A stretch of DNA of 64,000 nucleotides, taken from the IMG/VR virus record IMGVR_UViG_3300046804_005146, positions 1-64,000 of that record; one strand, written 5' to 3'. The notes beneath the pieces are model-generated. The model was not told the origin of the DNA, did no database searches, and was given only the letters and a program-made list of their open reading frames with translations. The stretch comes from a virus. This document shows positions 1 through 64,000 of this stretch, one piece after another. The position numbers were made by a program, and so were the translations under genes. Numbering within the stretch: the first letter of the stretch is position 1; the number at the start of each line of letters is the position of its first letter.

Positions 1-1377
1 ATTCAGATCGTTAGTGTATTCTAAAACTTTTTCTTCTATATGATAAAAAAGATTAGACTTATTGGAATCTATTTCTTTTACTAACTCTGTTAGTTTATAT
101 TGAAATATCTTATTAGTACTTTCTACAAAAGTAGAATATTTTGTTTCAAATGTAGTTTTAACTTCTTCAGTTAATGTCTTTGATACATCTGCTACTTTTG
201 TTTCTATTTTTTTACCTAATTCATCTGAGTATGTTGCAATTTTTTCACTAATCTCGTAAGATAAGTCTGTTTTATTATCGTTAATTAGCTTATGCAATTC
301 AGAAGATTTGAGTTCAAATATTTTGTTACTCTCTTCTGAAACAAACTTATCATTACTAATTTTTATATTAGCTAATGCTTCATTTACTAATGCAGTAGCT
401 GATTTTTCAAAATCCTGTTTAGCGTCACCCGCTATTTTTAAATATTGTTCGATTAATTTATTTTCACTCTCATTAACTGAGAGTTTAATGTTATCGTTTA
501 TATTATTAAATGTTTCTTGATTACTTTCTTTTATTAACTTTACTTGCTTGTCAATATCACTTGAAAGCTCTTTTGCAGATAACTTAAAGTTTGCTTCTAA
601 TCTTGTATCAATATCATTTATTAAACTCGTTAAATCTGTTGATGCTTTTTCTAATACTACATTTAATATTTTTTCTTTTTCTTGTTCAAATAGATTGGTA
701 AGTTTTTGGGTATGCTCAGATATTATAGTAGATGATTTTTCTGCAATATCATTTGAATTTAATTGTTTTAATTCCGCAACTATATCTTCTAATTTTTTCT
801 CTGCAACTGTAACAAATACATCTTTATTCTCTTCTATTACATGGTAGAAGTGCTCAAGTAATTTAGTTTTATATTCTTCTAATTTTGAATCAACAATTTT
901 ATTAGCATACTCTGTTTGTTCTTTAATTAGAGATAATTGCTGTTTTTGCTTTTCTATATCTAGTAGAGCTTGTTCTTTTAGTTTTGTTATTTCCTTTTGA
1001 ACTGAAGTGTCTACTGGTGTCTGAACTTTTTCAGTTATAAGCTTATCTATTTTAGCAGGAACGTGGTGTATTAATTTCGGTACAGGTGAATAGTTAGCTT
1101 GTGTTACGTTGGATTCGTTTAGATGAACTCTTACATCTGCTTTTTCTTTTACTAGTAAAAAAGTTACATTATGATAAACTTTATCACCAAGTGTAAAGTC
1201 TTTAATTCTTACTAGCGGACCTGTTCTAGTATTATCAACAAATTCTGCAATAAAAGATTTACCGTTAATTTCGACATTATAAATATCGAAAAACACCTCT
1301 TTGTAGTTATCTACAAAGAGGATGTTGTTGTTAGAATTAACAGCCGGTAAATTAACCCCATTGAGAATGCAGTCCAT
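1..1377 (-). CDS. Large coiled-coil protein, partial (runs off window start)
   Basis: Not in ORF track. ATG at 1377 (MDCILNGVNLPAVNSNNNILF...); frame open at both ends where I translated it; E/K/I-rich; TAAATA 6 nt upstream. Confidence 0.75.
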   Translation of the reverse strand, partial: MDCILNGVNLPAVNSNNNILFVDNYKEVFFDIYNVEINGKSFIAEFVDNTRTGPLVRIKDFTLGDKVYHNVTFLLVKEKADVRVHLNESNVTQANYSPVPKLIHHVPAKIDKLITEKVQTPVDTSVQKEITKLKEQALLDIEKQKQQLSLIKEQTEYANKIVDSKLEEYKTKLLEHFYHVIEENKDVFVTVAEKKLEDIVAELKQLNSNDIAEKSSTIISEHTQKLTNLFEQEKEKILNVVLEKASTDLTSLINDIDTRLEANFKLSAKELSSDIDKQVKLIKESNQETFNNINDNIKLSVNESENKLIEQYLKIAGDAKQDFEKSATALVNEALANIKISNDKFVSEESNKIFELKSSELHKLINDNKTDLSYEISEKIATYSDELGKKIETKVADVSKTLTEEVKTTFETKYSTFVESTNKIFQYKLTELVKEIDSNKSNLFYHIEEKVLEYTNDLN

Positions 1378-1386
1378 TAATAATAT

Positions 1387-2358
1387 TTATTGCTTAGACA
1401 TCTTGACGTGTGGAGTAGAAACGTTTGAAAGATTACTAGAATACTTATATAGAACGTTAGAATTATTTGCTCTAACAGGGTTAATATCAATACCACCACG
1501 TCTTGCATACAAACACATAACAAACAGCTCCTCTGGTTCAAACTTATCATACAAACGTTTGTAAATGCATTCACAAATTTCTTCATGGAAATGACATTCA
1601 CTTCTAAACGAAACAATATACTTCAACAAGCTAAGTTTATCGATGCTATGTTTGCCGACATAATGGATAAACACATCACCCCAGTCTGGCTGACTAGTGA
1701 CACGGCAATTACTCTTAAGTAATGCAGAGTGGAAGTTATGTTCTACTGCTAAGTTATATACTGCTTCACTCTTTAAAAGATCAGGTGTTTCTTGAAAAGT
1801 GTCAAACATTGCTGATACAATATCCTTTTCATTTATAGATGTTTCTAGCGTATTGTAGTAATATTTTTCGTACGCTGCATGAGCATTTACCTTTACTGTA
1901 TCGTATTCTTGCGGTGTAATAAAACCAACTGACACTTTAGTGTCTAACAGTTTAGATAGATCTGCACTTGCTATCTTAGTAAACTTATCAATAGCTAAAT
2001 GAAAAGACGATCCCATCTTCTCCATGTTAAAGCTATTGAAGTACAGTTTAATAGACTTACTTTCAACGATATACTTACTATCACATGGATACTTTATCTT
2101 AGCTACACCTGTAACGGGACAACCATTATCGAGTAGAAAAGAACATTCATATGCATTCCAAGTATCGAATCCAACGAAAGGCAAACTATCATCTTTGATA
2201 CCTAGATACGTGCGATTATTCTGTCTTGGTTCTTTTACAAGAAGAGAACTATCGTATGTACTCTTGTATTGAGATACCTTACCAAGATGCACACTGATGT
2301 TTGAATTGTCTAGTACTTGATTCATATTAAAGTTTAATTGTTGGTTTGTATTTTTCAA
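1387..2358 (-). CDS. queF: NADPH-dependent preQ0 (7-cyano-7-deazaguanine) reductase, bimodular type
   Basis: IVESKSIKLYFNSFN, catalytic SNCRVTSQPDWG, FHEE, YARRGGIDINP. Confidence 0.93.
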   Translation of the reverse strand: MKNTNQQLNFNMNQVLDNSNISVHLGKVSQYKSTYDSSLLVKEPRQNNRTYLGIKDDSLPFVGFDTWNAYECSFLLDNGCPVTGVAKIKYPCDSKYIVESKSIKLYFNSFNMEKMGSSFHLAIDKFTKIASADLSKLLDTKVSVGFITPQEYDTVKVNAHAAYEKYYYNTLETSINEKDIVSAMFDTFQETPDLLKSEAVYNLAVEHNFHSALLKSNCRVTSQPDWGDVFIHYVGKHSIDKLSLLKYIVSFRSECHFHEEICECIYKRLYDKFEPEELFVMCLYARRGGIDINPVRANNSNVLYKYSSNLSNVSTPHVKMSKQ

Positions 2359-2890
2359 TAGTAGATCTGATAATAGAGTATCTTTCTTCTACACCACCAG
2401 ATAGTCTAACAATATTGTTCAATTTATACTCACTGATATAGTATTCAAAAAGATCGATAATTTTGTTTCTAAATTCAATATCAATACTTCTCACACCATC
2501 ATCAACCAACGGTATCGATGGATCAGTATAAAACATTAAATCATATCTACCTTTCAATTGCTCAAAAACATATTCAGCATAATGACCAAGTCTGTGATCT
2601 AAATTTTGCTTATAACTAATATAAGTTGTATACACCAATCCATCCAACGCACATCTATCAAACACACAATCTCTATCTTTATTTCTCAAAAAGTTATCAA
2701 CATGACTGTTGATAGTCATCATTTGAGTAAAGCTAGTACCATGCTCATTAATAGAAATACTATACCTTTCTTTTAAACTTCTAGTTATTTCAGGCTCAAA
2801 ATGCCAGTCTTTGAAATATACATCTTCTTTCATCTTATTAAGAAGAGTACTTTTACCTGAACTCTGTGCACCTGTAAATGAAATAATCAT
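2327..2890 (-). CDS. P-loop nucleotide/nucleoside kinase-like protein (AAA_28/thymidylate kinase-like)
   Basis: N-terminal GAQSSGKST, FDRCALD, DDGVR lid. Confidence 0.75.
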   Translation of the reverse strand: MIISFTGAQSSGKSTLLNKMKEDVYFKDWHFEPEITRSLKERYSISINEHGTSFTQMMTINSHVDNFLRNKDRDCVFDRCALDGLVYTTYISYKQNLDHRLGHYAEYVFEQLKGRYDLMFYTDPSIPLVDDGVRSIDIEFRNKIIDLFEYYISEYKLNNIVRLSGGVEERYSIIRSTIEKYKPTIKL

Positions 2891-3690
2891 CTGCGTAGAA
2901 TAGACTTAAACATTGTAGTATTGTAATAGATGTTATCCATCTCAGTATCATTAACTTTATGTTCAATTAAGTCTGCTAATTTCACAGTTGGTTTATCATT
3001 GAGCCCAAAATCACTATTATATCTCAATCCTTGAATACCAGCCACGACAGGATTAGACGTATCACAACTCCTAATATTATAAATGTTATTGTCAACATAA
3101 TATCTAAATTCTTTAGCTAATGAACACCCGAGTAGATGATGCGGTTTATTCCAATTCCAAAAACCGTCTTGAATAAGACGGTTAATAAATTGCTGTCTAC
3201 CATTACACCAACGTTCAAGTTTGTTTCTACCTCTACCAGTAATAATATAATAAGAAAAATCGAAACTGATTGCAATATAATCGGCATTTTCTGACATAAA
3301 CCTATAACAATCTACTAGTTCATCATAAGTCTTACCTTGCACGGCTCCAATCTTTACCCCCGGTAAATTCTTGTATTCGTTTACAAACTTAACATAACTA
3401 TTTACAGTCTCGTAAGCATCTTCCAACACATCAGGCACGATATAATATGTTGGCTTAAGACTATCTACATACCCTGCAAACTTTTTGCTATCAAAAGCTT
3501 TACCTAACTCAAAAATACTATTATCTAAAAGAACATCTCTATTGTTGAGTAATGAATGCTTAAAAAAATTATAATATTCGGAGTGTTTCTCAAATAGATG
3601 TACTAATGCATAGTCATAGTCATTATACACTAGAGAGTTTTTAAGAATTGAAATAGGAGATTCGTGTGAAACTAAAATTTTATTACCCAT
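2887..3690 (-). CDS. TGT/DpdA-like TIM-barrel base-exchange enzyme (putative 7-deazaguanine insertion)
   Basis: LLDNS, IVPDV, AVQG, HHLLG, SCDTS motifs in TGT order; first gene of operon with queF. Confidence 0.65.
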   Translation of the reverse strand: MGNKILVSHESPISILKNSLVYNDYDYALVHLFEKHSEYYNFFKHSLLNNRDVLLDNSIFELGKAFDSKKFAGYVDSLKPTYYIVPDVLEDAYETVNSYVKFVNEYKNLPGVKIGAVQGKTYDELVDCYRFMSENADYIAISFDFSYYIITGRGRNKLERWCNGRQQFINRLIQDGFWNWNKPHHLLGCSLAKEFRYYVDNNIYNIRSCDTSNPVVAGIQGLRYNSDFGLNDKPTVKLADLIEHKVNDTEMDNIYYNTTMFKSILRR

Positions 3691-3695
3691 ACACT

Positions 3696-3722
3696 ATTAT
3701 AGTAATTCTTTGATAAAATCAA
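3696..3722 (-). promoter_or_regulatory. Sigma70-like promoter of TGT-like/kinase/queF operon
   Basis: TTGATT-N15-TATAAT-N5-ATG(3690). Confidence 0.6.
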
Positions 3723-3730
3723 TGTTTGGT

Positions 3731-3736
3731 TAAATA
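3731..3736 (+). promoter_or_regulatory. T4-type late promoter core
   Basis: TAAATA-N5-ATG(3742); motif recurs before many genes. Confidence 0.6.
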
Positions 3737-3741
3737 ATTAT

Positions 3742-4602
3742 ATGTCTTGCTTAGAGAAGTTAAAAAATATACCTGGCGTATCTGCTGTAGACCAGGCTTT
3801 AAAAGGTATTACTCCTTCTGCTTTGCAAGGTAAATCATTATCTCAAAGAGTTGCTGATGTTGGTAATAGTTTAAATAGCGTAAAAGATAATATAAAGCAA
3901 CAAGTAACTGCGGCAGTTGATAATGCTATAAATGCAGTTACTGGTCAAATAGGGGCTACGGTAAATCAAATTAAAGGTATAGCTAATAATCTAAAAAATT
4001 TAGGCAGAAGTTTTATAAATGCTTTTGAGAAAACAGCACAAGTTTTAGCTAAAACTGCTAAAGCTGTTTATGAAGCTATTGAATGTGAAACTACCGCAAT
4101 AAAAGACGGAATTACGCAAGCTTACGAAACATCTTTACTACAAACAGATATACAACAAGCAGCCGGTAATGTTCAACTATCAAATAATTTAGCAAAACAG
4201 GCATCAGAAAATATAGAAACTCGAACAGCATTAATAAATGCTCAAACAGAAGCTACTTTAGCTGTGACTGCAACTGCCGCTGTTGCCACACCAAGTAATA
4301 AACAAATAAACGAAAAACAAGTCAAGACAGTAGATAAAATGCAAACACTGTCAACACAAATAGATTACGATATCGTATATGAAAGGCCGGTTAGAGATTT
4401 AACTCAATTATCTAGACTACAACTTTTGGATATTTTAAGGGAACGTTTATCAGGTGTAATGAATTACTATTCTAATAGTAAATATCCTCAAATTAAAGCT
4501 GCTAGATTAGCAGAACAAATACGTATAGAAAATGATATTAAAAACGACTCTACACCTAAGTTTTTATACATCGAAAATGAAAAATATATAATTAAAAGAT
4601 GA
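3742..4602 (+). CDS. Hypothetical Ala/Gln-rich helical protein, possibly baseplate-associated
   Basis: 286 aa ORF, overlaps gp5-like gene, late promoter motif. Confidence 0.6.
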   Translation: MSCLEKLKNIPGVSAVDQALKGITPSALQGKSLSQRVADVGNSLNSVKDNIKQQVTAAVDNAINAVTGQIGATVNQIKGIANNLKNLGRSFINAFEKTAQVLAKTAKAVYEAIECETTAIKDGITQAYETSLLQTDIQQAAGNVQLSNNLAKQASENIETRTALINAQTEATLAVTATAAVATPSNKQINEKQVKTVDKMQTLSTQIDYDIVYERPVRDLTQLSRLQLLDILRERLSGVMNYYSNSKYPQIKAARLAEQIRIENDIKNDSTPKFLYIENEKYIIKR

Positions 4603-6983
4603 AAGAATATTACGGCAATTATGTAGGTTTAGTTGTACAAAATAACGACCCAGATAGGATGGGTAAAGTTAAAGTATTTGTACCGCATATAAGTGGTACT
4701 GTTTATAAAAGATGGGTTGAAGAAAAGCTAAATAAAAAATTTAACTTCCCTGGAGCTAATTTATATTCAGCACTAACAGAATCTATACAAGGTATAAATG
4801 GTGATGAAAATGTCACAACAATTATACAGGAATTAAAAAACATATTACCATGGGCTCAATGTGCAGCTCCATTAACCAGTGAAAATAGTAGTGGAAGATT
4901 TAACTCATTCCACTCTTTTGGAGGTATATCTGATGCTAATTACTATTCTGAATTTTCCAGCACAACAACCGACGCTAGTGCAACCCCTGGTAAGCCAGGA
5001 GCATTCTACGAAAAGACAGATAATAGACTTTCAGATGCATTTACCAAAGCTAGTAACAATGTAAATAGACCTAATCCTCTTTCATACGAATATGTACCTT
5101 CAACTTATTCTAATCGAGCTAAAGGTGCATTTGGTATACCTGCTGTCGGTTCACATGTTTGGGTATTTTTTAGAGACGGCAATCCAACACAACCTGTATA
5201 TTTTGCTGTTGCATATGGTGAGGTAGATTGGAGAGGTATATATGAAAGTTATGAAACACCCGGTGTAGATTATCCAGGATCATTTGAAAATAGCATTGAG
5301 TATAACGATAATGTTGAAACATATAGAAACAAGTATGTTATAAATCAAAAAGGCGGTTCAATAGAAATTACTAATACAGATTTAAAAGAGAACATTAAAT
5401 TTACTCATTACTCTGGCTCATTTAAAGAATTTAATAATCAAGCTAACATAGAACTAGCTACTAACAACGATCAAAAACTAGTATTAAATGATGAGTATTC
5501 CACTGTAAGAGGATTTAAAAATGAGTATACGGGTAAAAATTTAGATGAGATTATTGTCAGAGATAAGTATAAAAAGGTAGGCAGTTTAAATGCAGATGCT
5601 TTTAGAGAATGGAAAAGTGTTGTAGCTCCTATTCAGGATAATAAACAACTATTTGAAATTCAAAGAGCAGTCCCTAACAACGTTTACGATCCGTCAGGCC
5701 GTTTAGTTATTAAACGCAACAGTTTAATGCAAACAAGAGTCGGTACATTTGCACCGCACCCTGTATTGCAAGGTACTAATTTATATTGGTGTTTAGAAAA
5801 TAATTCTATAACCGTGCCATCAACTATTAATTCTGTGTCCAATTCTGTGATAGATGGTCCATCTAGACTGTTTGATAGTAGTATACCAGCTACTACTCAA
5901 CCTATTTTTACCCCTTCTTCTTTTGATGCTATAAGATATCAAGGTGAAAGTGGAGTTGTCTGGGGTACAGGTGGTGTAGGTGCTAGTACATCGTCTGAAA
6001 ATGGAGTATGGGCTCCAGATTTAAGAAAAGAAAATATAGCTACATTAATGCAAGCTGCTATGACTCAATTAGCAGATATAGAAAGCAAATTAGGTATAGG
6101 TGGTAGTGAAATAATACAAATCACTAAACATAAGATAGAAACTATAGGTATGGAGGTAAATGATTTTGGTAGCTTTAGATATGATGAAGTTGGTAAAATG
6201 CTATCAAATGAAATGTTAATTGATAAAAAAGGTACATATGTAAATTACAAAGAAAGTCCTTTATTAGAATACACCCACGTTCAAGATTTACCCGGTGGTA
6301 ACTACACTTTAAATGTTTGTAATAGATTTAATGTGTTAGTTGGTGCCGGTGGTTTAAATTTGAAGTCTATTGGACCTACTAACATAACCGGTACTATAAC
6401 TAACATAGCTGGTGAACAATTAAATCTAGTAAGTGAAAATGAAGTTAATATAGATTCAAACACCATAAATATATCAGCTAATATATTAAGACTTAAAAAT
6501 AAAAACAATAGACAGGTGTTTGTTGATAGCAATTTAGGTGTATCAAAAAATATTATCGTTGGTGGAGCTTTATCAGTTGAAGGTGAGATGTTTGTACAGC
6601 ATATTACAGCACCGAAAGAATATCAAGTAACTGAACCTACAACAGTTTTCGGTTCCATAGTTGGTGGTACTACCTTACCTATTACTATTAGATTACAAGG
6701 GGTAGCTTTAGGAGGGTTAGGTAACTCAGTAACTAACTCTGGAGGACCTAGTAATTTAATGAGTTATACACCCGGTGGGCTTAATTTTATAGATATCTTA
6801 GGTACAATCACTATAGGAGATGAAGTTACACCAGATTGTATTAAATTAGCACCTCATTCACATGTATTTCCAAACTTACCTCTCACGTTATTCAACAGTA
6901 ATGAGGAAGTAAGAATATCTGGAAGTGAGTTAAACAGCAATAATATTGTACCAGCCACACAGAGAATACACGAGAAAAAATAA
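4599..6983 (+). CDS. Baseplate hub/spike, T4 gp5/VgrG-like
   Basis: OB-fold motifs GLVVQNNDPDRMGKVKV and IPAVGSHVWVFFRDGNPTQPVY; beta-rich C-terminus with HSH. Confidence 0.8.
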   Translation: MKEYYGNYVGLVVQNNDPDRMGKVKVFVPHISGTVYKRWVEEKLNKKFNFPGANLYSALTESIQGINGDENVTTIIQELKNILPWAQCAAPLTSENSSGRFNSFHSFGGISDANYYSEFSSTTTDASATPGKPGAFYEKTDNRLSDAFTKASNNVNRPNPLSYEYVPSTYSNRAKGAFGIPAVGSHVWVFFRDGNPTQPVYFAVAYGEVDWRGIYESYETPGVDYPGSFENSIEYNDNVETYRNKYVINQKGGSIEITNTDLKENIKFTHYSGSFKEFNNQANIELATNNDQKLVLNDEYSTVRGFKNEYTGKNLDEIIVRDKYKKVGSLNADAFREWKSVVAPIQDNKQLFEIQRAVPNNVYDPSGRLVIKRNSLMQTRVGTFAPHPVLQGTNLYWCLENNSITVPSTINSVSNSVIDGPSRLFDSSIPATTQPIFTPSSFDAIRYQGESGVVWGTGGVGASTSSENGVWAPDLRKENIATLMQAAMTQLADIESKLGIGGSEIIQITKHKIETIGMEVNDFGSFRYDEVGKMLSNEMLIDKKGTYVNYKESPLLEYTHVQDLPGGNYTLNVCNRFNVLVGAGGLNLKSIGPTNITGTITNIAGEQLNLVSENEVNIDSNTINISANILRLKNKNNRQVFVDSNLGVSKNIIVGGALSVEGEMFVQHITAPKEYQVTEPTTVFGSIVGGTTLPITIRLQGVALGGLGNSVTNSGGPSNLMSYTPGGLNFIDILGTITIGDEVTPDCIKLAPHSHVFPNLPLTLFNSNEEVRISGSELNSNNIVPATQRIHEKK

Positions 6984-6991
6984 ATAATTAT

Positions 6992-7351
6992 ATGTCAGAT
7001 AACAACGATAATGTTTCTATTAATACTTTATTTAGCGTTGTTAATATTATTAGAGTTGTAGGTATAGCTGTATTATCGTTTTTCGTGTTTTGGTTAAATT
7101 CAAGTTACGTATCATTAGATAAGTACCATAACTTAGAAGAAAGAGTGTTTGTATTAGAGCAGAAAACATCTAGTTCAGAAAGACAGATGGATAGTGTAAT
7201 GAATATGTTAAAACTTATAGATTCACGCATTTCTAACTTAATTACTCCAAACGGTACTGTTATATATTCTGACAAGATATTAAAGATGGATAGTGATATC
7301 GAAATTATTAAACGCGATATAAATTACATCAAAGAATATATTAAACGATAA
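6992..7351 (+). CDS. Membrane-anchored coiled-coil protein
   Basis: Hydrophobic segment IIRVVGIAVLSFFVFWL then heptads; TAAATA 5 nt upstream. Confidence 0.6.
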   Translation: MSDNNDNVSINTLFSVVNIIRVVGIAVLSFFVFWLNSSYVSLDKYHNLEERVFVLEQKTSSSERQMDSVMNMLKLIDSRISNLITPNGTVIYSDKILKMDSDIEIIKRDINYIKEYIKR

Positions 7352-7377
7352 AAAAAGCCGGGCATTTCTGCCCGGCT
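7350..7377 (-). terminator. Intrinsic terminator between convergent genes
   Basis: AGCCGGGCA-TTTC-TGCCCGGCT hairpin; A-run gives U-tail on minus strand. Confidence 0.85.
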
Positions 7378-7381
7378 AGTA

Positions 7382-7792
7382 TTACGTGATCTGTATCAAC
7401 TTAACTGGTGTCTTTTTATTCTTCGGTATTGTAATGGTAAGCACACCATCTTTTTGAGAAGCGGTTATATTCTCAAGCTGGTAATCTTTACCAACAGTAA
7501 AGCTCCTGTTTAAAGTAAAGGTTTTCTTGCCTTGCTGATCTTGCACCGTTCTCTTAGCTTTAATGTAGATTTCTCTTTCATCACTATCTACCTTCATTTC
7601 AGTGTCTTCTTTAATAACACCTGGTAGATCGATTTCTACATTCATATGTGTCTCTGTACTGTTAAAACGTACCGTGTCACCGGTACGGTAAATGTCTTCC
7701 AAGTTATGGAAGACAGGCATTAAGTTGAACTGCTCATTTACTAGCCGTTCAAGCGCGTTTATTGGATTGTAGTATGTAGTTAGTTTAGTCAT
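7382..7792 (-). CDS. Small heat shock protein (Hsp20)
   Basis: EIDLPGVIKED, RSFTV, ITASQKDGVLTITIPK. Confidence 0.9.
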   Translation of the reverse strand: MTKLTTYYNPINALERLVNEQFNLMPVFHNLEDIYRTGDTVRFNSTETHMNVEIDLPGVIKEDTEMKVDSDEREIYIKAKRTVQDQQGKKTFTLNRSFTVGKDYQLENITASQKDGVLTITIPKNKKTPVKLIQIT

Positions 7793-7798
7793 ACAAAA

Positions 7799-7996
7799 TT
7801 ATTTATTTTTTATTCTAAAATGCTGTATTATTTTTTCAATATCAGGTTTGCATAACTTGCATTTAGTACAGCAAACTACATGATTTTGAACATGTTCTAC
7901 GTTTAGAATATCTTTGTTAGATTCAACAACGTTTATTATATGCTCGTACTGTACATTATTACACACACAGTACGAGCCTACTAAATTATCTACCAT
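7799..7996 (-). CDS. Bfd-like [2Fe-2S] protein
   Basis: CVC...CTKCKLC in 65 aa. Confidence 0.6.
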   Translation of the reverse strand: MVDNLVGSYCVCNNVQYEHIINVVESNKDILNVEHVQNHVVCCTKCKLCKPDIEKIIQHFRIKNK

Positions 7997-8138
7997 TTAG
8001 AAGTAATTGCAAAATGAGCTTTTTACAAAGAATAATGTATTCTTTATCTGACAGGCATAGATATCTGTTACCATGCCTGTCATAAAAGCCGTATGAATCA
8101 CCGGGATCAAGTTTAAAAAGAATTGAATCATATTGCAC
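7986..8138 (-). CDS. Small hypothetical protein (50 aa)
   Basis: Not in ORF track. GTG start, MQYDSILFKLDPGDSYGFYDRHGNRYLC...; fills gap between nrdJ and Bfd-like gene; a second 44 aa frame is also open. Confidence 0.35.
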   Translation of the reverse strand: MQYDSILFKLDPGDSYGFYDRHGNRYLCLSDKEYIILCKKLILQLLLNGR

Positions 8139-10338
8139 ATGCACCTCCTGCACAAGCTTGAGCTCCTAACGTTGTTGCATCTACATGTGATTCATTCTCT
8201 TCTACTACAGTAGACCAATCTATCTCCTTATATTCTCTCTGTAAGTCGCACCATGTCTTCCAAAGGGAGACATGCTTTAGACAGTGAGTAGCTTTACGTT
8301 TGTTACCATTGAAATATCTATCTGCAAATTGATGCAAACGTCTATTCCAATCAAGCTTTCTCCATTGCGAATCACTCTGCGGGCAATCTTTAATTTTCTC
8401 ACCTATACCGAGAGCACTGTCGCAGGCAGCCCATAAGTTGTTCTTGAAAGCATGCAATCCATCAACAATTAACCCACTTGCAAATACTGCAGCATCACCA
8501 TACTCTTCTACTATCTCTTTTGCATTAAGAACAGTTGCAAAAGGTGCCTGTGGATAATCTAAGTCACCAGAAGCAGATAGAAGAGAGATTCCAGCAAACC
8601 ATTTTCTATTTGTGTAGATGTAATCTCTAACAACGTCCCACTCATCTTCTGCTACCGTAATGGTATTACTGACATTATGTCTAAGAGCAGGTGAAACACA
8701 AAGCTCTTTATTAGTACCAGCTTCTACCCAATTCTGTTGAGTCAATTTAACTTTCTCTAATAGATCAACAGCTTTCAAATTATTCTTTGTAACAGCCCCT
8801 TTTGGTACTTCACATAGAAACGATACAACTTTATCAGTTTGTGTAGCACTCCATACAGAAGTTTCTACTGCAAGAGGATTAATTTCTTCGAATTTCTGAA
8901 GAGGAAATTCAAGATGATTTGCTTGCACACGACGGATATAGCGTTTTGCGTGGTGAGGATGGATACCGGAAGCTGTACCTAACACACAAGAAGTACTACC
9001 AGCTGGTTTAACGCAAGTAGTTCTAGCAGCTGCATTTATACCAATCAACTTAGCAATCTTCTTATTCATCTTCTTAATCTCTTGAGCACCTTTACGTTGA
9101 ATTTCTGGATTGAGAAGAATTTCTGGGTTATCCATAATACCGGTTATAGAGCAACCTAACAAAGCTTCTTTATCGGTAATCTCTTTTGTCTCTTTTGACA
9201 AATATTTGAAGTCTGTGTATCCAGCCTGTAAAGTACCAATAACAGCAGCAGCTCTACAAGCCTGTAAAAACTTTTCTTCTGTATCACAGTACTTACCGTT
9301 AATTTCGCAGAGATTGCAGAATTGCCATCCACTACGACCATCTTCCGTCTGAGGATACAGACCGATTTCTACACAAGGGTTATACCCACAATCTTCATTT
9401 TCTGCGAATACAAATCCTGGTTCACCGAATTGTTTTGTTGATTCGATAAGCTTTGTAAACTCTTCTTTAGTCACCTCATCTTTAACAAGTAAGACTGAAT
9501 TGTTAGATCTAGCTCTCTGAGGATTATCAATAAACCAAGAACCTGTTTTAGCATTCATCATTTCACTATCGGTCTTACTGAACAGACAGATAGTGGCTGA
9601 TCTACGAACACCACCTGATAGAACTGCATTACTGAAATGCATAATCATATCATAAACATCAATAGAACGTAGTTTAACGGAATCTTTATTATGCAGTCTG
9701 TTGAGAATGATCTTACGAGCTTTCTCTAACGCTGCTCTAAGACCTTCTGGTCCAGGAGCTTTAAACTGACCAGCAATTAAAGCTCCTTCTGGTCTGATTG
9801 TCGAAAGATCATATTCGATATCATATCCAAAGAATTCAGAATCTTTGACAAGAAACGATTCCACCAACACTCTAACGCATTCTGACCATCCTTCGATACT
9901 ATCTTCTGGAGTAAACACTTTTCTGCCTTTAGTAGTAGCATAAGCGTTAGGCAGCTTATTAATGTGTTTATGCTGTACACTGAAACCAACACCACACCCA
10001 CAAAGAAGCAAATACATTGCTTCAGAAAATGCAGCAGGACGATCAATATATCCAAAACTACAGTTAAATACTTTTGCATTATGTTTAAAGACTGGTTCAC
10101 CGCCAAATTGCAATATACGTTGAGCCCCTAACACCCTTTTCTTTTTTACTTGAGTTTTAGCAAACTCTAATTCTTTAACGAGTTCTGGGTGACTGTTAAT
10201 TGCATTTTGATATCTAGTAGAATGCATATCAAAAACGCGGTTAACCATCTCATCCCAAGACTCTCTGCGCTTTTTCTCAGGTAAGTAACGCGCATATTTT
10301 GCGTAAATTGTGTAATCAGATAGTGCTTTGACGCTCAT
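8128..10338 (-). CDS. nrdJ: Class II (adenosylcobalamin-dependent) ribonucleotide reductase, monomeric RTPR-like
   Basis: FNC, GGVRRSA, YNPCVEI, TCVKPAGSTS, C-terminal CAGGAC. Confidence 0.85.
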   Translation of the reverse strand: MSVKALSDYTIYAKYARYLPEKKRRESWDEMVNRVFDMHSTRYQNAINSHPELVKELEFAKTQVKKKRVLGAQRILQFGGEPVFKHNAKVFNCSFGYIDRPAAFSEAMYLLLCGCGVGFSVQHKHINKLPNAYATTKGRKVFTPEDSIEGWSECVRVLVESFLVKDSEFFGYDIEYDLSTIRPEGALIAGQFKAPGPEGLRAALEKARKIILNRLHNKDSVKLRSIDVYDMIMHFSNAVLSGGVRRSATICLFSKTDSEMMNAKTGSWFIDNPQRARSNNSVLLVKDEVTKEEFTKLIESTKQFGEPGFVFAENEDCGYNPCVEIGLYPQTEDGRSGWQFCNLCEINGKYCDTEEKFLQACRAAAVIGTLQAGYTDFKYLSKETKEITDKEALLGCSITGIMDNPEILLNPEIQRKGAQEIKKMNKKIAKLIGINAAARTTCVKPAGSTSCVLGTASGIHPHHAKRYIRRVQANHLEFPLQKFEEINPLAVETSVWSATQTDKVVSFLCEVPKGAVTKNNLKAVDLLEKVKLTQQNWVEAGTNKELCVSPALRHNVSNTITVAEDEWDVVRDYIYTNRKWFAGISLLSASGDLDYPQAPFATVLNAKEIVEEYGDAAVFASGLIVDGLHAFKNNLWAACDSALGIGEKIKDCPQSDSQWRKLDWNRRLHQFADRYFNGNKRKATHCLKHVSLWKTWCDLQREYKEIDWSTVVEENESHVDATTLGAQACAGGACAI

Positions 10339-10373
10339 AGGAAAATTATTTATAGGGTGAACACAGAAAAAAA

Positions 10374-10859
10374 TTATGTTAATAAAAATAATTTTAATGC
10401 TGCAAATTTTTGGAAATCAAAAACTTTCTCATCCAGACATAGTAAATGTTGGAATATTTTTTTATCGGTATTGAAACTGTCATCAGATACCTTTTTAAGA
10501 TTATCAAAATCTATAGGATAGATGTTGTCTGAAAAAGATCCGTAGGTCTCTCTACATGTAAAACCGTATTGAGTTAAAATGTTTTCATAAAGAGGTAATG
10601 TGATGTGAATCTTTTCTTGCTTTTTGACAGTATTAATAAGCGACTTAACATTGCTATTAGATGTTAAAATAATGCCTTTAAAAGCTTTTTGTTTGTGAAG
10701 AATTTTTACTGGGTTATAGGTCTTGTTTAAGACAATACGTTTATCATCGTATTCATTCTTAATAATGAAACCTAAAAACAAAACAGGAAAACAACTACGA
10801 TCTAAAACTTTATAATCGTCAATATCCACTGGCTTATCAATTAATTCAATATCTATCAT
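10374..10859 (-). CDS. Hypothetical protein
   Basis: 161 aa ORF in coupled run. Confidence 0.6.
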   Translation of the reverse strand: MIDIELIDKPVDIDDYKVLDRSCFPVLFLGFIIKNEYDDKRIVLNKTYNPVKILHKQKAFKGIILTSNSNVKSLINTVKKQEKIHITLPLYENILTQYGFTCRETYGSFSDNIYPIDFDNLKKVSDDSFNTDKKIFQHLLCLDEKVFDFQKFAALKLFLLT

Positions 10860-11068
10860 GATGCAAATACTTTCGTTAAAATAGCTCTCTTCAAATCGTA
10901 AACATACGTTTTACTACTATTATTTTTTGTTACGTTTACAAATCCCAAATCATCACTACTGTCTACACTCATAATATCTCCATCAGTTGAAAATATCTTT
11001 AAAGTCTGCCCTTTAGTATTCATAACTCGTATAGAATTTTTACCGTTGTAAGTCAGTAAGTGTTTCAT
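10856..11068 (-). CDS. Hypothetical protein
   Basis: 70 aa ORF, ATGA overlap. Confidence 0.55.
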   Translation of the reverse strand: MKHLLTYNGKNSIRVMNTKGQTLKIFSTDGDIMSVDSSDDLGFVNVTKNNSSKTYVYDLKRAILTKVFAS

Positions 11069-11070
11069 TG

Positions 11071-11445
11071 TTATTTCGATTTGATTATATGATTGTTAAT
11101 GAAGTTTTCAACATCTTCGTCTGATTTATTAAAAGTAAAGGATGTTAATACATTAACTGCACTAGATGTGTCATTAACTTTTACGGGAGTTTTCTGATAC
11201 TCTTCTTCAAGTTTCTGAATTACATCTTTTGGAGGTAGGTCATCATCTTCAGGAACATTCAACAGTTTACGGATATCGTTAATCTTATAACCTCTCTTTA
11301 GAAAAGCTTTAACTTCTTTACTAACATACATTTTTTGCAAATTACTTTCATCACCATACTCTTTTAATAGTTTCTCTAAATAACTGCCTGCAAATGTAGC
11401 ACTCTTACCTGTAACTACACATATCACCTTTTTACTTTTATTCAT
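11071..11445 (-). CDS. Hypothetical protein
   Basis: 124 aa; TTGAAT-N16-TACAAT-N6-ATG upstream. Confidence 0.65.
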
Positions 11446-11468
11446 ATGTAGATTGTATAAATATTATC

Positions 11469-11654
11469 ATGAAATTCAATGATTTGGTGAACAATCTTTT
11501 GACTGAAGCTAAGAAGTTAGACCCTGTTGGACGTGAAGATTCTGACGTAAACAATGATGGTAAAGTAGATAAGACGGATGACTATCTTCTTAACAGACGT
11601 AAGAAAGTTTCTTCTGCTATTAAAGGCAAAAAAAAAGCAAAAAAGAAAAAGTAA
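11469..11654 (+). CDS. Small putative internal virion protein with EF-hand/dockerin-like loop; possible -1 frameshift extension to 11872
   Basis: [13 protein letters not shown] start, [14 protein letters not shown] loop, TATAAATA 5 nt upstream. Confidence 0.7.
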
Positions 11655-11828
11655 CTGAAGCTAGAAGAGCTCCTTTAGTAGACGGTCCTATAACCAACTA
11701 CGGTACTAGACCTAGAGACCCGTCACAGGGTGCTATGGCATCTAATTTAAATGTAGCCAAAAATCCTGTAGGTGATATTAAAGTATGGGGTGGAGCTGCT
11801 CAACCAAACGTATTTAGATTACCTAAAC

Positions 11829-12377
11829 TTAACGGGCGCGGGAAGAAGAATAAAAGACGTGCCGGCCGATAGTTATTGGTTTTGAACCACTTTGAAGTAA
11901 ATTTTTAGCCCAAGATGGTTTTATATTAGTTGTATGGTACCATCTAGCACCATTTGTTAAGTTTGTAGGTTTTGATCTTACTATTTGTTTAGCTAAATCA
12001 AATGACTTTTTGAATTGTGTCTTAGCTTTATTGACTAAAGCAGGTACATTAGCTCCATTGAAGCAAGAGAACTGTTTAGGAGCTAAAACTATTTTTGAAG
12101 GAGATTTACCTTCTTTTTTAGCTCTGTTCATTATAACTTCATATACTGCTTGCATCCCTTTTATACCTTCACCTCTTGCTTCTAGGACTAGTGTAGTTGC
12201 GATTAAATCTTCTTGTGATATATTTGATAGGGATGTTTGTACTTGTTGTTGTGGTACTGTGTTGGTTGGTTTGGCATGACCCCCAAGCATAGTAGCTAAA
12301 CCTAATCCAGCTCCTGCTAATGCACCTTTCCAACCTTCTTCTTGTACTGTTTTTTTATAATGTGCTTTAAATGTCAT
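11829..12377 (-). CDS. Cell wall hydrolase, SleB/Hydrolase_2 family
   Basis: TLVLEARGEG, VIMNR, KQFSCFN, TNGARWYH, IGRHVFY. Confidence 0.88.
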   Translation of the reverse strand: MTFKAHYKKTVQEEGWKGALAGAGLGLATMLGGHAKPTNTVPQQQVQTSLSNISQEDLIATTLVLEARGEGIKGMQAVYEVIMNRAKKEGKSPSKIVLAPKQFSCFNGANVPALVNKAKTQFKKSFDLAKQIVRSKPTNLTNGARWYHTTNIKPSWAKNLLQSGSKPITIGRHVFYSSSRAR

Positions 12378-13999
12378 ACAAATCTATCTATAAAGTATTT
12401 AGGCAATTTATCTTTGTTTTGCATTATTGCATCTAATAATACTCCATCTAAAATATATGTAACGCAATAATCGTCTTTAGATCTATTACCTCTACCACAA
12501 GCTTGTACAAGATTACAAAGCATTTTATCTACATACCACTGTTTATCGCTATCAAATAGTTTTTTAATTCTTGTATCACCTAAAGGTAGGTATGCTGCTT
12601 TAACTACTATTTGAAATCTTGCAAGATCATCTTTCAAATCCACTCCAAACGCCATAGATGGGCTCACGAGTACAGTAGGTACTGTAGCTTGACTATGTTG
12701 ATTTAAAATCTCTTCATTTACTGCTTCATCACTTCTAAACAAAAATCTATTACCTTTTAAATTATTTTGCAAATATTTTGTAATCTGTAAAGTATGAGTA
12801 TGTATGATGCCTTTTTCGTCTTTATGTTTGTCACATAACTTTTGTATTTGTTGTGTAAGTGCAGGTAAATGGCTCTCTAAATTTGCTTTATTGAGTTTAA
12901 ATTTAGATGTAATATAAATGGGAGCTTTTTTAGGATCGAAACTGCTTTCTGCTTCCACGAACACATAATCTTTAATACCTAAAGTCTCTGCAAACTTTTT
13001 ATGATCTATAATAGTAGCAGACATTAATAATACCTTTTCACCAGAATCAAAAATAAACTTAGAAAGGTTACTGACTTTTAAAGGCATCAATCTAACTGTT
13101 TTACCATCTCTATGACAAACGTACTCACAATCACCCCAGGTTTCAATTACCAATTTAACAGTGCTATGAAGATGTTTAAAATACTTTAATTTCATCTTCT
13201 CTGTGATGGTTACTTTCTTTTTTCTTTCAGTCATGTCTATCACAATGTCTGAAATATATTCAACTAGTACCTGACTAAGTTGATTAACCCACATCAAAAT
13301 AGATTCAGGTTCAGTTTTATATAGCAATGGTACTTTCAATCCCAGTTTGATTAGTTTATCAGGATCTATGAATAATGTAAATTGTTTAACGATTTCATCT
13401 TCTAATTCAGATGCTTCATCACATATCAAAAAGTTTTTACGTTTAACGTGTCCAGGTAAAGATAGAAACATCTTGTAGTTAAGAACACTAAAAACATTTG
13501 TTAGTGCTGTGTTTCTAGAATTATAGTAAGGGCATTTATAAGACATCCAGCATTCGTCTTTTAGTTTAGGCGTTAAAACGCATGGAGCAGTTTCAACATC
13601 AAAATTTGGATCTACTTCACATGTGTAGTTGGATTTACCTTTGAGTAGATATGCGTCTTGAAATAATTTATGGTACTGATCTTGTAAGCTCTTAGTAATA
13701 GTTAAAGCCATTGCACCGAACGGTTTTTCTTTCAAGCAATCTTCTTCATAAGTATAACTACCGACAGCATCTTGCTTAAATGCTCTGTAGCTATTAATTA
13801 AATCAAAAAATTTAGGAGAGCATTCATTCGCGTTATTACCTAAAGTTTTAGATATAAAACTTTTACCTGAACCTGTAGGTGCACTACAAATCACAAATTT
13901 GTTAGTCTTAAAAGCCTCTTCTATTTCTTTAATTAAACGAATTTGCTGTGGTAAAGGTTCAAAGCCTTCTGGAAACTTAGATAGATAGTTACTATACAC
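12374..13999 (-). CDS. DinG/Rad3-like SF2 helicase
   Basis: APTGSGKS, DEAS, MSAT, GVDL, QACGRGNR; Cys cluster after KGKSNY. Confidence 0.88.
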   Translation of the reverse strand: MYSNYLSKFPEGFEPLPQQIRLIKEIEEAFKTNKFVICSAPTGSGKSFISKTLGNNANECSPKFFDLINSYRAFKQDAVGSYTYEEDCLKEKPFGAMALTITKSLQDQYHKLFQDAYLLKGKSNYTCEVDPNFDVETAPCVLTPKLKDECWMSYKCPYYNSRNTALTNVFSVLNYKMFLSLPGHVKRKNFLICDEASELEDEIVKQFTLFIDPDKLIKLGLKVPLLYKTEPESILMWVNQLSQVLVEYISDIVIDMTERKKKVTITEKMKLKYFKHLHSTVKLVIETWGDCEYVCHRDGKTVRLMPLKVSNLSKFIFDSGEKVLLMSATIIDHKKFAETLGIKDYVFVEAESSFDPKKAPIYITSKFKLNKANLESHLPALTQQIQKLCDKHKDEKGIIHTHTLQITKYLQNNLKGNRFLFRSDEAVNEEILNQHSQATVPTVLVSPSMAFGVDLKDDLARFQIVVKAAYLPLGDTRIKKLFDSDKQWYVDKMLCNLVQACGRGNRSKDDYCVTYILDGVLLDAIMQNKDKLPKYFIDRFV

Positions 14000-14010
14000 A
14001 CCTAATTATA

Positions 14011-14349
14011 TCAGTTAAGAGCGGATAAAACAACTACAGAATTGTAAAGTTTATTTCTTTTTTTAGGTATTAAAACTTTTGCTTTTAAAAACAAATCTAA
14101 GTTTTTTTGAGAAAAATCTTCTAAAGTGTATGAAAATTTGATATGATCTTGATGTGATTCTATATTAAACGGGTACGGTATTTCAAAAATTTTATTACCG
14201 GAAGAGGTTTTGATTACAAAATTAAAATAAAAATCTTTAAATCTGAAAACTAACAGTCTACCTACTTTAATAGGTTTGTCAGGATGTATAAAAAATGTAA
14301 CCTCTTTTTGTAAGAAATTATTAATACTGTTTTCTGCTTCTGTTATCAT
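14011..14349 (-). CDS. Hypothetical protein
   Basis: 112 aa ORF in coupled run. Confidence 0.6.
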   Translation of the reverse strand: MITEAENSINNFLQKEVTFFIHPDKPIKVGRLLVFRFKDFYFNFVIKTSSGNKIFEIPYPFNIESHQDHIKFSYTLEDFSQKNLDLFLKAKVLIPKKRNKLYNSVVVLSALN

Positions 14350-14720
14350 GAGTTCATAAACATTAATTTTGCCTCAGGAGACATTGTTAATAATTCATCG
14401 TTGAAATATTTCCAAAAATCTTCTCTTTTTATCGTTCTTAAAAGCTGACAATAATCCATGCTAACCATTCTCCAATCTTGCATAAAGATATCCCAAACTG
14501 GTAGTAGATTGTAAAATCTAGCTTGATAGGGAAGAGGGTTAGCAGGTTGTTTATAATTCAAAGAAACTCTACCGTTGACGCTTTCTAATATCGTGTTGTC
14601 TAAAGTGCATAACATACGTCTATATGGTAGTTTACCTTCATACATTCTTCTACGAGCGAAAGTAATCTCACAAACGTTTTCTTTTAGTGTTGCTTCCAGA
14701 GCTTGTAACGTTGTCTTCAT
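14346..14720 (-). CDS. WYL_2/DUF2693-like SH3-fold protein
   Basis: ITF..RRMLCTLD..VWDIFMQDWRMV pattern. Confidence 0.6.
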   Translation of the reverse strand: MKTTLQALEATLKENVCEITFARRRMYEGKLPYRRMLCTLDNTILESVNGRVSLNYKQPANPLPYQARFYNLLPVWDIFMQDWRMVSMDYCQLLRTIKREDFWKYFNDELLTMSPEAKLMFMNS

Positions 14721-15126
14721 TTTCTGTATTTAATTTGCAAATACCAAACAAGCGCTGTTCGTTGAGAAATACACCTTTCTTTAGCCTACCATGTCCCTCA
14801 ATATTTACGTTAGCTACTGCTACCCCTTTATCGTGCGGGAATAAAACAATATCACCTTTCTTAACATACTTTACCCCTGGTCCGGTAAGAATGACCTTAG
14901 CTTTTCTCCAAGCTTTAATCAGTGCGTTTGTTGGTACAAAGACACCATCCCTCATAACGGCATCTCCTTGACCATCATTTACTTCATCGACGTATTCTAC
15001 TAAAAGAATATCATCGAAAATAAAACTTAATACATAATCATCAAGACCAAAGTTACCTTTACCGTAACTGTCTAAATCAATTAAACTTTTTCTAGGTTCT
15101 AAAACATCAACAGATACTTGTGCCAT
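14668..15126 (-). CDS. GroES-like co-chaperonin (T4 gp31 analogue)
   Basis: DDILLVE, GVFVP, AKVILTGPG, VKKGDIVLF. Confidence 0.8.
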   Translation of the reverse strand: MAQVSVDVLEPRKSLIDLDSYGKGNFGLDDYVLSFIFDDILLVEYVDEVNDGQGDAVMRDGVFVPTNALIKAWRKAKVILTGPGVKYVKKGDIVLFPHDKGVAVANVNIEGHGRLKKGVFLNEQRLFGICKLNTENEDNVTSSGSNTKRKRL

Positions 15127-15130
15127 ATAA

Positions 15131-15487
15131 CTATATATCTAGTTGTTTAGCAAGATCAACGTTATTATTGTATTCTCTAATACTCATGAATTCTGGAGTT
15201 AGTTGTTTTTCTTTTTCTTCCTCTTTTTTAGCCTTTTTAATATATTCTATCTTTTTGAATTTACATTTAGGCAGCATATTATAGTAATATTCGTATTGAT
15301 CTTGTTTTGAGTTAATTAAATGTACTTGACTGTTTGCTGTACTATTGATGTAGCAAGCTAAATCTTTTGAATAAAAAGATAACCATCTATTCAACATAAA
15401 ACTATTAAACTGCGACTCATCATCGCAGTTTAATGTCATTTTTTGTTTAGATATGAGTACTGAATTAATTATATCAAATATTGTCAT
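15131..15487 (-). CDS. Clamp loader small subunit, gp62-like
   Basis: IFDIINSV, FMLNRWLS, QYEYYYNMLPK..IEYIKK. Confidence 0.65.
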   Translation of the reverse strand: MTIFDIINSVLISKQKMTLNCDDESQFNSFMLNRWLSFYSKDLACYINSTANSQVHLINSKQDQYEYYYNMLPKCKFKKIEYIKKAKKEEEKEKQLTPEFMSIREYNNNVDLAKQLDI

Positions 15488-15650
15488 TAATCTTAGTTAG
15501 TTTGTACCCATTTTTTGTTTCTTCCCAAAGAATTTTATCACCAGTTTTCCATCCAGCTTGATCTAATAAGCTATCAGGAAACTCAATATATAAATCTTCT
15601 TTATCTTTTTTAACATCAAGCAGCCATACTAATTTATTTTTCTTTTTCAT
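15474..15650 (-). CDS. AbrB/MazE-like small DNA-binding protein (58 aa)
   Basis: Not in ORF track. LYIEFPDSLLDQAGWKTGDKILW; overlaps both neighbours. Confidence 0.65.
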   Translation of the reverse strand: MKKKNKLVWLLDVKKDKEDLYIEFPDSLLDQAGWKTGDKILWEETKNGYKLTKINDNI

Positions 15651-16237
15651 GAGATTACTTTAGTAGTTGCAATAAAAATATCGTCATTGGTAGAGTAGAA
15701 TACATTAATTACATCTCTCATAAAATCCTCTACTTGAGCGTTATTTAAGTTGGTACTATATGCAAATGCAGGAGCTCTACGACCAGCTGTAACGTTGATA
15801 CCTGTATGACCTAAAGCTACATTATTCTTGGTGTATGTGATACTGACGCTGCATTTACCGACTTTTTGTTCTGTACCATCACTACCTTTAAAAGTATCAT
15901 GCACCATCAAATCATCTCCATCCACTTCAATAGGCTTCTTTAGATACTTGTTTGACAAAATATTTGCAATTTGTGTATTAAAAAGTCTCTGATAAGCAAC
16001 TGCTCCAAATGCATCCAAGTTAGGAATTTCCCAACAAAAGTTAATAGCATCGTCACTGTAAATAAAATCGTTTTGAAGAATATCTTCACTATCGATCATT
16101 CCATCAGCTTGCACATTCATAGGAGCTCTAAACGATACAATATTGCCAATTGGTAGAGTATTCTTACGGAAATACTTATACGCAAAACGATTATGAATCA
16201 AAAGACCGTCGTAAACTTTTACATCGTTAATAATCAT
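15647..16237 (-). CDS. DUF366-like protein (biotin/lipoate ligase-like fold)
   Basis: YDG..IH, MIDSED, YQRLF, GDDL, KCSVSI, HTGINV. Confidence 0.65.
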   Translation of the reverse strand: MIINDVKVYDGLLIHNRFAYKYFRKNTLPIGNIVSFRAPMNVQADGMIDSEDILQNDFIYSDDAINFCWEIPNLDAFGAVAYQRLFNTQIANILSNKYLKKPIEVDGDDLMVHDTFKGSDGTEQKVGKCSVSITYTKNNVALGHTGINVTAGRRAPAFAYSTNLNNAQVEDFMRDVINVFYSTNDDIFIATTKVIS

Positions 16238-16265
16238 ACTTTATTATAGTAACGGATAGTTAATT

Positions 16266-17099
16266 TCAACCTTCAACTATAAGTTTTTTCCAAAATGATA
16301 ATTTTAATTTGGTTGTGTCAAAGGTTTTATTATAAAAATTGCTAACTTGATTTTTTAGAAAAGATACAGTTACGTCATTCCAATTGTTTATAAAAAGTAT
16401 AGGCAATTCAGTAAAATTTCTAAAACAATCATTTTGTTGCACTATAGGTACACATCCAAGATATAATGCTTCCCATATTCTATGACAATCAACCCCGTTA
16501 CCAGGTGGCGATATTATAAACAAACTGGATGCCATTTTTTCTAAATACTGGTCATGAGCTAGATGTGACCCCATATGTATACCGTTATTTGCTGTCACGG
16601 TATCAATTGTTTTTCTTTGATAGAAGTTGGTATTAATATCAAAATTTTTATAAACTAATATCTCTTTTTTTACACCTTTATCTATTACATTTTTTAAAGT
16701 GTTGAGATTACCGTGAGGCCATTGTTTATTAGCAATTCCTATAGGAATAGGTATTAATTTTGGATGATTAACTACAGCATTCTGAGCGTACCATTTAATA
16801 ATTTTATTTGAATTTAAAAATTGAATAAATCTTTCTTCCACAGGTTCATCAGCATTATGAGTTATTAATTTAACCGGTTTATTAATTTTAGGAAATGTTT
16901 CTCTGAAGAAAAGATCTAAATCATGCCCGTATACGAAAATTATATTTTCATTATCCTTTAGGTAGAATTCATCTTTTTTTCTTAAAACCGTTTTAGTGTT
17001 AGGTAACTGATTAGGCATGTTACAGCTAACAACACCAATATGTGTGATGTCAGCTATTTCTTGTAATCGTTCTCCAGAAATAAATTCGTTTAATTCCAT
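16266..17099 (-). CDS. Exostosin/GT47-like glycosyltransferase
   Basis: SPPGNGVDCHRIWEALYLGCVPIV; start moved to ATG 17099. Confidence 0.75.
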   Translation of the reverse strand: MELNEFISGERLQEIADITHIGVVSCNMPNQLPNTKTVLRKKDEFYLKDNENIIFVYGHDLDLFFRETFPKINKPVKLITHNADEPVEERFIQFLNSNKIIKWYAQNAVVNHPKLIPIPIGIANKQWPHGNLNTLKNVIDKGVKKEILVYKNFDINTNFYQRKTIDTVTANNGIHMGSHLAHDQYLEKMASSLFIISPPGNGVDCHRIWEALYLGCVPIVQQNDCFRNFTELPILFINNWNDVTVSFLKNQVSNFYNKTFDTTKLKLSFWKKLIVEG

Positions 17100-17827
17100 C
17101 TTGAATCCCACATGTGTACACAAACTGTTTCTTCTCTTATATAATTTCTATAGTCATTACCTGCATCTTTATCTCTTTCAAAATTAGGAAAAGGGTAAAA
17201 ATAAGCTACCGGGTAAACTATAGCGTCATTATAACTTTTAATATATTTAAAAAGCTTTCTAGTTAAATACCAAGGACCTGTAGATTTTATAATAGCCATA
17301 CCATCGTAATCTTCAACCTGTTCAATGTTATTCAATTCTTTTAATAACGGGTGATTAGGAACACTACCTATCAAACCATTAAACAGTGTCGGTTCTTTAT
17401 CATAAGCTACTCCAGTAAAGAAATTATGATGTAGTAATTCATCAAAACTTTTTATACCTAAAAAGTCTGTATCTAAGTATATACCTCCAAATTTTTCTAA
17501 AACAGCGTATCTTAATATATCAGAACGTTGACCAAAGTTTTTGCAACTTAAAAATAAATTCTTGTTATTGAAGTCAATTGTTTCAACCTCTTTATCAGTC
17601 CATAATCTGTATTCGTAATCTGGGTTAGCAGATTTAACTGAATCCATATACTTTTTTAAATTACTGTCCGGCTCACTACCCAACCAAATTTGGTGAATTA
17701 TTTTAGGTATCACTTTAGCACCTGACGTTTGTCTATTATTAAAAAGGTATTCAAGTAATTGCCATTTTTCCGGTAAATTTTTATCTCTATAACTAGAGCT
17801 TCTAGCCATTAATTCATTAAATTTCAT
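17090..17827 (-). CDS. GT32 (OCH1-like) DxD glycosyltransferase
   Basis: IPKIIHQIWLG, SDILRY..GGIYLDTD. Confidence 0.88.
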   Translation of the reverse strand: MKFNELMARSSSYRDKNLPEKWQLLEYLFNNRQTSGAKVIPKIIHQIWLGSEPDSNLKKYMDSVKSANPDYEYRLWTDKEVETIDFNNKNLFLSCKNFGQRSDILRYAVLEKFGGIYLDTDFLGIKSFDELLHHNFFTGVAYDKEPTLFNGLIGSVPNHPLLKELNNIEQVEDYDGMAIIKSTGPWYLTRKLFKYIKSYNDAIVYPVAYFYPFPNFERDKDAGNDYRNYIREETVCVHMWDSRWN

Positions 17828-18597
17828 AGTATAAATTTCTCCACATTTGGTAAATTGATATAAAGATCACTATCATCTCTGTCTGGTTTAAGCTTCCACA
17901 TGCCACCTTCTTTAGTAAAAGGCATAATAATTCTTTTATGATTTCCTAAAAATGCAGCCCACCAAGAAAATGATGATTGTGATGTTGCTATATTTTCACT
18001 ACAAAGCAGTGTCGTAAAATCTACCATACCTCTTTTATCACTGTGATGTTCAAATTTATCTACATACCCTTCAGTATTTAAAGTGCACCCATCACTAATT
18101 AATCTTCTAACTGTTTCGCAGTTAGAGTTATCTGTTACTATAATAATGTCTTTAAATCCAGAGCTATCTATCATTTTTCTATAAAAATCGTAACCTAAAA
18201 ATTTACCTATTTCTATATAATCTGTCTCTCTAACATGTACCACTAATTTATCTTTATTTGTTACAATTGGTTGTATGTTAAAAAAATACTTTAAACTTTG
18301 TTGGTGAAAATAATAATATAATGTTTTCTGTACAAAAGAGTCAACGATAATATCTCTATCAGTTAACAGTAACTCATCATAGTTTACGTGATTATTACCG
18401 TAACTACGCGTATGAATAGGGTTAACCGGTTTTACAGCTTCATTCATACTACCTGTAACATTAAAGTTAGGTAACGGTGGTGTGTATAATTTACATCCTT
18501 TGTCTTTTGCCAAACAGTATCCAAAGGCAAATTGAAATAATCTATTACCCATTCTACCCCAATCATCATATTGTACGAAAACACTCACCAGTAACAT
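17824..18597 (-). CDS. GT11 alpha-1,2-fucosyltransferase-like
   Basis: GRMGNRLFQ, VHVRETDY, SSFSWWAAFL. Confidence 0.85.
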   Translation of the reverse strand: MLLVSVFVQYDDWGRMGNRLFQFAFGYCLAKDKGCKLYTPPLPNFNVTGSMNEAVKPVNPIHTRSYGNNHVNYDELLLTDRDIIVDSFVQKTLYYYFHQQSLKYFFNIQPIVTNKDKLVVHVRETDYIEIGKFLGYDFYRKMIDSSGFKDIIIVTDNSNCETVRRLISDGCTLNTEGYVDKFEHHSDKRGMVDFTTLLCSENIATSQSSFSWWAAFLGNHKRIIMPFTKEGGMWKLKPDRDDSDLYINLPNVEKFIL

Positions 18598-19427
18598 CCT
18601 CCTTCCACTAAATCTTTCTTTTCAGGTATTTCATGTTTCATAGGCTCTGTCCAATGTTCATTGAATAGTGGTTGAAATTCTTTTATCTCTTTCCATCTTT
18701 GACCTTTTATACCAAAAAGTATTTGAGTAGCTCCACCTAAATGTATACCGGCTTTACCTAATCGTTTGCATTCAGCTGCTAATAAAAACGATGTGTAGCC
18801 TGTGCCTATAATAGCTACATCAAATGTTTCTTTACGTATAGCTTCTATATAAAATTTATACACTTCATCAGAAGTTTTATATTTGTTTGTAGATGTAATT
18901 TTTAAAGCAAACGGATATTTTAAAACTTTTAAAGTGAAATTAGGTATTATTTTTCCTTTCCAAATTCTTTCTAAATTAGAAAAGTTTTGACGAATAGAGT
19001 CTCCGAAAGGACTTATAACCAACACTACTTTATTTTCTAGATATTTAGTCCACGGTTTTTCAAAAAAATATGGTTCTAAATGTTGTAGCTGCGTAAAATA
19101 TGTATTTTTAGAGCAATATTTTTCAAAAACAAATTTTTCAAAATCTGGAATTACTCTATTCCAAATAGGTAATAAATCTGCTATAGATAGAGCGTTTTTC
19201 ATATCTGCAGCAAACTGTTTAGTTGTTTCCGGTGTATAAGGATACAACCCAGCAATATCTTCTACTTCATGCTGTAAATGAGGTAAAAAATTATTTGCAG
19301 AGTTTAATAAATGATCGCAATATAACAGATTCAACTCTGTTACACCTATTTTACCTGCGCATAATGGTTTATTGTTCTTTAAATAATGAGAGATAAAATT
19401 GTTTCCATCAACAACCATTGTTCTCAT
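18585..19427 (-). CDS. Putative GT-D-fold-like glycosyltransferase
   Basis: KIGVTE, LEPY..PWT..L, FDVAIIG, IHLGG; within GT operon. Confidence 0.55.
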   Translation of the reverse strand: MRTMVVDGNNFISHYLKNNKPLCAGKIGVTELNLLYCDHLLNSANNFLPHLQHEVEDIAGLYPYTPETTKQFAADMKNALSIADLLPIWNRVIPDFEKFVFEKYCSKNTYFTQLQHLEPYFFEKPWTKYLENKVVLVISPFGDSIRQNFSNLERIWKGKIIPNFTLKVLKYPFALKITSTNKYKTSDEVYKFYIEAIRKETFDVAIIGTGYTSFLLAAECKRLGKAGIHLGGATQILFGIKGQRWKEIKEFQPLFNEHWTEPMKHEIPEKKDLVEGGCYW

Positions 19428-20193
19428 ATATAATGTATGTCTGTGTATTACTCCACCATACCTTATCTCCCAACAAAGCTTTAATATCCATAGTGCTTCT
19501 ATTTTCTTGCACTTTTAACCAGCGTTCATGTAATCCTTCATAGCCTTGATAATACACTTCTTTAAAAATTACATCTTCCTCGTAATAGTAAGCATAATGT
19601 TTGAATCTTTGAGGTAATAACAGCCCTGGTCCGTTTTTACCTTTTAACGTAGGTGGTTCATGTTTTTCAAATTCTTCACCAAACCATGCCCACAATCTCC
19701 TATAAGGTACACGTCTACCTTCACCCCATTCACCTATGACTTTTTGATTTGGACCGACATAATAGTCGCATAAAAAGCACCCCGTCTTACCTTCTTTTTG
19801 AATTAACAGTTGTTCTGCCGCATCCAAATCTTTTGCATCCCACTGTTCATCAACGTCAATCTGCCAGAGAAAACATTTATCTGTTATGCGTTTAATTTCT
19901 GATATAGCTGCGTTAACTTGTTGGTCTTTACTATCCCAAGGTCTATCTACAGGTCTCAATACTCTAATTTTAGCATTTACATACTTATCTAAAAACTCGG
20001 TAGTGCCGTCTACAGAGCAGAAATTAGAATGAAATATGTCAGGTATAGGTTTACACCAATTGGTTGATCCTCCTGGGTTAGCCACTCCTTCAACTATGAT
20101 CCAATGATCAAAATTTTTGATCATATTTTCATAAAAGTTGTTGTGTAGTAAATGTTTAAAGCCGTTTAATACTATGGTGAATGCAATTCTCAT
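19408..20193 (-). CDS. GT-A (GT2-like) glycosyltransferase
   Basis: SVDGT, WQIDVDEQW. Confidence 0.7.
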   Translation of the reverse strand: MRIAFTIVLNGFKHLLHNNFYENMIKNFDHWIIVEGVANPGGSTNWCKPIPDIFHSNFCSVDGTTEFLDKYVNAKIRVLRPVDRPWDSKDQQVNAAISEIKRITDKCFLWQIDVDEQWDAKDLDAAEQLLIQKEGKTGCFLCDYYVGPNQKVIGEWGEGRRVPYRRLWAWFGEEFEKHEPPTLKGKNGPGLLLPQRFKHYAYYYEEDVIFKEVYYQGYEGLHERWLKVQENRSTMDIKALLGDKVWWSNTQTYIIYENNGC

Positions 20194-20885
20194 TTAATTA
20201 TCCAGTTTGATTTGAAGGTTGGTGTTGGGTGATTTTCTTTCTTTAATAATATCTTTTTATTAGGTATATTCAACTGTTCGACAAAATTAGCCATAGCACT
20301 ATCTACTAATGCAATACAATTAGCTTTTTCAATAATTTTACGCCAATAAAAAATACTGTGTTTATCATTAATTTCTATAATTTGATGTTTACTTTCAAAT
20401 TTAACATTTAATTGTCCTCTAGAATGTTTAATACCGACAAGATCATATTTTTCTTGTTTAACATACAAATCATAAACTTCATTTTCTTTTTCTATATTTC
20501 TATTGTAAGTTAATGACCATTTTTTATCAAAAGGTACTTTAGCTTTTCTATATTTAAATTCATCAAATTTTTCAGGTCCAAATCCATCGCCTTCTTTTAC
20601 ATACTCATCTGTAACCATGCTACCAGGAAATGTTGCAGCTAAATCAAAAATAGCATCAGGTTTGTAATTAATTAAAGTGCCTTTAGCTTGTGGTACACAA
20701 TTGTAAACATCATCTGTTACCGGTAAAAAACTAACATAAGGTGCAGCTTCAGTAAACATACTAACATACTGATGAAATATAGGCCAAATTACCTTTACAC
20801 CTAACTCGTTATAATAACTTGCTATAGGTAAGCATATTATTAAATCTCCAAGTTTACCAGGTTGGATTATACCTACTGTTTTCAT
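20190..20885 (-). CDS. GT9-like glycosyltransferase
   Basis: KLGDLIICLP, LVDSAMANF. Confidence 0.6.
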   Translation of the reverse strand: MKTVGIIQPGKLGDLIICLPIASYYNELGVKVIWPIFHQYVSMFTEAAPYVSFLPVTDDVYNCVPQAKGTLINYKPDAIFDLAATFPGSMVTDEYVKEGDGFGPEKFDEFKYRKAKVPFDKKWSLTYNRNIEKENEVYDLYVKQEKYDLVGIKHSRGQLNVKFESKHQIIEINDKHSIFYWRKIIEKANCIALVDSAMANFVEQLNIPNKKILLKKENHPTPTFKSNWIIK

Positions 20886-21478
20886 ATTTTAATAGACGAT
20901 TTATAAACTCCGGTGTATACTCCTTCTTGAATTGCAGGTCTAGTGTAACAAGATCTTAACCCTTCTTTTTCAATCATTTCATTTAAAAAGTGATCTGGTG
21001 TTTTTGGATTAATACTCCAATGCTTTAATATTTTTCTAACCGCGTCTAAAGTTACCATATAGCAGTGAGCACAACGTGTTCTATAATCAGGGTGATAATA
21101 AACATGTTTACCTTCTATATTTTCATATGGTTCTATTTCACAACAAGTACCATGAAACATAATATCTCCTTTTAACCCTCTAAACTCCTTTAAAAAAATC
21201 TCTTCATATTTCCTATATTCTTTCCATAACACTACATCATCTTCAAATATAGTAGCTATTTCTACATTGTTCTTATCCATGTGTTCAAAAACGTATTTGT
21301 GCTTAAGATACAAAGAGTATTCTCTAATATTAATAAATCTATGTTGCTCAGGTAGTTCGATGTGTTCTGGTAAATACCCGGTAACCCAAATGGGATCAAT
21401 ATTTAGAAGTTTGAAACAGTGATCTAAATATTTTTTACGTTGAGTTAGTGGTGTGTGATGTAAAACGTAGTAATTCAA
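20882..21478 (-). CDS. GT25-like glycosyltransferase
   Basis: YVLH..RK, SLYLKH, IFEDD, AHCYMVT. Confidence 0.75.
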   Translation of the reverse strand: MNYYVLHHTPLTQRKKYLDHCFKLLNIDPIWVTGYLPEHIELPEQHRFINIREYSLYLKHKYVFEHMDKNNVEIATIFEDDVVLWKEYRKYEEIFLKEFRGLKGDIMFHGTCCEIEPYENIEGKHVYYHPDYRTRCAHCYMVTLDAVRKILKHWSINPKTPDHFLNEMIEKEGLRSCYTRPAIQEGVYTGVYKSSIKI

Positions 21479-22224
21479 ATTGCACCTCCTTGGGTGTCAA
21501 CTTTACTCCAGTCAGGAGTAACACCGGTACGTATACTAACAATCTTAACATCGTTAATTCTTTCTTGAACTAAATCGTACCATAATTTATCGCTTATTTT
21601 ATTAGTATCAGCTATTGCCATTCTATCTGCTACCCCGTCTTTTTTATCTTTACCTAGTACCCAATGACGGTGTTCTATCATAATATCACCACGATACTTA
21701 AGTCTACCTACTGATGAGAACACTTGATGTAACCATTGATCGACCCAGTTAATTTTAAACTCTTCTCTCATGAACTTACCGTCCATTATATTTGCATACT
21801 CTCTATGACAGAAAAAATTAACGGCTAATTTTTCGCCATGATATCCATCGTTACAATGTATTCCTAAAATTTTATCATCTGGTGCATTTTTAAATTCTGT
21901 TAATAGCATTTCATCCCAATTAGGTGTCTTGAATACCATATCATCACCTATCATTGAAATAATTTCTTCATTAGACGCAGCTACACATTCATTCCACATT
22001 TTACCGAGACCTATAAATTTACCTTCATTGTGAATGTTAACTATTTTAACGCAAGGTATAGCATTAGCTACCTTTGTAATGATTGGTAATGTGGGATCAT
22101 CGTCATCCACACCAAAATAGATATTAACGTTATTAATATCTTTAACAGTGGTTAAAATAGACATTAACATTGTTAAACGTCTGTTCATTCGTTCACGAGA
22201 TGGTACTAATATTGCAATTTTCAT
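21475..22224 (-). CDS. GT2-like glycosyltransferase
   Basis: ILVPSRER, GVDDDD, IGDD, IEHRH. Confidence 0.75.
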   Translation of the reverse strand: MKIAILVPSRERMNRRLTMLMSILTTVKDINNVNIYFGVDDDDPTLPIITKVANAIPCVKIVNIHNEGKFIGLGKMWNECVAASNEEIISMIGDDMVFKTPNWDEMLLTEFKNAPDDKILGIHCNDGYHGEKLAVNFFCHREYANIMDGKFMREEFKINWVDQWLHQVFSSVGRLKYRGDIMIEHRHWVLGKDKKDGVADRMAIADTNKISDKLWYDLVQERINDVKIVSIRTGVTPDWSKVDTQGGAI

Positions 22225-23486
22225 TCTGGATATCCTTTGTCAAATTCATCAAAAACCTGACCGACAAACTCACCGTCAGGTAAAGCCACGTGAGGCGGGA
22301 AAGGTTTCTTTTCTATATATGTGCAGTGCACTTGAGCTGCGTTTTTAATCAACGGGTATACTCTATCTGCTAAAAAGAACTGATCGCACGAATATTTGTC
22401 ATATTGATTCCAATTAGCAATCATACCCCGTATATTGTTTATATATCCTGGAGTACCTCCCCACAAACCACCTTGAATTGGAAATACGTGATTCTTATGA
22501 TCTCTCATAATATGGAAGGGTTGCTTTGAATCAATCCAATCAGTTACTGCCACTGCTTCTTTTCTATTAAATCTTGAGTCAGCATCTCTTATACAAAAAC
22601 GTTTAACTGATAAATCGTCATTTACCCAGAAACGCCAGTACATACCTTCAAATGAGCCTAAACCACCTGGAGTTTGATAAACTTGGCAACCTAAACCATG
22701 TAGTTTTTTAGCAAACTCCATATCTATTGTCTTGTCAATATAGAATCTTAATTTCCACCCAGGGTAAACAGATTTTGCTAATTCAATATTTTTTAAAGCA
22801 CCGTAACGATATTTTTCTTTATTACCCCATAGACTTATTGAGATGATATTTGAACCGTTTAAGCTATATAAATATGCAAAGTCTTTTAATGTTTTAACAT
22901 AATGATACGAAACAGGTTCATTATACTCATCGTTATATACTGTATAGTTATGAGGATGTATACCTTCTAAATGATCAAATTTTATTTTCAATCTTCTCAT
23001 TACAGACCCAAAAGTAACGTCACCGTAACCTGTTCTCTCTAGAGGTATTTCAGGTAAAGATGTAATTAAATTTCTACTTATACAATAACCAGCTCCACCA
23101 GAACAATATTCAAAATCTTGACCCATTGCAGTGTATACTGGATTCAATGGGTCACTTTTTTTGTTTAAGACGTATCCCCAAACTCTATTAGGGTCAACGA
23201 TTCTAAGCTTTTTCTTTAAATTTTCTGTAAAAATAAAAGTATCATTATCACAAAAACAGAACCAGTCATATTGTAAATGTTTGTAATTCTTAATTACATA
23301 ATTGATACCAAAAATTTGCTTCTCTTCATTACTTGCATATGTATCGTTATCTGTACATTTTAGTTTGTAATCACCCTCTTCATCAGTTAGATAAAGATAC
23401 TCTTGACCTTTCAACCAAGTGTTTAGTTGATTATAATCCCTTTCAGGTTGATGTTTTGTTGTAAGTATTAAATACAGTACTTTCAT
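22221..23486 (-). CDS. Two-domain glycosyltransferase (Fringe/GT31-like plus second GT-A-like domain)
   Basis: WFCFCDNDTF and SGGAGY; then ISLWG..YPGW, RDADSR, HIMRDH. Confidence 0.7.
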   Translation of the reverse strand: MKVLYLILTTKHQPERDYNQLNTWLKGQEYLYLTDEEGDYKLKCTDNDTYASNEEKQIFGINYVIKNYKHLQYDWFCFCDNDTFIFTENLKKKLRIVDPNRVWGYVLNKKSDPLNPVYTAMGQDFEYCSGGAGYCISRNLITSLPEIPLERTGYGDVTFGSVMRRLKIKFDHLEGIHPHNYTVYNDEYNEPVSYHYVKTLKDFAYLYSLNGSNIISISLWGNKEKYRYGALKNIELAKSVYPGWKLRFYIDKTIDMEFAKKLHGLGCQVYQTPGGLGSFEGMYWRFWVNDDLSVKRFCIRDADSRFNRKEAVAVTDWIDSKQPFHIMRDHKNHVFPIQGGLWGGTPGYINNIRGMIANWNQYDKYSCDQFFLADRVYPLIKNAAQVHCTYIEKKPFPPHVALPDGEFVGQVFDEFDKGYPE

Positions 23487-24309
23487 TTTTCAATTTTTTA
23501 ATGATTTGAATTACTTCTTCTTTACCAACAAAAGGAGGCTGATTAGGGTAATGGCCGTGTTTACGTAAGTAAATTTCTCTACCACCATACACGTTTTTAG
23601 CCCACTGTTCGGATTTATTTGCAATGGAAGAGTTATCTATAGCTCCCGGTGCTTCAGTTAAATACTCTGTGCTATCAGCTAAATCAGCAAACCACCAAAA
23701 TGGTGGGTGGTAACCTGCTTTGATAATACGGTATGTATGGTCTACATGCTCCCATGCGTTATAAAATTCTTCATCAATATAACCTACCTTTTCTAAAACT
23801 TCTCTTGTAAAAAAAGAAAACATAGCTACTGTATGCTCATATAGTGCAATCTTCAAATCTTTACTATATTCTATAACAATTTTTGGATTAGGTTCACTGT
23901 GTTGATCTAATAAATGTCTGTTATGTAAATCAAAATTTTGAATAGTTTGTTTTCTATTAAAAGGAGAGCCAGGGCCGTAATTAAAGTGATGTATACCTGA
24001 TAATTTAAATGCTTTAATATACTTGTCGAATATTTCTCCGTTTTTAATAAGCATATCATCTTCAATAATAAAGATGTAATCGCAATCTTTATCATAAAGA
24101 TATTTCATGGCTTTATTTTTAGATTTACCTACCCCTAAATTTTTAGGATTATCTAACCAAACACCAAAAGATAAATCAAAATCGTTGATAGGGGATCCGT
24201 CATTTACAACTACCAATTCATTAATTTTGCTGTATGGAATCGTGTTTAAAAGGTTGCGTAAGTAATCGGGTCTATTACAAGTAATGATGCCTACACCTAT
24301 TTTAGCCAT
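23443..24309 (-). CDS. GT2 glycosyltransferase
   Basis: IITCNRP, VVNDGS, IEDD, VGYIDEEF, EHVD. Confidence 0.85.
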   Translation of the reverse strand: MAKIGVGIITCNRPDYLRNLLNTIPYSKINELVVVNDGSPINDFDLSFGVWLDNPKNLGVGKSKNKAMKYLYDKDCDYIFIIEDDMLIKNGEIFDKYIKAFKLSGIHHFNYGPGSPFNRKQTIQNFDLHNRHLLDQHSEPNPKIVIEYSKDLKIALYEHTVAMFSFFTREVLEKVGYIDEEFYNAWEHVDHTYRIIKAGYHPPFWWFADLADSTEYLTEAPGAIDNSSIANKSEQWAKNVYGGREIYLRKHGHYPNQPPFVGKEEVIQIIKKLKNESTVFNTYNKTST

Positions 24310-24314
24310 AAGCT

Positions 24315-24342
24315 ATTTTAATAAATAATTGATATATGTCAA
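24315..24342 (-). promoter_or_regulatory. Sigma70-like promoter of glycosyltransferase operon
   Basis: TTGACA-N16-TAAAAT-N5-ATG(24309). Confidence 0.65.
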
Positions 24343-25049
24343 CTACGAAGATTAACTTCAATCAACTTCCAGTAGCGGATGAAGTAAAGAATAACGATTA
24401 CTTTATTATTGATGATGAAGTTGTAACTAAAAGAGTTCAATTTACAAATATAGTTTTTGGTTTAGATAATGTAACATTTGCAAGTACTATTTCTGCTAAC
24501 TCTACTGATATAAATACCCTATCATCTGATGTAATTACATTATCAGGTGAGCTGTATCAGGAAGCTGATATATTAACTTCGTTAATTACAACTACCGTAC
24601 AAGCTGCTACCGGTTCTTTAGTTAACTTATTGTATCCAGTTGGTAGTATAAAATACACTGTAGCTAACGTTAGTCCAAGTGTAACGTTGCCTGGTACAAG
24701 TTGGATTCAAATTTCTCAGGGTAGATATATTGCTGGTGTTGGTACTGGTACAGATGCTAATAGTAATATATTTGAGGTTAGAGAAAGAGTTGTTGGTACT
24801 AATACTACAGAGACTGAATACGTTCACACATTAACAACAGCAGAAATACCTGCTCATAGTCATACTATCAATCCATTGTATGCTGGTAATGCAGACGGTA
24901 ATGACTCGTTTAAAGATGAAGGTACACCAAGAACTGTACCAGGCACTACTAATACATACTTTAATGCAACTAACAATGCAGGTGGAGGTAGTGCTCACAA
25001 TAACAAGCCTCCTGTGTATGGTTTATACGTTTGGGAAAGAGTATCTTAA
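24336..25049 (+). CDS. Baseplate/tail structural protein with gp10 C-terminal-like domain
   Basis: LYPVGSI, HTLTTAEIPAHSH, AHNNKPP..YVWER. Confidence 0.75.
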   Translation: MSTTKINFNQLPVADEVKNNDYFIIDDEVVTKRVQFTNIVFGLDNVTFASTISANSTDINTLSSDVITLSGELYQEADILTSLITTTVQAATGSLVNLLYPVGSIKYTVANVSPSVTLPGTSWIQISQGRYIAGVGTGTDANSNIFEVRERVVGTNTTETEYVHTLTTAEIPAHSHTINPLYAGNADGNDSFKDEGTPRTVPGTTNTYFNATNNAGGGSAHNNKPPVYGLYVWERVS

Positions 25050-25819
25050 CGTTTTGTCTTTTTGACGAAATCTTTAATTTTGTTTATCTCTTTCTTATAA
25101 GCCGTTTCATTATTTGCAATCTTTTTTTGCTCTTTTAACAACGCTTCCATAGCTGTTAAATTTTCAGGATTGAAAAGATTATCAGGTGTTGAAGGATCTC
25201 CTCCAATAGGTTGACCGTCCTTATCAACATAAAACTTTATCATTTGAATTCTCTCAAGAGGATTACCAAATATTTCAATCATACCTGGTTGATCATTTTT
25301 AGGAAAGAAAGGGTTCTTACCACTGTTTAAGGTGTATTGATTGTATATTGCTTTAAAAATACTATCGATCTCTTTAATATAAACAGGGTCTATTTCTCTT
25401 TCTTTACTCTTATCTTCTTTAATGGGCACGGGAGCTACTTTAGTAATTGGTGTAAAGAAAATAATATCTAAAAATCTCATACTTTCTCTTACGATAGGTA
25501 TACATTTATCGATAAATTCTTTATCGATATCGCTGGTTTGTTTTTCCATACACCACATAGAATAGACAAGATTGTCTAAAGGACAGCGATCAAAAATTAC
25601 ATTGTCAGTTCTTTTATATTTTTGCAATTCATCAACCATAAAGTTGAGAATTTTCCATTGAGAGTCTTTAGTAGCGTTTTTACTGTGTGGTAGTTTTTCT
25701 TTCTTTAAAAGTTCTCTGTATGTAGAGCTTTCTTTCTTATAAACAGGCCATTCAGCTAAAAAATCGTTTATTAACGTAGTCTTACCTTGATTTGCAGAAC
25801 CGGATATTGCTAGACGCAT
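25046..25819 (-). CDS. Second P-loop nucleotide kinase-like protein
   Basis: GSANQGKTT, IFDRCPLDNLVYS. Confidence 0.75.
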   Translation of the reverse strand: MRLAISGSANQGKTTLINDFLAEWPVYKKESSTYRELLKKEKLPHSKNATKDSQWKILNFMVDELQKYKRTDNVIFDRCPLDNLVYSMWCMEKQTSDIDKEFIDKCIPIVRESMRFLDIIFFTPITKVAPVPIKEDKSKEREIDPVYIKEIDSIFKAIYNQYTLNSGKNPFFPKNDQPGMIEIFGNPLERIQMIKFYVDKDGQPIGGDPSTPDNLFNPENLTAMEALLKEQKKIANNETAYKKEINKIKDFVKKTKR

Positions 25820-25854
25820 TTAATAATTTAGATACGTCTGATATTAAATCAATA

Positions 25855-26385
25855 TTACTGTTTCCAGGCCTGACCTACTGAACCCGGTTGCTGTTGTGCT
25901 GATTGTTGAGGCTGTTGCCCTGTTGCTTGTTGCTGAGGTTGCGCTGGTGATAAAGCACCAGCTTGAGGGTTTTGCACTTGCATTCCAGCATCTTGTTTTA
26001 TTCTGTTAACGATTTCGTTAAACGAGTTTTGTAATGAGTTTAATACGTTGCTAGGATCTACGTCTATCTCAATTCCTAGTTTATTTAAATCGTTTTGAAT
26101 ATCGTTCATCACTTTTGTTACTTTATTAGCAGCAGAATTTCTATAACTCTCGACCTTTGCAATATCGGACTGTGCTTTAGCTTGACCACCTGCTGCAGCT
26201 GCTTGTTGACTTGCTGCTACATTGCCTGTGAACCCAGCTTTAGCTGCTTTTGCACTTGCTTTAGCTCTAGCTGGTAAATTTTTAACAGTTGCTTTAGCTT
26301 GACTACCTCTTGCTTTTAAACGATCCAAAATGCCTTCGTTCACGTTATTGTAAGCCTCAAAAATCAAGTGGGAGTCCTTATTCAT
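25855..26385 (-). CDS. Ala/Gln-rich putative internal virion protein
   Basis: LIFEAY..VNEGILDRLKA; TAAATA 6 nt upstream. Confidence 0.65.
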   Translation of the reverse strand: MNKDSHLIFEAYNNVNEGILDRLKARGSQAKATVKNLPARAKASAKAAKAGFTGNVAASQQAAAAGGQAKAQSDIAKVESYRNSAANKVTKVMNDIQNDLNKLGIEIDVDPSNVLNSLQNSFNEIVNRIKQDAGMQVQNPQAGALSPAQPQQQATGQQPQQSAQQQPGSVGQAWKQ

Positions 26386-26409
26386 ATGTATTATTTATTA
26401 AATACTTAT

Positions 26410-27381
26410 ATGCGCACCTTAAAAATATCTTCTCTCATATTATTAACGTTTCTAATGACTGGCTGCCAAATGATACCTAGTTTTAAATGGCCTTTTGGAG
26501 ATAAAAAACCAGATATTGATGTACCAGCTTTAACAGCTAAAATAGCAGCAGAAGAAGCTGCTAAAATGGCTGCTAAATTAGCTGAAGCAGATAAAAAGGT
26601 AGAAGAAGCTCGTAAAAAAATGGAGTTAGATTATGCAAAACAAAAAGAAGAGTTACAAAAGATTTACGATGAAAGAGCTCAAAAAGTAAGAGAAAATATG
26701 ACTAAAGTAGGTGAATTGAATTATGGTATTTTTTATGTTTCAGAAGAAAAACGTAAACAGGATATAAACACAACTATATCATATCTACGTTCAAAAGAAA
26801 TAATGAATCGTATGGACACTTTAACTGAAAACTCTATCGATAAAGTAAAAAGAGAAGTTGAAGAAGAAAAGAAAAAATCTTTTGATGAATTATTTGCAAA
26901 ATATAAAGCAAGTACAGATTTAGCTATTCATCAAAAACAAGCACTTGATGCTGCACAGGCTTTAATTGAACAAAGAGAAAAAGAAATGGCAGCTTTAAGA
27001 GAAGCTAACAAAGTAACTATAGAAAAATTAGAAGCAGAAAAACGTCTTGAATACGCTAAACAGCAAAATGAAGCGGAAAATAAAGCTAAAGCAGCTAAAG
27101 AAGCAATGAGAATGGAAATGATAGGTTATATCATGAAAGCTCTTGTAGGTGTAGGTGTAGTATTTCTACTTCTTGCTGGTATAATGAAAAGTCTAACATT
27201 TATGGGAGCAGCTGTATTTTCGTTTGGTCTAGCTTATTTAGCAGCTACCGTTCCTTTCTGGATTATTGCTAGTGTTATGGGTGTAATAGTAATGCTTGTA
27301 ATATTTATAGATCCTAAGACCGGCAAATTTACTTGGATAAGTAAACCTACTTCAGTTGCAAAAGATAAAGCAAGTGGTTAA
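26410..27381 (+). CDS. Lipoprotein with long coiled coil and C-terminal transmembrane segments (u-spanin-like topology)
   Basis: Start moved to ATG 26410; signal peptide with lipobox MTGC (Cys19); hydrophobic C-terminus. Confidence 0.65.
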   Translation: MRTLKISSLILLTFLMTGCQMIPSFKWPFGDKKPDIDVPALTAKIAAEEAAKMAAKLAEADKKVEEARKKMELDYAKQKEELQKIYDERAQKVRENMTKVGELNYGIFYVSEEKRKQDINTTISYLRSKEIMNRMDTLTENSIDKVKREVEEEKKKSFDELFAKYKASTDLAIHQKQALDAAQALIEQREKEMAALREANKVTIEKLEAEKRLEYAKQQNEAENKAKAAKEAMRMEMIGYIMKALVGVGVVFLLLAGIMKSLTFMGAAVFSFGLAYLAATVPFWIIASVMGVIVMLVIFIDPKTGKFTWISKPTSVAKDKASG

Positions 27382-27712
27382 TATTACCTTCTATATCATC
27401 TGCAATATTGTGTAAATCTCTATCATTTTCTGTAAGTAATTCGGTACGTATGTAAGAAAGTAATGCACGTTTCTTATTACCTATTACCTTTGTTATATCG
27501 ATATCCTCACTATAACTCTCAACGTTTAAAACGAATTCAACCTTTAAAATATTTTTACCATACTTACCGTAATACGTTTCGATAAATTTATCGAACAGTT
27601 CACTCAATTCGTCGTATGCTTTACCTAAAGCTTTATGTTCTGCATATGAAAATGTCTGCCAATGGAAAATTCTAATTTGATCTAAAAACGATAAAAACGG
27701 TACTAGTTTCAC
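27347..27712 (-). CDS. Ferritin/Dps-like four-helix protein
   Basis: IFHWQT..AEHKALG..YD..DKFIE; GTG 27712 lies 5 nt after TATAAATA. Confidence 0.7.
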   Translation of the reverse strand: MKLVPFLSFLDQIRIFHWQTFSYAEHKALGKAYDELSELFDKFIETYYGKYGKNILKVEFVLNVESYSEDIDITKVIGNKKRALLSYIRTELLTENDRDLHNIADDIEGNINHLLYLLQLK

Positions 27713-27720
27713 ATAATTAT

Positions 27721-27879
27721 TTATACTAGCTCTTCTACAATGCCTAGTATTTCTGACGCGATAACTAGAGAACCAGCCCCGTAAAGGCCGCCCCATAATA
27801 AATACAAACCAGCACCGATACGCAGAATACTCTTAATAACACTGATTCTAAAATGCCATTTAGGGTCTGGAGTATTCAT
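27721..27879 (-). CDS. Small membrane protein (52 aa)
   Basis: Not in ORF track. MNTPDPKWHFRISVIKSILRIGAG...EILGIVEELV; directly after queE. Confidence 0.65.
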   Translation of the reverse strand: MNTPDPKWHFRISVIKSILRIGAGLYLLWGGLYGAGSLVIASEILGIVEELV

Positions 27880-27880
27880 A

Positions 27881-28687
27881 TTAAACCTTTAATGCTTTAT
27901 CCCAAATTTGTAGATGCAGTCTATTGGAAAACTTAAAGCCATGTTTCTTACAAATATCAGCTACAGCTGGCGCAACATTTGTAAGCTCATTACGGCTACC
28001 ACACATAGGCATAATCCAAACACGATTGCGTGGGAGATTAATGTCAGGGTTATTAATAAATTTAGTAAAAACTTCATCTAGATCTGATTCTTGTTTAGCT
28101 ACAAATTTAAAGCACGCATATTGTTGTACTAAAAACTTAAGGACGTCCGGCTTGAAACGTTTATCTTCCGGGTCTCCATTATTAGTTAGTTTTGGTGAAG
28201 TTGTGAATGTACAAATCCATTTACCACTATCAACCCATTCCTGATCTGGCATAACAGTACCATTAGTTTCAAAGTCAATATAAAGATCAGGTTTGTCATT
28301 TTCTGACCTATCTACTACTTTATCAAAACTACTAAACCCCCAACGTTCGTGTATAAATTTAACAAATTCAATTAAATTTTTCTGTTGAATAAAAGGTTCA
28401 CCACCAGTAATCTTAAAAATTGCACCTTCTCTTAAACGATCATGGTATCCGTTCTTTTCAAAAAATTGAGCAATCTCTTCGAAAGTCATTTTATTCTTTT
28501 TAGACCAACTTACGTAGCTATCACACCCAAAAGGTGCATCTTCACTCTTAAAACCAATGCACGTGAGATTACACATTGATAGTCTCATGAATACTGACGG
28601 CCATCCGATATACTCACCTTCACCTTCAAGAGTGTAAAATACAAAGTCGTCTGATAAAAACAAGGTCTTACTCGGATCAATATTCAT
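27881..28687 (-). CDS. queE: 7-carboxy-7-deazaguanine synthase (radical SAM)
   Basis: FYTLEGEG, FMRLSMCNLTC..CDS, TGGEP, ETNGT, SPKL, RLH. Confidence 0.9.
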   Translation of the reverse strand: MNIDPSKTLFLSDDFVFYTLEGEGEYIGWPSVFMRLSMCNLTCIGFKSEDAPFGCDSYVSWSKKNKMTFEEIAQFFEKNGYHDRLREGAIFKITGGEPFIQQKNLIEFVKFIHERWGFSSFDKVVDRSENDKPDLYIDFETNGTVMPDQEWVDSGKWICTFTTSPKLTNNGDPEDKRFKPDVLKFLVQQYACFKFVAKQESDLDEVFTKFINNPDINLPRNRVWIMPMCGSRNELTNVAPAVADICKKHGFKFSNRLHLQIWDKALKV

Positions 28688-28743
28688 ACTTTATATTGTA
28701 TGACATACAGTGAAAAATCAAATAACAATCTAAATATTTTTAG

Positions 28744-29481
28744 ATGTCTAAAAAAACTAAGCGTAAAAAAATAAAAGAAATAGAAGAATTAGAAACAGCA
28801 TTAGTTAAAAGTAAATGGGAGTATGATTTCGAAGTAACCAATAGATATACGCTAAACTATAATCAACAAAGTTTAGTTGAAACTATGCTTCGTGATGATA
28901 CTTTTATGAGTATAGTAGATGGTCCAGCAGGTACAGCAAAAACTTATTTAGCTGTATATGCTGCATTAAAGTTAATATCGCAGCGTAAATTAGAAAGCAT
29001 AGTTTACATTAGAAGTGTAGTGGAAAGTGCTAGTAAGAGTATTGGATCATTACCAGGTGAAATCGATGAAAAGTTTGCACCGTGGTCTATGCCTTTAAAT
29101 GATAAACTAGAAGAATTAGTTTCTACAACGGTAATTAAAAATTTACATAGTACTAATGTACTTCGTAGTATACCTGTTAATTTCGTAAGAGGATTAACGT
29201 TTAGAAACTGTTTTGTTATAGTAGATGAAGCTCAAAATTTAACTTTAGGTGAGTTAACTACTATTCTCACTAGATTTGGCCGCAATACTAAATACGTAAT
29301 AGCCGGTGATACTTCTCAAAGTGACATTGGTAAAAATAGCGGATTTCCTTCTATATGTAATAAATTTGCTGGAGTTGAATGTGAACAAAAAGGTATATTC
29401 AACTTTAAGTTTACCGAAGACGATATAGTTAGAAGTGAGATATTACGTTTTATTGTCAGTAGACTTCAAAAGAGCGGCTAA
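28744..29481 (+). CDS. phoH: PhoH-like ATPase
   Basis: GPAGTAKT, RGLTF, DEAQN, GDTSQSD, DIVRS. Confidence 0.92.
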   Translation: MSKKTKRKKIKEIEELETALVKSKWEYDFEVTNRYTLNYNQQSLVETMLRDDTFMSIVDGPAGTAKTYLAVYAALKLISQRKLESIVYIRSVVESASKSIGSLPGEIDEKFAPWSMPLNDKLEELVSTTVIKNLHSTNVLRSIPVNFVRGLTFRNCFVIVDEAQNLTLGELTTILTRFGRNTKYVIAGDTSQSDIGKNSGFPSICNKFAGVECEQKGIFNFKFTEDDIVRSEILRFIVSRLQKSG

Positions 29482-29709
29482 TTCTTTTAAAGCCTCTTCA
29501 GTACTAACATGTCTTACGTTATTTTTAGGTAAGACGGGGTCAGGCTTTTTATTCTGTTCAATTAACTTTTGATTCATTAGTTTGTTGACGTTGTTCTCAA
29601 GCTGAACTAATTTTGGATCTCTAGTTTTTTCTTGAAAAGAAGATTTTACTTCGTGTAAATTATTTTTGGGTAAAATTTTTAAAAGCCTGACCTGTTGTTC
29701 TAAGTTCAC
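29443..29709 (-). CDS. Hypothetical protein
   Basis: 88 aa, overlaps queD stop. Confidence 0.5.
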   Translation of the reverse strand: MNLEQQVRLLKILPKNNLHEVKSSFQEKTRDPKLVQLENNVNKLMNQKLIEQNKKPDPVLPKNNVRHVSTEEALKELAALLKSTDNKT

Positions 29710-30389
29710 CGTTTGTTATTATTTCCCCATGAGGTTCCAGCAAATGGGTCTTTAAATGTATTTATTACTTTTTTGTTATATAATGGCGGAACGTTGTTAG
29801 TATTCTCAGTCTTTTGACTCATAGGAGAAGTCAAATTCTTATTAACAAATGTAGGATTATCTTGTTTAGTTTCAGTTGGCTGTACTGGAGTAGCTTCTTG
29901 AATTGTTACTGTAGTATCAGTTGTAGATGTTAGATTAACTTTTTCAAAAACAGCTGAATTACCTTCATGCTCCCACACTTCAACTTTTTCGCACCAGCAA
30001 CGTCCATCAGTGCTATTTTTCACGTAGCTATCAGCTATATTGTGACAATATTCAGCAAACTTTTCTATACCTACACCGTCATCAAATACGCGTAAGTCAA
30101 TAATCTTCTTTTCATGTAATAGTTGAAAGATGGGTAGCTCAGGATCGTTACGCCATACACAAGTAGTATGATCAAATGCATCTTCTAATTGTTTTTTAAG
30201 CTCTTTAAGTGATCCAAAATCTACCACCCAATTATTGTTATCAAGTTGATTGCAACTAAACCAAAACTTTGCTTGTAATCTATATCCATGTAAAAATTTA
30301 CAATGAGAGTCTGCAAAGGGTTGTCTAAAAGCTGTGGAGCCGAGGGGAAGTACTTTAGTCGACTGGTAAATGTTTTTCGCGAGAATCAT
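29706..30389 (-). CDS. queD: 6-carboxy-5,6,7,8-tetrahydropterin synthase with low-complexity C-terminal tail
   Basis: HCKFLHGY, VVDFG, FDH, VEVWE; start at ATG 30389, 6 nt after TATAAT. Confidence 0.88.
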   Translation of the reverse strand: MILAKNIYQSTKVLPLGSTAFRQPFADSHCKFLHGYRLQAKFWFSCNQLDNNNWVVDFGSLKELKKQLEDAFDHTTCVWRNDPELPIFQLLHEKKIIDLRVFDDGVGIEKFAEYCHNIADSYVKNSTDGRCWCEKVEVWEHEGNSAVFEKVNLTSTTDTTVTIQEATPVQPTETKQDNPTFVNKNLTSPMSQKTENTNNVPPLYNKKVINTFKDPFAGTSWGNNNKR

Positions 30390-30420
30390 AGAATTATTAT
30401 AGTTTAGATTTTTCAAATTT

Positions 30421-30522
30421 CCAGAGCCGTCGCGGATATTATTTGTTTCTACAAATTCCGAGATAATTTACTACAGTAAAACTCTCTGACCTCTCAGAAG
30501 TTCTTACAGTCTCCGTGTCTCT
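30421..30522 (-). ncRNA. Candidate structured small RNA or queD leader
   Basis: Own promoter TTGATT-N17-TAAAAT with no start codon following; two hairpins and a closing stem by eye. Confidence 0.4.
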
Positions 30523-30572
30523 GTTAAGATTTTAATCTCAGTTATTATAAAAATCAACTAAAAAAGTTTTGG

Positions 30573-30600
30573 TTGATTTAACTTTTATATAGTCTATAAT
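30573..30600 (+). promoter_or_regulatory. Sigma70-like promoter of folE
   Basis: TTGATT-N16-TATAAT-N6-ATG(30607). Confidence 0.7.
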
Positions 30601-30606
30601 CTTGGT

Positions 30607-31263
30607 ATGAAATGTGAACGTGTGAAGCACCCGACTATTCCAACAGCTAATAGTAATCTTCCAAGATCAGAAGAAGAAAAGCAACAAATCATTGAAAATG
30701 CAACCATTGCTTATGAAGCGTTTTTAGATGCTCTATGCATTGATTGGCGTAATGATCCTAATAGTGAAGGTACGCCACGTAGAGTAGCTAAAGCTTATGT
30801 TCATGACATTGCTTCTGGCTGTTATGATGAGCCACCTAAGATTACTTCATTTCCAGCTGACGGTTATGATGGTATGGTATTTCAGGGAGGTATTCCTGTA
30901 AAGTCACTTTGTTCACATCATCACCTTGCTTTTACTGGAGTAGCACATGTTGCTTATATTCCAAGTCTTGAAGGTAGAGTAATTGGACTTTCAAAGCTCA
31001 ATAGAATTGTTGAGTTTTACGCACGTAGACCTCAGATTCAAGAAGGTCTAACAATGCAGATTCATAAGGCAATAGACGAGGTTTGTGAGAAGAACCAAGG
31101 TGTTGCAGTTATGGTGAGCGCAACTCACACTTGCGCTTGTAATAGAGGTGTTCGTCACGATGGGTGCGAGATGAACACCTCAAAACTTTCAAAAGACTTC
31201 TTAACTGACGCAGCTGTTAGAGCTGAATTTTATCAGTTTATTTCACATTGGGCTCGTCAGTAA
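30607..31263 (+). CDS. folE: GTP cyclohydrolase I
   Basis: TPRRVAK, SLCSHH, GLSKLNR, RPQIQE, HTCACNRGV. Confidence 0.95.
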   Translation: MKCERVKHPTIPTANSNLPRSEEEKQQIIENATIAYEAFLDALCIDWRNDPNSEGTPRRVAKAYVHDIASGCYDEPPKITSFPADGYDGMVFQGGIPVKSLCSHHHLAFTGVAHVAYIPSLEGRVIGLSKLNRIVEFYARRPQIQEGLTMQIHKAIDEVCEKNQGVAVMVSATHTCACNRGVRHDGCEMNTSKLSKDFLTDAAVRAEFYQFISHWARQ

Positions 31264-31569
31264 TGATTTTTTAATATAATGGCTGACTAATTGTTTAGAA
31301 GTGTTTAGTCTTTTAGCAATTTCTGAACAATTTAAGTCTTGATTAAAATACATATCATACATTTGTTTTATCACTTTTGGTGAAGTTTTTCTATTAACTT
31401 CTGCATATGCGTTAGCTTTTCTAAGATGATATAAAACAGTTGAAGCTGGTATGTTCAAAGCTTTAGATATTTGAGACAAAGTTTTACCTTGTTTTTGATA
31501 CATATCAAAAATTGCATTTATAGCATCCTGAGAATAAGCTTCATTTAAAAATTGTTTATATGTTTTCAT
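31243..31569 (-). CDS. Tandem two-HTH protein with capsid-targeting-like N-terminus
   Basis: MKTYKQFLNE; LSQISKALNIPASTVLYHL and CSEIAKRLNTSKQLVSHYI. Confidence 0.75.
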   Translation of the reverse strand: MKTYKQFLNEAYSQDAINAIFDMYQKQGKTLSQISKALNIPASTVLYHLRKANAYAEVNRKTSPKVIKQMYDMYFNQDLNCSEIAKRLNTSKQLVSHYIKKSLLTSPM

Positions 31570-33971
31570 GATTTTAAAAACACAGCACGAAACATTACAT
31601 TATTGAACGAACCTTTATATATGTTCGCATAAACTATATCTAAATTAACACTAGATGTTTTAGCATAATTTACAATACCATTTATGTACAGGTTAGCTAT
31701 TGGTGCACTTTCATTGTATCGGTTTAAATTAAAACCAACAGTTTCACTTTCCATACTTTGTTGGGTAGCATCGTTTGGCTTATTTTGTTTAAAATAACCT
31801 TTATCATCTAGCTTTAAATCAAATAAGTTCTTTTGTTTATTATACACATTTGTTTTAGTTATATTTGCATTTTTAGCAGCAAACAATGTATATGTCACAA
31901 ATAATAAACCACCAGGAGCTAATAATTCTTTAGCAGCTTTTACCGGGTATAAAAACGGGTTATGTAGAACGTTAAGTCTCATTGGTGTATTCCCTATTAA
32001 AGTGCCTGGTATACCTAAATAGTCGAGATCAATTATATTAAAATTATTCGGTACGTATAATCTTTTTTTATCACCTTCAGTTTTATAAAAAAAGTGTTTA
32101 TCAGGTGCATTAATTAATTCATTTATATTAGCATCAGTGACATTTGCGTGTATTTTATTGCCGGAGTCTTTTTGAGCTTTTAATCCAAATTGTTTTGCTA
32201 ATTTTAATCCTCTTGCTTCTGCTCCATATACTTCAACGTTTTTGTTAAACGTTGATGATATACCTTTCTCAAAAGAGTATTCTTCAGGTAAACTTAATAC
32301 TTTAATGGTATCAGGCATTGCATTAACGTAGCTTGAAATAGCGTCAAATTCAAACTTTCTATTTTTAAGTTTCCCTTGTATGCTACTAAATTCCACTCCA
32401 GGATCAAAAACTTCACCTTTTTCTTCAGCTTGTGTTCTCAGCTCTTTATAACGTTTTTTTAGATTTGCAATTATCTCTTCTTTTGATAGGTTATCCTTCA
32501 ATCCTTGCTTTCTTATCTTCTTACCTTCGGCTGAATTTTTGAATTTTTTAAATCTACGATTCATCGTTTCAATAGCCTTACGTCCTGCTCTAGAATATTT
32601 TGTAATACCACCATGTCTAAACATTTTTAGCCAATTGTATTCGTTTAAATTAAATGATATATTATAGTCTTTTAATTGTTGTAAGAATTTTGCAAATGGC
32701 ATCTTTTTAACTCGATTCATTAGCATAGTTATTTCGTCAATATAATTGACGTTAATAATATTGTTTAATTCTCTAGATGTAAATTTGGAAGGATCTACTG
32801 GCTGAAATTTTGGATCATTTATAGATCCTATTTTTTGCTTAGCATATAATTTAATTAAATCACTTTCCTTTTCCTGTAAATATTTTATAAATTTTTCAGT
32901 TATTTCAGAGTTATTGATAATATTGGGAGGTAATGAAACAGAATCTACACTATACACTCTGCCTGTATCTTTTGCTGGTTTTAATGTTTTTGGTGACAAC
33001 TTATTACGAGGTTCATGCGGGGGTTTAGTTGGTATTTCTCCACTCTTGTAAAGTTTGTGATTTTTTAAGACAATCACTACTGTTTTTGGAGACACATGCA
33101 ACGCATTAGCAATTTTTATTATTTTTACACCCTCCTGGCGCATCCTTATAATTTCATCGATTATTTTTTGTCGTTGTTGCTTACGTATATCTTTACCAAA
33201 TCTAGCTATTACAGTTGCTACTGTACTATAAGGTAAATCTATTATATCTGAAATCTCACCATTAGATTTACCTTGTTTAGCTAGATCTAAAATTTGATTA
33301 CGCTTATTAAGCATTTTTGAATTAACTGTTAATTTAGCGTAATCTGGTAATGATCTTAAATAATCTGTAATAGTAGAATGGCCGATACCGACCCTTTTTC
33401 CTATTTCTGTAACACTTAAACCTTGCTGTCTCAGACGCTTAATCTCTTTTTTCTTTAACAGTGTTAATTTAGATTCACGTGCGTAGTCACTCGGGTTTAA
33501 CAAACCTTTTGCAATCAACTGTTTTCTTATTCTATACACTGTACCTTCGTCAACATTTAACATTTTTGCTATTTTTGCGCCACTATACCCCTTTATAGTT
33601 AAATCACGTATTTTATTGTATCTTGAACTTATATGTTTTATACCCAGTTCATTTAAGAATCTTGATATTGCATTACTACTAAATCCTAACGCTTTACCGA
33701 TTTCAGTGTAATCGTAATTTTTATTAACATAATCCAATATTTGATCTTTAAAATCACTTACTGATCGATTTGGAGATATAGTTTTGTGTGAAATTTTAAA
33801 ATCGGGGTTATTTTGTAATACAATTCTTCTTATCGTTTTATTATCCAGTTTAAACTGATTACTTAGAGAATTTATACTAACTCCCGGCTGTTTAGAAGCT
33901 TGAGTCACCTGTTGTTCTATTTCAGGTGAAACTTTAAAAACTTCAGATAAGAAAAAATTTTTAAAATTCAT
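31566..33971 (-). CDS. Six-HTH array fused to class I SAM methyltransferase-like domain
   Basis: Six HTH repeats in first ~305 aa; C-terminal KVLSLP, VYGAE, NIIDLDYLG, LLAPGGLLFVT. Confidence 0.65.
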   Translation of the reverse strand: MNFKNFFLSEVFKVSPEIEQQVTQASKQPGVSINSLSNQFKLDNKTIRRIVLQNNPDFKISHKTISPNRSVSDFKDQILDYVNKNYDYTEIGKALGFSSNAISRFLNELGIKHISSRYNKIRDLTIKGYSGAKIAKMLNVDEGTVYRIRKQLIAKGLLNPSDYARESKLTLLKKKEIKRLRQQGLSVTEIGKRVGIGHSTITDYLRSLPDYAKLTVNSKMLNKRNQILDLAKQGKSNGEISDIIDLPYSTVATVIARFGKDIRKQQRQKIIDEIIRMRQEGVKIIKIANALHVSPKTVVIVLKNHKLYKSGEIPTKPPHEPRNKLSPKTLKPAKDTGRVYSVDSVSLPPNIINNSEITEKFIKYLQEKESDLIKLYAKQKIGSINDPKFQPVDPSKFTSRELNNIINVNYIDEITMLMNRVKKMPFAKFLQQLKDYNISFNLNEYNWLKMFRHGGITKYSRAGRKAIETMNRRFKKFKNSAEGKKIRKQGLKDNLSKEEIIANLKKRYKELRTQAEEKGEVFDPGVEFSSIQGKLKNRKFEFDAISSYVNAMPDTIKVLSLPEEYSFEKGISSTFNKNVEVYGAEARGLKLAKQFGLKAQKDSGNKIHANVTDANINELINAPDKHFFYKTEGDKKRLYVPNNFNIIDLDYLGIPGTLIGNTPMRLNVLHNPFLYPVKAAKELLAPGGLLFVTYTLFAAKNANITKTNVYNKQKNLFDLKLDDKGYFKQNKPNDATQQSMESETVGFNLNRYNESAPIANLYINGIVNYAKTSSVNLDIVYANIYKGSFNNVMFRAVFLKS

Positions 33972-34381
33972 GAACCTAAATTGTACTCCTTTGTAACATC
34001 AATTACACCGCCATTTTTAATAATAAAATCTTTACCAATTAAAACTTGCTGTTCATTGGTGCTTCTATCTGAAATAGAAAATGGTATATTTTTCCAATGT
34101 TTACCAGCAAATTCAATATCAAATACAACAACAGGTCTTTTTTCTACTTTACCAGCACCTATGTTTATGTTTATATAATCATGTATTTTCTTAGTTAAAC
34201 CTTTACCACCTATTGTTTTGAAATTTACTTTATCTCCATACTCTTCTAAATCTGTACCATGTAAGACATTAAAAGCCCCGTTACCGCTATCTACCTTAGC
34301 GTCAACGGGGCCGAGTTCTCTAAAGTTAACTACTTCAATAAGTCCTAATGCTCTTTCGAAAAATAATTTGAATGGTACCAC
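33968..34381 (-). CDS. Retropepsin-like (RimK-associated type) protease
   Basis: AKVDSGN, KRPVV, DRS..VLIGKDFI; GTG 34381 lies 5 nt after TAAATA. Confidence 0.8.
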   Translation of the reverse strand: MVPFKLFFERALGLIEVVNFRELGPVDAKVDSGNGAFNVLHGTDLEEYGDKVNFKTIGGKGLTKKIHDYININIGAGKVEKRPVVVFDIEFAGKHWKNIPFSISDRSTNEQQVLIGKDFIIKNGGVIDVTKEYNLGS

Positions 34382-34402
34382 CAAATTATTTATTAAAAAG
34401 CA

Positions 34403-34612
34403 TCAAGCCTTAGGTGCAGACTTCATTGCTTTCTTTCTCTCTTGAATCTGCTTACGAAGATCACGGGTGATCTTACCGATAGCAAGAAGAGACTTACGTG
34501 CTCTTGCTGCTGCAGAAGCGTTATCCTTTTCAACAAACTTTGCTACATTCTCATTGAATTCAACAAAGTGTGTGTTAAGCTGGGTTGTTTGTTCTGTAAT
34601 AATATTACTCAT
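34403..34612 (-). CDS. Histone H1-like Hc1-family basic protein
   Basis: KFVEKDNASAAARARKSL..I..LRKQIQE. Confidence 0.65.
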   Translation of the reverse strand: MSNIITEQTTQLNTHFVEFNENVAKFVEKDNASAAARARKSLLAIGKITRDLRKQIQERKKAMKSAPKA

Positions 34613-34652
34613 ACATTTTAATTTAGAATGAGTAACTATTAAATCAACTACC

Positions 34653-34958
34653 TCATTTACTGTTTTTTACGCAATTATTAACACGCACGCCACCCTTCAT
34701 TTTGGTACCTTCTTTATGGTAACCTTTCCAACACTTAGGATCCAATCTCTGTTTCTTTTTTTCGTTTAATTGAGTAAACTCTAGCAGATAATAATTTACG
34801 GCAAAATCAAAACTTTCTTTCTTCAAAAAGTCTTTAATCTGACCTTTTGTCATTTCTTTAGCAGCTTTTTTAGCTGCACCTTTAACACCTTTTTGACCTT
34901 TTTTAGCACCCATTACCGCACCAAAAAATTTTCTTTGTTTTTCACTTGTTGATGGCAT
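34653..34958 (-). CDS. Basic small protein (DUF3008-like N-terminus plus CWKGY module)
   Basis: MPSTSEKQRKFFG; CWKGYHKEGTKMKGGVRVNNCVK; TATAAATA 5 nt upstream. Confidence 0.65.
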   Translation of the reverse strand: MPSTSEKQRKFFGAVMGAKKGQKGVKGAAKKAAKEMTKGQIKDFLKKESFDFAVNYYLLEFTQLNEKKKQRLDPKCWKGYHKEGTKMKGGVRVNNCVKNSK

Positions 34959-34973
34959 GATATTATTTATATT

Positions 34974-35246
34974 TTACCAGTTTTTACAAGAATAGTATTT
35001 TGCTGTACCAGGTTTAGCTGTAGAGCATTTATGACGAGCTCTGAAAGACTTGCGTCGCTTAGGGTTAGATTTTTTAATACGTAAGTTAGGGTCACCGTAA
35101 TGTATTCTTTTTAATTTACCATCTACTCTAGCGCAACGCATATATTTCTTATCTTTACGTGTAGATGCTTGTTGACCAGTTACCTTAGTACAACGTGAAC
35201 CTTTCTTTTCTGTTAACACATAATCTACTAATTCATCAAATCGCAT
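34974..35246 (-). CDS. Basic Cys/His-containing small protein
   Basis: Start moved to ATG 35246 (MRFDELVDYVLTE); YGDPNLRIK..RRKSFRARHKC..YYSCKNW. Confidence 0.7.
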   Translation of the reverse strand: MRFDELVDYVLTEKKGSRCTKVTGQQASTRKDKKYMRCARVDGKLKRIHYGDPNLRIKKSNPKRRKSFRARHKCSTAKPGTAKYYSCKNW

Positions 35247-35250
35247 ACAG

Positions 35251-35264
35251 ATATTTATAAATAT
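35251..35264. promoter_or_regulatory. Palindromic bidirectional late promoter
   Basis: ATATTTATAAATAT has TATAAATA on both strands, each 5 nt from an ATG (35246, 35269). Confidence 0.75.
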
Positions 35265-35268
35265 TAAC

Positions 35269-35727
35269 ATGAGAATATCGCCTAATGATGTAAAATTAAT
35301 CACCGAGAAGTATAAAAAAGTTAACGAGAATTTAGGTCTCGGACCAACAATGTCTGGTGTAGGTACTGTAGGTGGCGGTCTAAACGTTGTAACAGCTGTA
35401 GGTAATGCAGCATCAAGAGAAAATTTTAATAAACTAGCATCAGCAGTACATGGCGGTGAAGTACCAGGTGGCGATAGAATAGCAGATGAAAGTGAAGAAA
35501 GTGCTTTACCAATGGCTAAAGGTAACATCAATAACTTAGTACATAGAGCACAAATGCTTCAAGAATTGATACAACATGAATCAGAAATAGAACCTTGGAT
35601 AGCAGCAAAAATTACTTTAGCTACTGATTACGTCGAGACAATTGTAAACTATTTAAAGTTTAGAGATGAAGGTGGGTTTGAACACGAGATAGGCGTTAAT
35701 ATTATAGATTTGGAGACCCGGGAGTAA
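35269..35727 (+). CDS. Hypothetical late protein
   Basis: 152 aa; EPWIAAKITLATDYV motif recalled from T4-like phage proteins. Confidence 0.7.
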   Translation: MRISPNDVKLITEKYKKVNENLGLGPTMSGVGTVGGGLNVVTAVGNAASRENFNKLASAVHGGEVPGGDRIADESEESALPMAKGNINNLVHRAQMLQELIQHESEIEPWIAAKITLATDYVETIVNYLKFRDEGGFEHEIGVNIIDLETRE

Positions 35728-35881
35728 GCATTCTACCTTCAGTACCATACGGTGGGTTCAAATAGGTATCCTTATTAAGAGGATTGGTATTGTTGTCTAA
35801 ATTTTTATTACCAGTACTACCTAACGTCTGTTTTTTATTTTTACGTTTGCGTAATTTAAAGTATTTACTGAACGATTGCAT
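35702..35881 (-). CDS. Small basic protein (59 aa)
   Basis: Not in ORF track. MQSFSKYFKLRKRKNKK...; TAAATA 6 nt upstream. Confidence 0.55.
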   Translation of the reverse strand: MQSFSKYFKLRKRKNKKQTLGSTGNKNLDNNTNPLNKDTYLNPPYGTEGRMLTPGSPNL

Positions 35882-36839
35882 CGACGTTATTTAATGTAAC
35901 CTTTGGGTACAAATCGTTAAATTTAAATTCACCGATGTTTAAAACGTTAATATCTATTAAACCATTATCTTTAAGTACATCGTATCTTTCTGCAAACATA
36001 TATTCATTGTTATCATTAATGAATAGTATATGAGCAATATTTTTTGATAAAATTTTACCGTAAATGTAAATTTTAGCTATTTTATTTTTTAATTGATTAG
36101 ATATAATGTCTTCTTCTTGTAAGAACAGCTTTGATATCTTGTTACCTCTTCCATAGATATCATCCAATGTATCACAAACAGTTAAATAATATTCAAATTT
36201 ATTGTAATGGGATTCATAACCATTTTTTAAATGAATACAAACATTTTTTAAATCACCGTATTGTCTTTCATATGTTTCAATGCTGTTGACATCAAATAAT
36301 TTATGTATGAATTCAGATATCGACATTTGATTACTTTTAGACGGTCTATCTCCAAAGCGTGCATGTCTACATTTTACCTCTATGTTAACATCGTTAAATA
36401 GCAAATCACTATCAGTGTCGCTATTCTTGAGATCACTAAAAAATAAACTGAATAAAATTTCACCTGGACCTATAGCATTGCCTTTTTGGTCTATGGCAGT
36501 TGTGTTCAGTAATTTAGTTGCAAATGCTTCACTCAAACCATTTTCAACACATTTTTGTATGATATTACCGCGTCTGTTATCATACAACATAACTTCTTTA
36601 TTTTCTATAAAATTTACAAAATTTGATAAGTGTTGAGGGTCTAATGACAAAAACATGTTTACTAACATGTCATATCCGTTATGCTTAAATGTTAATGGAG
36701 TATAATTTTTACTATTTAAAAAGTTGCGTATCTTTTCTTCGTAAACAAAGTTAAAGGCATACTTTTTTAATTTTTCAAACTGCAAACCACTTAACTCTAA
36801 TAATTCGGTATTTGTTTCACCAACAAACTGAATCTGCAT
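35865..36839 (-). CDS. PD-(D/E)xK nuclease-like protein
   Basis: IGPGEILF...SDLLFNDVNIEVK; TATAAATA 6 nt upstream. Confidence 0.55.
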   Translation of the reverse strand: MQIQFVGETNTELLELSGLQFEKLKKYAFNFVYEEKIRNFLNSKNYTPLTFKHNGYDMLVNMFLSLDPQHLSNFVNFIENKEVMLYDNRRGNIIQKCVENGLSEAFATKLLNTTAIDQKGNAIGPGEILFSLFFSDLKNSDTDSDLLFNDVNIEVKCRHARFGDRPSKSNQMSISEFIHKLFDVNSIETYERQYGDLKNVCIHLKNGYESHYNKFEYYLTVCDTLDDIYGRGNKISKLFLQEEDIISNQLKNKIAKIYIYGKILSKNIAHILFINDNNEYMFAERYDVLKDNGLIDINVLNIGEFKFNDLYPKVTLNNVDAIVQ

Positions 36840-36855
36840 TTTACATATTTATACT

Positions 36856-37191
36856 TCACGTCTCAATATCTATGTCTGCAGAATAATTTTTCATTATGGT
36901 TATCAATCTATCTAAAATTTCACTAGCATTGTTTTCATTTACATCACCCATGCCTTTAATTTCACTAATGTCTTCTGGATCAATATCCATTACAAGAGCT
37001 TTAATTAAAAGTCTGACTAAAAGTACATTACTTTCTGGTAATGGTTCTTCAGCTCCTGCTTGCTCAGTGTCAGCTGGCATTTGAGCTGGTTCAGTAGGGT
37101 TTTGACCCGGTCCAGGTGCCGGTGGTTGTATGGCATCATCCTGCTCAAACAGAATCTGATTATAGTAATTAATTTTTTCTGTAAATTTCAT
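36856..37191 (-). CDS. Acidic Pro-rich hypothetical protein
   Basis: 111 aa, MKF..ILFE start. Confidence 0.65.
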   Translation of the reverse strand: MKFTEKINYYNQILFEQDDAIQPPAPGPGQNPTEPAQMPADTEQAGAEEPLPESNVLLVRLLIKALVMDIDPEDISEIKGMGDVNENNASEILDRLITIMKNYSADIDIET

Positions 37192-37502
37192 TTAATGTTG
37201 GCTAGTTTGCTTAATGCTGCAGTAGCATTTTGACCTAATTTAGCTGCTAACATATTGATTTTCTTTTTAGCATCTTGCTCTTCTCTGGTAGGAGCATTTT
37301 CTGCGTCTCTTGCTAATCTTTGAGCTATTTTAGCATTTTTGATGTTAGATTCATCTTGATCAGTTAAAGCGCCTTTTTTATCTAAAGGTGATGCTATAGT
37401 TTCAGCATCTTCTTCTGAAGCTTTACCTCTAGCTGTGTATACTAATGATTTTTCGTCAATGAGTCTTAGGAATTCATTAGTCTTCTCAGTAAATTTGTCC
37501 AT
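37188..37502 (-). CDS. Hypothetical protein
   Basis: 104 aa; TAAATA 5 nt upstream. Confidence 0.65.
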   Translation of the reverse strand: MDKFTEKTNEFLRLIDEKSLVYTARGKASEEDAETIASPLDKKGALTDQDESNIKNAKIAQRLARDAENAPTREEQDAKKKINMLAAKLGQNATAALSKLANIK

Positions 37503-37510
37503 AATATTAT

Positions 37511-38071
37511 TTATTTAATGAGAATCTGTTTAGTCTTTATTCTATTAAAATAATCTATATTGAGAAACGTTAATTCGTACTTCTTAGTTAATCTCTTTAT
37601 TTTCTCAAAACTATAGTCATTAACGTTAAATGTGTTACTCTTTTCTATTAATTTTGTTAGCAAAGTTAATGCTCTACCATCGTTTTTCTCTTTTAAATGC
37701 ACTACAGTCTGAACGTTCAATTTAGTTTTAAAAATTTTGATAGGTAAATTGCGTTCTATCTTTTGAATAACATGTGATAGAAATTCTAATAGCTTATCTT
37801 CTTTGTAATACTCTTTAATAACGCAGTCATCTAACTGAGTGTAGTTAAAAAGAATTATAGGCTTACCACTTGATGACTTTAACAAATCTTCGCATATAAC
37901 ATGTATAATGTGATGGTAAAAAATCTTTTGAACGTCCTTATTATTTAAAGATTTGTCCAATAACTTATACTTGTACAAATCATCAAGGATATTAATCTGT
38001 ATTTCTTTTATAAAAACTTTATTAAAGTCGATTAATGTTATATTGTATTCAGGTATTATGTAATCGACCAT
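37511..38071 (-). CDS. Hypothetical protein
   Basis: 186 aa ORF. Confidence 0.6.
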   Translation of the reverse strand: MVDYIIPEYNITLIDFNKVFIKEIQINILDDLYKYKLLDKSLNNKDVQKIFYHHIIHVICEDLLKSSSGKPIILFNYTQLDDCVIKEYYKEDKLLEFLSHVIQKIERNLPIKIFKTKLNVQTVVHLKEKNDGRALTLLTKLIEKSNTFNVNDYSFEKIKRLTKKYELTFLNIDYFNRIKTKQILIK

Positions 38072-38073
38072 AT

Positions 38074-38499
38074 CTAATGATATAGTTTTTCTAGTAATAA
38101 TCTAGGAGCCCTACCTATTCTACAATTTATAATTCCATTATAAAATCCATCTTTTATTAATACATCATTATCGAATTGCATTTTAGCTTCAAAATACGCT
38201 AGTTCAAATTTACTATCACATACTCTAACAATTTCGAAAGTAAAGTTATCTTTTCCAAGCTTTTGAATATCTTCATTTAATTCTGTGGACGAAGATGTGT
38301 ATTCTTTCCAATCAGTTTCAATATCAAAATGTCTTTTATTTTTACGTCCCTTTAACGGCTTTAACTTTTTAACCGTTTTCATTTGTTTTTTACCGATATA
38401 TTTTCTACCGTTAGTTTTATTAGTTATAATGTATATAAAACCATACGGCAGATTTGTTTCATCAATCTGTAAAGTTGTTTGCCAGTGACCTAAATCCAT
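38074..38499 (-). CDS. GIY-YIG endonuclease-family protein (Seg-like)
   Basis: GFIYIITNKTNGRKYIGKK, E..Q, YN; start moved to ATG 38499. Confidence 0.85.
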   Translation of the reverse strand: MDLGHWQTTLQIDETNLPYGFIYIITNKTNGRKYIGKKQMKTVKKLKPLKGRKNKRHFDIETDWKEYTSSSTELNEDIQKLGKDNFTFEIVRVCDSKFELAYFEAKMQFDNDVLIKDGFYNGIINCRIGRAPRLLLEKLYH

Positions 38500-38894
38500 T
38501 GTAAATGGGTACAGTTGCAATTAATTATTTTATCCAAAGTATTTTTGTAAATTGAAGCAATTTTATATATTTTTTCTTCAGAAAAATCGTTTAACCAATT
38601 AATAAGATATTCACTACCAGGTGTAAATGCGGCTTTTAAACGTGTGACTCCCGCTCCAGGTACATCACTTATGTTACCGTTAATGAGCCTTTTTTGAACA
38701 ATGCTAAGAGTTTTTTGCATATGGTTTACGATATATTCTTTTGACAATATATTAGTATCGCTATCTTCATACAATTTAATAATGTCTGCATCAACTTCTT
38801 CAGACTCTGGACATGTTTCATTGACAGGGGTTAAAAGAGTCGTGATATCAACAACTTTGCGTTTGTTTTCAACAAATACTTTAAAAGATTCCAT
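38490..38894 (-). CDS. Hypothetical protein with capsid-targeting-like N-terminus
   Basis: MESFKVFVE start. Confidence 0.6.
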   Translation of the reverse strand: MESFKVFVENKRKVVDITTLLTPVNETCPESEEVDADIIKLYEDSDTNILSKEYIVNHMQKTLSIVQKRLINGNISDVPGAGVTRLKAAFTPGSEYLINWLNDFSEEKIYKIASIYKNTLDKIINCNCTHLQWI

Positions 38895-39133
38895 TATTTT
38901 TTCTTCTTACGTGGTTTGTTGCGTCTTTGAACAGCACCTAACATTTTAGGTAGTCTATAGTCTCCAGTCGCGTAAGTATCTGTACCAGGTGTACCAGATG
39001 CTGAGCCTGGCTGATACATATTTGGTGCATTGCCTAATGCTCCACCAGCTCCTGCAGTATTAGGGTATGTTGGTACATATCCTGGTCCATTTTCACCTAA
39101 AACCTTTTTAAATCTTTGTTCGTAATTACGCAT
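38894..39133 (-). CDS. Small Gly/Pro-rich protein with basic tail
   Basis: 79 aa; DYRLPKMLG..RRNKPRKKKK. Confidence 0.6.
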   Translation of the reverse strand: MRNYEQRFKKVLGENGPGYVPTYPNTAGAGGALGNAPNMYQPGSASGTPGTDTYATGDYRLPKMLGAVQRRNKPRKKKK

Positions 39134-39166
39134 TGAAATGTATACTATAGTATTTATAATTAAATA

Positions 39167-39562
39167 ATGGATTTATTAGATAGATATATTAAAGAGATCG
39201 AAGAAGACCTCAAAATAGATGAATTCAATATAAAAGAGGCTTCTTTAAAATCCCCTAGTAAAAAGCATTATTGGGTTGCTAAATTAATTCAGCATAAAAA
39301 GAATATAAGTAAACTAGAGTTTGAAAAAGAGCAATTACGTAAAAAACTCACTCAAGAAATTCAGTATCAATCCCCAGTTAAACTGTCTCCTATGACGTTA
39401 GAGAAGACAGCAGAAGACGCTGACCTATTAAAAGAAATTACCCGTAAAATAGCTGATGAAAAATTGATAGTAGAGTTTTTAGAAAGAACTGAAAAAACAT
39501 TCAGCTCACTTACATACGATATTAAAAATATCGTTGAAATAATGAAATTAGAGCAAATGTAA
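39167..39562 (+). CDS. uvsY: Recombination mediator UvsY-like
   Basis: DLKIDE, P..KHYW, YDIKNIVE; precedes UvsW. Confidence 0.75.
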   Translation: MDLLDRYIKEIEEDLKIDEFNIKEASLKSPSKKHYWVAKLIQHKKNISKLEFEKEQLRKKLTQEIQYQSPVKLSPMTLEKTAEDADLLKEITRKIADEKLIVEFLERTEKTFSSLTYDIKNIVEIMKLEQM

Positions 39563-39563
39563 A

Positions 39564-40988
39564 ATGTTTAACATCGAATATTTACCTAACAGAAGAATGT
39601 GTAAACTCACGGGTGATAAATTCGATGAGATTAGAGAACATTTTAGTGAGAAAATACAAGGAGCATTTTTTGCTAAAAAACGTAATCCGTGGTTAAGTGA
39701 TAGATCTTATGCTTTAACACCCACAGGCTTATTTGAACCTGGTATGTTTTATCCAATATTACGTTATATTAAACAAACATACCCTAATGAAAATATAACT
39801 TTATCATCAAATCTAACCGAAAATATTAAACCAACATATAACTCGTCTGTGTTTAATGATTTAAATCTTAAACTAAGAGATTATCAGATAGAGGCAGTAG
39901 AACATGCGTTAAAATTTGGTAAAGGTATTATTAAACTCGGTACCGGTGGAGGCAAAACTCTTACAATAGCTTCACTACTAACCTCTATATATCTATATAA
40001 CAAAGATAACTTCAAATGCTTATTGATTGTACCTGATTTAACATTGGTGAATCAAACATTTAATGATTTTGTTCAATATGGAGTTCCAATGAAAATGACA
40101 AGGTGGACAGGGTCTATTGATCCAGACTTAACAAGCCAACTTGTTATAGCAAATACCAGTGTAATTCAAAGTAGAATTGAAGACAACGATTGGATATTCA
40201 ATGTTAGTGTCGTTGTGGTGGATGAATGTCATAAATTAAGAAAGGGTAATAAAATTTGTAAAATTATAACAGGCATTAAAACTAACAACAAATATGGATT
40301 AACAGGTACTTTACCTGATAATAAAACAGATGAATGGAATATTGTAGGTAAACTTGGTGATGTATTTTTTGAAAAAACTAGCCATGAATTAAAACTTGAA
40401 GAATATCTAACTAATGCTGAGATAAAAATATTAGAAATAAAATATAAACTGCCGTTACAATACCCTGCAAATACTAACAAATATAGGTATGAGTTAGACT
40501 TTATTTACAGTAACGATTATAGGAATGGTATTATAGAAACAGTGTGTAAAAACGTAAAAAACAATACTCTTGTATTAGTTAATCATATTGCTCATGGTGA
40601 AGCTTTGTACAATAAAATGAGTAAAAGTTTAACCAATAAAAAGGTTTACTTTATACGTGGTGAAGTAGATGTAGATGAAAGAAGCAGAGTAATTTCTGAA
40701 ATGGAACAAAGAGACGATGTGGTATGTATTGCTATTAGCGCTATTTTTTCTACCGGTGTTAACATCAAAAATCTTCATATGATCATTTTTGCTTCCGGAG
40801 GTAAGAGTTTTATAAGAACTGTGCAGTCAATCGGTCGTGGATTACGTTTAAATCCAAACAAAAATAAATTATATATTATAGATTTAGTAGATGACTTGAA
40901 ATACAGTAGAGAACATAGTGAAAAACGTAAGAGTATATATACATCCGAAAAGATACAATACAAGGTAGTTCCGATCATGGAACGATAA
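39564..40988 (+). CDS. uvsW: UvsW-like SF2 helicase
   Basis: LRDYQ, GTGGGKT, DECH, GLTGT, QSIGRGLR. Confidence 0.92.
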   Translation: MFNIEYLPNRRMCKLTGDKFDEIREHFSEKIQGAFFAKKRNPWLSDRSYALTPTGLFEPGMFYPILRYIKQTYPNENITLSSNLTENIKPTYNSSVFNDLNLKLRDYQIEAVEHALKFGKGIIKLGTGGGKTLTIASLLTSIYLYNKDNFKCLLIVPDLTLVNQTFNDFVQYGVPMKMTRWTGSIDPDLTSQLVIANTSVIQSRIEDNDWIFNVSVVVVDECHKLRKGNKICKIITGIKTNNKYGLTGTLPDNKTDEWNIVGKLGDVFFEKTSHELKLEEYLTNAEIKILEIKYKLPLQYPANTNKYRYELDFIYSNDYRNGIIETVCKNVKNNTLVLVNHIAHGEALYNKMSKSLTNKKVYFIRGEVDVDERSRVISEMEQRDDVVCIAISAIFSTGVNIKNLHMIIFASGGKSFIRTVQSIGRGLRLNPNKNKLYIIDLVDDLKYSREHSEKRKSIYTSEKIQYKVVPIMER

Positions 40989-41010
40989 GATTCTAATATA
41001 TAATTGTACT

Positions 41011-41457
41011 ATGGCAAAACGCGGACCTAAACCAAAGAAGACAGAATACTACGTAGACCCAGAAATATTTAAAGCTCAGCTTGTAACCTATTACACAAAA
41101 AACACAGGGTTAGATGATTTAGCAAATTCTATCAATAAGATAGCTCACGGGTTAAGTTATTCTTCCAATTTTATTAACTATACTTATCGAGATGAGATGG
41201 TAGGTGACGCGTTAGTAAAAATGTTCACTGCTGTAAAAAATAAGAAATTTGACATCACATCAGAACATAGCCCTTTTTCATATTTTACTACCATAGCTTT
41301 CCATGCTTTTATTAATAGAATTAAAAAAGAAAAGAAACATAATGAAGCGGTAAATGAATTCAAGAGCAGATTTTACGAAGAAGAAATGAAAGATAGCTCA
41401 GACATAAACATTTATGTAAAACCAGACGGCGATACTGACGATACTAACGATGAATAA
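41011..41457 (+). CDS. Late sigma factor, gp55-like
   Basis: YYVD, NFINYTYRDEMVGDA, PFSYFTTIAFHAFINRIKKEK. Confidence 0.9.
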   Translation: MAKRGPKPKKTEYYVDPEIFKAQLVTYYTKNTGLDDLANSINKIAHGLSYSSNFINYTYRDEMVGDALVKMFTAVKNKKFDITSEHSPFSYFTTIAFHAFINRIKKEKKHNEAVNEFKSRFYEEEMKDSSDINIYVKPDGDTDDTNDE

Positions 41458-42480
41458 TAAAGTAGCAATATTTTCAGATTTACATTTAGGTGTACATCAA
41501 AATTCAAATTATTGGATAGAAATTGCACTAAATGGTTTAAACAAGAACTAGATAGTCAAGGTATAAATGACGTAATTTTCTGTGGAGATTTTTTCCATTA
41601 TAGAGATGAAATTAGTCTAATTTCATTAGATGCAGCAAATCAATTTCTAGATGAATTAAATGACAAACGCATTTATATGATAACAGGTAATCACGACTGT
41701 TATTATAAAGAAACATCGGAGGTAAATAGTTTATCTATTTTTAAAGGCAGATCTAATATCACCGTTTATGATGAACTAACTACTATCCACATTAACGGTA
41801 AATCGGTAACTTTTTGCCCTTGGGGTACTCAAATTAAAGACATACCAAAAAGTGATTTATTATTCGGACATTTTGAATTGCAAAATTTCAAAATGAATGC
41901 ATTTAAAGTTTGTGATACAGGTGATGACCCAGAAATATTATCAAATAAATCACCGTTAACTTTTTCAGGACATTTTCATTCTAGAGATGAAAAGACATTT
42001 GGTGATAATAAAATTATTTACGTCGGTAACCCTTTTCAAATGGATTTTGCTGATGCAAATCAGTACAAAGGCTACTATACTCTCGAATTTGATACAGGCG
42101 AATATAAATTCATACCTAACAAGAAAACACCAATCCATGTAAAAATTAATCTATCTAAATTAATTCAATTAAAAGATGCTGATAAAGAATTTAACGATTA
42201 TTTACCAAATAATATCGTAAAATTAGTTGTTGATAAAAACATTAGTACAGAACATTTAGATATATTGACAGCTAAATTCTTTTCATACAAACCAGATGAT
42301 TTCAGTATAGATTACGACGTCAATTATAATAAAATCAAAGTTGAACAAGATGTCGATCACCACCTATCAGGTGTTTCTATTGAAAATGCTATTGAAGAAT
42401 TTGTTAACATGCTAGATATTAACAATAAAAAAGAAGTAATAGATTATACTATTAACTTGCTACAAAAAGCAAAACTATGA
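41450..42480 (+). CDS. Recombination endonuclease gp47/Mre11-like, frameshifted near the 5' end
   Basis: FSDLHLG in frame from ATG 41450 (stop at 41551); GDFF, GNHD, GHF, SGHFH in the -1 frame. Confidence 0.85.
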
Positions 42481-44279
42481 AATTTGTAACGTTTAAACAG
42501 CTTAAAATTAAAAATTTTCTGTCTATTGGTAACACTCCAGTAATAGTAGACTTCACTAAAGGCGTTCACATTATAACTGGCATCAATAGAGATAAAGAAG
42601 ATAGAAGAAATGGAGTAGGTAAGTCGACAGTAGCTGATGCTCTATATTTTGCAATATTTGGTAGTACTATTAGAGACATTAAAAAAGACTTTGTTGTTAA
42701 TAATATTACTCAAGGTCAATGCGAGGTTCAGTTAGAATTTCATGTTAATTCGCCTAGAGGTAGCGATGATTTTCTAATTGTTCGAACACTTAACCCATCA
42801 AAATTGTACGTCTACAAAAATGGTAAGGATAAGACTAGAGATAGTATAGCAAATACAACTGAATACATCGAAGCAGTTTTATCATCATCTTCTGAGATTT
42901 TTCAAAACTGCGTTATTATGACACTTAATAATACCATACCTTTTATGGCTAAAGGTAAGGTAGAGAAACGTAAATTTATTGAGCAAATTTTTAATCTACA
43001 AATATTTTCACAAATGATGTCTATTCTTAGAGATGAACATAATGAAGTGAAAAAGACGTTTGATATTGAAGTAGCAAAACATGATGAAATCAAGAACTCC
43101 ATTGAAACATACAAACAATCTAAAGAACAAAAGACAAAAGAAAAGAATTTAAAAATACAGAATATCAAACAAAAAATACAGCAAAATATCACTACAATTG
43201 AAAACTTAAAACTGCAGCATAACACAGAGTTGCTCATGGATTTTGAAGGTAAAAATAAAGATCTTACAAATCTAAATGAAGCTTATGATAGACTTGAAAG
43301 TAAAATAGAGCAACTAGTGATCGATATTACAGAAATTAATTCAAACGTTAAGAATAAGAGTAAGCTTTTGTCTGAAGTAGGTACAGATAATGATGTATGC
43401 CCTACATGTTTGAGACCGATAACAGATCATGATAAAACAGAATTAAATGAAAAGAAAAATAAGTTTGAGTGCGAAATTGTGAATTTAAATTCAGACTTAA
43501 ACAGTAAGAAAAATATCTTAATTGAATATAAAGATAAACATACAAAAATTAAAAAACATATTGGTATCATTAACGATGAACTTAATAATTTTAAAATTGC
43601 TTTAAACAATAAAAATGCTTTGCAAAGTCGTATTGAAGGGTTAATTGACATCAATAACCAGTTAAATGAAAGTATTAATAGTATTAGTGACAGTGATAAT
43701 ACCTTTGATACATTAATACAAGAAACATCTACAAGACTAGAAAATGTTAAAACTGAAATTGATAATATTAAGAAGGTTATCAATTTACTCGATGTTGTTA
43801 AATTTGTAGTAAGTGAAGAAGGTGTAAAAAGCTACATAGTTAAAAAAATATTACAAAATTTTAACAGTAAATTAGCTTTTTATCTAAAGAGATTAGATAG
43901 CAATAGTATATGTGTGTTCAATGAATATTTTGAAGAAGAGATATTAAATGAAAAAGGTAAATTATGCTCATACAACAATTTTTCCGGAGCTGAACGTAAA
44001 GCCATTGATTTAGCATGTTTATTTTCATTTATGGATATGCGTAAGTCGCAAGGAGATGTTCATTACAACATTAGTTTGTATGATGAATTATTTGATAGTA
44101 GTTTAGATGAAAAGGGTGTGGAACTTGTGTTAGATATCTTGAAAGAACGTTGCGAAAAACATAATGAAGCTATCTATATTATTAGTCATAGAAAAGAGAG
44201 CACTAAATTTGCAACCGGAGACATCATATTCTTAGAAAAACATAACGGTATAACAAAAAGAGTTAATTTTGTTGACTAA
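42477..44279 (+). CDS. Recombination ATPase gp46/Rad50-like
   Basis: NGVGKST, CPTC zinc hook, FSGAE, DELFDSSLD, ISH. Confidence 0.93.
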   Translation: MKFVTFKQLKIKNFLSIGNTPVIVDFTKGVHIITGINRDKEDRRNGVGKSTVADALYFAIFGSTIRDIKKDFVVNNITQGQCEVQLEFHVNSPRGSDDFLIVRTLNPSKLYVYKNGKDKTRDSIANTTEYIEAVLSSSSEIFQNCVIMTLNNTIPFMAKGKVEKRKFIEQIFNLQIFSQMMSILRDEHNEVKKTFDIEVAKHDEIKNSIETYKQSKEQKTKEKNLKIQNIKQKIQQNITTIENLKLQHNTELLMDFEGKNKDLTNLNEAYDRLESKIEQLVIDITEINSNVKNKSKLLSEVGTDNDVCPTCLRPITDHDKTELNEKKNKFECEIVNLNSDLNSKKNILIEYKDKHTKIKKHIGIINDELNNFKIALNNKNALQSRIEGLIDINNQLNESINSISDSDNTFDTLIQETSTRLENVKTEIDNIKKVINLLDVVKFVVSEEGVKSYIVKKILQNFNSKLAFYLKRLDSNSICVFNEYFEEEILNEKGKLCSYNNFSGAERKAIDLACLFSFMDMRKSQGDVHYNISLYDELFDSSLDEKGVELVLDILKERCEKHNEAIYIISHRKESTKFATGDIIFLEKHNGITKRVNFVD

Positions 44280-44304
44280 TTAACACTTACATATAAATTT
44301 TAAT

Positions 44305-45531
44305 ATGATATTGCCACCTGGTAGAGTGCCTTTTGCTAATAATGTAGCTATTCCTTTTCAATCATCAAATCCTTTAAATGCATCTACAAATGCACCAAAA
44401 ACATCTGAACCTGAACAACCAAAAGAGCTTCAATTACCTAGATTTTTAAGTTACTATGCTGATTATAGTGGATGTGGTCATTGGAGACTGATTTGGCCAG
44501 AACAAGTTTTAAATGCACATCAAAAAGCAGTCTGTCAAGGTACAACAGTAATGAACCTTGATCCAAGATATTATATAATGGCTAAAGGTGTTAGAGTTCA
44601 AAGACAAGCAACTAAACAACAATTGGAATTTGTTAAATTACTGAAGGATATATCTAGACAGAATGGAATGAAAGTAATGTATGAAATTGACGATTTGTGC
44701 TTTAAAGAAGATATTCCAGACTATAACAAGTATAAACCAGCATTTGAAAATCCTGAAATAAGAGCATCTGCACAAGAAATAATGTCTTTATGTGATGAAA
44801 TTACTGTTACCTGTAAATTCATGAAAGATTATTACATGAATAAAACAGGTAATAAAAATGTCACTATTATTCCAAATTTTATGCCTAAGTTTTGGTTAGG
44901 TCATTATTATGATTTAACTAAAAATATGAATAATCTTGATAGGTGTAAAAAGAAACCACGTATTTTATACGCCGGTTCCGGTGCACACTTTGATGTTGAT
45001 AATAGAACAGGTCAAAAAGACGATTTTTACCATGTTAATGAAGTTATTAGAAAAACAGTAGACAAATATCAGTGGGTGTTTTTAGGTGCATTTCCATTAC
45101 CATTAATAGATTTAGTGAGAAACGGTAAAATTGAATTCCATCAATGGAAAAGAATATATGAATACGGTCAAGGTATTAGTGATTTGAATGTTAATATGAT
45201 GGTAGCTCCTTTACAAAATAATAATTTTAATAAGTCTAAGAGTGACTTAAAGTATATTGAAGCATGTGCATTTGGATTACCCATTGCATGTCAAAATCTT
45301 TGTACATACGAAAATGCACCTATTAAATTCGACACAGGTGCTGAAATGATTGATAGAATAGATGAAACAATAAAGGATGTAGACAAATATAGAGCTATGT
45401 GTAAGAAAGCAAGACAATACGCGGACACAAGATGGTTAGAAAACGACGACAATATTGATTGCTACATGGAATTGTATATGACTCCTTTCGGCTCTAAAGA
45501 AAGAAAACATATTAGTAGATTTAACACGTAG
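44305..45531 (+). CDS. GT-B fold glycosyltransferase
   Basis: SGCGHWRL..P, YEIDD, APLQNNNFNKSKSDLKYIE. Confidence 0.75.
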   Translation: MILPPGRVPFANNVAIPFQSSNPLNASTNAPKTSEPEQPKELQLPRFLSYYADYSGCGHWRLIWPEQVLNAHQKAVCQGTTVMNLDPRYYIMAKGVRVQRQATKQQLEFVKLLKDISRQNGMKVMYEIDDLCFKEDIPDYNKYKPAFENPEIRASAQEIMSLCDEITVTCKFMKDYYMNKTGNKNVTIIPNFMPKFWLGHYYDLTKNMNNLDRCKKKPRILYAGSGAHFDVDNRTGQKDDFYHVNEVIRKTVDKYQWVFLGAFPLPLIDLVRNGKIEFHQWKRIYEYGQGISDLNVNMMVAPLQNNNFNKSKSDLKYIEACAFGLPIACQNLCTYENAPIKFDTGAEMIDRIDETIKDVDKYRAMCKKARQYADTRWLENDDNIDCYMELYMTPFGSKERKHISRFNT

Positions 45532-45551
45532 ATGGTATATTATTAACGGTA

Positions 45552-48113
45552 ATGAGTTACCGTAATATTTACTATAATGGTAAAGAGCATGAGATTGTAC
45601 TGTTTACTTGGGATAAAGACGGTAAAAGAGTACAACTAAAAGTCACCCATGACCCGTACATTTATCTAGAAAATGTAAAAGGTGAAGCTGAATCTATTTA
45701 CGGTACAAAGCTAACTAAAAAGATATTTAGAAATCAGTATGAACGTTATAAATTTCTGAAAGAATCAGAGATCAAACGCGTATTTGAAAACTTAAACATA
45801 ACACAACAATATCTTGTAGATACATTCTGGCAAAATAACGAAACACCTGAATTTAGCAAACATCCTATCAAGATATTATTTTTAGACATTGAGGTCCACG
45901 CACCAGATGAGTTTCCAAAACCAACTGAAGCAAAGCAACCGGTAAACGTTATTACTGTTTACGATAATATAACTAACAAATACCATACATGGGGTTGTGG
46001 TAAATATACACCAGAAGAAAATGACGTTGTTTACTATAACTGCAAGACAGAAAAGGAAATTTTAATCAAGTTTTTAGAGTATCTTGAGAAAGATTATCCT
46101 GACGTTCTATCAGGCTGGAACTCAGAGTTTTTCGATATACCTTATTTAATTAACAGAATAACAAATCTTTTAGGTGAAGAGTATGCAAGAAGATTGTCAC
46201 CTGTAAATTCAATTTACTACAGAACAATACCCAATCAATTTGGACAAGAAACAATTCGTTGGCATATTGACGGAGTATCTCTTATCGATTATCTCGATGT
46301 TTACAAAAGATTCTGTTTAGGTGAAAGAGAAAGCTATAAACTGAATAGTATAGCAGAAGCTGAATTGGGTGAGAAAAAGATAGATTTCGGTGTAATGAAT
46401 CTAGCAACGTTAGCAGATAACGATTGGCAAACATTTGTAAAGTATAATATTCAGGACGTTAGACTAGTATCAAAGCTAGAAAACAAACTGAAATATCTAG
46501 AACTTATTCGTATGTTAGCATACGTTGGGTTAACTTCATTTGAAGGGGCAATGGGTACGTTATCTGTAATTAACGGAGCTACTGCTATTAGAGCTCGTTA
46601 TAGAGGTCAAAAAATACCAACATTCATACGTAATGAAGATGATGGTAAGAAAAATCCTGGAGCATATGTAGGTGAGCCATTGAGTGGGTTTCAACAATAC
46701 ATCGTATCTTTTGATGCTAATTCTCTATACCCTAACGTGATGATTAGCTTGAATATATCACCAGAGACAAAAGTAGGTGGTATAACTCATAGAGAAAATG
46801 GTAAAGTTTTTATTAAAACTACTAACGGTAAAGTGCATGAATTGACCGAGGATAATTTTCAGCTTTTTGTACAACAGAAAAAGATTGCAATTAGTAAAGC
46901 AAATATTTTGTTTACTCAGGTTAAAAAAGGTATAATGCCAGAGATTCTTGATTACTATTACAATCAAAGACAAGAGATCAAAAAAGATCTAAAGAAGTAT
47001 AAGAAGCAATATGCAGAGAAATCCGATAAAAACGTGAAGATGAAAATAGATCAGTTAGACGCAAAACAGCTATGTATCAAAGTTTTCATCAATTCAATTT
47101 ACGGTTATTTCGGTAATAAAAATGCATCTTTTGGTGATGATGATATTGCATCCTCAATTACTTTAACCGGTCAAGCAGTTATTAAACAGTCAAACGAGTT
47201 ACTTAAAGAGTTTTTAAAACAAAAAACTAACATTGCAGATGAAGTTATTCTAAATAAAAACATCATTTACAATGACACTGATTCTAGTTACGTTTCTATT
47301 AAACCTCTTATTGAAAACAATATTGTAACTTTTAATGATGGAAAAAAACTAACTGAAGAAACATACAACGTGGTTCAAGAAATTGAAGATTATCTAAACA
47401 AGAAAATTAAAATTTGGGGTAGTAAAGAATTAAATTCCAATGACTGTAGATTTAATTTTAAGAGAGAAGCTATAGCGGATGTCGGTATTTTTCTACAGAA
47501 GAAACGTTACGTTATGCATGTAATGGATGATGAAGGCATACCTTGTGATAAATTTAAATACACAGGGGTAGAAGTGGTGCGTAGTACCATGCCTAGCGCA
47601 ATTAAACCACATGTAAAGCGTATTATAGAAACGATGTTAATGTCTAGAAACGTTAATGATACAAATAAAGTGGTTAATGAAATATATGATATTTTTAAGA
47701 ATCTACCGGTAGAAGATATTACGTTTGTTAGTAACATTAATGGATATGAGGAGTATGCTTCTAAATGTGATGAGTTTAAAACATGTAAAGGTATGCCTGC
47801 ACATGTAAAAGCAGCATACTACTATAACTTACTTTTAGATAGGTTTGGTGTAAGCAACAAATATGAAAAAATCGGTTCAGGTGACAAAGTAAGACATTTT
47901 TACGTTAAGCAGCCTAATAGTTACAAGATAAATGGTATAGCATACAAATACTATTACCCAGAAGAATTTAAAAGTAAATTCGAACCAGATTACAATCTCA
48001 TGTTTGAGAAACATATCTTTTCTGTGGTAGATAGATTTTATAAAAACGTCAATTGGACAGCTCAAAAACCTGGCAGTCAAGTACAGACAGATTTGTTCAG
48101 CTTATTATCTTGA
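45552..48113 (+). CDS. Family B DNA polymerase, gp43-like
   Basis: DIE, GWNSEFFD, YNIQD, DANSLYP, KVFINSIYG, YNDTDS, KKRY. Confidence 0.96.
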   Translation: MSYRNIYYNGKEHEIVLFTWDKDGKRVQLKVTHDPYIYLENVKGEAESIYGTKLTKKIFRNQYERYKFLKESEIKRVFENLNITQQYLVDTFWQNNETPEFSKHPIKILFLDIEVHAPDEFPKPTEAKQPVNVITVYDNITNKYHTWGCGKYTPEENDVVYYNCKTEKEILIKFLEYLEKDYPDVLSGWNSEFFDIPYLINRITNLLGEEYARRLSPVNSIYYRTIPNQFGQETIRWHIDGVSLIDYLDVYKRFCLGERESYKLNSIAEAELGEKKIDFGVMNLATLADNDWQTFVKYNIQDVRLVSKLENKLKYLELIRMLAYVGLTSFEGAMGTLSVINGATAIRARYRGQKIPTFIRNEDDGKKNPGAYVGEPLSGFQQYIVSFDANSLYPNVMISLNISPETKVGGITHRENGKVFIKTTNGKVHELTEDNFQLFVQQKKIAISKANILFTQVKKGIMPEILDYYYNQRQEIKKDLKKYKKQYAEKSDKNVKMKIDQLDAKQLCIKVFINSIYGYFGNKNASFGDDDIASSITLTGQAVIKQSNELLKEFLKQKTNIADEVILNKNIIYNDTDSSYVSIKPLIENNIVTFNDGKKLTEETYNVVQEIEDYLNKKIKIWGSKELNSNDCRFNFKREAIADVGIFLQKKRYVMHVMDDEGIPCDKFKYTGVEVVRSTMPSAIKPHVKRIIETMLMSRNVNDTNKVVNEIYDIFKNLPVEDITFVSNINGYEEYASKCDEFKTCKGMPAHVKAAYYYNLLLDRFGVSNKYEKIGSGDKVRHFYVKQPNSYKINGIAYKYYYPEEFKSKFEPDYNLMFEKHIFSVVDRFYKNVNWTAQKPGSQVQTDLFSLLS

Positions 48114-48142
48114 TTTTTAATACATCTTAAATATTATAAGAT

Positions 48143-48490
48143 ATGTCATATATTACTTTTATTGATAACACCGGTCGCAATATTATCGGTCAATTAAGTT
48201 CTGAAACTCCTAACACCATTACAGTTAAGAATCCGGTAATGGTTTTAGTTCAACCACAGCAAAATGGTCAACTATCAGTTCAATTGATTCCACTATTTTT
48301 GAATGAATTTGTAAAAGCTGTAAATAATAGTAGAGAATTTAGCTTTACTTTTACTAAGTCATCTATTGCAATTGGTACAGATTTTTCTATTGATGATAGA
48401 ATTCTTTCTCAATACGAAAAGCTTTTAAACTCAACTGCTAGAAAGCAAGAAGAAAAGGGACCAGAAGTTATTAAACTCTTTGATGAATAA
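48143..48490 (+). CDS. Hypothetical protein (possibly Sm-like fold)
   Basis: GRNIIG..VKNPVMV; C-terminal IKLF. Confidence 0.6.
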   Translation: MSYITFIDNTGRNIIGQLSSETPNTITVKNPVMVLVQPQQNGQLSVQLIPLFLNEFVKAVNNSREFSFTFTKSSIAIGTDFSIDDRILSQYEKLLNSTARKQEEKGPEVIKLFDE

Positions 48491-48524
48491 TTAAAAAAGA
48501 GCTGTAATTTGAATAAATAATTGT

Positions 48525-48761
48525 ATGAGCTTACCAGTAAAATTAAACACAACAAAAGAATTAGTAGTTCGTCCAGCAGAAACAATTACTACCGATACAT
48601 TAGTAATTGAAAGAATTGTTGACATTCCAGAAGAAAAATCAGTATTCGTATTTATCAGAGGTTTAGGCAGAGTTAAAGTCGCTGCCTTGAGTGATGCTAA
48701 ATATGATGCCCCTCAATGGACCAATGAATCATTAGCTGCTGCAGTAGCTGCTCAATTCTAA
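48525..48761 (+). CDS. Hypothetical late protein
   Basis: 78 aa; TAAATA 5 nt upstream, terminator downstream. Confidence 0.7.
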   Translation: MSLPVKLNTTKELVVRPAETITTDTLVIERIVDIPEEKSVFVFIRGLGRVKVAALSDAKYDAPQWTNESLAAAVAAQF

Positions 48762-48778
48762 TAAAACCATAATTATTT

Positions 48779-48806
48779 AAACCGCCTCGAAAGAGGCGGT
48801 TTTTTT
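48779..48806 (+). terminator. Intrinsic terminator
   Basis: AAACCGCCTC-GAAA-GAGGCGGTTT followed by further Ts. Confidence 0.9.
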
Positions 48807-48842
48807 GTGGTTGAATACCTGGAAATACAGTTTAATTATAGT

Positions 48843-49100
48843 ATGAACAAAAAACTATTAGCAGAAGAATTTAAGAGAGGTCAAACGGATGGGTTAGTAG
48901 GAACTGCAATTGTAATGACCAAAATTATTAATGGTACTGATAAAGGTAACGGGGTTCTAGCTAATAAAGAGTTAGAAAAAATTCGTAGAGTATTTTTATC
49001 TTGGAGAGATGTTATGATTGAAAACATGGATAAAAATAATGCAGTATCCAAGAGATTGACAGAAACACTTATCAATACTAAAAAGATAATGGATTCTTAA
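48843..49100 (+). CDS. Hypothetical protein
   Basis: ATG 48843 preferred over GTG 48807. Confidence 0.6.
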   Translation: MNKKLLAEEFKRGQTDGLVGTAIVMTKIINGTDKGNGVLANKELEKIRRVFLSWRDVMIENMDKNNAVSKRLTETLINTKKIMDS

Positions 49101-49123
49101 TTTCTGTACGCTATAATTAGCGT

Positions 49124-50221
49124 ATGGAAAAAGACATTGACGAAATTTTAGGTGAAATAGATAAGATTAATCCGTATGCTTCCTATCTTAATGAAGGAGC
49201 ATTATCTAATGTAGATGGTTGGATTGACACAGGGTCAATGGTCTTGAACGGATTAGTTTCTGGTTCCCTCTTCGGAGGTGTACCTAAGAGTAGACTTACA
49301 ATGTTTGCAGGGCCGTCTATGACTGGTAAGTCTTATATTGTTCAAAAAATTCTAGCAGCAGCTCAAAAAGACGGTTTAGTTCCTGTTATCTTTGATAGTG
49401 AAAATGCAATTGATAAAGACGGAGCTGCTGCTCTTGGTTTAGATACTAGTAGAGTAAAATATGTTCCTACTTTTAGTATTGAAGAGTGTAGAAACACCAT
49501 TTACAACTTTTTAACTAAAGCTAAAGAGAAGGGACAAACAGGTAAATTCATTATTGCAATTGATTCACTAGGTAATATGGAGAGTGAATTGCAGATCAAC
49601 AGAATGGAAAAGCAGAGTACCAGTGCAGATATGGGCAGTAGAGCTAAAGCAGTTAAGTCTTTACTTAGAACTTGCACTCAGTTAGCTGCTATTACCAAGA
49701 CTACTATACTTTGCACTAATCATATCTACGAAGATCCTAGTGCAATGTTCCCGTCATTAGTAAAAGAGATGCCAGGTGGTAGAGCTGCAGTGTATTTACC
49801 ATCTGTAACAGTACAACTTGCAAGAAAGCCAATGAAAGAAGACAATCATATTGATTCTAAACTTGCAGTTGGTCAAAAAAGTTACCCCGGTGTTATTTTA
49901 CGTGCATTAACTGCTAAGAATCGGTTTGTTAAACAGTATCTAGAAGGTGAGATGTATCTAAGTTTTGAAAGTGGTTTAGCTAAGTACTACGGTCTTCTAG
50001 AACTTGCAGTTGGGTTTGGTGTGTTGCAACAGTCTGGTAGTACATATACCAAAGCTGACGGTGAAAAGATCGGTCAATACGGTAGATGGAAAGATGATAC
50101 TGAAATCTGGGACAAGTATATTGTACCTGGTATTGAAGATAAGATTAAAGTAGAGTGGAAATATGGTCAAAACAATAGTCAGAGAGACGAAGTGCCTGAT
50201 GAGGTGGAAGAAAATGAATAA
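49124..50221 (+). CDS. uvsX: RecA-like recombinase UvsX
   Basis: IDTGS, GPSMTGKS, DSE, IDSLG, NHIY, GG, KNRF. Confidence 0.92.
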   Translation: MEKDIDEILGEIDKINPYASYLNEGALSNVDGWIDTGSMVLNGLVSGSLFGGVPKSRLTMFAGPSMTGKSYIVQKILAAAQKDGLVPVIFDSENAIDKDGAAALGLDTSRVKYVPTFSIEECRNTIYNFLTKAKEKGQTGKFIIAIDSLGNMESELQINRMEKQSTSADMGSRAKAVKSLLRTCTQLAAITKTTILCTNHIYEDPSAMFPSLVKEMPGGRAAVYLPSVTVQLARKPMKEDNHIDSKLAVGQKSYPGVILRALTAKNRFVKQYLEGEMYLSFESGLAKYYGLLELAVGFGVLQQSGSTYTKADGEKIGQYGRWKDDTEIWDKYIVPGIEDKIKVEWKYGQNNSQRDEVPDEVEENE

Positions 50222-50981
50222 TATATTGAACGAAACAAAAAAGTTAGTATTATCTTTTAGCGGTGGTATGGATTCAACTGTACTACTTTATATGGCAGCT
50301 AATATGGGTTATAATGACATTTATACCTTATCGTTTAATTACGGTCAAAGGCACCATAAAGAGCTTAAATGCATGAAGAAACAACTTAAGACTATTACTA
50401 AAAAGTACCCTGATGTTAAAGTGAGTAATAAAATTGTAGATGTTTCGTATATTAAGGATATTGCTATTAATTCATCATTAACTAACCATGCATTAGCTAA
50501 TCCAAACGTCAAAGAAATGGCAGGAGATGCTCAACCAGTATCATATGTGCCATTTAGAAATATGATGTTTTTATCTATTGCATGCTCTTATGCAGAATCA
50601 GTAGGATGTGATGATGTATGGTATGGAGCTGCTCAAGCAGATTCTTTAGCAGGTTATTGGGACGGTAGTCAAGAGTTTATAGCTTCTGTAAATGAAACTA
50701 TTTCTCTTAATAGAAAAAGTAAGATTAAAATATCTGCACCTCTTTTAGTAATGTCGAAAAAGAGAATAGTAGAAGAAGGTATTAAATTAGGTGTTAACTT
50801 TGAAGACACTTGGACATGCTATTCAAACAGAGATGATGGATTAGCAGATGCTGATACACCGTCAAGTAGTTTAAGATTACGTGGTTTTATAGAAGCAGGT
50901 TATCGTGACCCTATTCAATACGTTCAACAAAAGAAGTTAAACGAGATTTATAAGCAAAAAGATTGTAAATCAATAACCTAA
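50214..50981 (+). CDS. queC: 7-cyano-7-deazaguanine synthase
   Basis: SGGMDS, FNYGQRH, YVPFRNMMF, TWTCY; start moved to ATG 50214. Confidence 0.92.
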   Translation: MNNILNETKKLVLSFSGGMDSTVLLYMAANMGYNDIYTLSFNYGQRHHKELKCMKKQLKTITKKYPDVKVSNKIVDVSYIKDIAINSSLTNHALANPNVKEMAGDAQPVSYVPFRNMMFLSIACSYAESVGCDDVWYGAAQADSLAGYWDGSQEFIASVNETISLNRKSKIKISAPLLVMSKKRIVEEGIKLGVNFEDTWTCYSNRDDGLADADTPSSSLRLRGFIEAGYRDPIQYVQQKKLNEIYKQKDCKSIT

Positions 50982-52328
50982 ACCGTATTTACGATCTACA
51001 CGGTGGTTATTCTGTTGTTTACGTCTAAAAGCTTCTACCATTTGTTTGTTTATTTGTTCGTTAGATAGCTTTATGACAACCTCAACAGGTTTATTTTGAG
51101 TTTGTGGTTTAACTTTTTGCATACATTTAGAACATTTGCAACCATGTACACATGGTATTTCTTCTTCATCTTCTGAATCCCAATCAGAAGACCCGCCACT
51201 GACTCTGTAACGTCTATCATTATCATCATCTTTAAAGAAGTCATCACTATCTTCTAGATCTTCAGTCTCTGGTTCTGGTGGTAATTCTTCGATATCACCT
51301 GGTTCTTCAGGGATTTTAGAATAATCTGGTTCAGTAGAAAATACTTTTGGTGGGGTTTCTCCCTTTTTAGGTTCTTTTGTTATATCATAAACAAAGATTT
51401 CACCAACATTTTCTGGCTTTATTTGATCAATAGTAATATCACCACTACCAACCCCCTTTAGGTTAATTCTGTACTGATAATTACCTACTTCAGCTTCAAA
51501 TATATTAAAACCACTTACGCCTCTCATTAAAAACTTTATTTCATCATCTGGTTGCAGATTTTTCTTCAATGTATCGTAAGCGTCTGTACCAGGTGTAAAC
51601 TTTGTAGGTTCCTTTTCAGTAGCTACATCTATCACTTCTTCTCTTGTAGATAAATCTCTTTTACCAGTTTCTGGATTTATAGGTTTATTTTTAGCTGGAG
51701 TAAGCTCTCTTAAAGCAGCAGCAGTATTTAAAAATACTACCAATCTACTATCATCATACCCTTCTTCTTTTTCTTCGATATAATTATTAAACTCTTTATG
51801 AATATCTTCTAAAAATTTAGAAGGATCTTTTTGAGATACAATCATCTTATCAAACAAATGATTTACATCTGTACCAAACATTTTTCTGGTAAAGATTAAC
51901 TTTGCACTTTCTATATCATCTAAATTTAAATCCTTTATTTTTAAATTCTTTTGATCATTCCCTTTAAGTTTAAATTCATATCTATTACTACCAAAACGAA
52001 CAAAATAAACAGTATCACCATCTTCATCTACATCTCTAACTAGCCTTTTTTCAGGCTTTTCCATAGAAACTACATCAGTTAAAGCTTCTTCTGGTGAAAT
52101 GTCTCTTTCCGTCTTATAATCATTTGGTAAGTCTTCTATATGTTTGTCTTGAAGAAACTGGTAAAATAATAGTCTAGCATCTCTATAAGGAGTACCAATA
52201 TTGAGCTTCTTCATCTTGCTCATTGCATTTTTTAATATAGGAGCAGTATTTTCATTTAAAATGGTATATGCAGATTCATTCAAAACAGCAGTTTTTTGAA
52301 CCCAGCTACAACTAAATAGACTATTCAT
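50970..52328 (-). CDS. Acidic late protein with internal domain duplication
   Basis: 452 aa; TAAATA 7 nt upstream; two similar beta-rich units; CVHGCKCSKC. Confidence 0.7.
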   Translation of the reverse strand: MNSLFSCSWVQKTAVLNESAYTILNENTAPILKNAMSKMKKLNIGTPYRDARLLFYQFLQDKHIEDLPNDYKTERDISPEEALTDVVSMEKPEKRLVRDVDEDGDTVYFVRFGSNRYEFKLKGNDQKNLKIKDLNLDDIESAKLIFTRKMFGTDVNHLFDKMIVSQKDPSKFLEDIHKEFNNYIEEKEEGYDDSRLVVFLNTAAALRELTPAKNKPINPETGKRDLSTREEVIDVATEKEPTKFTPGTDAYDTLKKNLQPDDEIKFLMRGVSGFNIFEAEVGNYQYRINLKGVGSGDITIDQIKPENVGEIFVYDITKEPKKGETPPKVFSTEPDYSKIPEEPGDIEELPPEPETEDLEDSDDFFKDDDNDRRYRVSGGSSDWDSEDEEEIPCVHGCKCSKCMQKVKPQTQNKPVEVVIKLSNEQINKQMVEAFRRKQQNNHRVDRKYGLGY

Positions 52329-52350
52329 ATGTTAATATTTAATGCTGATC

Positions 52351-52378
52351 TTGATTTAAATTAGAGGTTGTCTATAAT
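52351..52378 (+). promoter_or_regulatory. Sigma70-like promoter of amidotransferase-GNAT-GT operon
   Basis: TTGATT-N16-TATAAT-N6-ATG(52385). Confidence 0.7.
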
Positions 52379-52384
52379 TATGAT

Positions 52385-53047
52385 ATGTGTGGAATCTATG
52401 GTAGCACAAAGGTAAGTAAGTTTGAAATACTTGATCAAGCTAACAGACAGAGAGGTAATTTTGCATCAGGTATATATTACAGTGATGGTAAAAGCTATGA
52501 TTTTCAGAAAACAGAAGGAAGCTTTAATTGGAACAAAATACCTTTAGAAGAAGGTCTAGTTTACTTAGGCCATAATCAAGCACCTACATCCACTGAACGT
52601 GTGTTTAAAGAGCATAACAGCCATCCTTTTGTTAGAGATAACTGGATTGTAGCTCATAACGGAGTGTTAACCAATTTTGAAGAACTTAAAAGAGACTATA
52701 TACCAGATCATGAAAATGTAGTTGATAGTAGTATAATTCCAGCATTACTACTAATGTTTGAACAAAAAGCAGATGATTGTACATCTCAAGAAAAAGAACA
52801 AAATGTTATTAAAACAGTGTTAGAATTGTTAGAAGGTACGTTCGGTCTATGGATAGTTAATTTGAGGACTTTAAACATTTATATTACTAGACAAGGTAGT
52901 ACACTATTCTATGATCATAATAGTTTTAGTTCAGTAAAAGGAACTGATTTTAAAGAAATCGAAGAAGGTAGTTTATATAGATTTAACAAAAAGGGTGTAA
53001 CTAAAGTAGGTACCTTTAAATCTAAATCACCATTTTTAGAATTATGA
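52385..53047 (+). CDS. Class II (Ntn) glutamine amidotransferase, stand-alone
   Basis: MCGI nucleophile, RG..SG, GHNQAPT, HPF, AHNG, VDS. Confidence 0.88.
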   Translation: MCGIYGSTKVSKFEILDQANRQRGNFASGIYYSDGKSYDFQKTEGSFNWNKIPLEEGLVYLGHNQAPTSTERVFKEHNSHPFVRDNWIVAHNGVLTNFEELKRDYIPDHENVVDSSIIPALLLMFEQKADDCTSQEKEQNVIKTVLELLEGTFGLWIVNLRTLNIYITRQGSTLFYDHNSFSSVKGTDFKEIEEGSLYRFNKKGVTKVGTFKSKSPFLEL

Positions 53048-53514
53048 CATACGAATATTGTTACGAACCATCTCAGTCAGATAAAATGAAGATGATGGAA
53101 TTCATTTACAAGAATACAGATTCTTTTATTTTGAATACATTCGGTTATCTGTGGGAGTCAAGAAACTGGTGGGAAACATTTCCAGTTCAATTAGTGAAAA
53201 TTGATAGTGACATTATTTGTTTGCATGCCTATACTAAAAATAATAAAGCTCCTGGATTAATGAAAACTTACTACGTTGTAACTCATAAAGCTTTTAGAGG
53301 TCAAGGGTTAGCTAAAAAACTGACAATTCAATCTATAAGAGATAGCCAGTATGATTGTGAAAATTATTTTGTAAATTCAGAAGAAAATAGCCCCGGTGTA
53401 AGTTTTTATAAAAAACTTTTCAACGACAATTACACGATGACTAAGAACGAATTTGGTACTTTAGATTACAATTTTCAAGCACCGATTAAGACATTATTAT
53501 TAGAACACGCATGA
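53044..53514 (+). CDS. GNAT-family N-acyltransferase
   Basis: VVTHKAFRGQGLAKKL motif A; N..GVSFYKK motif B. Confidence 0.8.
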   Translation: MTYEYCYEPSQSDKMKMMEFIYKNTDSFILNTFGYLWESRNWWETFPVQLVKIDSDIICLHAYTKNNKAPGLMKTYYVVTHKAFRGQGLAKKLTIQSIRDSQYDCENYFVNSEENSPGVSFYKKLFNDNYTMTKNEFGTLDYNFQAPIKTLLLEHA

Positions 53515-54191
53515 ATAAGCTAATCATTTACACAGTATCAGCTAAACCTAACGATAAAATAGGTAAAACCCCTATTGCTAAATCACTAGATGACCATTAT
53601 TTTGATTTCAAAGCTAATAATACAGAATCACTGTCAAAAGTATATAATAAAGCCATAGAACATTACTCTCAAAAAGATTACACATATCTAGTTTTAGTCC
53701 ATGATGATGTTTATATTAATTGTAAAGATTTTTATCAAAGAGTAGAAAAATATCTAAACACATACACTGTATTTGGATTAGCGGGAAATACAGAAGCAAC
53801 CATAACAGAGCCAACTTTATGGCATTTAATGGGTGGTAGACATGAACTAGTTGGTTGTGTTGCTCACGGTACCCCGGAAAAATATTATTACACTTCTTTC
53901 GGACCATTACCAAAAAGAGCATTAATGATTGACGGTGTAATGATTGGTATTAATCTTAAAAAATTACCAAAGCAAGTTAGATTTGATGAGAATTGCCCAG
54001 CAAGATTTCATTTTTATGATTTAATTTTCTCAATGGAATGCGCTCTTAACAAAGTGCCAGTTGGAGTAGTGGATGTACCTATCATTCATGAATCACCTGG
54101 CTTGAGAGAGTATACAGATGAATGGAAAAAAGGTCAGGAATACTTTTTAACCAAGTATAATAAATTTAAAGGCAAGACTTTAAGACTTTGA
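53511..54191 (+). CDS. GT-A glycosyltransferase-like
   Basis: SLSKVYNKAI, LVHDDV, IDGV, FHFYD, HESPG. Confidence 0.75.
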   Translation: MNKLIIYTVSAKPNDKIGKTPIAKSLDDHYFDFKANNTESLSKVYNKAIEHYSQKDYTYLVLVHDDVYINCKDFYQRVEKYLNTYTVFGLAGNTEATITEPTLWHLMGGRHELVGCVAHGTPEKYYYTSFGPLPKRALMIDGVMIGINLKKLPKQVRFDENCPARFHFYDLIFSMECALNKVPVGVVDVPIIHESPGLREYTDEWKKGQEYFLTKYNKFKGKTLRL

Positions 54192-54219
54192 TTGTCTAAT
54201 ATTGTATCTATAATAAAGT

Positions 54220-55548
54220 ATGGATTTGAAACTGAATCTAGATGAGTATGAAAATGTGATTGTATATAAATCACTTACAGATGATAGATATTTGGCTACT
54301 ATTATAGGTCATATTAATCCTTCTTACTTTAAAGACAAAAATATTAAGCATATCTTTGAAATTATTAAGTCATTTTACTTAAAACGCAATGCAGTACCTA
54401 CTATAACTGAACTAAAATCATATATCAATAGTGGTGAACTTAAAGAAGCTTTTAAAGTAGTTATACGTAATTTTTCTAATATAGATAAAAACTTAAATCC
54501 AGAAGAATTAATTGAAAATACAGAGAGATACTTAAAAGAAAGAGCTATTTACCATACAATGTTGGATATTGCTGAAGATGTTGGAAATGGTAAAATAGAT
54601 ACAGGGTTTATTTTAGATAAATTTGAAAAAAGTTGCAATGTCAATTTAAAGACTGATGTTGGCTTAGATTTGTTTAAAAACTTTGATAAAGTTGTAGATG
54701 ACTTAAACGTTGCTCAACCTGTAATATCTAGTGGGTGGGGTTGGTTAGATGAAAAACTAGATGGAGGTTTTCTTCAAAATGGTAGAGCAATTTATATTTT
54801 TGCAGGTGAGACTAACGTTGGTAAGAGTATCTTTCTTGGAAACATAGCTAGTAATATTGCATTGCAAGGTAAAACAGTACTACTCATATCACTAGAAATG
54901 AGTGAGTTAATTTACGCAAGAAGACTATCATCTAACATTACGAAGATACCTATCAGAGAGTTGAAGTCAGAGGTAACTACCTTGAAGCAGCAAATAGACG
55001 AGGTTAGTCAAGAAAATCCTAATTGCAAAATTCTTATTAAAGAGTTTCCTCCAAGTACAGTTACTTCAAATCAAATTAAATCTTTTATAACTGGTATTTT
55101 AACTAAAGGTGTAAAAATTGATGCTGTTGTGTTGGATTACGTCAATCTACTTAAAGGTAACTCAGGGGTCAATAGTTACGAGAGAATTAAAGAAGTTACC
55201 GAACAAGTTAGAGCTTTAAGTTATGTTTTTAATTGCCCGTTTATTACAGCAACTCAATTGAATAGATCTGGGTATGATGTCAATAACCCAGGTCTTGAAA
55301 CAATCGGTGAAAGTATAGGGTTAGCAGCTACTGCTGATGTTATTATTAGTATCTTTCAAGATGATGAAGACAAGGAGCTCGGGGTAGTCAAGATTGGTAT
55401 GATGAAAAATCGTTTCGGTGCTAATTTTGGAACTGTTTCAATGAAAATAGATTATAGTACATTGACTATTACAGAAGATGAAAGTCTTAATCAAGATGGA
55501 GATATGGACGATTTGAATAGTACTCTTCAAAAATTGAGTAAAAGTTGA
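54220..55548 (+). CDS. Replicative helicase gp41/DnaB-like
   Basis: GETNVGKS, SLEM, LDYVNL, TATQLNR, KNRFG. Confidence 0.94.
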   Translation: MDLKLNLDEYENVIVYKSLTDDRYLATIIGHINPSYFKDKNIKHIFEIIKSFYLKRNAVPTITELKSYINSGELKEAFKVVIRNFSNIDKNLNPEELIENTERYLKERAIYHTMLDIAEDVGNGKIDTGFILDKFEKSCNVNLKTDVGLDLFKNFDKVVDDLNVAQPVISSGWGWLDEKLDGGFLQNGRAIYIFAGETNVGKSIFLGNIASNIALQGKTVLLISLEMSELIYARRLSSNITKIPIRELKSEVTTLKQQIDEVSQENPNCKILIKEFPPSTVTSNQIKSFITGILTKGVKIDAVVLDYVNLLKGNSGVNSYERIKEVTEQVRALSYVFNCPFITATQLNRSGYDVNNPGLETIGESIGLAATADVIISIFQDDEDKELGVVKIGMMKNRFGANFGTVSMKIDYSTLTITEDESLNQDGDMDDLNSTLQKLSKS

Positions 55549-55583
55549 ATATGTGGGAGCTTAACTAAATAGTTAAAGCTCAT

Positions 55584-55880
55584 ATGTCAAGAGAACAAGA
55601 TTTAATGCGAATGCCGCATGCTTTTATTGAAGATGAAGAGCTATCCCATGCATTTTATTCTTTTTGCACATTTTGTTACTTGTATTACGGTAAAAAGATA
55701 AATTTTGCTACTATCTTTACAAAGATATTACAAGAAGAAAAACTAAAAACTCTATATAAAATGTCAATTGCTGAGCCTAGCGATTTTGAAGCATTGAAAA
55801 TTTTTATAATGTTTGAGCCTTCAATTACTAAAAGCAAATACATTACAAAAATAATTAATAAAGGTCAGATTTTTAAGTAA
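55584..55880 (+). CDS. Hypothetical protein
   Basis: 98 aa ORF. Confidence 0.6.
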   Translation: MSREQDLMRMPHAFIEDEELSHAFYSFCTFCYLYYGKKINFATIFTKILQEEKLKTLYKMSIAEPSDFEALKIFIMFEPSITKSKYITKIINKGQIFK

Positions 55881-55898
55881 AACACTCTATAATTAGGT

Positions 55899-56546
55899 GT
55901 GACGTTACAAGAGAAGTACATTTACAATTGTTACTTAGAAACATCGCGTAAACTGAATGATAAGCCGTTCAGATATAGGAAAGATTTTGATGGGTTTGAA
56001 GATAAAGAAGAATACATCTACATTAATAAGTTAGGACTGCTTTTTAAAAAGTTTCCTAATTTAAACATTAAAGATTTTTTTGAAGCTCCATTTTTTGTTT
56101 ACAATGAAAAATATTTTGATTTGAAGTTTTACACTTCTCAAAGAGCTATCAAAGCGTATACAATTTATCAATCAAAATTTTTGCTTGATACTCCAGATCA
56201 TGAGCAGGTAATTGAAAAAATTAAAGACAGCTACAAATTTATATACAAGTTTTGTAAAGAAAACTCTATTGTAATTGAAAAGTACGTTGAATATAAAAAT
56301 GAAAAAAATAACGTACACGACTTTCTTATTCACTTGAAAGATAGAAAAGTGTCATTATACTGTCTTTTTACTTTTCCAAACTTTGATAAAATTTTACGTG
56401 AATATGACAACGAAACTAAAAAATTTCTATTTGGCGATACTCTTCAAAATCTCAATTTTTATCGGACGAAGTATTACAGTAGTTCGAGAGCTAAAAAATT
56501 GTGTACATTGATATACGAAGGGTTGATTTCTAAGCAAAATGGCTAA
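55899..56546 (+). CDS. Possible gp59-like helicase loader
   Basis: 215 aa, directly before gp32; IYNCYL..FEDKEEYIYINKL loosely resembles gp59 N-terminus. Confidence 0.4.
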   Translation: MTLQEKYIYNCYLETSRKLNDKPFRYRKDFDGFEDKEEYIYINKLGLLFKKFPNLNIKDFFEAPFFVYNEKYFDLKFYTSQRAIKAYTIYQSKFLLDTPDHEQVIEKIKDSYKFIYKFCKENSIVIEKYVEYKNEKNNVHDFLIHLKDRKVSLYCLFTFPNFDKILREYDNETKKFLFGDTLQNLNFYRTKYYSSSRAKKLCTLIYEGLISKQNG

Positions 56547-56576
56547 ATATCTTTTTTCTAAACTTCTAAATTTCTT

Positions 56577-57440
56577 ATGACTAATATGATTAATAATAAT
56601 ATATTCCAAAGCATTAAAAACGCACTATCTAAAGATACTAATAATTCGTCTCTAGGCGAGATTATTAAAATGGAGCCAGGTAACACTTACACTGTTAGAT
56701 TGTTGCCAGCTAAAGATGCAGATAAGACATTCTTTCATTATTATCAGCATGGTTGGAATAGTTTTGCAAACGGACAATATGTAGGAGCATTGAGTCTTCA
56801 GACATTTGGTGAACGTGATCCTATTGCAGAAGAGCGTTATCGTATTATTCGTACCGGCTCTGATGCAGATAAGAAGAAGGCTGAAACTATTAAGAGAGCA
56901 GAGAAGTGGTTGGTTAACGTTTATGTCGTTAACGATCCGGTTACTCCTGAGAACAATGGTAAAGTTAAGATTATGCGTTATGGTAAGCAGCTTCATACTA
57001 TTATTCAGGACGCTATTAGCGGTGAGTCTGCAGAAGATTTCGGTCCTAGAGTATTTGATCTCGGACCTAACGGTGTTAATCTGAAGGTAAAAGTAGAGAA
57101 GCAAGGCGAATATCCTTCATACGTTACATCGAAGTTTGCTATGCCTTCAGAGATTAAAGACTTGACTGAGGAAAAGGCAAAGAAGGTTTATGAAAGTGTC
57201 TTTGATCTTACTAAAGTGTTTCAAGTAAGAAGTACTGATGAGCTCAAACAGATGCTAGCAGAGCATTTCTATTGCGTTGATACAAAGGCTACTGATGATG
57301 TTGAAGAAGAAGCTCCTGTAGTTAAGCCAGTTGCTAAAGTTCAATCTAAGCCAGAAGTTAAGCCAGCTGCAAAAAGAGCTAGCGTAGACGATGAAGATGA
57401 GGTAGAGAAGTTGTTAGCAGATCTAGACGTTAATTCTTAA
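56577..57440 (+). CDS. ssDNA-binding protein gp32-like
   Basis: VRLLP, HGW, DPIAE, NVYVVNDP..PENNGKVKI..YGK, acidic tail. Confidence 0.9.
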   Translation: MTNMINNNIFQSIKNALSKDTNNSSLGEIIKMEPGNTYTVRLLPAKDADKTFFHYYQHGWNSFANGQYVGALSLQTFGERDPIAEERYRIIRTGSDADKKKAETIKRAEKWLVNVYVVNDPVTPENNGKVKIMRYGKQLHTIIQDAISGESAEDFGPRVFDLGPNGVNLKVKVEKQGEYPSYVTSKFAMPSEIKDLTEEKAKKVYESVFDLTKVFQVRSTDELKQMLAEHFYCVDTKATDDVEEEAPVVKPVAKVQSKPEVKPAAKRASVDDEDEVEKLLADLDVNS

Positions 57441-57970
57441 TGGAACAAGACCATAAAAGTTTACTAATCGGTTTAATAGGATCTACTTTTGGTGATCTTA
57501 AAAAGCTAGATGATTCTATTGTTAGTAGATCTAGTACTTTAACTCGCAGAAGTGATGATGTTAAACAAGAGTTAGTAAAAGTTATGGGTACAAACTTCAG
57601 ACCACAACCAGTGGCTGTTCCAACTAATCCAGTTATACAACCTGTGGTTCCATCGCAACCACAGGTTGTTATACCTCCACCTCAAGCAGTTACTCCACCG
57701 CAATTTATCCCTTCGACACCTGTTCCTATTGTACAAGAAGAAATAAGAGTTAATGACCCTCAACTAGAGTTCGATTTTGATAAAAAAGCTAGATATATTG
57801 AGGTCGTCGATGCATTAAAAGTAGTGGAAGTTAAGATAGATTCACTTGATAAAAAATTAGATAAAATTTTAGAAATTTTAAATTCACAGGAGCCTAAAAT
57901 TGCACGTCAACGCAAAAAAGCTACTCAACCCATTCAAGTAGAAGAGAAAAAAAAAGTCCCTGGTATTTAA
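57440..57970 (+). CDS. Pro-rich hypothetical protein
   Basis: 176 aa with DPQLEFDF and short coiled coil. Confidence 0.65.
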   Translation: MEQDHKSLLIGLIGSTFGDLKKLDDSIVSRSSTLTRRSDDVKQELVKVMGTNFRPQPVAVPTNPVIQPVVPSQPQVVIPPPQAVTPPQFIPSTPVPIVQEEIRVNDPQLEFDFDKKARYIEVVDALKVVEVKIDSLDKKLDKILEILNSQEPKIARQRKKATQPIQVEEKKKVPGI

Positions 57971-57994
57971 GACTACTGACCCTATAATGAGTCA

Positions 57995-58732
57995 ATGAAG
58001 GTAAGAATTATTAATAAGAAGGATTTTGTTTCTAACTTTTTAGGGTCAATTTCTAACGTAAATGAATCATGCGTTTTAAAAGTATCTCAAAATTCTATTG
58101 AAACTTTACTAGCATCTGCAGATTCTACTTTAGTGGTGCACGGTAAAACAGCTGCTGTAGCAGATGGTACTAAGCAAATTAATATACCAGACGTTAAAAA
58201 GTTTGTAAGAGTTCTAGATTGCGTTAATATTTCTGATGAAACTCCGTTGGAGTTCAATGTAACTAATAATTGTATCAAATACACAAGTAGTGAATATAAA
58301 TTTTCATATCATTTGCTAGAAGACGGTATTATTAAATCACCGTCTCTTAATATTGATAGGGTTAATGAGCTAAAGTTTGATACGACGTTTAATATTACAG
58401 AGAATGAGCTTAATAATTTGTTTAAAGGCAGCTCATTTACAACTAATACCAACAAGCTTTATATATTTTGCGAAAATAACTGCATTTTTGGTGAGTTAGG
58501 CGATAAGACAAGACACAATACTGATAACTTTCAATGTGTTTTAAGTAAAACTTACACCGGTCAACCACTATCTAAGTCTATTCCTATTAATTTTGATACA
58601 TTTAGACTCATTAACTACAATAAATGTAAAGAGTTGCAAGTTAGCGTTAGTATGTCTTTTGGTGTTTTGAAAGTATCTATAACTAAAGGAGATACTAATT
58701 TGATTTATGTAATCTCAGCTTTAATTAATTGA
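57995..58732 (+). CDS. Sliding clamp gp45/PCNA-like
   Basis: Size, context, INIPDVKKFVRVL, FSYHL. Confidence 0.7.
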   Translation: MKVRIINKKDFVSNFLGSISNVNESCVLKVSQNSIETLLASADSTLVVHGKTAAVADGTKQINIPDVKKFVRVLDCVNISDETPLEFNVTNNCIKYTSSEYKFSYHLLEDGIIKSPSLNIDRVNELKFDTTFNITENELNNLFKGSSFTTNTNKLYIFCENNCIFGELGDKTRHNTDNFQCVLSKTYTGQPLSKSIPINFDTFRLINYNKCKELQVSVSMSFGVLKVSITKGDTNLIYVISALIN

Positions 58733-58733
58733 T

Positions 58734-59126
58734 ATGATTAATAAATTTTTTGATAAGCAAGAAAGAAAAGTCTCAAATAAGATTAAGACTGCAGGCTATT
58801 TTATCAAAAGATTGAAAGATAGCGGTTTTGTTGTATTTAAAATCTTTAATGCCTACGGTGCTAGTGATCCTAGACGTTGGACTGTATTAGTAGACCCAGG
58901 GGTAGCTTCTGTTTATATTACTTGCTATACCAATAAGAACGAATTAGGAGAAGTTTTATTTGAAATTGATGATGGTGGTCAAAAAATACCAAACAAATTA
59001 TATTTTAAAACAGAAAGTATTGAAACTTTAGTTACATATTTAATTGAAAATGGGGTTAATAATGATCCAGCCAAAAGCCCATTTGCAAAACTAAATAATG
59101 AATATGGACGGCGCAACCAACAATAA
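58734..59126 (+). CDS. Hypothetical protein
   Basis: 130 aa ORF. Confidence 0.65.
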   Translation: MINKFFDKQERKVSNKIKTAGYFIKRLKDSGFVVFKIFNAYGASDPRRWTVLVDPGVASVYITCYTNKNELGEVLFEIDDGGQKIPNKLYFKTESIETLVTYLIENGVNNDPAKSPFAKLNNEYGRRNQQ

Positions 59127-59472
59127 TGACGCAAACGAGGCGCCTAAGACAGAGAAAAAAGTGACTTCAAAAAAAATAGTAAAACAGATTAATAGTCCTG
59201 AAGTAAACGAAGTTATCAAGCAAGCGTTACGTGAGTATATAAGAAAAAATAACGAAATTTCACGTACTGAAATTGAATTAGATGCAATGGTTTCTACTTG
59301 TCAAGAATTTCTACAAAGTTTCATAATTTTTGGTTACACATTTGACGGTCAACCAATAGATCCAATATTTTTTGCACACAATCAACAAGAAGCGGATGCA
59401 TTGAGTATGTATTTGACAAAATTTTTCAATGCTCATGTAGTGAACGGTGGACAAAATAATTCATTCAAGTAA
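59104..59472 (+). CDS. Hypothetical protein
   Basis: ATG 59104 is 6 nt after TAAATA (59092-59097), preferred over 59098. Confidence 0.6.
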   Translation: MDGATNNNDANEAPKTEKKVTSKKIVKQINSPEVNEVIKQALREYIRKNNEISRTEIELDAMVSTCQEFLQSFIIFGYTFDGQPIDPIFFAHNQQEADALSMYLTKFFNAHVVNGGQNNSFK

Positions 59473-59484
59473 AATACTTGAATA

Positions 59485-60159
59485 ATGTACACCAATTTAA
59501 TTGCTATCACTAATCCGCAAATTGAAGCTACATCTGTAAACCGTACTTACAGTGCTTTGTCACCAGAAGAGTTTATTGTTTATATTGCACGAGTTAGCAA
59601 TCCGAACAATCAATTAAATTTAGAGACAGGTCATAAGCTTATACGTTATCTTATCAAACATAAGCATTGGTCTCCTTTCGAACACGTAAGCTGTACGTTT
59701 GAGATAAAGACGTCGAGAGCTATTGCTGCACAAATTCTTAGACACCGTTCATTCACTTTTCAAGAATTTTCACAGCGATACGCACAAGTCACAGAACTTG
59801 AATCTGTAGAGTGGCGAAAGCAAGGTAAAACTAACAGACAAGTAGGAGACGAAGTAATTAAATTACCAGATCATTTACAATATGCTGTAGATGAAACTCT
59901 ACGCAACACCGAAGCTCTTTATAATCAGTTAATTAATGAAGGCATCGCAAAGGAGTGTGCTAGAATGATATTGCCTCTGAATACTAGCACCACTATTTAC
60001 ATGACTGGCTCATTAAGAAGTTGGATTCATTACTTAAATTTACGTTGCGAAGCTGGTACACAGAAAGAACATAGAGAGATAGCTGATTCTATCAAAGAAA
60101 GACTCAAGATAGTGTTTCCAACAGTGTTCGAAACGTTAGAAACTATGGAATCCACGTGA
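59485..60159 (+). CDS. thyX: FAD-dependent thymidylate synthase
   Basis: HWSPFEH, QILRHRSFTFQEFSQRY, ARMILP, QKEHR. Confidence 0.95.
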   Translation: MYTNLIAITNPQIEATSVNRTYSALSPEEFIVYIARVSNPNNQLNLETGHKLIRYLIKHKHWSPFEHVSCTFEIKTSRAIAAQILRHRSFTFQEFSQRYAQVTELESVEWRKQGKTNRQVGDEVIKLPDHLQYAVDETLRNTEALYNQLINEGIAKECARMILPLNTSTTIYMTGSLRSWIHYLNLRCEAGTQKEHREIADSIKERLKIVFPTVFETLETMEST

Positions 60160-60175
60160 TTCCCGTTAAAATTCA

Positions 60176-60532
60176 ATGGTCAAAATGGAAACCTTAGATA
60201 AGTTTAATGTAGTTAAGGGAATCATTGATAGTTTAAAGAAAAGGAACTGTAAACCTAAGAAAAAACAGGTTTATGCTGTAGGTACCGGTACATATGTTGG
60301 TGAGATGTTAGTTTTTGTTAGAGAACATGGAGATAGCTATCATTTCTTATCAATTCCAAAGAATAGGAACAGGAAAGTGCCTATAGAAAAGTTTAATTTT
60401 GCTGTAGAGCATAAAATCATCGAATTAGTACAAGAGCTACCTAGTAAAATATACAAAATTTGTGTAGCACAGTTTGCATACAATGAAAGACATCCAGTAA
60501 AACAAGAAAGCCCTAAAGAAACGCTTAAGTAA
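60176..60532 (+). CDS. Hypothetical protein
   Basis: 118 aa ORF. Confidence 0.6.
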   Translation: MVKMETLDKFNVVKGIIDSLKKRNCKPKKKQVYAVGTGTYVGEMLVFVREHGDSYHFLSIPKNRNRKVPIEKFNFAVEHKIIELVQELPSKIYKICVAQFAYNERHPVKQESPKETLK

Positions 60533-60536
60533 TATT

Positions 60537-60779
60537 ATGGACATGTTCATAGAACCAAAAAACATACTATCACCTTACACAGGAAATTCGGTTTTTCCTA
60601 AAATTTCAACATACACACATGACGGGAAAACATACGAACAAGCAGTTTACACAGATCCAATTACAGGTCACTTTGTAAAAAAGGGATTAGTCAGTATTAA
60701 AGATGCAAAAACTGGTGAAATTCTTCAAAGTTACGAAAAGAACCAGTTAAATTCATTGAATAATCAGAGTTATAGATAA
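60537..60779 (+). CDS. Hypothetical protein
   Basis: 80 aa ORF. Confidence 0.6.
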   Translation: MDMFIEPKNILSPYTGNSVFPKISTYTHDGKTYEQAVYTDPITGHFVKKGLVSIKDAKTGEILQSYEKNQLNSLNNQSYR

Positions 60780-60789
60780 TAATAACAGG

Positions 60790-61842
60790 GTGATCCCTGT
60801 ACCTGAGCAATATGTAGTAGAAACTTTTTATAAATGCGTTAGTCATCCGACGTATAATAAATTTTCAAAAGTTTATAACGGTAGTTGCCCATTTTGTAGA
60901 GAAGGAAAAAGCTTTGGAAAAAAGACTCGCTTCTTTTACATACCAGAAAAAGAGTTAGCTTTCTGTCATAACTGTGGTTATAGCAAAAAAGCATTTAATT
61001 TTATTATCGATGTTACAGGTAAACCTTTTAATATTGTTATTAATGAAATAAAACAGGGTGAATACTCCAGTACACCACAACCTACAGTTCAAAAAAAAGA
61101 AGAAACTGCAATATTCGAACAACCAAAAAATAGTTTACCAGCAGATTGTATAAATCTTACTGATAAAACACAGACAGACTTCTATAAAGACAATAATGTA
61201 GTTCAAATAGCGTTGGATTATATTAAAAAAAGACGTTTAGATATTGCTATAAACCGTCCTCGAACATTTTATCTATCGTTAACAGATCCAACCCATAAAA
61301 ATAGACTTGTTTTACCGTTTTATGATACGTTTGGAGACATAATTTACTATCAAACACGTACATTACTTGAAGCTGATAACAGAATCAAACCAAAATACTT
61401 GAGTAAAAAGGGAGCTGAGCGTAGTTTATCAGGTATACATAGTATCGACCCGTATCTACAACATGTTTTTCTTTTTGAAGGACCTATTGACAGCTATTTT
61501 TGTAAAAATGGATTAGCAGTTTGTGGTATTACAGAAGAATCTTCTAAAGTTTTTACTAATTTACAACAACAGCAGATAGCTTCTTTATCTTTGCATCAAA
61601 AAGTTTGGTGTTTAGATAATCAATGGCAAGATAAAGCATCCTTAAAAAAGAGTATAGCACTGTCAGATACAGATGATAGCATTTTTATTTGGCCAGAAGA
61701 GCTTAAAACAGTAAAAGACCTCAATGATTATTGCATTGAGGTCGGTGTAAATGGTGTTGATCCAGACTTTATATTAAAAAATACGTATAAAGGGCTGAAA
61801 GCTAAACTTATTTTAACTAAGATTAAGTGTACTTGTACTTAG
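60790..61842 (+). CDS. DNA primase gp61-like
   Basis: CPFC..CHNC zinc finger, FEGPIDS, LDN, KDLND. Confidence 0.93.
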   Translation: MIPVPEQYVVETFYKCVSHPTYNKFSKVYNGSCPFCREGKSFGKKTRFFYIPEKELAFCHNCGYSKKAFNFIIDVTGKPFNIVINEIKQGEYSSTPQPTVQKKEETAIFEQPKNSLPADCINLTDKTQTDFYKDNNVVQIALDYIKKRRLDIAINRPRTFYLSLTDPTHKNRLVLPFYDTFGDIIYYQTRTLLEADNRIKPKYLSKKGAERSLSGIHSIDPYLQHVFLFEGPIDSYFCKNGLAVCGITEESSKVFTNLQQQQIASLSLHQKVWCLDNQWQDKASLKKSIALSDTDDSIFIWPEELKTVKDLNDYCIEVGVNGVDPDFILKNTYKGLKAKLILTKIKCTCT

Positions 61843-62251
61843 GATCATTAGCAGTAGCTAAATAACCCTTTAACATTTCACTTAATGAACTAATTTCAAC
61901 TGCAACACGTGCAATTTTCTTAGTTTCAGCAGTACTAATCTTATCAAATAGAGTGTCAGATTCAGCTGAATTCAATTTCGACTGAATACTTTCAGGTCCT
62001 GTGCCGTTTAGGTATGTGGAAAACTCATCTAATCTGGCAATCCATTGTTTTAGATCTTCATACATCTTCTTTTGAATGGAAGTCATTGTAGCTTCACCAG
62101 CAGGTACGTTAGGAACATTAGCATCAAAGTCAGAAATATTAGTATCTTTATCGAGAGTCTGCTGCATAGCAGCTTGATCATCGGTTAGCTCAGGAGTTTC
62201 AACGTCTTGCTCCACTAAAAACCTTTTAAATCTGTTTTCATACATACTCAT
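61823..62251 (-). CDS. Hypothetical late protein with capsid-targeting-like N-terminus
   Basis: RFKRFLVE; TAAATA 7 nt upstream. Confidence 0.7.
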   Translation of the reverse strand: MSMYENRFKRFLVEQDVETPELTDDQAAMQQTLDKDTNISDFDANVPNVPAGEATMTSIQKKMYEDLKQWIARLDEFSTYLNGTGPESIQSKLNSAESDTLFDKISTAETKKIARVAVEISSLSEMLKGYLATANDPKYKYT

Positions 62252-62287
62252 ATGCTATTATTTATTAGTCTCCCATAAATATTTAAG

Positions 62288-62656
62288 ATGAAAAGGCTAA
62301 TTTCAGAGGACCAAAAGATATACGATGTTCAACGTCAACAACAAGGTATAAAAAACCAATATGACCCTCAATTAAACAAAGTTGACACGTTAGTTAAACA
62401 GAACAACAAGGATAATCATTTAGCTCCACGTATTAAACCGTATCCTCTTGATTTGCATGATCAAATACTATCAAACATGTATATTGATATGATGAATTAC
62501 AACAAAATGCTGCTTAATGGTATAGATACAATACAAGGTATGAATAAACCTGAGCTACAGCAAATGATACCTGTTCTTAGAGAAATAGAAAAGAAAATTA
62601 AACATATTAATGAAGTTTTAGTTGAAGTAGACGGACTTATGACTAAAATCTCTTAA
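62288..62656 (+). CDS. Hypothetical late protein
   Basis: MKRLISE; TAAATA 6 nt upstream. Confidence 0.65.
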   Translation: MKRLISEDQKIYDVQRQQQGIKNQYDPQLNKVDTLVKQNNKDNHLAPRIKPYPLDLHDQILSNMYIDMMNYNKMLLNGIDTIQGMNKPELQQMIPVLREIEKKIKHINEVLVEVDGLMTKIS

Positions 62657-63036
62657 TGTTGCAAAGAATTTTTATTTCTTTAGGTATTACTAGTTTAGTT
62701 AGCGTTTTAGTTGGACTTTTAGTATCAAAATTTTGGTTGGGGTTTGCTTTAAGCTTTATTTTACAAGTAGTCTTTTTTTACTTGTTTAATAGTGTTTATG
62801 AAAATAGACTTATAGAAAGAGCTCAAATTTTAAAATTGGAAGAAGTGAAAGAACTTTCAAAAAATAAAGTAATCTTGGAGTGTCCTTGTGCAGAAAAAAA
62901 TAAACAAGAAATTAATATGAGATTTGATGAAAATGTGGTTTACGAATGTTCAAAATGCAAAAAGAATATTAAAGCTGATGCAATAGTGAAGAATGTATTA
63001 ACAACTCAACCAATTTACTTCAATGACAGAACTTGA
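62656..63036 (+). CDS. Two-TM membrane protein with C-terminal zinc-ribbon-like motif
   Basis: Two hydrophobic segments; CPC...CSKC. Confidence 0.65.
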   Translation: MLQRIFISLGITSLVSVLVGLLVSKFWLGFALSFILQVVFFYLFNSVYENRLIERAQILKLEEVKELSKNKVILECPCAEKNKQEINMRFDENVVYECSKCKKNIKADAIVKNVLTTQPIYFNDRT

Positions 63037-63430
63037 AAGAGTAATTAAAGACGTATCACCGACATCTTTTGATGTCAAAATACCTGACCCTGTATATAAC
63101 ATTCAAGAAGTACATGATTCTATTTCTAAAAATTTAAGATTTGGAGTAGACCAAACACTTAGTTACAGAGAAGGTTTAGAAACAGAAAAAAATAAAAATT
63201 CTAACATTGTTGCGCTTGTACAAGACGTTTTTCTTCAAATGCTTGACAAGCATGAAACGATTACTGATGATAAAACTACTAAAACAGTTTATTTACAAAA
63301 TAAAAAGATTGCAAGAGACCTTTTAATCAACACCTTTACTATTATAAATCACTTTAACAGTAATGATGTTAGCAACAAAACGGTCCTACTAGGAAAACTA
63401 ATACAATCTATACATGACAGAAGATTTTAA
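63023..63430 (+). CDS. Hypothetical protein
   Basis: 135 aa ORF in coupled run. Confidence 0.6.
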   Translation: MTELERVIKDVSPTSFDVKIPDPVYNIQEVHDSISKNLRFGVDQTLSYREGLETEKNKNSNIVALVQDVFLQMLDKHETITDDKTTKTVYLQNKKIARDLLINTFTIINHFNSNDVSNKTVLLGKLIQSIHDRRF

Positions 63431-63626
63431 AATTGAATACAACGTAGAATTTCTTGCAAGATTTGCTTGTCTTATGGAAGCCGTAAATTTAGCTTGCCAG
63501 AAAGCAGAACAGCTTGGAATTAATCCGGATAAGGATTCAAGTTGGATTAAACCTCTAGCTTTTCAGAAATATATTGAAGAGCGAGAGAAAGACATGAAGC
63601 ACCAAATTGTTAAGTGGTATCAATAA
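63414..63626 (+). CDS. Hypothetical protein
   Basis: 70 aa ORF in coupled run. Confidence 0.55.
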   Translation: MTEDFKIEYNVEFLARFACLMEAVNLACQKAEQLGINPDKDSSWIKPLAFQKYIEEREKDMKHQIVKWYQ

Positions 63627-64000
63627 TAATCACCGTAAACACTGGTGTTATTATTAGCAGACATGTTAAACACAACTGTCTTACTAACCTGGTCAACGGA
63701 AATATTCTGTTTTAATTCAGGATATTTCTTAGCAGGTGACGGATCTTGTGTACCACCAGGTAATATACCGCTTTTAGCATCTTCAAATACTTGATCACTA
63801 AGTCTTTCTGCTGAAAGACCAGGTTCAAAGCTGTAATCAAATCTCTTAGCCTTCAACATCCACACGTAATGTCCTCCTAAAAGGTTTATTTTGGAAATAT
63901 CTTGATCAAGAACTTCAGTTACTTCAAATTGAATACCACTTCTACCACCAGGACGACCTTTACCATACTCAGTCATTACAAATACGTCGCCAGCTTTTGG
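63620..64000 (-). CDS. Neck protein gp14-like, C-terminal part (starts beyond window)
   Basis: PKAGD..FEVTEV..YVWMLKAKRFDYSFE; frame open to window end. Confidence 0.6.
   Translation of the reverse strand, partial: PKAGDVFVMTEYGKGRPGGRSGIQFEVTEVLDQDISKINLLGGHYVWMLKAKRFDYSFEPGLSAERLSDQVFEDAKSGILPGGTQDPSPAKKYPELKQNISVDQVSKTVVFNMSANNNTSVYGDYY

Follow-up and report, generated by a model that had tools for sequence, protein, structure and literature searches.

The DpdA3 subfamily of 7-deazaguanine transglycosylases has been linked to complete replacement of G in phages CP220, phiST and immuto_2-6A (Cui et al. 2023, PMC10516641). Very high G replacement, which a first-pass annotation of the DNA described here had predicted, has thus already been reported from three phages with DpdA3 (Cui et al. 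2023, PMC10516641). The DpdA3 authors propose a post-replicative event, report that DpdA3 failed when tried alone in E. coli and detected the ADG nucleoside in CP220-infected cells; the phiST DpdA3 was connected to PF01702 only through HHpred, and the main text of the article never uses the word 'kinase' (Cui et al. 2023, PMC10516641). Its introduction describes the TGT/DpdA enzymes that have been assayed as acting on polynucleotides (Cui et al. 2023, PMC10516641). For Campylobacter phages, use of a modified dGTP by the polymerase had previously been suggested (as cited in Hutinet 2019). We found no publication on a link between DpdA3 and a kinase.

DpdA1 and DpdA2 (phage 9g, Queuovirinae, actinophages) and the bacterial DpdA-DpdB system also belong to the TGT superfamily and insert a 7-deazaguanine made by FolE, QueD, QueE and QueC. 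DpdA1 and DpdA2 are longer than DpdA3 (about 300-360 aa) and show profile-profile similarity to it at a probability of only 22.6%. Their modification is partial and motif-dependent (0.1-30%; Cui et al. 2023, PMC10516641).

We have analysed a window of 64,000 nucleotides (positions 1 to 64,000 of IMG/VR record IMGVR_UViG_3300046804_005146) from an uncultured freshwater T4-like phage, whose 81.5-kb record represents only 39% of the genome. The sequence occurs only in what is probably its source metagenome, and there only as contigs. The window carries a further case of an already described gene set, that of DpdA3, for the replacement of guanine by 7-deazaguanine (Table 1). In immuto_2-6A, a 52% identical DpdA3 is likewise followed by a kinase and QueF, with FolE, QueD and QueE nearby. 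There, however, the formyltransferase gene DpdN separates DpdA3 from the kinase. A search of the 81.5-kb record gave no DpdN, so that preQ1 or a different derivative is predicted; preQ1 would be the base that goes into DNA, perhaps with decoration at a later stage. The two also differ in the PRTase and PRA-PH of immuto_2-6A, neither of which was found in the window's record, and in the second AAA_28 kinase of the window. The CP220 dADG system (Firehammervirus) has a 45% identical DpdA3, a 36.5% identical kinase immediately downstream and a second AAA_28 paralogue elsewhere in the genome. It differs in having no QueF beside the DpdA3-kinase pair and an HD-kinase fusion upstream of DpdA3 (no HD gene was found in the window's lineage), and its pathway reportedly ends at CDG/ADG (Cui et al. 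2023, PMC10516641).

The DpdA3 cassette and its products

The cassette comprises three minus-strand ORFs in the order DpdA3, kinase and QueF, the last spanning 1387..2358 when read from TTG. The DpdA3 stop and the kinase ATG share an ATGA overlap. The kinase and QueF overlap, by 32 nt, only with the TTG start at 2358; the ATG at 2325, 1 nt past the kinase stop, is the likelier start. The three overlapping genes of the first-pass annotation are therefore overlapping in the case of the first pair and, in the case of the second, only if the TTG is used. Whichever start applies, the genes are tightly packed. The same annotation placed them behind one promoter. A promoter-like pair of boxes is indeed found by sequence match, the -10 box ending 5 nt ahead of the DpdA3 ATG. 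It was missed by our consensus scan because its spacer is shorter than the 16-18 nt that the scan requires, and the number of sites that the scan did return (16) was within the range of shuffled sequence (13.7, sd 4.2). Terminator-like sites numbered three, with 0.6 expected in shuffles, and a hairpin of this type is predicted downstream of QueF. With a start at 1377, the next ORF would include this hairpin.

Table 1. Features of the 64,000-nucleotide window discussed in the text
Feature	Position	Strand	Basis
Terminator-like 11-bp hairpin and T run, 66 nt downstream of QueF stop	1296..1321	-	Predicted from sequence
Bimodular (type II) QueF, preQ0 to preQ1 nitrile reductase, 312 aa (323 from TTG 2358)	1387..2325	-	Pfam
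AAA_28 P-loop nucleoside/nucleotide kinase, 187 aa	2327..2890	-	Pfam AAA_28 and predicted fold
DpdA3-type 7-deazaguanine transglycosylase, 267 aa	2887..3690	-	Homology and TGT-fold model
Promoter-like TTGATT (3722-3717), 15-nt spacer, TATAAT (3701-3696)	3696..3722	-	Read from sequence, predicted
RNR-like gene	8128-10338
Second AAA_28/dNK-like kinase, 257 aa	25046..25819	-	Pfam AAA_28 3.5e-8, dNK 7.7e-5
QueE-like radical-SAM protein	27881..28687	-	Weak Pfam Fer4_12 4.4e-4, under cut-off
QueD (PTPS family)	29706..30416	-	Pfam PTPS 4.1e-16
FolE, GTP cyclohydrolase I	30607..31263	+	Pfam GTP_cyclohydroI 7.1e-47
QueC	50163..50981	+	PF06508 1.4e-56, 186.7 bits, above cut-off

The first gene had been read as a TGT-like protein with five motifs, all of which are present in the order given: LLDNS (residues 54-58), PDV (86-88), VQG (117-119), HHLLG (184-188) and SCDTS (208-212). 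Residues D56, P86, D87, H185, L187, G188, D210 and S212 are invariant in 80 relatives, and E61, R165 and P214 are likewise invariant. The AF2 model (pLDDT 96.8) confirms the predicted (beta/alpha)8 TIM barrel of the TGT fold: the top 50 Foldseek matches are all TGT (best E 4.1e-8), and VIA aligned 235 residues with ArcTGT 1iq8_A (Z 18.3, rmsd 2.9) and 234 with the Zymomonas mobilis (Z. mobilis) TGT 2z1x (Z 18.0, rmsd 3.1). The structure search proposed in the first-pass annotation thus returned a TGT fold and not its absence, and the protein can now be assigned to DpdA3, a subfamily that the annotation did not name.

Profile libraries are of little help here, with no Pfam family at E <= 1 (PF01702, TGT, included) and no NCBIfam family, but PHROG 19058 is matched (8e-58). 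The tblastn matches include immuto_2-6A gp206, annotated 'DNA guanine transglycosylase DpdA' (51.8% identity, 2e-70), CP220 gp056 (44.9%, 4e-52) and phiST CGPG_00065 (24.8%, 1e-4). On homology, it is a member of the DpdA3 subfamily described by Cui et al. (2023). The sole match of the DpdA3 family profile among PDB sequences is the bacterial DpdA 7ui4_A, at a weak E of 0.41; in this alignment HHLLG and DTS of DpdA3 lie opposite HLLG and IDS. D56 and D87 lie opposite conserved Asp residues of the phage 9g DpdA in a profile-profile alignment of only 22.6% probability. At the level of motifs, the catalytic aspartates of TGT/DpdA appear to be conserved as D56 (LLDNS) and D210 (CDTS), which we take to be the equivalents of D102 and D280 in Z. 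mobilis TGT. The zinc-binding CxCxxC...H subdomain is absent from DpdA3: there are four cysteines (128, 162, 189 and 209) and no CxCxxC, and the chain ends 57 residues past the catalytic Asp.

The middle gene is predicted to encode a small-molecule nucleoside/nucleotide kinase. This agrees with the P-loop NMP-kinase-like protein read there earlier and is supported by Pfam AAA_28 (PF13521, 1.2e-15, 58.6 bits with a cut-off of 27) and by the fold of the AF2 model (pLDDT 89.9). The motifs are Walker A GAQSSGKS (7-14), PEITR (33-37), DR (78-79) and the lid DDGVRS (130-135); Walker A, the DR motif and the lid arginines are invariant among 52 relatives. In a wide VIA search the best match was the RNK domain of NadR (8x7f_A, Z 19.6, rmsd 2.5, 174 aligned; also 6gye, Z 18.6, rmsd 2.9, 172 aligned), although sequence similarity to NadR is marginal (E 0.18-0.28). 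Both proteins belong to Pfam AAA_28, but the window kinase lacks an NMN adenylyltransferase and an HTH domain, and its context is deazaguanine rather than NAD metabolism. Thymidylate kinases and deoxynucleoside kinases gave Z of 15-16 (vaccinia TMPK 16.2, human deoxyguanosine kinase 15.8) and the polynucleotide kinase 4gp6 only 10.1. The label 'thymidylate kinase' derives from PHROG 2107 (1.9e-29) and RefSeq record annotation; PF02223, thymidylate kinase, is not among the Pfam matches at E <= 1.

The second kinase has its kinase domain at residues 3-163, followed by a C-terminal extension. It is kept in all five related virus records searched, and its 17 tblastn matches in the phage collection all fall in Campylobacter (13) or immuto (4) records. 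Among 50,697 phage records, matches to both AAA_28 kinases are confined to Campylobacter and immuto phages, with the one exception that the first kinase also has distant Streptomyces-phage matches.

QueF had been called catalytically intact, and comparison with Vibrio cholerae (V. cholerae) QueF 3bp1_A (7e-43) shows it to be intact. Both domains are present (Pfam QueF_N 6.8e-31, QueF 2.4e-22) and the QueF motif ESKSxKLY, the catalytic Cys of SNC(R/L)xTxQPDW, the His-Glu pair (FHE) and RRGGxDINP are all conserved. The TIGR03138 score is 259.6 bits, under the cut-off of 293.45. FolE, QueD and QueC, also said to lie elsewhere in the window, were recovered with Pfam, and the QueE-like protein by its phmmer match to the annotated phiST QueE (E <= 1e-4). 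The complete synthesis set (FolE, QueD, QueE-like, QueC and QueF) is thus encoded together with DpdA3. The cassette almost certainly forms the central part of a DpdA3-type system by which 7-deazaguanine takes the place of guanine in phage DNA.

Kinase genes beside DpdA3 in other phages

The proposal to look for co-occurrence of TGT-like and kinase genes across phages gave a strongly positive result. An AAA_28 kinase lies downstream on the same strand in 110 of 129 unique IMG/VR DpdA3 loci (within 60 nt in 49 of them). The remaining loci include six with too little flanking sequence and 13 with no kinase, all 13 having at least 2.5 kb of downstream sequence. The pattern of absence needs at least five gains or losses on the DpdA3 tree. 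In five of the kinase-less records searched whole (15-61% complete), no AAA_28 above cut-off was found. QueF follows the kinase directly in 104 of 106 loci, and the kinase is therefore tied more tightly to QueF than to DpdA3.

Among isolates, 32 phage records with a DpdA3 match are represented by eight loci. A small P-loop kinase-like gene lies near DpdA3 in seven of these eight lineages and adjoins it in six. In CP220 the adjoining gene is gp057 (AAA_28, 1.7e-12), accompanied by gp055 (HD + AAA_33); it is AAA_28 in CC_R7 (4.8e-10) and AAA_18 in phiST (CGPG_00066, 9.4e-7) and MA9V-3 (1.5e-7), while BSTP12 and Youna2 give weak P-loop matches only. In immuto the kinase is two genes downstream. 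In the eighth lineage, a Rhizobium phage, DpdA3 carries a fused DUF3310 domain, which aligns to residues 123-185 of T7 gp1.7, a protein whose record is annotated 'nucleotide kinase'. Since only the C-terminal third of gp1.7 is covered, a kinase role for DUF3310 fusions is putative.

Nine DpdA1/DpdA2 loci served as controls, and none yielded a kinase HMM match at E under 1 or a small ORF with a genuine Walker A. Genes for a sliding clamp and a DNA polymerase come after DpdA in five, three have a ParB-like gene immediately upstream, and the last carries no annotation; the clamp-polymerase neighbours belong to DpdA1 and the ParB-like neighbours to the actinophage DpdA2 genes. The DpdA3-kinase linkage is real.

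Other nucleotide-related genes also occur beside DpdA3. Those of dNTP pyrophosphatase type, present in several lineages, are MazG (phiST), PRA-PH (immuto), HD (CP220), MazG-DUF3310 (L151) and the DCD/dUTPase-like genes of L136 and of the Rhizobium phage. Of about 150 DpdA3 loci, 35 contain PRTase-like genes. In immuto, gp211 is a PRTase (Pfam 1e-8). DNA polymerase genes adjoin the DpdA3 clusters of BSTP12, Youna2, CC_R7 and immuto. In the window's record and in a 209-kb, 100% complete relative, MazG, PRA-PH and HD families were not found, and the window's lineage therefore shows no sign of the usual means by which a canonical dNTP is excluded.

Where guanine might be exchanged

From gene context we infer, step by step, an exchange on free dG or dGMP followed by a kinase step and polymerase incorporation, at a probability of roughly 0.5. 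This contradicts the published post-replicative proposal. FolE, QueD, QueE and QueC would make preQ0, which QueF would reduce to preQ1. DpdA3, the transglycosylase placing deazaguanine onto deoxyribose, would swap the base on a free deoxynucleoside or deoxynucleotide and not in finished DNA. The coupled AAA_28 kinase, possibly jointly with the second, would phosphorylate the product, a host nucleoside-diphosphate kinase would yield the triphosphate and the phage polymerase would incorporate this deaza-dGTP analogue. As the kinase is nearest to the nucleoside kinase domain of NadR, deoxyguanosine, and not dGMP, could be the substrate of the exchange. The pairing of DpdA3 with small kinases, in contrast to that of its DNA-editing cousins with DNA-binding proteins, suggests that the swap may precede replication. 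Gene neighbourhood within a phage DNA-metabolism module is nevertheless weak evidence for a substrate.

Supply at the nucleotide level would explain complete replacement. The known complete substitutions (T4 hydroxymethylcytosine, the Z genome and dU DNA) are made at this level. T4 uses the dCTPase gp56, the dCMP hydroxymethylase gp42 and the dNMP kinase gp1. As in the proposed DpdA3 route, a monophosphate is modified, phosphorylated by a phage kinase and incorporated by polymerase to give complete replacement. T4, however, adds a group at pyrimidine C5, whereas DpdA3 would exchange a whole purine base, and T4 has a dedicated dCTPase, whereas no dGTPase was found in the window's lineage (MazG, PRA-PH and HD searched). 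The failure to find a dGTP-clearing enzyme there weakens exchange on free nucleotides, as do the 13 of 129 loci with no kinase. To our knowledge, every TGT/DpdA enzyme assayed so far has a polynucleotide substrate, which weakens it further. It also leaves the tight kinase-QueF bond unexplained.

The three weakening points all favour a post-replicative exchange, the mechanism preferred by the DpdA3 authors (Cui et al. 2023, PMC10516641), in which DpdA3 flips G from replicated DNA and inserts deazaguanine. The kinases would then serve dNTP supply, like T4 gp1, or salvage, and would lie near DpdA3 merely through clustering of DNA-metabolism genes; DpdA3 clusters adjoin DNA polymerase genes in four lineages, as DpdA1 does. 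We regard this as possible rather than probable. It does not lead one to expect kinase-like genes of AAA_28, AAA_18/33 and DUF3310 types at all eight isolate lineages and at none of the nine DpdA1/DpdA2 loci, nor AAA_28 kinases nearly limited to DpdA3 phages, which would be surprising for a general dNMP kinase. DpdA3 also lacks the zinc subdomain and the clamp or ParB-like neighbours present in eight of the nine DNA-acting control loci. Finally, DpdA3 alone left E. coli DNA unmodified, and replacement is complete, compared with 0.1-30% in the other subfamilies (Cui et al. 2023, PMC10516641).

Rather than being a metabolic kinase, the P-loop protein could use ATP to assist DpdA3 on DNA and so be functionally analogous to bacterial DpdB. 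Gedara and colleagues are said to have found in 2023 that the DpdB ATPase is needed for preQ0 insertion by bacterial DpdA. Translational coupling through the ATGA overlap and the ParB-like neighbour of actinophage DpdA2, which makes partner proteins a family theme, would fit, as would a weakly supported DpdA3-kinase complex. The latter was predicted with a score of 0.46 (runs 0.01, 0.50 and 0.46; best control 0.00), the runs agreeing in at least 91% of contacts with a partner pLDDT of at least 78. Of 80 solved complexes, 58 reach the pass mark, as do 2 of 110 mismatched pairs; only seven of the solved complexes, but both passing mismatches, reach it with scores of 0.60 or less. A complex of this kind would not discriminate among the readings. 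We consider such a helper improbable: the fold and the invariant residues (substrate lid, DR motif) are of the nucleoside/nucleotide kinase type, the 187 aa include no DNA-binding domain, and other lineages substitute unrelated kinase families and dNTP pyrophosphatases. More improbable still is a ribonucleotide route in which a PRTase joins deazaguanine to PRPP and a kinase, RNR and incorporation follow, DpdA3 for example proofreading residual G in DNA. The PRTase-like genes of immuto (gp211) and other DpdA3 loci, the RNR-like gene in the window and the riboside kinase as nearest structural match are in its favour. Most DpdA3 loci, however, have no PRTase, no homologue was found in the 81.5-kb record (39% of the genome), and the universal presence of DpdA3 would be unexplained.

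Implications for 7-deazaguanine DNA

The neighbour contrast (kinase for DpdA3, clamp-polymerase for DpdA1, ParB-like for DpdA2) provides a concrete hypothesis, and CP220, immuto and phiST are culturable. It sharpens the question of how every G in the genome comes to be replaced in at least three groups of phages. If exchange on free nucleotides is correct, it would account both for complete replacement and for the failure of lone DpdA3 in E. coli. A nucleotide-acting DpdA3 would represent a new reaction in the TGT superfamily. That DpdA3 is the first member of the superfamily to act on a free deoxynucleoside or deoxynucleotide, with dedicated kinases and dNTP pyrophosphatases and before replication, while DpdA1, DpdA2 and bacterial DpdA edit finished DNA with clamp or ParB-like partners, falls in our judgement just short of an even bet. 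It would also offer an enzymatic route to 7-deaza-dGTP analogues, which are used in sequencing and PCR, and fully substituted genomes would become predictable among uncultured phages. There would then be two routes to 7-deazaguanine DNA, overturning the published view that all such modifications are post-replicative.

Layout of the cassette

The three minus-strand genes described in the first-pass annotation lie where it had placed them, and open reading frames are present there. The kinase start codon overlaps the stop codon of the DpdA3-type gene (ATGA). QueF most likely starts at an ATG at 2325, 1 nt past the kinase stop; with the alternative start, a TTG at 2358, the two genes would overlap by 32 nt. 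A promoter-like site precedes the cassette and a terminator-like hairpin follows it, as included in the table. The promoter-like site was not reported by a promoter consensus scan, in which such sites were no commoner than in shuffled sequences.

Features of the window, with those of the cassette and of the wider 7-deazaguanine pathway
Feature	Position	Strand	Remarks
Terminator-like hairpin	1321-1296	minus	After QueF
QueF	1387-2325	minus	Third cassette gene
AAA_28 kinase	2327-2890	minus	Second cassette gene; 187 aa
DpdA3-type protein	2887-3690	minus	First cassette gene; 267 aa
Promoter-like site	3701-3696	minus	Perfect TATAAT, 5 nt before first ATG; TTGATT 15 nt upstream; sequence match only
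DUF366 protein	15647-16237	minus	Pfam 2.2e-23; no PHROG match; no homologue in the DpdA3 loci examined
Sugar-transfer block	16266-24309	minus	Ten consecutive genes, 7/10 with glycosyltransferase-family Pfam matches
Second AAA_28/dNK-like kinase	25046-25819	minus	C-terminal extension of ~90 aa
QueE-like gene	27881-28687		
QueD	29706-30416		
FolE	30607-31263		
801-aa protein	31566-33971	minus	Many tandem helix-turn-helix matches
QueC	50163-50981		
Three coupled ORFs	52385-54191	plus	Adjoining queC

The window belongs to an IMG/VR virus record of 81,508 bp with a completeness of 39% (CheckV). T4-type genes are present in it (a gp10-like baseplate gene, a clamp-loader A subunit and a SegE-like endonuclease). 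A sequencing-run search identified only one freshwater metagenome, probably the source, in which most of the window is present, as contigs only; no RNA run was listed. In the phage collection, megablast with the cassette as query found nothing. The sugar-transfer block is unusually long for a phage and includes GT47-like, Gly_transf_sug/TcdA-like, GT-D-like, GT25, two GT2 and Fringe-like types; its candidate targets are a DNA base, the virion or the host surface.

The transglycosylase, the kinases and QueF

Single-sequence searches of Pfam, NCBIfam and PDB sequences with the 267-aa protein gave nothing meaningful. The five transglycosylase motifs quoted for it in the first-pass annotation were all found, in the order given there (LLDNS, PDV, VQG, HHLLG, SCDTS). 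Its relatives number 3,486 at E <= 0.001 (90% clusters); at 50% identity, 1,516 representatives remain. DpdA3 was founded as a subfamily on three proteins (Cui, Hutinet et al. 2023, PMC10516641), to which the 267-aa protein is 52% (immuto_2-6A gp206), 45% (CP220 gp056) and 25% (phiST CGPG_00065) identical.

An AlphaFold model built with 80 relatives reached a pLDDT of 96.8, and its top Foldseek matches were all tRNA-guanine transglycosylases (TGTs; best E 4e-8). With VIA-align it scored Z 18.3 against archaeosine TGT (rmsd 2.9, 235 aligned) and Z 18.0 against Z. mobilis TGT (rmsd 3.1, 234 aligned). Residues D56, D87 and D210 are invariant in the 80-relative alignment, and the protein has no CxCxxC zinc motif. 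The sole match of the family profile to PDB sequences was the bacterial DpdA 7ui4_A, weak (E 0.41) and with the HHLLG and DTS motifs aligned. Comparison by hhalign of the DpdA3 alignment with nine DpdA1/DpdA2 sequences gave a probability of only 22.6%, so that sequence alone does not unite DpdA3 with these subfamilies.

Longer DpdA3 forms carry Formyl_trans_N (P0138, P0169), DUF3310 (the metagenomic representatives P0266 and P0250), NUMOD3 (P0144) or unassigned extensions; the kinase, when compared with these by BLAST, revealed no AAA_28-type fusion. In the two Formyl_trans_N fusions the added domain resembles DpdN, the formyltransferase, and a further locus (L088:5983-7251) brings the DUF3310 fusions to three. 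The DUF3310 domain aligns to residues 123-185 of T7 gp1.7, a protein annotated as 'nucleotide kinase' in the T7 record. As a kinase link these fusions are suggestive only, because just the C-terminal third of gp1.7 is common to them.

The 187-aa protein belongs to Pfam AAA_28. Invariant in 52 relatives are the Walker A motif, E34-x-T36-R37, D78-R79 and the lid D131-G132-x-R134-S135. Its model (pLDDT 89.9) is nearest to the NadR ribosylnicotinamide-kinase domain (Z 19.6 and 18.6). Thymidylate kinases (Z 15-16) follow, along with deoxynucleoside kinases such as human deoxyguanosine kinase (Z 15.8), whereas a polynucleotide kinase reaches Z 10.1 only. The protein is thus a nucleoside or nucleotide kinase of the small-molecule type, whose acceptor may be a 5'-OH or a 5'-phosphate. 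We discarded a role like that of 5-hmdU-DNA kinase, because neither preQ1 nor ADG offers a hydroxyl for phosphorylation, and one in NAD salvage, as the linkage also occurs in CP220, where no QueF lies beside the pair.

QueF is complete and bimodular: its QueF motif, catalytic cysteine and His-Glu pair are all present (alignment with V. cholerae QueF, 7e-43). The second kinase is kept in all five related records searched, each of which has both AAA_28 kinases; in the phage collection it matched Campylobacter (13) and immuto (4) records only. Its counterpart in the CP220 record (5416-5847) gives that phage three P-loop kinase-like genes. The first kinase matched 87 records of the collection, with no DpdA1/DpdA2 genus among them. 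A distant relative (25-30% identity) annotated 'thymidylate kinase' occurs in 66 Streptomyces phage records (for example, L087, Jay2Jay 68249-68878), among replication genes and MazG and without DpdA3.

Gene partners of DpdA3, DpdA1 and DpdA2

The annotated phage collection, the source of independent lineages, contains 32 records with a DpdA3-like gene, and one locus was taken from each of eight groups. An AAA_28 gene lies directly downstream of DpdA3 in CP220 (gp057), which also has an HD and AAA_33 fusion directly upstream, and in CC_R7, where DpdA3 is only 29% identical and a DNA polymerase follows the kinase. In phage immuto_2-6A (immuto) the kinase (gp203) is two genes downstream, just before QueF. 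The gene directly upstream of DpdA3 is a 159-aa AAA_18 gene in phiST (9.4e-7) and a 156-aa AAA_18/AAA_33 gene in Chryseobacterium phage MA9V-3 (1.5e-7). At the same position, Bacillus phage BSTP12 and Weizmannia phage Youna2 have proteins of 187 and 183 aa, respectively, each with an N-terminal Walker A and weak family hits only. In Rhizobium phage RHph_I1_18, DpdA3 is fused to a DUF3310 domain. According to Cui 2023 (PMC10516641), phiST CGPG_00066 has no homologue in other deazaguanine phages; its main text nowhere uses the word 'kinase'.

IMG/VR was scanned twice, with the protein family of the window and with a member 36% identical to the window protein as seeds. A single-protein query returned one locus only, and the alignment queries 80 each. 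Each scan confirmed more than 540 relatives, of which the best 80 are covered here, and 129 unique loci remained after removal of duplicates. In this sample, which is biased to relatives of both seeds and does not consist of independent lineages, an AAA_28 kinase lies downstream of DpdA3 on the same strand in 110/129 loci. The gap is 60 nt or less in 49 loci, 60-1200 nt in 47 (often with a DpdN-like formyltransferase between), 1200-3500 nt in nine and more than 3500 nt in five. In another six loci the downstream sequence falls short of 2.5 kb, and in 13/129 the kinase is absent despite at least 2.5 kb. Kinase presence and absence changed at least five times on the DpdA3 tree. A search of five whole kinase-less records (15-61% complete) gave nothing over the AAA_28 cut-off.

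Some kinase-less loci carry other genes: a MazG-DUF3310 fusion directly upstream of DpdA3 (L151:7396-7998), a DCD/dUTPase-like gene directly downstream (L136:7704-8219) and nearby genes of the Vut_1 family (L148:7275-7946 and L128:9624-10331), which we take to be YhhQ-type preQ0/preQ1 transporters.

By the argument of the first-pass annotation, exchange after replication has no need of a kinase; DpdA1/DpdA2 systems served to test this. A tblastn search with phage 9g DpdA gave 233 records, from which 9g and eight loci from 30 evenly spread rows were examined. Neither a kinase HMM match at E <1 nor a genuine small Walker-A ORF was found within ~4 kb in any of the nine. Instead, a sliding clamp and then a DNA polymerase follow DpdA1 in 5/9 (9g, JG054, Me-ZS1, RHph_X3_2 and a Stenotrophomonas phage; L176, L177, L179, L180, L184). 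A ParB-like gene, which recalls bacterial DpdB, lies just upstream of actinophage DpdA2 in 3/9 (Cracklewink, Sonali and Finch; L181-L183). The ninth, Vibrio phage V07, has hypothetical neighbours only. The gene neighbours suggest clamp- or ParB-assisted action on DNA by DpdA1 and DpdA2. This control, together with first-kinase matches that lie outside the DpdA1/DpdA2 genera, thus reveals a partner contrast between the subfamilies.

Exchange on nucleotides or on DNA

DpdA3 would swap the base on dG or dGMP; the product would next be phosphorylated and then built into DNA by the polymerase. We give this reading, in which we infer the substrate of DpdA3, about even odds. The alternative is post-replicative exchange on DNA, as proposed in print (Cui 2023, PMC10516641), and every assayed member of the TGT/DpdA family does work on polymers. 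The contrast between kinase-type partners of DpdA3 and clamp- or ParB-type partners of DpdA1/DpdA2 favours exchange on nucleotides. So do the different kinase families that stand in for one another at the same position, and the finding that both AAA_28 kinases are almost confined to phages with DpdA3. Published observations also point this way: Cui 2023 (PMC10516641) reports full replacement in DpdA3 phages versus 0.1-30% in the other subfamilies, no success with DpdA3 on its own in E. coli (the authors note that other enzymes may be needed) and the ADG nucleoside in CP220-infected cells, and an earlier proposal cited by Hutinet 2019 has Campylobacter phages use a modified dGTP. The 13 kinase-less loci count against the nucleotide reading, as does the even tighter adjacency of kinase and QueF (104/106 loci), which it does not explain.

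On a nucleotide-level route, enzymes of the dNTP pyrophosphatase type would turn dGTP into substrate and clear the dGTP pool. Candidates occur beside DpdA3 in phiST (MazG), immuto (PRA-PH) and CP220 (the HD domain of gp055), and a DCD/dUTPase-like gene follows the Rhizobium phage DpdA3-DUF3310 fusion; the MazG-DUF3310 fusion of L151 and the DCD/dUTPase-like gene of L136 are of this type too. The failure to find such a dGTPase in the present lineage argues against exchange on nucleotides: MazG, PRA-PH and HD were found neither in the record of the window nor in four relatives, including a 209,282-bp terminal-repeat record rated 100% complete. When all ORFs in the 81.5-kb record were searched by phmmer, none matched MazG, PRA-PH, DpdN, PRTase, AAA_18, HD-AAA, MazG-DUF3310, DCD, PolA, Vut_1 or T7 gp1.7, although at 39% completeness absence from this record is not absence from the phage.

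Complex prediction lends weak support to a DpdA3-kinase complex. The score was 0.46 (runs 0.01, 0.50 and 0.46; best control 0.00), with agreement between runs in at least 91% of contacts and a partner pLDDT of at least 78. The pass mark was reached by 58/80 solved complexes and 2/110 mismatched pairs, but at scores of 0.60 or below by only 7/80 solved complexes and both passing mismatches. Such a complex would fit channelling and an accessory ATPase alike, with no choice between them.

The cassette adds a member to the DpdA3-type systems and is closest to the immuto system that makes fdPreQ1. Unlike immuto, it lacks DpdN in the 81.5-kb record, so the predicted base is preQ1 or another derivative. 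The conserved DpdA3-kinase pairing and the contrast with DpdA1/DpdA2 were not found in the literature searched, although kinase genes may be named or discussed in Supplementary Data S1 and S7-S10 of Cui 2023. The kinase linkage has been re-tested here and the DpdA1/DpdA2 control added: the DNA-acting subfamilies keep DNA-binding partners, whereas DpdA3 keeps partners in nucleotide metabolism.

Follow-up and report, generated by a model that had tools for sequence, protein, structure and literature searches.

In an uncultured T4-like phage, a small protein with the GNAT fold probably acts as a preQ1 or dPreQ1 N-acyltransferase, with acetyl as the probable acyl group, and would give a DNA base not described so far. 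An acetylated base is probable because the gene of this protein sits where related phages hold the gene of the dPreQ1 formyltransferase, DpdN. We infer its substrate, acyl group and product from what was observed, namely protein families and folds, motifs, gene order and phyletic patterns. Acylation of the preQ1 amine by GNAT had been part of the original prediction, which is likely to be right on this point in view of the linkage to 7-deazaguanine genes and the exchange with DpdN; N-acetyl-dPreQ1 was, according to the prediction, not known to be described, and the literature searched made no mention of an N-acetyl preQ1 base.

Phage DNA is known to contain eight 7-deazaguanine bases, and the decorations of the preQ1 amine among them are methyl (by DpdM) and formyl (by DpdN). 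The acyl, probably acetyl, decoration predicted here would be the third and would be the work of an unrelated enzyme family; the prediction builds on a gene displacement that recurs in several lineages of phages from aquatic metagenomes. The acetyl product is predicted to lie 42 Da above dPreQ1 and 14 Da above fdPreQ1. If the assignment is true, GNAT is a new enzyme that places a bulky and uncharged substituent in the major groove of DNA, and its gene is a marker for finding such phages.

GNAT is encoded between a class-II glutamine amidotransferase (Gat) and a glycosyltransferase (GT), and the initial view of one operon serving one pathway needs correction. The best explanation taken as a whole, which we consider a likely one, gives the three neighbour genes three different roles, with GT as a bystander and with Gat and QueF as a recurrent, compatible pair.

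The gene trio and the 7-deazaguanine genes

The window, that is, the whole stretch of 64,000 nucleotides analysed, contains the features collected in Table 1. As had been noticed at the outset, the three genes are ATGA coupled, with 4-base overlaps at the Gat/GNAT junction (ttATGAca, 53044-53047) and at the GNAT/GT junction (gcATGAat, 53511-53514), and they lie between queC and the gp41-type helicase gene, although an additional ORF on the opposite strand also stands between queC and Gat; a weakly similar ORF occupies its position in many relatives, not in all. The single promoter claimed for the trio fared differently: the hexamer pair is present, but 24 promoter-like sites were found in the AT-rich window against 24.6 +/- 4.2 expected from shuffles, so that the site is a consensus match and no evidence for a single promoter. 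For GNAT, the gene caller of the protein database chose a later start (142 aa), and the N termini of homologues favour the long start. A blastn search of positions 50100-55600 against GenBank phages gave zero matches. The window also encodes a glycosyltransferase cluster of roughly 8 kb.

Table 1. Coordinates of the features discussed
Feature	Position	Strand	Remarks
Bimodular QueF, preQ0 reductase	1387..2358	-	QueF_N and QueF Pfam domains
AAA_28 (NadR/thymidylate-kinase-like) kinase of the DpdA3 cassette	2327..2890	-	
DpdA3-type DNA guanine transglycosylase	2887..3690	-	no Pfam TGT match
QueE-like radical SAM enzyme	27881..28687	-	
QueD-like 6-carboxytetrahydropterin synthase	29706..30416	-	
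FolE, GTP cyclohydrolase I	30607..31263	+	
queC, atypical	50163..50981	+	PF06508, 186 bits
Acidic 452-aa ORF	50970..52328	-	between queC and Gat; no known family
Sigma-70-like hexamer pair TTGATT-16-TATAAT	52351..52378	+	just 5' of Gat
Class-II glutamine amidotransferase Gat	52385..53047	+	220 aa
GNAT-fold acyltransferase, proposed preQ1/dPreQ1 N-acyl (acetyl) transferase	53044..53514	+	156 aa
GT-A glycosyltransferase GT	53511..54191	+	226 aa; PF13712
gp41-type DnaB-like replicative helicase	54220..55548	+	

A Pfam search for TGT domains in the 81.5-kb record gave no match, and DpdA3 was recovered by tblastn, with 52% identity to the DpdA3 of immuto_2-6A, 45% to that of CP220 and 25% to that of phiST; the annotation in MW353175 is DpdA. 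Orthologues of the cassette kinase adjoin DpdA3 in CP220 and immuto, and a NadR/thymidylate-kinase-like kinase occurs in every DpdA3 cassette seen, be it in Campylobacter, in Flavobacterium or in these phages. QueF scores 259.6 bits with TIGR03138, below the cut-off of 293, and carries the NADPH motif ESKSIKLY (motif per Cui 2023, PMC10516641) besides both Pfam domains, in agreement with the claim that the genome has a true QueF. QueC is atypical, as had been proposed, in that three of the four Zn-binding cysteines of Bacillus subtilis QueC are replaced (alignment to 3bl5).

With these genes, guanine in the phage DNA would be replaced by a 7-deazaguanine base: FolE, QueD, QueE and QueC would lead to preQ0, QueF would convert preQ0 to preQ1, and DpdA3 would insert the base into DNA. 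GNAT would be the acyl-CoA-dependent counterpart of DpdN, N-acylating the 7-aminomethyl group, most simply with acetyl, and the product would be 7-(acetylamino)methyl-7-deazaguanine in DNA; the substrate of GNAT may be the free base, a nucleotide or DNA.

The GNAT family and its exchange with DpdN

The Pfam scores of GNAT are just under the cut-offs (Acetyltransf_7, PF13508, 24.5 vs 27; Acetyltransf_1, PF00583, 20.4 vs 20.7), and its relatives L001 and P0174 exceed them. The AlphaFold2 model (pLDDT 91) has only GNAT structures among its Foldseek PDB matches listed (probability 1.00, TM 0.55-0.73), the closest being protein N-terminal, ribosomal-protein and polyamine acetyltransferases, a generic set in this fold search that gives no clue to the substrate. 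GNATs bind the acyl-CoA pyrophosphate through a Q/R-x-x-G-x-G/A motif, and in R85-G-Q-G88-L-A90 of the window protein G88 is invariant across 23 sequences, and conservation reaches at least 90% at R85 and A90. The family is narrow: of 1.84 billion representatives, 45 match at E <= 1e-3. Two of these are fusions with domains that modify DNA bases (5-hmdU DNA kinase, Tet/JBP oxygenase), and tblastn against 50,697 GenBank phage records found no match. The isoelectric points of the family (median 7.75, range 5.5-9.15) do not point to DNA binding; those of the DpdN, Gat and GT families were equally uninformative in this respect.

Co-occurrence of GNAT with queF across phages had been put forward as a check, and the contexts bear it out: all family members with a visible context adjoin 7-deazaguanine genes, in a survey with most of the distant matches (P0168-P0202) outside its scope. 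Furthermore, the gene slot is open to exchange. Among 59 distinct Gat-to-gp41 intervals, GNAT directly follows Gat in 51 and a 182-aa formyltransferase does so in the other eight, none of the intervals having both or neither. Over its full length, the slot formyltransferase has 40% identity to the DpdN of immuto_2-6A (E 1e-39), and the identity to DpdN from the DpdA3 cassettes in immuto and in two related genomes (G011 and G013) is 40-46%. In the gp41 tree, the loci with DpdN in the slot group together as a single clade (support 100), which falls within the GNAT loci. The cassettes differ correspondingly: that of the window has the order DpdA3-kinase-QueF without DpdN, while immuto and the clade-II relatives have DpdA3-DpdN-kinase-QueF or DpdN-kinase-QueF. 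Moreover, distant GNAT members stand within cassettes elsewhere, in the orders DpdA3-GNAT-kinase-QueF (L195), DpdA3-kinase-GNAT-QueF (L204, L205) and GNAT-kinase-QueF (L206), and P0174 is a kinase-GNAT fusion whose kinase part is 35% identical (E 1e-34) to the cassette kinase of the window; a scan of viral contigs for this fusion gave no match.

GNAT and DpdN are mutually exclusive in the genomes examined, several of the compared records being fragments (39-81% complete). In particular, two 100% complete genomes (G001, G003) and G016 have GNAT and lack PF00551, the formyltransferase domain of DpdN; G011 and G013 have DpdN and lack GNAT; and two genomes without que genes (G008, G009) have neither. 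G002 combines GNAT with a 230-aa Fmt-like formyltransferase, which lies among sugar genes and is unlike DpdN at E <= 0.01. In the window itself, PF00551 is absent among the 74 ORFs scanned against Pfam. QueF and DpdA3 are present in all three near-complete GNAT-type genomes. On these sequence grounds, GNAT is a putative functional stand-in for DpdN and is not a member of the DpdN family.

It could be argued that GNAT acts on something else, such as a protein of the host or of the phage, a polyamine or an antibiotic-like compound, and that its que neighbourhood reflects hitch-hiking: its structural neighbours include enzymes with protein and polyamine substrates, and small GNATs are common accessory genes of phages. 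However, GNAT occurs in four different positions and several unrelated gene orders, all of them within or next to deazaguanine genes, and the fusion to the cassette kinase in one relative, the exclusion of DpdN and a family of only 45 representatives also make such a role most improbable.

A more far-reaching form of the N-acyl-preQ1 assignment, in which N-acetyl-dPreQ1 would replace all guanines and be made partly via the nucleotide pool, beyond post-replicative insertion alone, is rather doubtful. It draws on a set of genes that may act on nucleotides: besides the kinase of all cassettes seen and the kinase-GNAT fusion, a gene for a MazZ-like dATP/dGTP diphosphohydrolase adjoins GNAT or DpdN in 41 of the 59 intervals, and a nucleoside 2-deoxyribosyltransferase-like gene occurs in one. 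These genes hint that the acyltransferase and the kinase may act on a nucleoside or nucleotide, and that dGTP may be destroyed as in Z-genome phages.

Probable distinct roles of Gat and GT

Gat matches GATase_6 of Pfam (30.3 bits vs a cut-off of 27), has no sugar isomerase (SIS) domain in Pfam and has the glutaminase domains of GlmS and PurF among its PDB sequence matches. Among 27 sequences C2, R72, N92-G93 and D114 do not vary; as in GlmS, they would be the N-terminal Cys nucleophile and the Arg, Asn-Gly and Asp of the glutaminase site. Both Gat and QueC match phrog_10428, which is consistent with a fused Gat-QueC family. Across genomes Gat tracks QueC and not GT: the two occur together in clade I, in the clade-II Gat-GT loci and in G016, Gat adjoins QueC and QueF in the cultured Vibrio phage 2.275.O, and G008 and G009, which have no que genes, lack it. 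Gat is most likely the glutaminase half of a split Gat-QueC and, since it tracks QueC, would most likely feed ammonia to QueC for preQ0 synthesis, one of the roles the original prediction had offered. A predicted QueC-Gat complex scored 0.22 against a mark of 0.32, in one prediction run without controls.

In phage 9g the fused Gat-QueC yields dG+, beyond preQ0, which makes a second base conceivable here: Gat and QueC would convert preQ0 to the amidine G+, and the DNA would contain dG+ alone or beside a preQ1 derivative. The 9g fusion together with DpdA gave dG+ in 9-18% of the Gs in E. coli (Hutinet 2019, PMC6884629), and the intact catalytic residues of Gat and the loss of three of the four Zn cysteines in the window QueC would fit. 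Against this, Gat is not fused to QueC here: the two genes are 1.4 kb apart, and an ORF on the other strand separates them. Moreover, all near-complete genomes of the clade have retained an intact QueF together with an amine-directed acyltransferase. The presence of both QueF and Gat had been called odd; QueC, a stand-alone Gat and QueF are found together in three lineages, however, a recurrence that would be hard to explain if Gat drained the substrate of QueF, and we consider formation of dG+ unlikely.

GT belongs to Glyco_tranf_2_5 (45.9 bits vs a cut-off of 27), conserves the DxD-type motif H64-D65-D66 and has an AlphaFold2 model (pLDDT 93) whose best PDB neighbours are 2qgi/2nxv, structures of a UDP-binding GT-A enzyme. 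A tblastn search against GenBank phages (50,697 records) gave no match. GT is not tied to the deazaguanine pathway, since it stands upstream of gp41 even in complete genomes without deazaguanine genes: in 15 distinct loci that have neither QueC nor Gat, an orthologue with 40-46% identity immediately precedes gp41, and two of these genomes, G008 and G009, are 100% complete and lack DpdA3, GNAT and DpdN as well. The suggestion that GT adds a sugar to the base was not upheld, these two que-less genomes giving the outcome that the original prediction itself had named as refuting. GT would rather be a nucleotide-sugar GT-A enzyme whose gene keeps its place upstream of gp41 in a broad group of T4-like phages, with an acceptor other than a deazaguanine base. 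Glycosylation of an hm-pyrimidine by GT was considered and dropped, the family of thymidylate-synthase-like hydroxymethylases that could provide such an acceptor, PF00303, being absent from G000, G001, G008 and G009 and present only in G003.

A single pathway in which Gat, GNAT and GT give an acylated and glycosylated 7-deazaguanine, as first proposed for the trio, would account for the tight packing with ATGA overlaps, for the order Gat-GNAT-(MazZ-like)-GT kept in 51 of 51 distinct GNAT-type intervals and for the nucleotide-sugar genes flanking GT in 10 of 59 intervals. Nevertheless, it is highly unlikely, given that Gat tracks QueC, that GT occurs in the que-less genomes and that the GNAT cassettes L195/G016 and L204-L206 have no GT, the GT family being absent from G016; furthermore, an N-acylated aminomethyl group would offer no obvious sugar acceptor.

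N-acetyl and N-formyl amino sugars are alternative products of known sugar pathways, and a pathway in which Gat, GT and the acyltransferase, be it GNAT or the formyltransferase, produce an N-acyl amino sugar and transfer it to a glycan, protein or DNA, unrelated to preQ1, would also show the formyl/acetyltransferase swap. The best Gat matches are GlmS glutaminase domains, the phage has the aforementioned glycosyltransferase cluster, and in some relatives GT is flanked by a cytidylyltransferase-kinase-like gene, a second cytidylyltransferase gene and a gene for a mannose-6-P-isomerase-type cupin. However, the slot formyltransferase is a DpdN orthologue by the identities given above, immuto has neither Gat nor GT, the cassettes in which GNAT members stand amid DpdA3, the kinase and QueF show neither GT nor sugar genes, and Gat, without a SIS domain, tracks QueC. 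An amino-sugar product is quite unlikely on this evidence.

Comparison with known systems

Among the GT-A enzymes of PF13712, the GT model superposes on majastridin (2qgi/2nxv; TM 0.72 for 2qgi), and the DxD-type motif is retained as HDD. The DNA glucosyltransferases of T4, by comparison, have the GT-B fold, and none of them is among the matches listed for the GT model.

With regard to Gat, a Gat-QueC fusion is known from Enterobacteria phage 9g (Hutinet 2019, PMC6884629), and this protein and that of Crenarchaeota pair a class-II glutaminase with the QueC PP-loop enzyme, as in the window. However, the 9g protein is a fusion and leads to dG+, whereas Gat and QueC of the window are genes of two separate transcription units and coexist with QueF, a setting that would fit supply of preQ0 better than a 9g-type role in dG+ formation.

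A chemical precedent for a GNAT that acetylates an aminomethyl base is offered by gp48 of PaMx11, which acetylates 5-NmdU in DNA at its aminomethyl group (Lee 2021, PMC8989533). This protein, too, has the GNAT fold and acetylates a major-groove aminomethyl group, in thymidine hypermodification, but its target is at C5 of a pyrimidine, different from the C7 of a 7-deazapurine proposed for the window GNAT. The GNAT family aligns with gp48 in hhalign (probability 89%, E 2e-6, 85 columns), a likeness that we take as the general level among GNATs, because no control GNAT was included. In remote relatives of GNAT the fusion partner is a 5-hmdU DNA kinase, and these proteins match the gp48-gp49 region in PaMx11-like phages; one remote relative, P0188, is the only link to gp48.

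Close parallels in phage DNA are the enzymes that likewise modify the amine of preQ1. One of them, the dPreQ1 methyltransferase DpdM (Cui 2023, PMC10516641), transfers a methyl group and differs from GNAT in fold. For DpdN, the fdPreQ1 gene has been named in immuto_2-6A (KNV73_gp067), its function being itself predicted and not demonstrated, and the fdPreQ1 species has been reported at 324 Da (Cui 2023, PMC10516641). DpdN and GNAT occupy the same slots, share the partners DpdA3, AAA_28 kinase, QueF, FolE, QueD, QueE and QueC, and have the same proposed target, the amine of the 7-aminomethyl group. However, DpdN is a PurN-like PF00551 protein that uses a folate donor, while GNAT has an unrelated fold and would use an acyl-CoA donor, so that the two are related by analogy and not by homology: the product of DpdN would be formylated, and that of GNAT would carry an acetyl or another acyl group.

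The slot between Gat and gp41

The original prediction treated Gat, GNAT and the glycosyltransferase (GT) as a single operon, a candidate pathway to an acylated, perhaps glycosylated 7-deazaguanine. The three ORFs are real as described, with an ATGA overlap at each of the two junctions, and Pfam assigns them to class-II glutamine amidotransferases, GNAT (slightly below cut-offs) and PF13712 glycosyltransferases. A 452-aa ORF on the opposite strand separates upstream queC from Gat, and 28 bases separate GT from gp41. The hexamers of the proposed promoter exist, but such hexamers are not in excess (24 found versus 24.6 expected in shuffles).

All 59 viral-contig loci with a close GNAT relative have Gat directly upstream, and GT and gp41 downstream as far as the contigs reach. 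Combining the GNAT loci with loci found via GT and removing identical copies also gave 59 distinct Gat-to-gp41 intervals, the window counted; here the slot after Gat holds GNAT in 51 and a 182-aa PF00551 formyltransferase in 8, with both or neither in none. Along its whole length, the formyltransferase shares 40% identity (E 1e-39) with KNV73_gp067, the DpdN (predicted dPreQ1 formyltransferase) of phage immuto_2-6A. In a gp41 tree (quick IQ-TREE, 79 distinct rows out of 122 loci, midpoint root for drawing only), the DpdN-slot loci form a single clade with support 100, nested among the GNAT loci. In a second large clade the slot is empty, Gat abuts GT, and DpdN is located in the DpdA3 cassette instead.

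This cassette reads DpdA3-DpdN-kinase-QueF in virus record G011 and DpdN-kinase-QueF in record G013. Distant GNATs occupy it as DpdA3-GNAT-kinase-QueF in L195 (a locus of the 137.7-kb record G016), as DpdA3-kinase-GNAT-QueF in L204 and L205 and as GNAT-kinase-QueF in L206, the last three being all three metagenome loci found. Whole-record searches show GNAT and DpdN excluding each other: G001 and G003 (both 100% complete) and G016 (77%) have GNAT and no DpdN or other PF00551 protein, G011 (58%) and G013 (81%) have DpdN and no GNAT, and G008 and G009 (both 100%, no que genes) have neither GNAT nor any DpdN/PF00551 match. Record G002 (88%) has GNAT together with a 230-aa Fmt-like formyltransferase; the latter has deacetylase and glycosyltransferase-like neighbours and does not resemble DpdN (no similarity at E <= 0.01).

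A word-indexed search with GNAT returned 38 protein clusters, all metagenomic, three of which bear a generic GNAT or RimI-like label (JGI) and none a specific function; a profile search run exhaustively over 1.84 billion representatives gave only 45 matches at E <= 1e-3, and no GenBank phage matched. The AF2 model (pLDDT 91) has a plain GNAT fold, and the acyl-CoA motif R-x-x-G-x-A is kept in the family. In database protein P0174 a member of this family is fused to a kinase 35% identical to that of the window cassette (E 1e-34), and two remote matches are fused to DNA-base-modifying domains, a 5-hmdU DNA kinase and a Tet/JBP oxygenase. From the slot exchange, cassette positions, fusions, exclusion, fold, motif and the gp48 precedent discussed below, we infer that GNAT replaces DpdN as a putative N-acyltransferase of the preQ1 aminomethyl group. 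The slot exchange and cassette membership support the preQ1-amine acylation first proposed for GNAT. For a small GNAT our default guess at the acyl group is acetyl, other short acyl groups being conceivable; the enzyme could act on the base, the nucleotide or DNA.

The glycosyltransferase and the phage background

The GT family is far larger than that of GNAT (259 protein clusters, 389 viral stretches), and in 15 distinct loci without QueC or Gat nearby the gene immediately before gp41 is a GT orthologue (40-46% identity); a sixteenth GT-only row, L096, ends too near GT to judge. Two of these genomes, G008 and G009, are 100% complete with terminal repeats and lack QueC, DpdA3, Gat, GNAT, DpdN and a thymidylate-synthase-like hydroxymethylase, the DpdA3 query having recovered its target in G001-G003. 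Record G016 has the GNAT cassette and no GT of the window's family. These distributions speak against GT as a member of the deazaguanine pathway, and nothing ties it to the base.

The GT model (pLDDT 93) has a GT-A fold, closest to UDP-binding majastridin and then to a viral GT and protein O-glycosyltransferases. In 10/59 intervals the genes flanking GT include two cytidylyltransferases, one of them with a C-terminal part that looks kinase-like by eye and matches no family, and some of these intervals add a mannose-6-P-isomerase-type cupin; together these genes look like a private nucleotide-sugar supply. Because of the model and these neighbours, GT is very likely a genuine sugar transferase.

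The source IMG/VR record is 81.5 kb (estimated completeness 39%), and the window, its first 64 kb, has ~32% GC and a T4-like gene set (gp43, UvsX, UvsY, UvsW-like, gp46/47-like, gp41, gp32, ThyX, PhoH, Hsp20). The phage is remote from all cultured phages: its gp41 is <=29% identical to that of cyanophages, and blastn of the locus against GenBank phages gave no match. Gat lacks a Shine-Dalgarno-like purine run upstream of its ATG, and the best DpdA3 match is a Flavobacterium phage, so the host may belong to Bacteroidota. Elsewhere in the window, a DUF366 gene adjoins a large glycan-building cluster (some ten genes, the majority matching glycosyltransferase families), and two helix-turn-helix (HTH) protein genes adjoin folE. 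SegE-like GIY-YIG homing endonuclease genes occur in the window and in L002 (a locus of G003), where the gene is inserted directly 3' of queC; gp41 of L002 appears split: its first ORF ends, and a later one begins, with an intein splicing-domain match, and an endonuclease-like ORF lies between the two.

Gat, QueC and the DpdA3 cassette

Cys2, Arg72, Asn92-Gly93, Asp114 and a C-terminal SPFL motif are invariant in 27 Gat sequences, and among solved structures the GlmS and PurF glutaminase domains are closest. Gat tracks QueC, not GT: it is found in both que-bearing T4-like clades, near QueC and DpdA3 in G016 and, in cultured Vibrio phage 2.275.O, directly 3' of QueC and two genes from QueF. It is absent from the que-less G008 and G009, and also from immuto_2-6A: the 14 GenBank phage records that match Gat do not include this phage. 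Ammonia supply to QueC, the first alternative offered for Gat, is therefore plausible, while the single Gat-GNAT-GT pathway finds no support, since Gat follows QueC and GT occurs apart from the pathway. Of the four Zn-binding cysteines in B. subtilis QueC (3bl5), the window QueC keeps one, with serines at the CxxC positions, and most clade members retain two (consensus); the L195 QueC retains its Zn cysteines, so the need for Gat does not stem from the atypical QueC.

Other genes of the window code for FolE, QueD, QueE and a bimodular QueF, the last carrying the NADPH motif ESKSIKLY as printed in Cui 2023 (PMC10516641). QueF has an AAA_28 kinase as its neighbour, followed by DpdA3, a 267-aa protein without Pfam match whose subfamily gives complete G replacement, with fdPreQ1 in immuto_2-6A (Cui 2023, PMC10516641). 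The order in immuto_2-6A is NTP pyrophosphohydrolase, DpdA3, small ORF, DpdN, kinase, QueF; the window cassette, as in three near-complete relatives, is DpdA3-kinase-QueF without DpdN. The kinase (NadR/thymidylate-kinase-like) lies beside DpdA3 in the clade, in immuto_2-6A and in Campylobacter phage CP220, and the word "kinase" does not occur in the searched part of Cui 2023 (PMC10516641).

Directly after GNAT or DpdN, most relatives have a MazZ-like protein of ~105 aa (PF18909, dATP/dGTP diphosphohydrolase N-terminal); no such gene was found in the 81.5-kb record that holds the window. Removing dGTP would fit full G replacement, perhaps at a pre-replication stage. An NTP pyrophosphohydrolase adjoins DpdA3 in immuto_2-6A. 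Complete record G003 has a nucleoside 2-deoxyribosyltransferase-like gene between the GNAT and MazZ-like genes and, alone among five records checked, a thymidylate-synthase-family gene. A small predicted phosphoribosyltransferase, encoded among que genes in L195 and immuto_2-6A, could convert the free deazaguanine base to a nucleotide.

Coordinates of features in the window and related loci
Locus	Position (strand)	Feature	Remark
Window	2327-2890 (-)	AAA_28 kinase	
Window	15647-16237 (-); 16266-24309 (-)	Glycan-building cluster	16266-24309: GT47-like, DXD sugar-binding with TcdA/TcdB-type GT-domain match, GT-D-like, GT25, GT2, Fringe-like
Window	31243-31569 (-)	108-aa HTH protein	
Window	31566-33971 (-)	801-aa protein	Many HTH modules
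Window	38074-38520 (-)	Homing endonuclease	
Window	50163-50981	QueC	
Window	52351-52378	Promoter-like hexamers	
Window	52373-52387	Gat start	TATAAT ends 6 bases before ATG
Window	52385-53047 (+)	Gat	
Window	53044-53514 (+)	GNAT	
Window	53511-54191 (+)	GT	
L001 (related locus)	442-756	MazZ-like	In 41/59 Gat-to-gp41 intervals
L090 (DpdN after Gat)	7478-7825	MazZ-like	
L090	7818-8906; 9549-9986; 9959-10285	GT-flanking nucleotide-sugar genes	Also in 9 other intervals
L002 (G003)	2712-3383	Homing endonuclease	
L002	6497-6982	2-Deoxyribosyltransferase-like	PF15891
L002	8789-11728	Apparently split gp41	
L195 (G016)	14439-14867	Phosphoribosyltransferase	By eye
L061 (immuto_2-6A)	6840-7235	Phosphoribosyltransferase	Pfam PF00156

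Comparison with known systems

The terms "acetyltransferase", "GNAT" and "glycosyltransferase" do not occur in the file Supplementary data.xlsx of Cui 2023. Among the papers listed by a full-text search, "DpdA3" has its phage sense only in Cui 2023 and its preprint, the other three being unrelated yeast work. Acetyl-preQ1 in the full-text search, and acetylated deazaguanine in DNA in wider searches, returned no paper, with most subscription journals outside the scope of both.

In phage 9g, dG+ arises through a fused Gat-QueC that is also able to provide preQ0 (Hutinet 2019, PMC6884629); dG+ might likewise be a second product in the window phage. In contrast to phage 9g, the window has split genes, and Gat is always accompanied here by an intact QueF and by an amine-directed acyltransferase; for this reason we lean, by a small measure, towards Gat and QueC forming a split, glutamine-dependent preQ0 synthase. 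As a candidate for adding a new branch to a known hypermodification system, GNAT is well supported. Its chemical precedent is the GNAT gp48 of PaMx11, which acetylates an aminomethyl group in DNA, that of 5-aminomethyl-dU (Lee 2021, PMC8989533).
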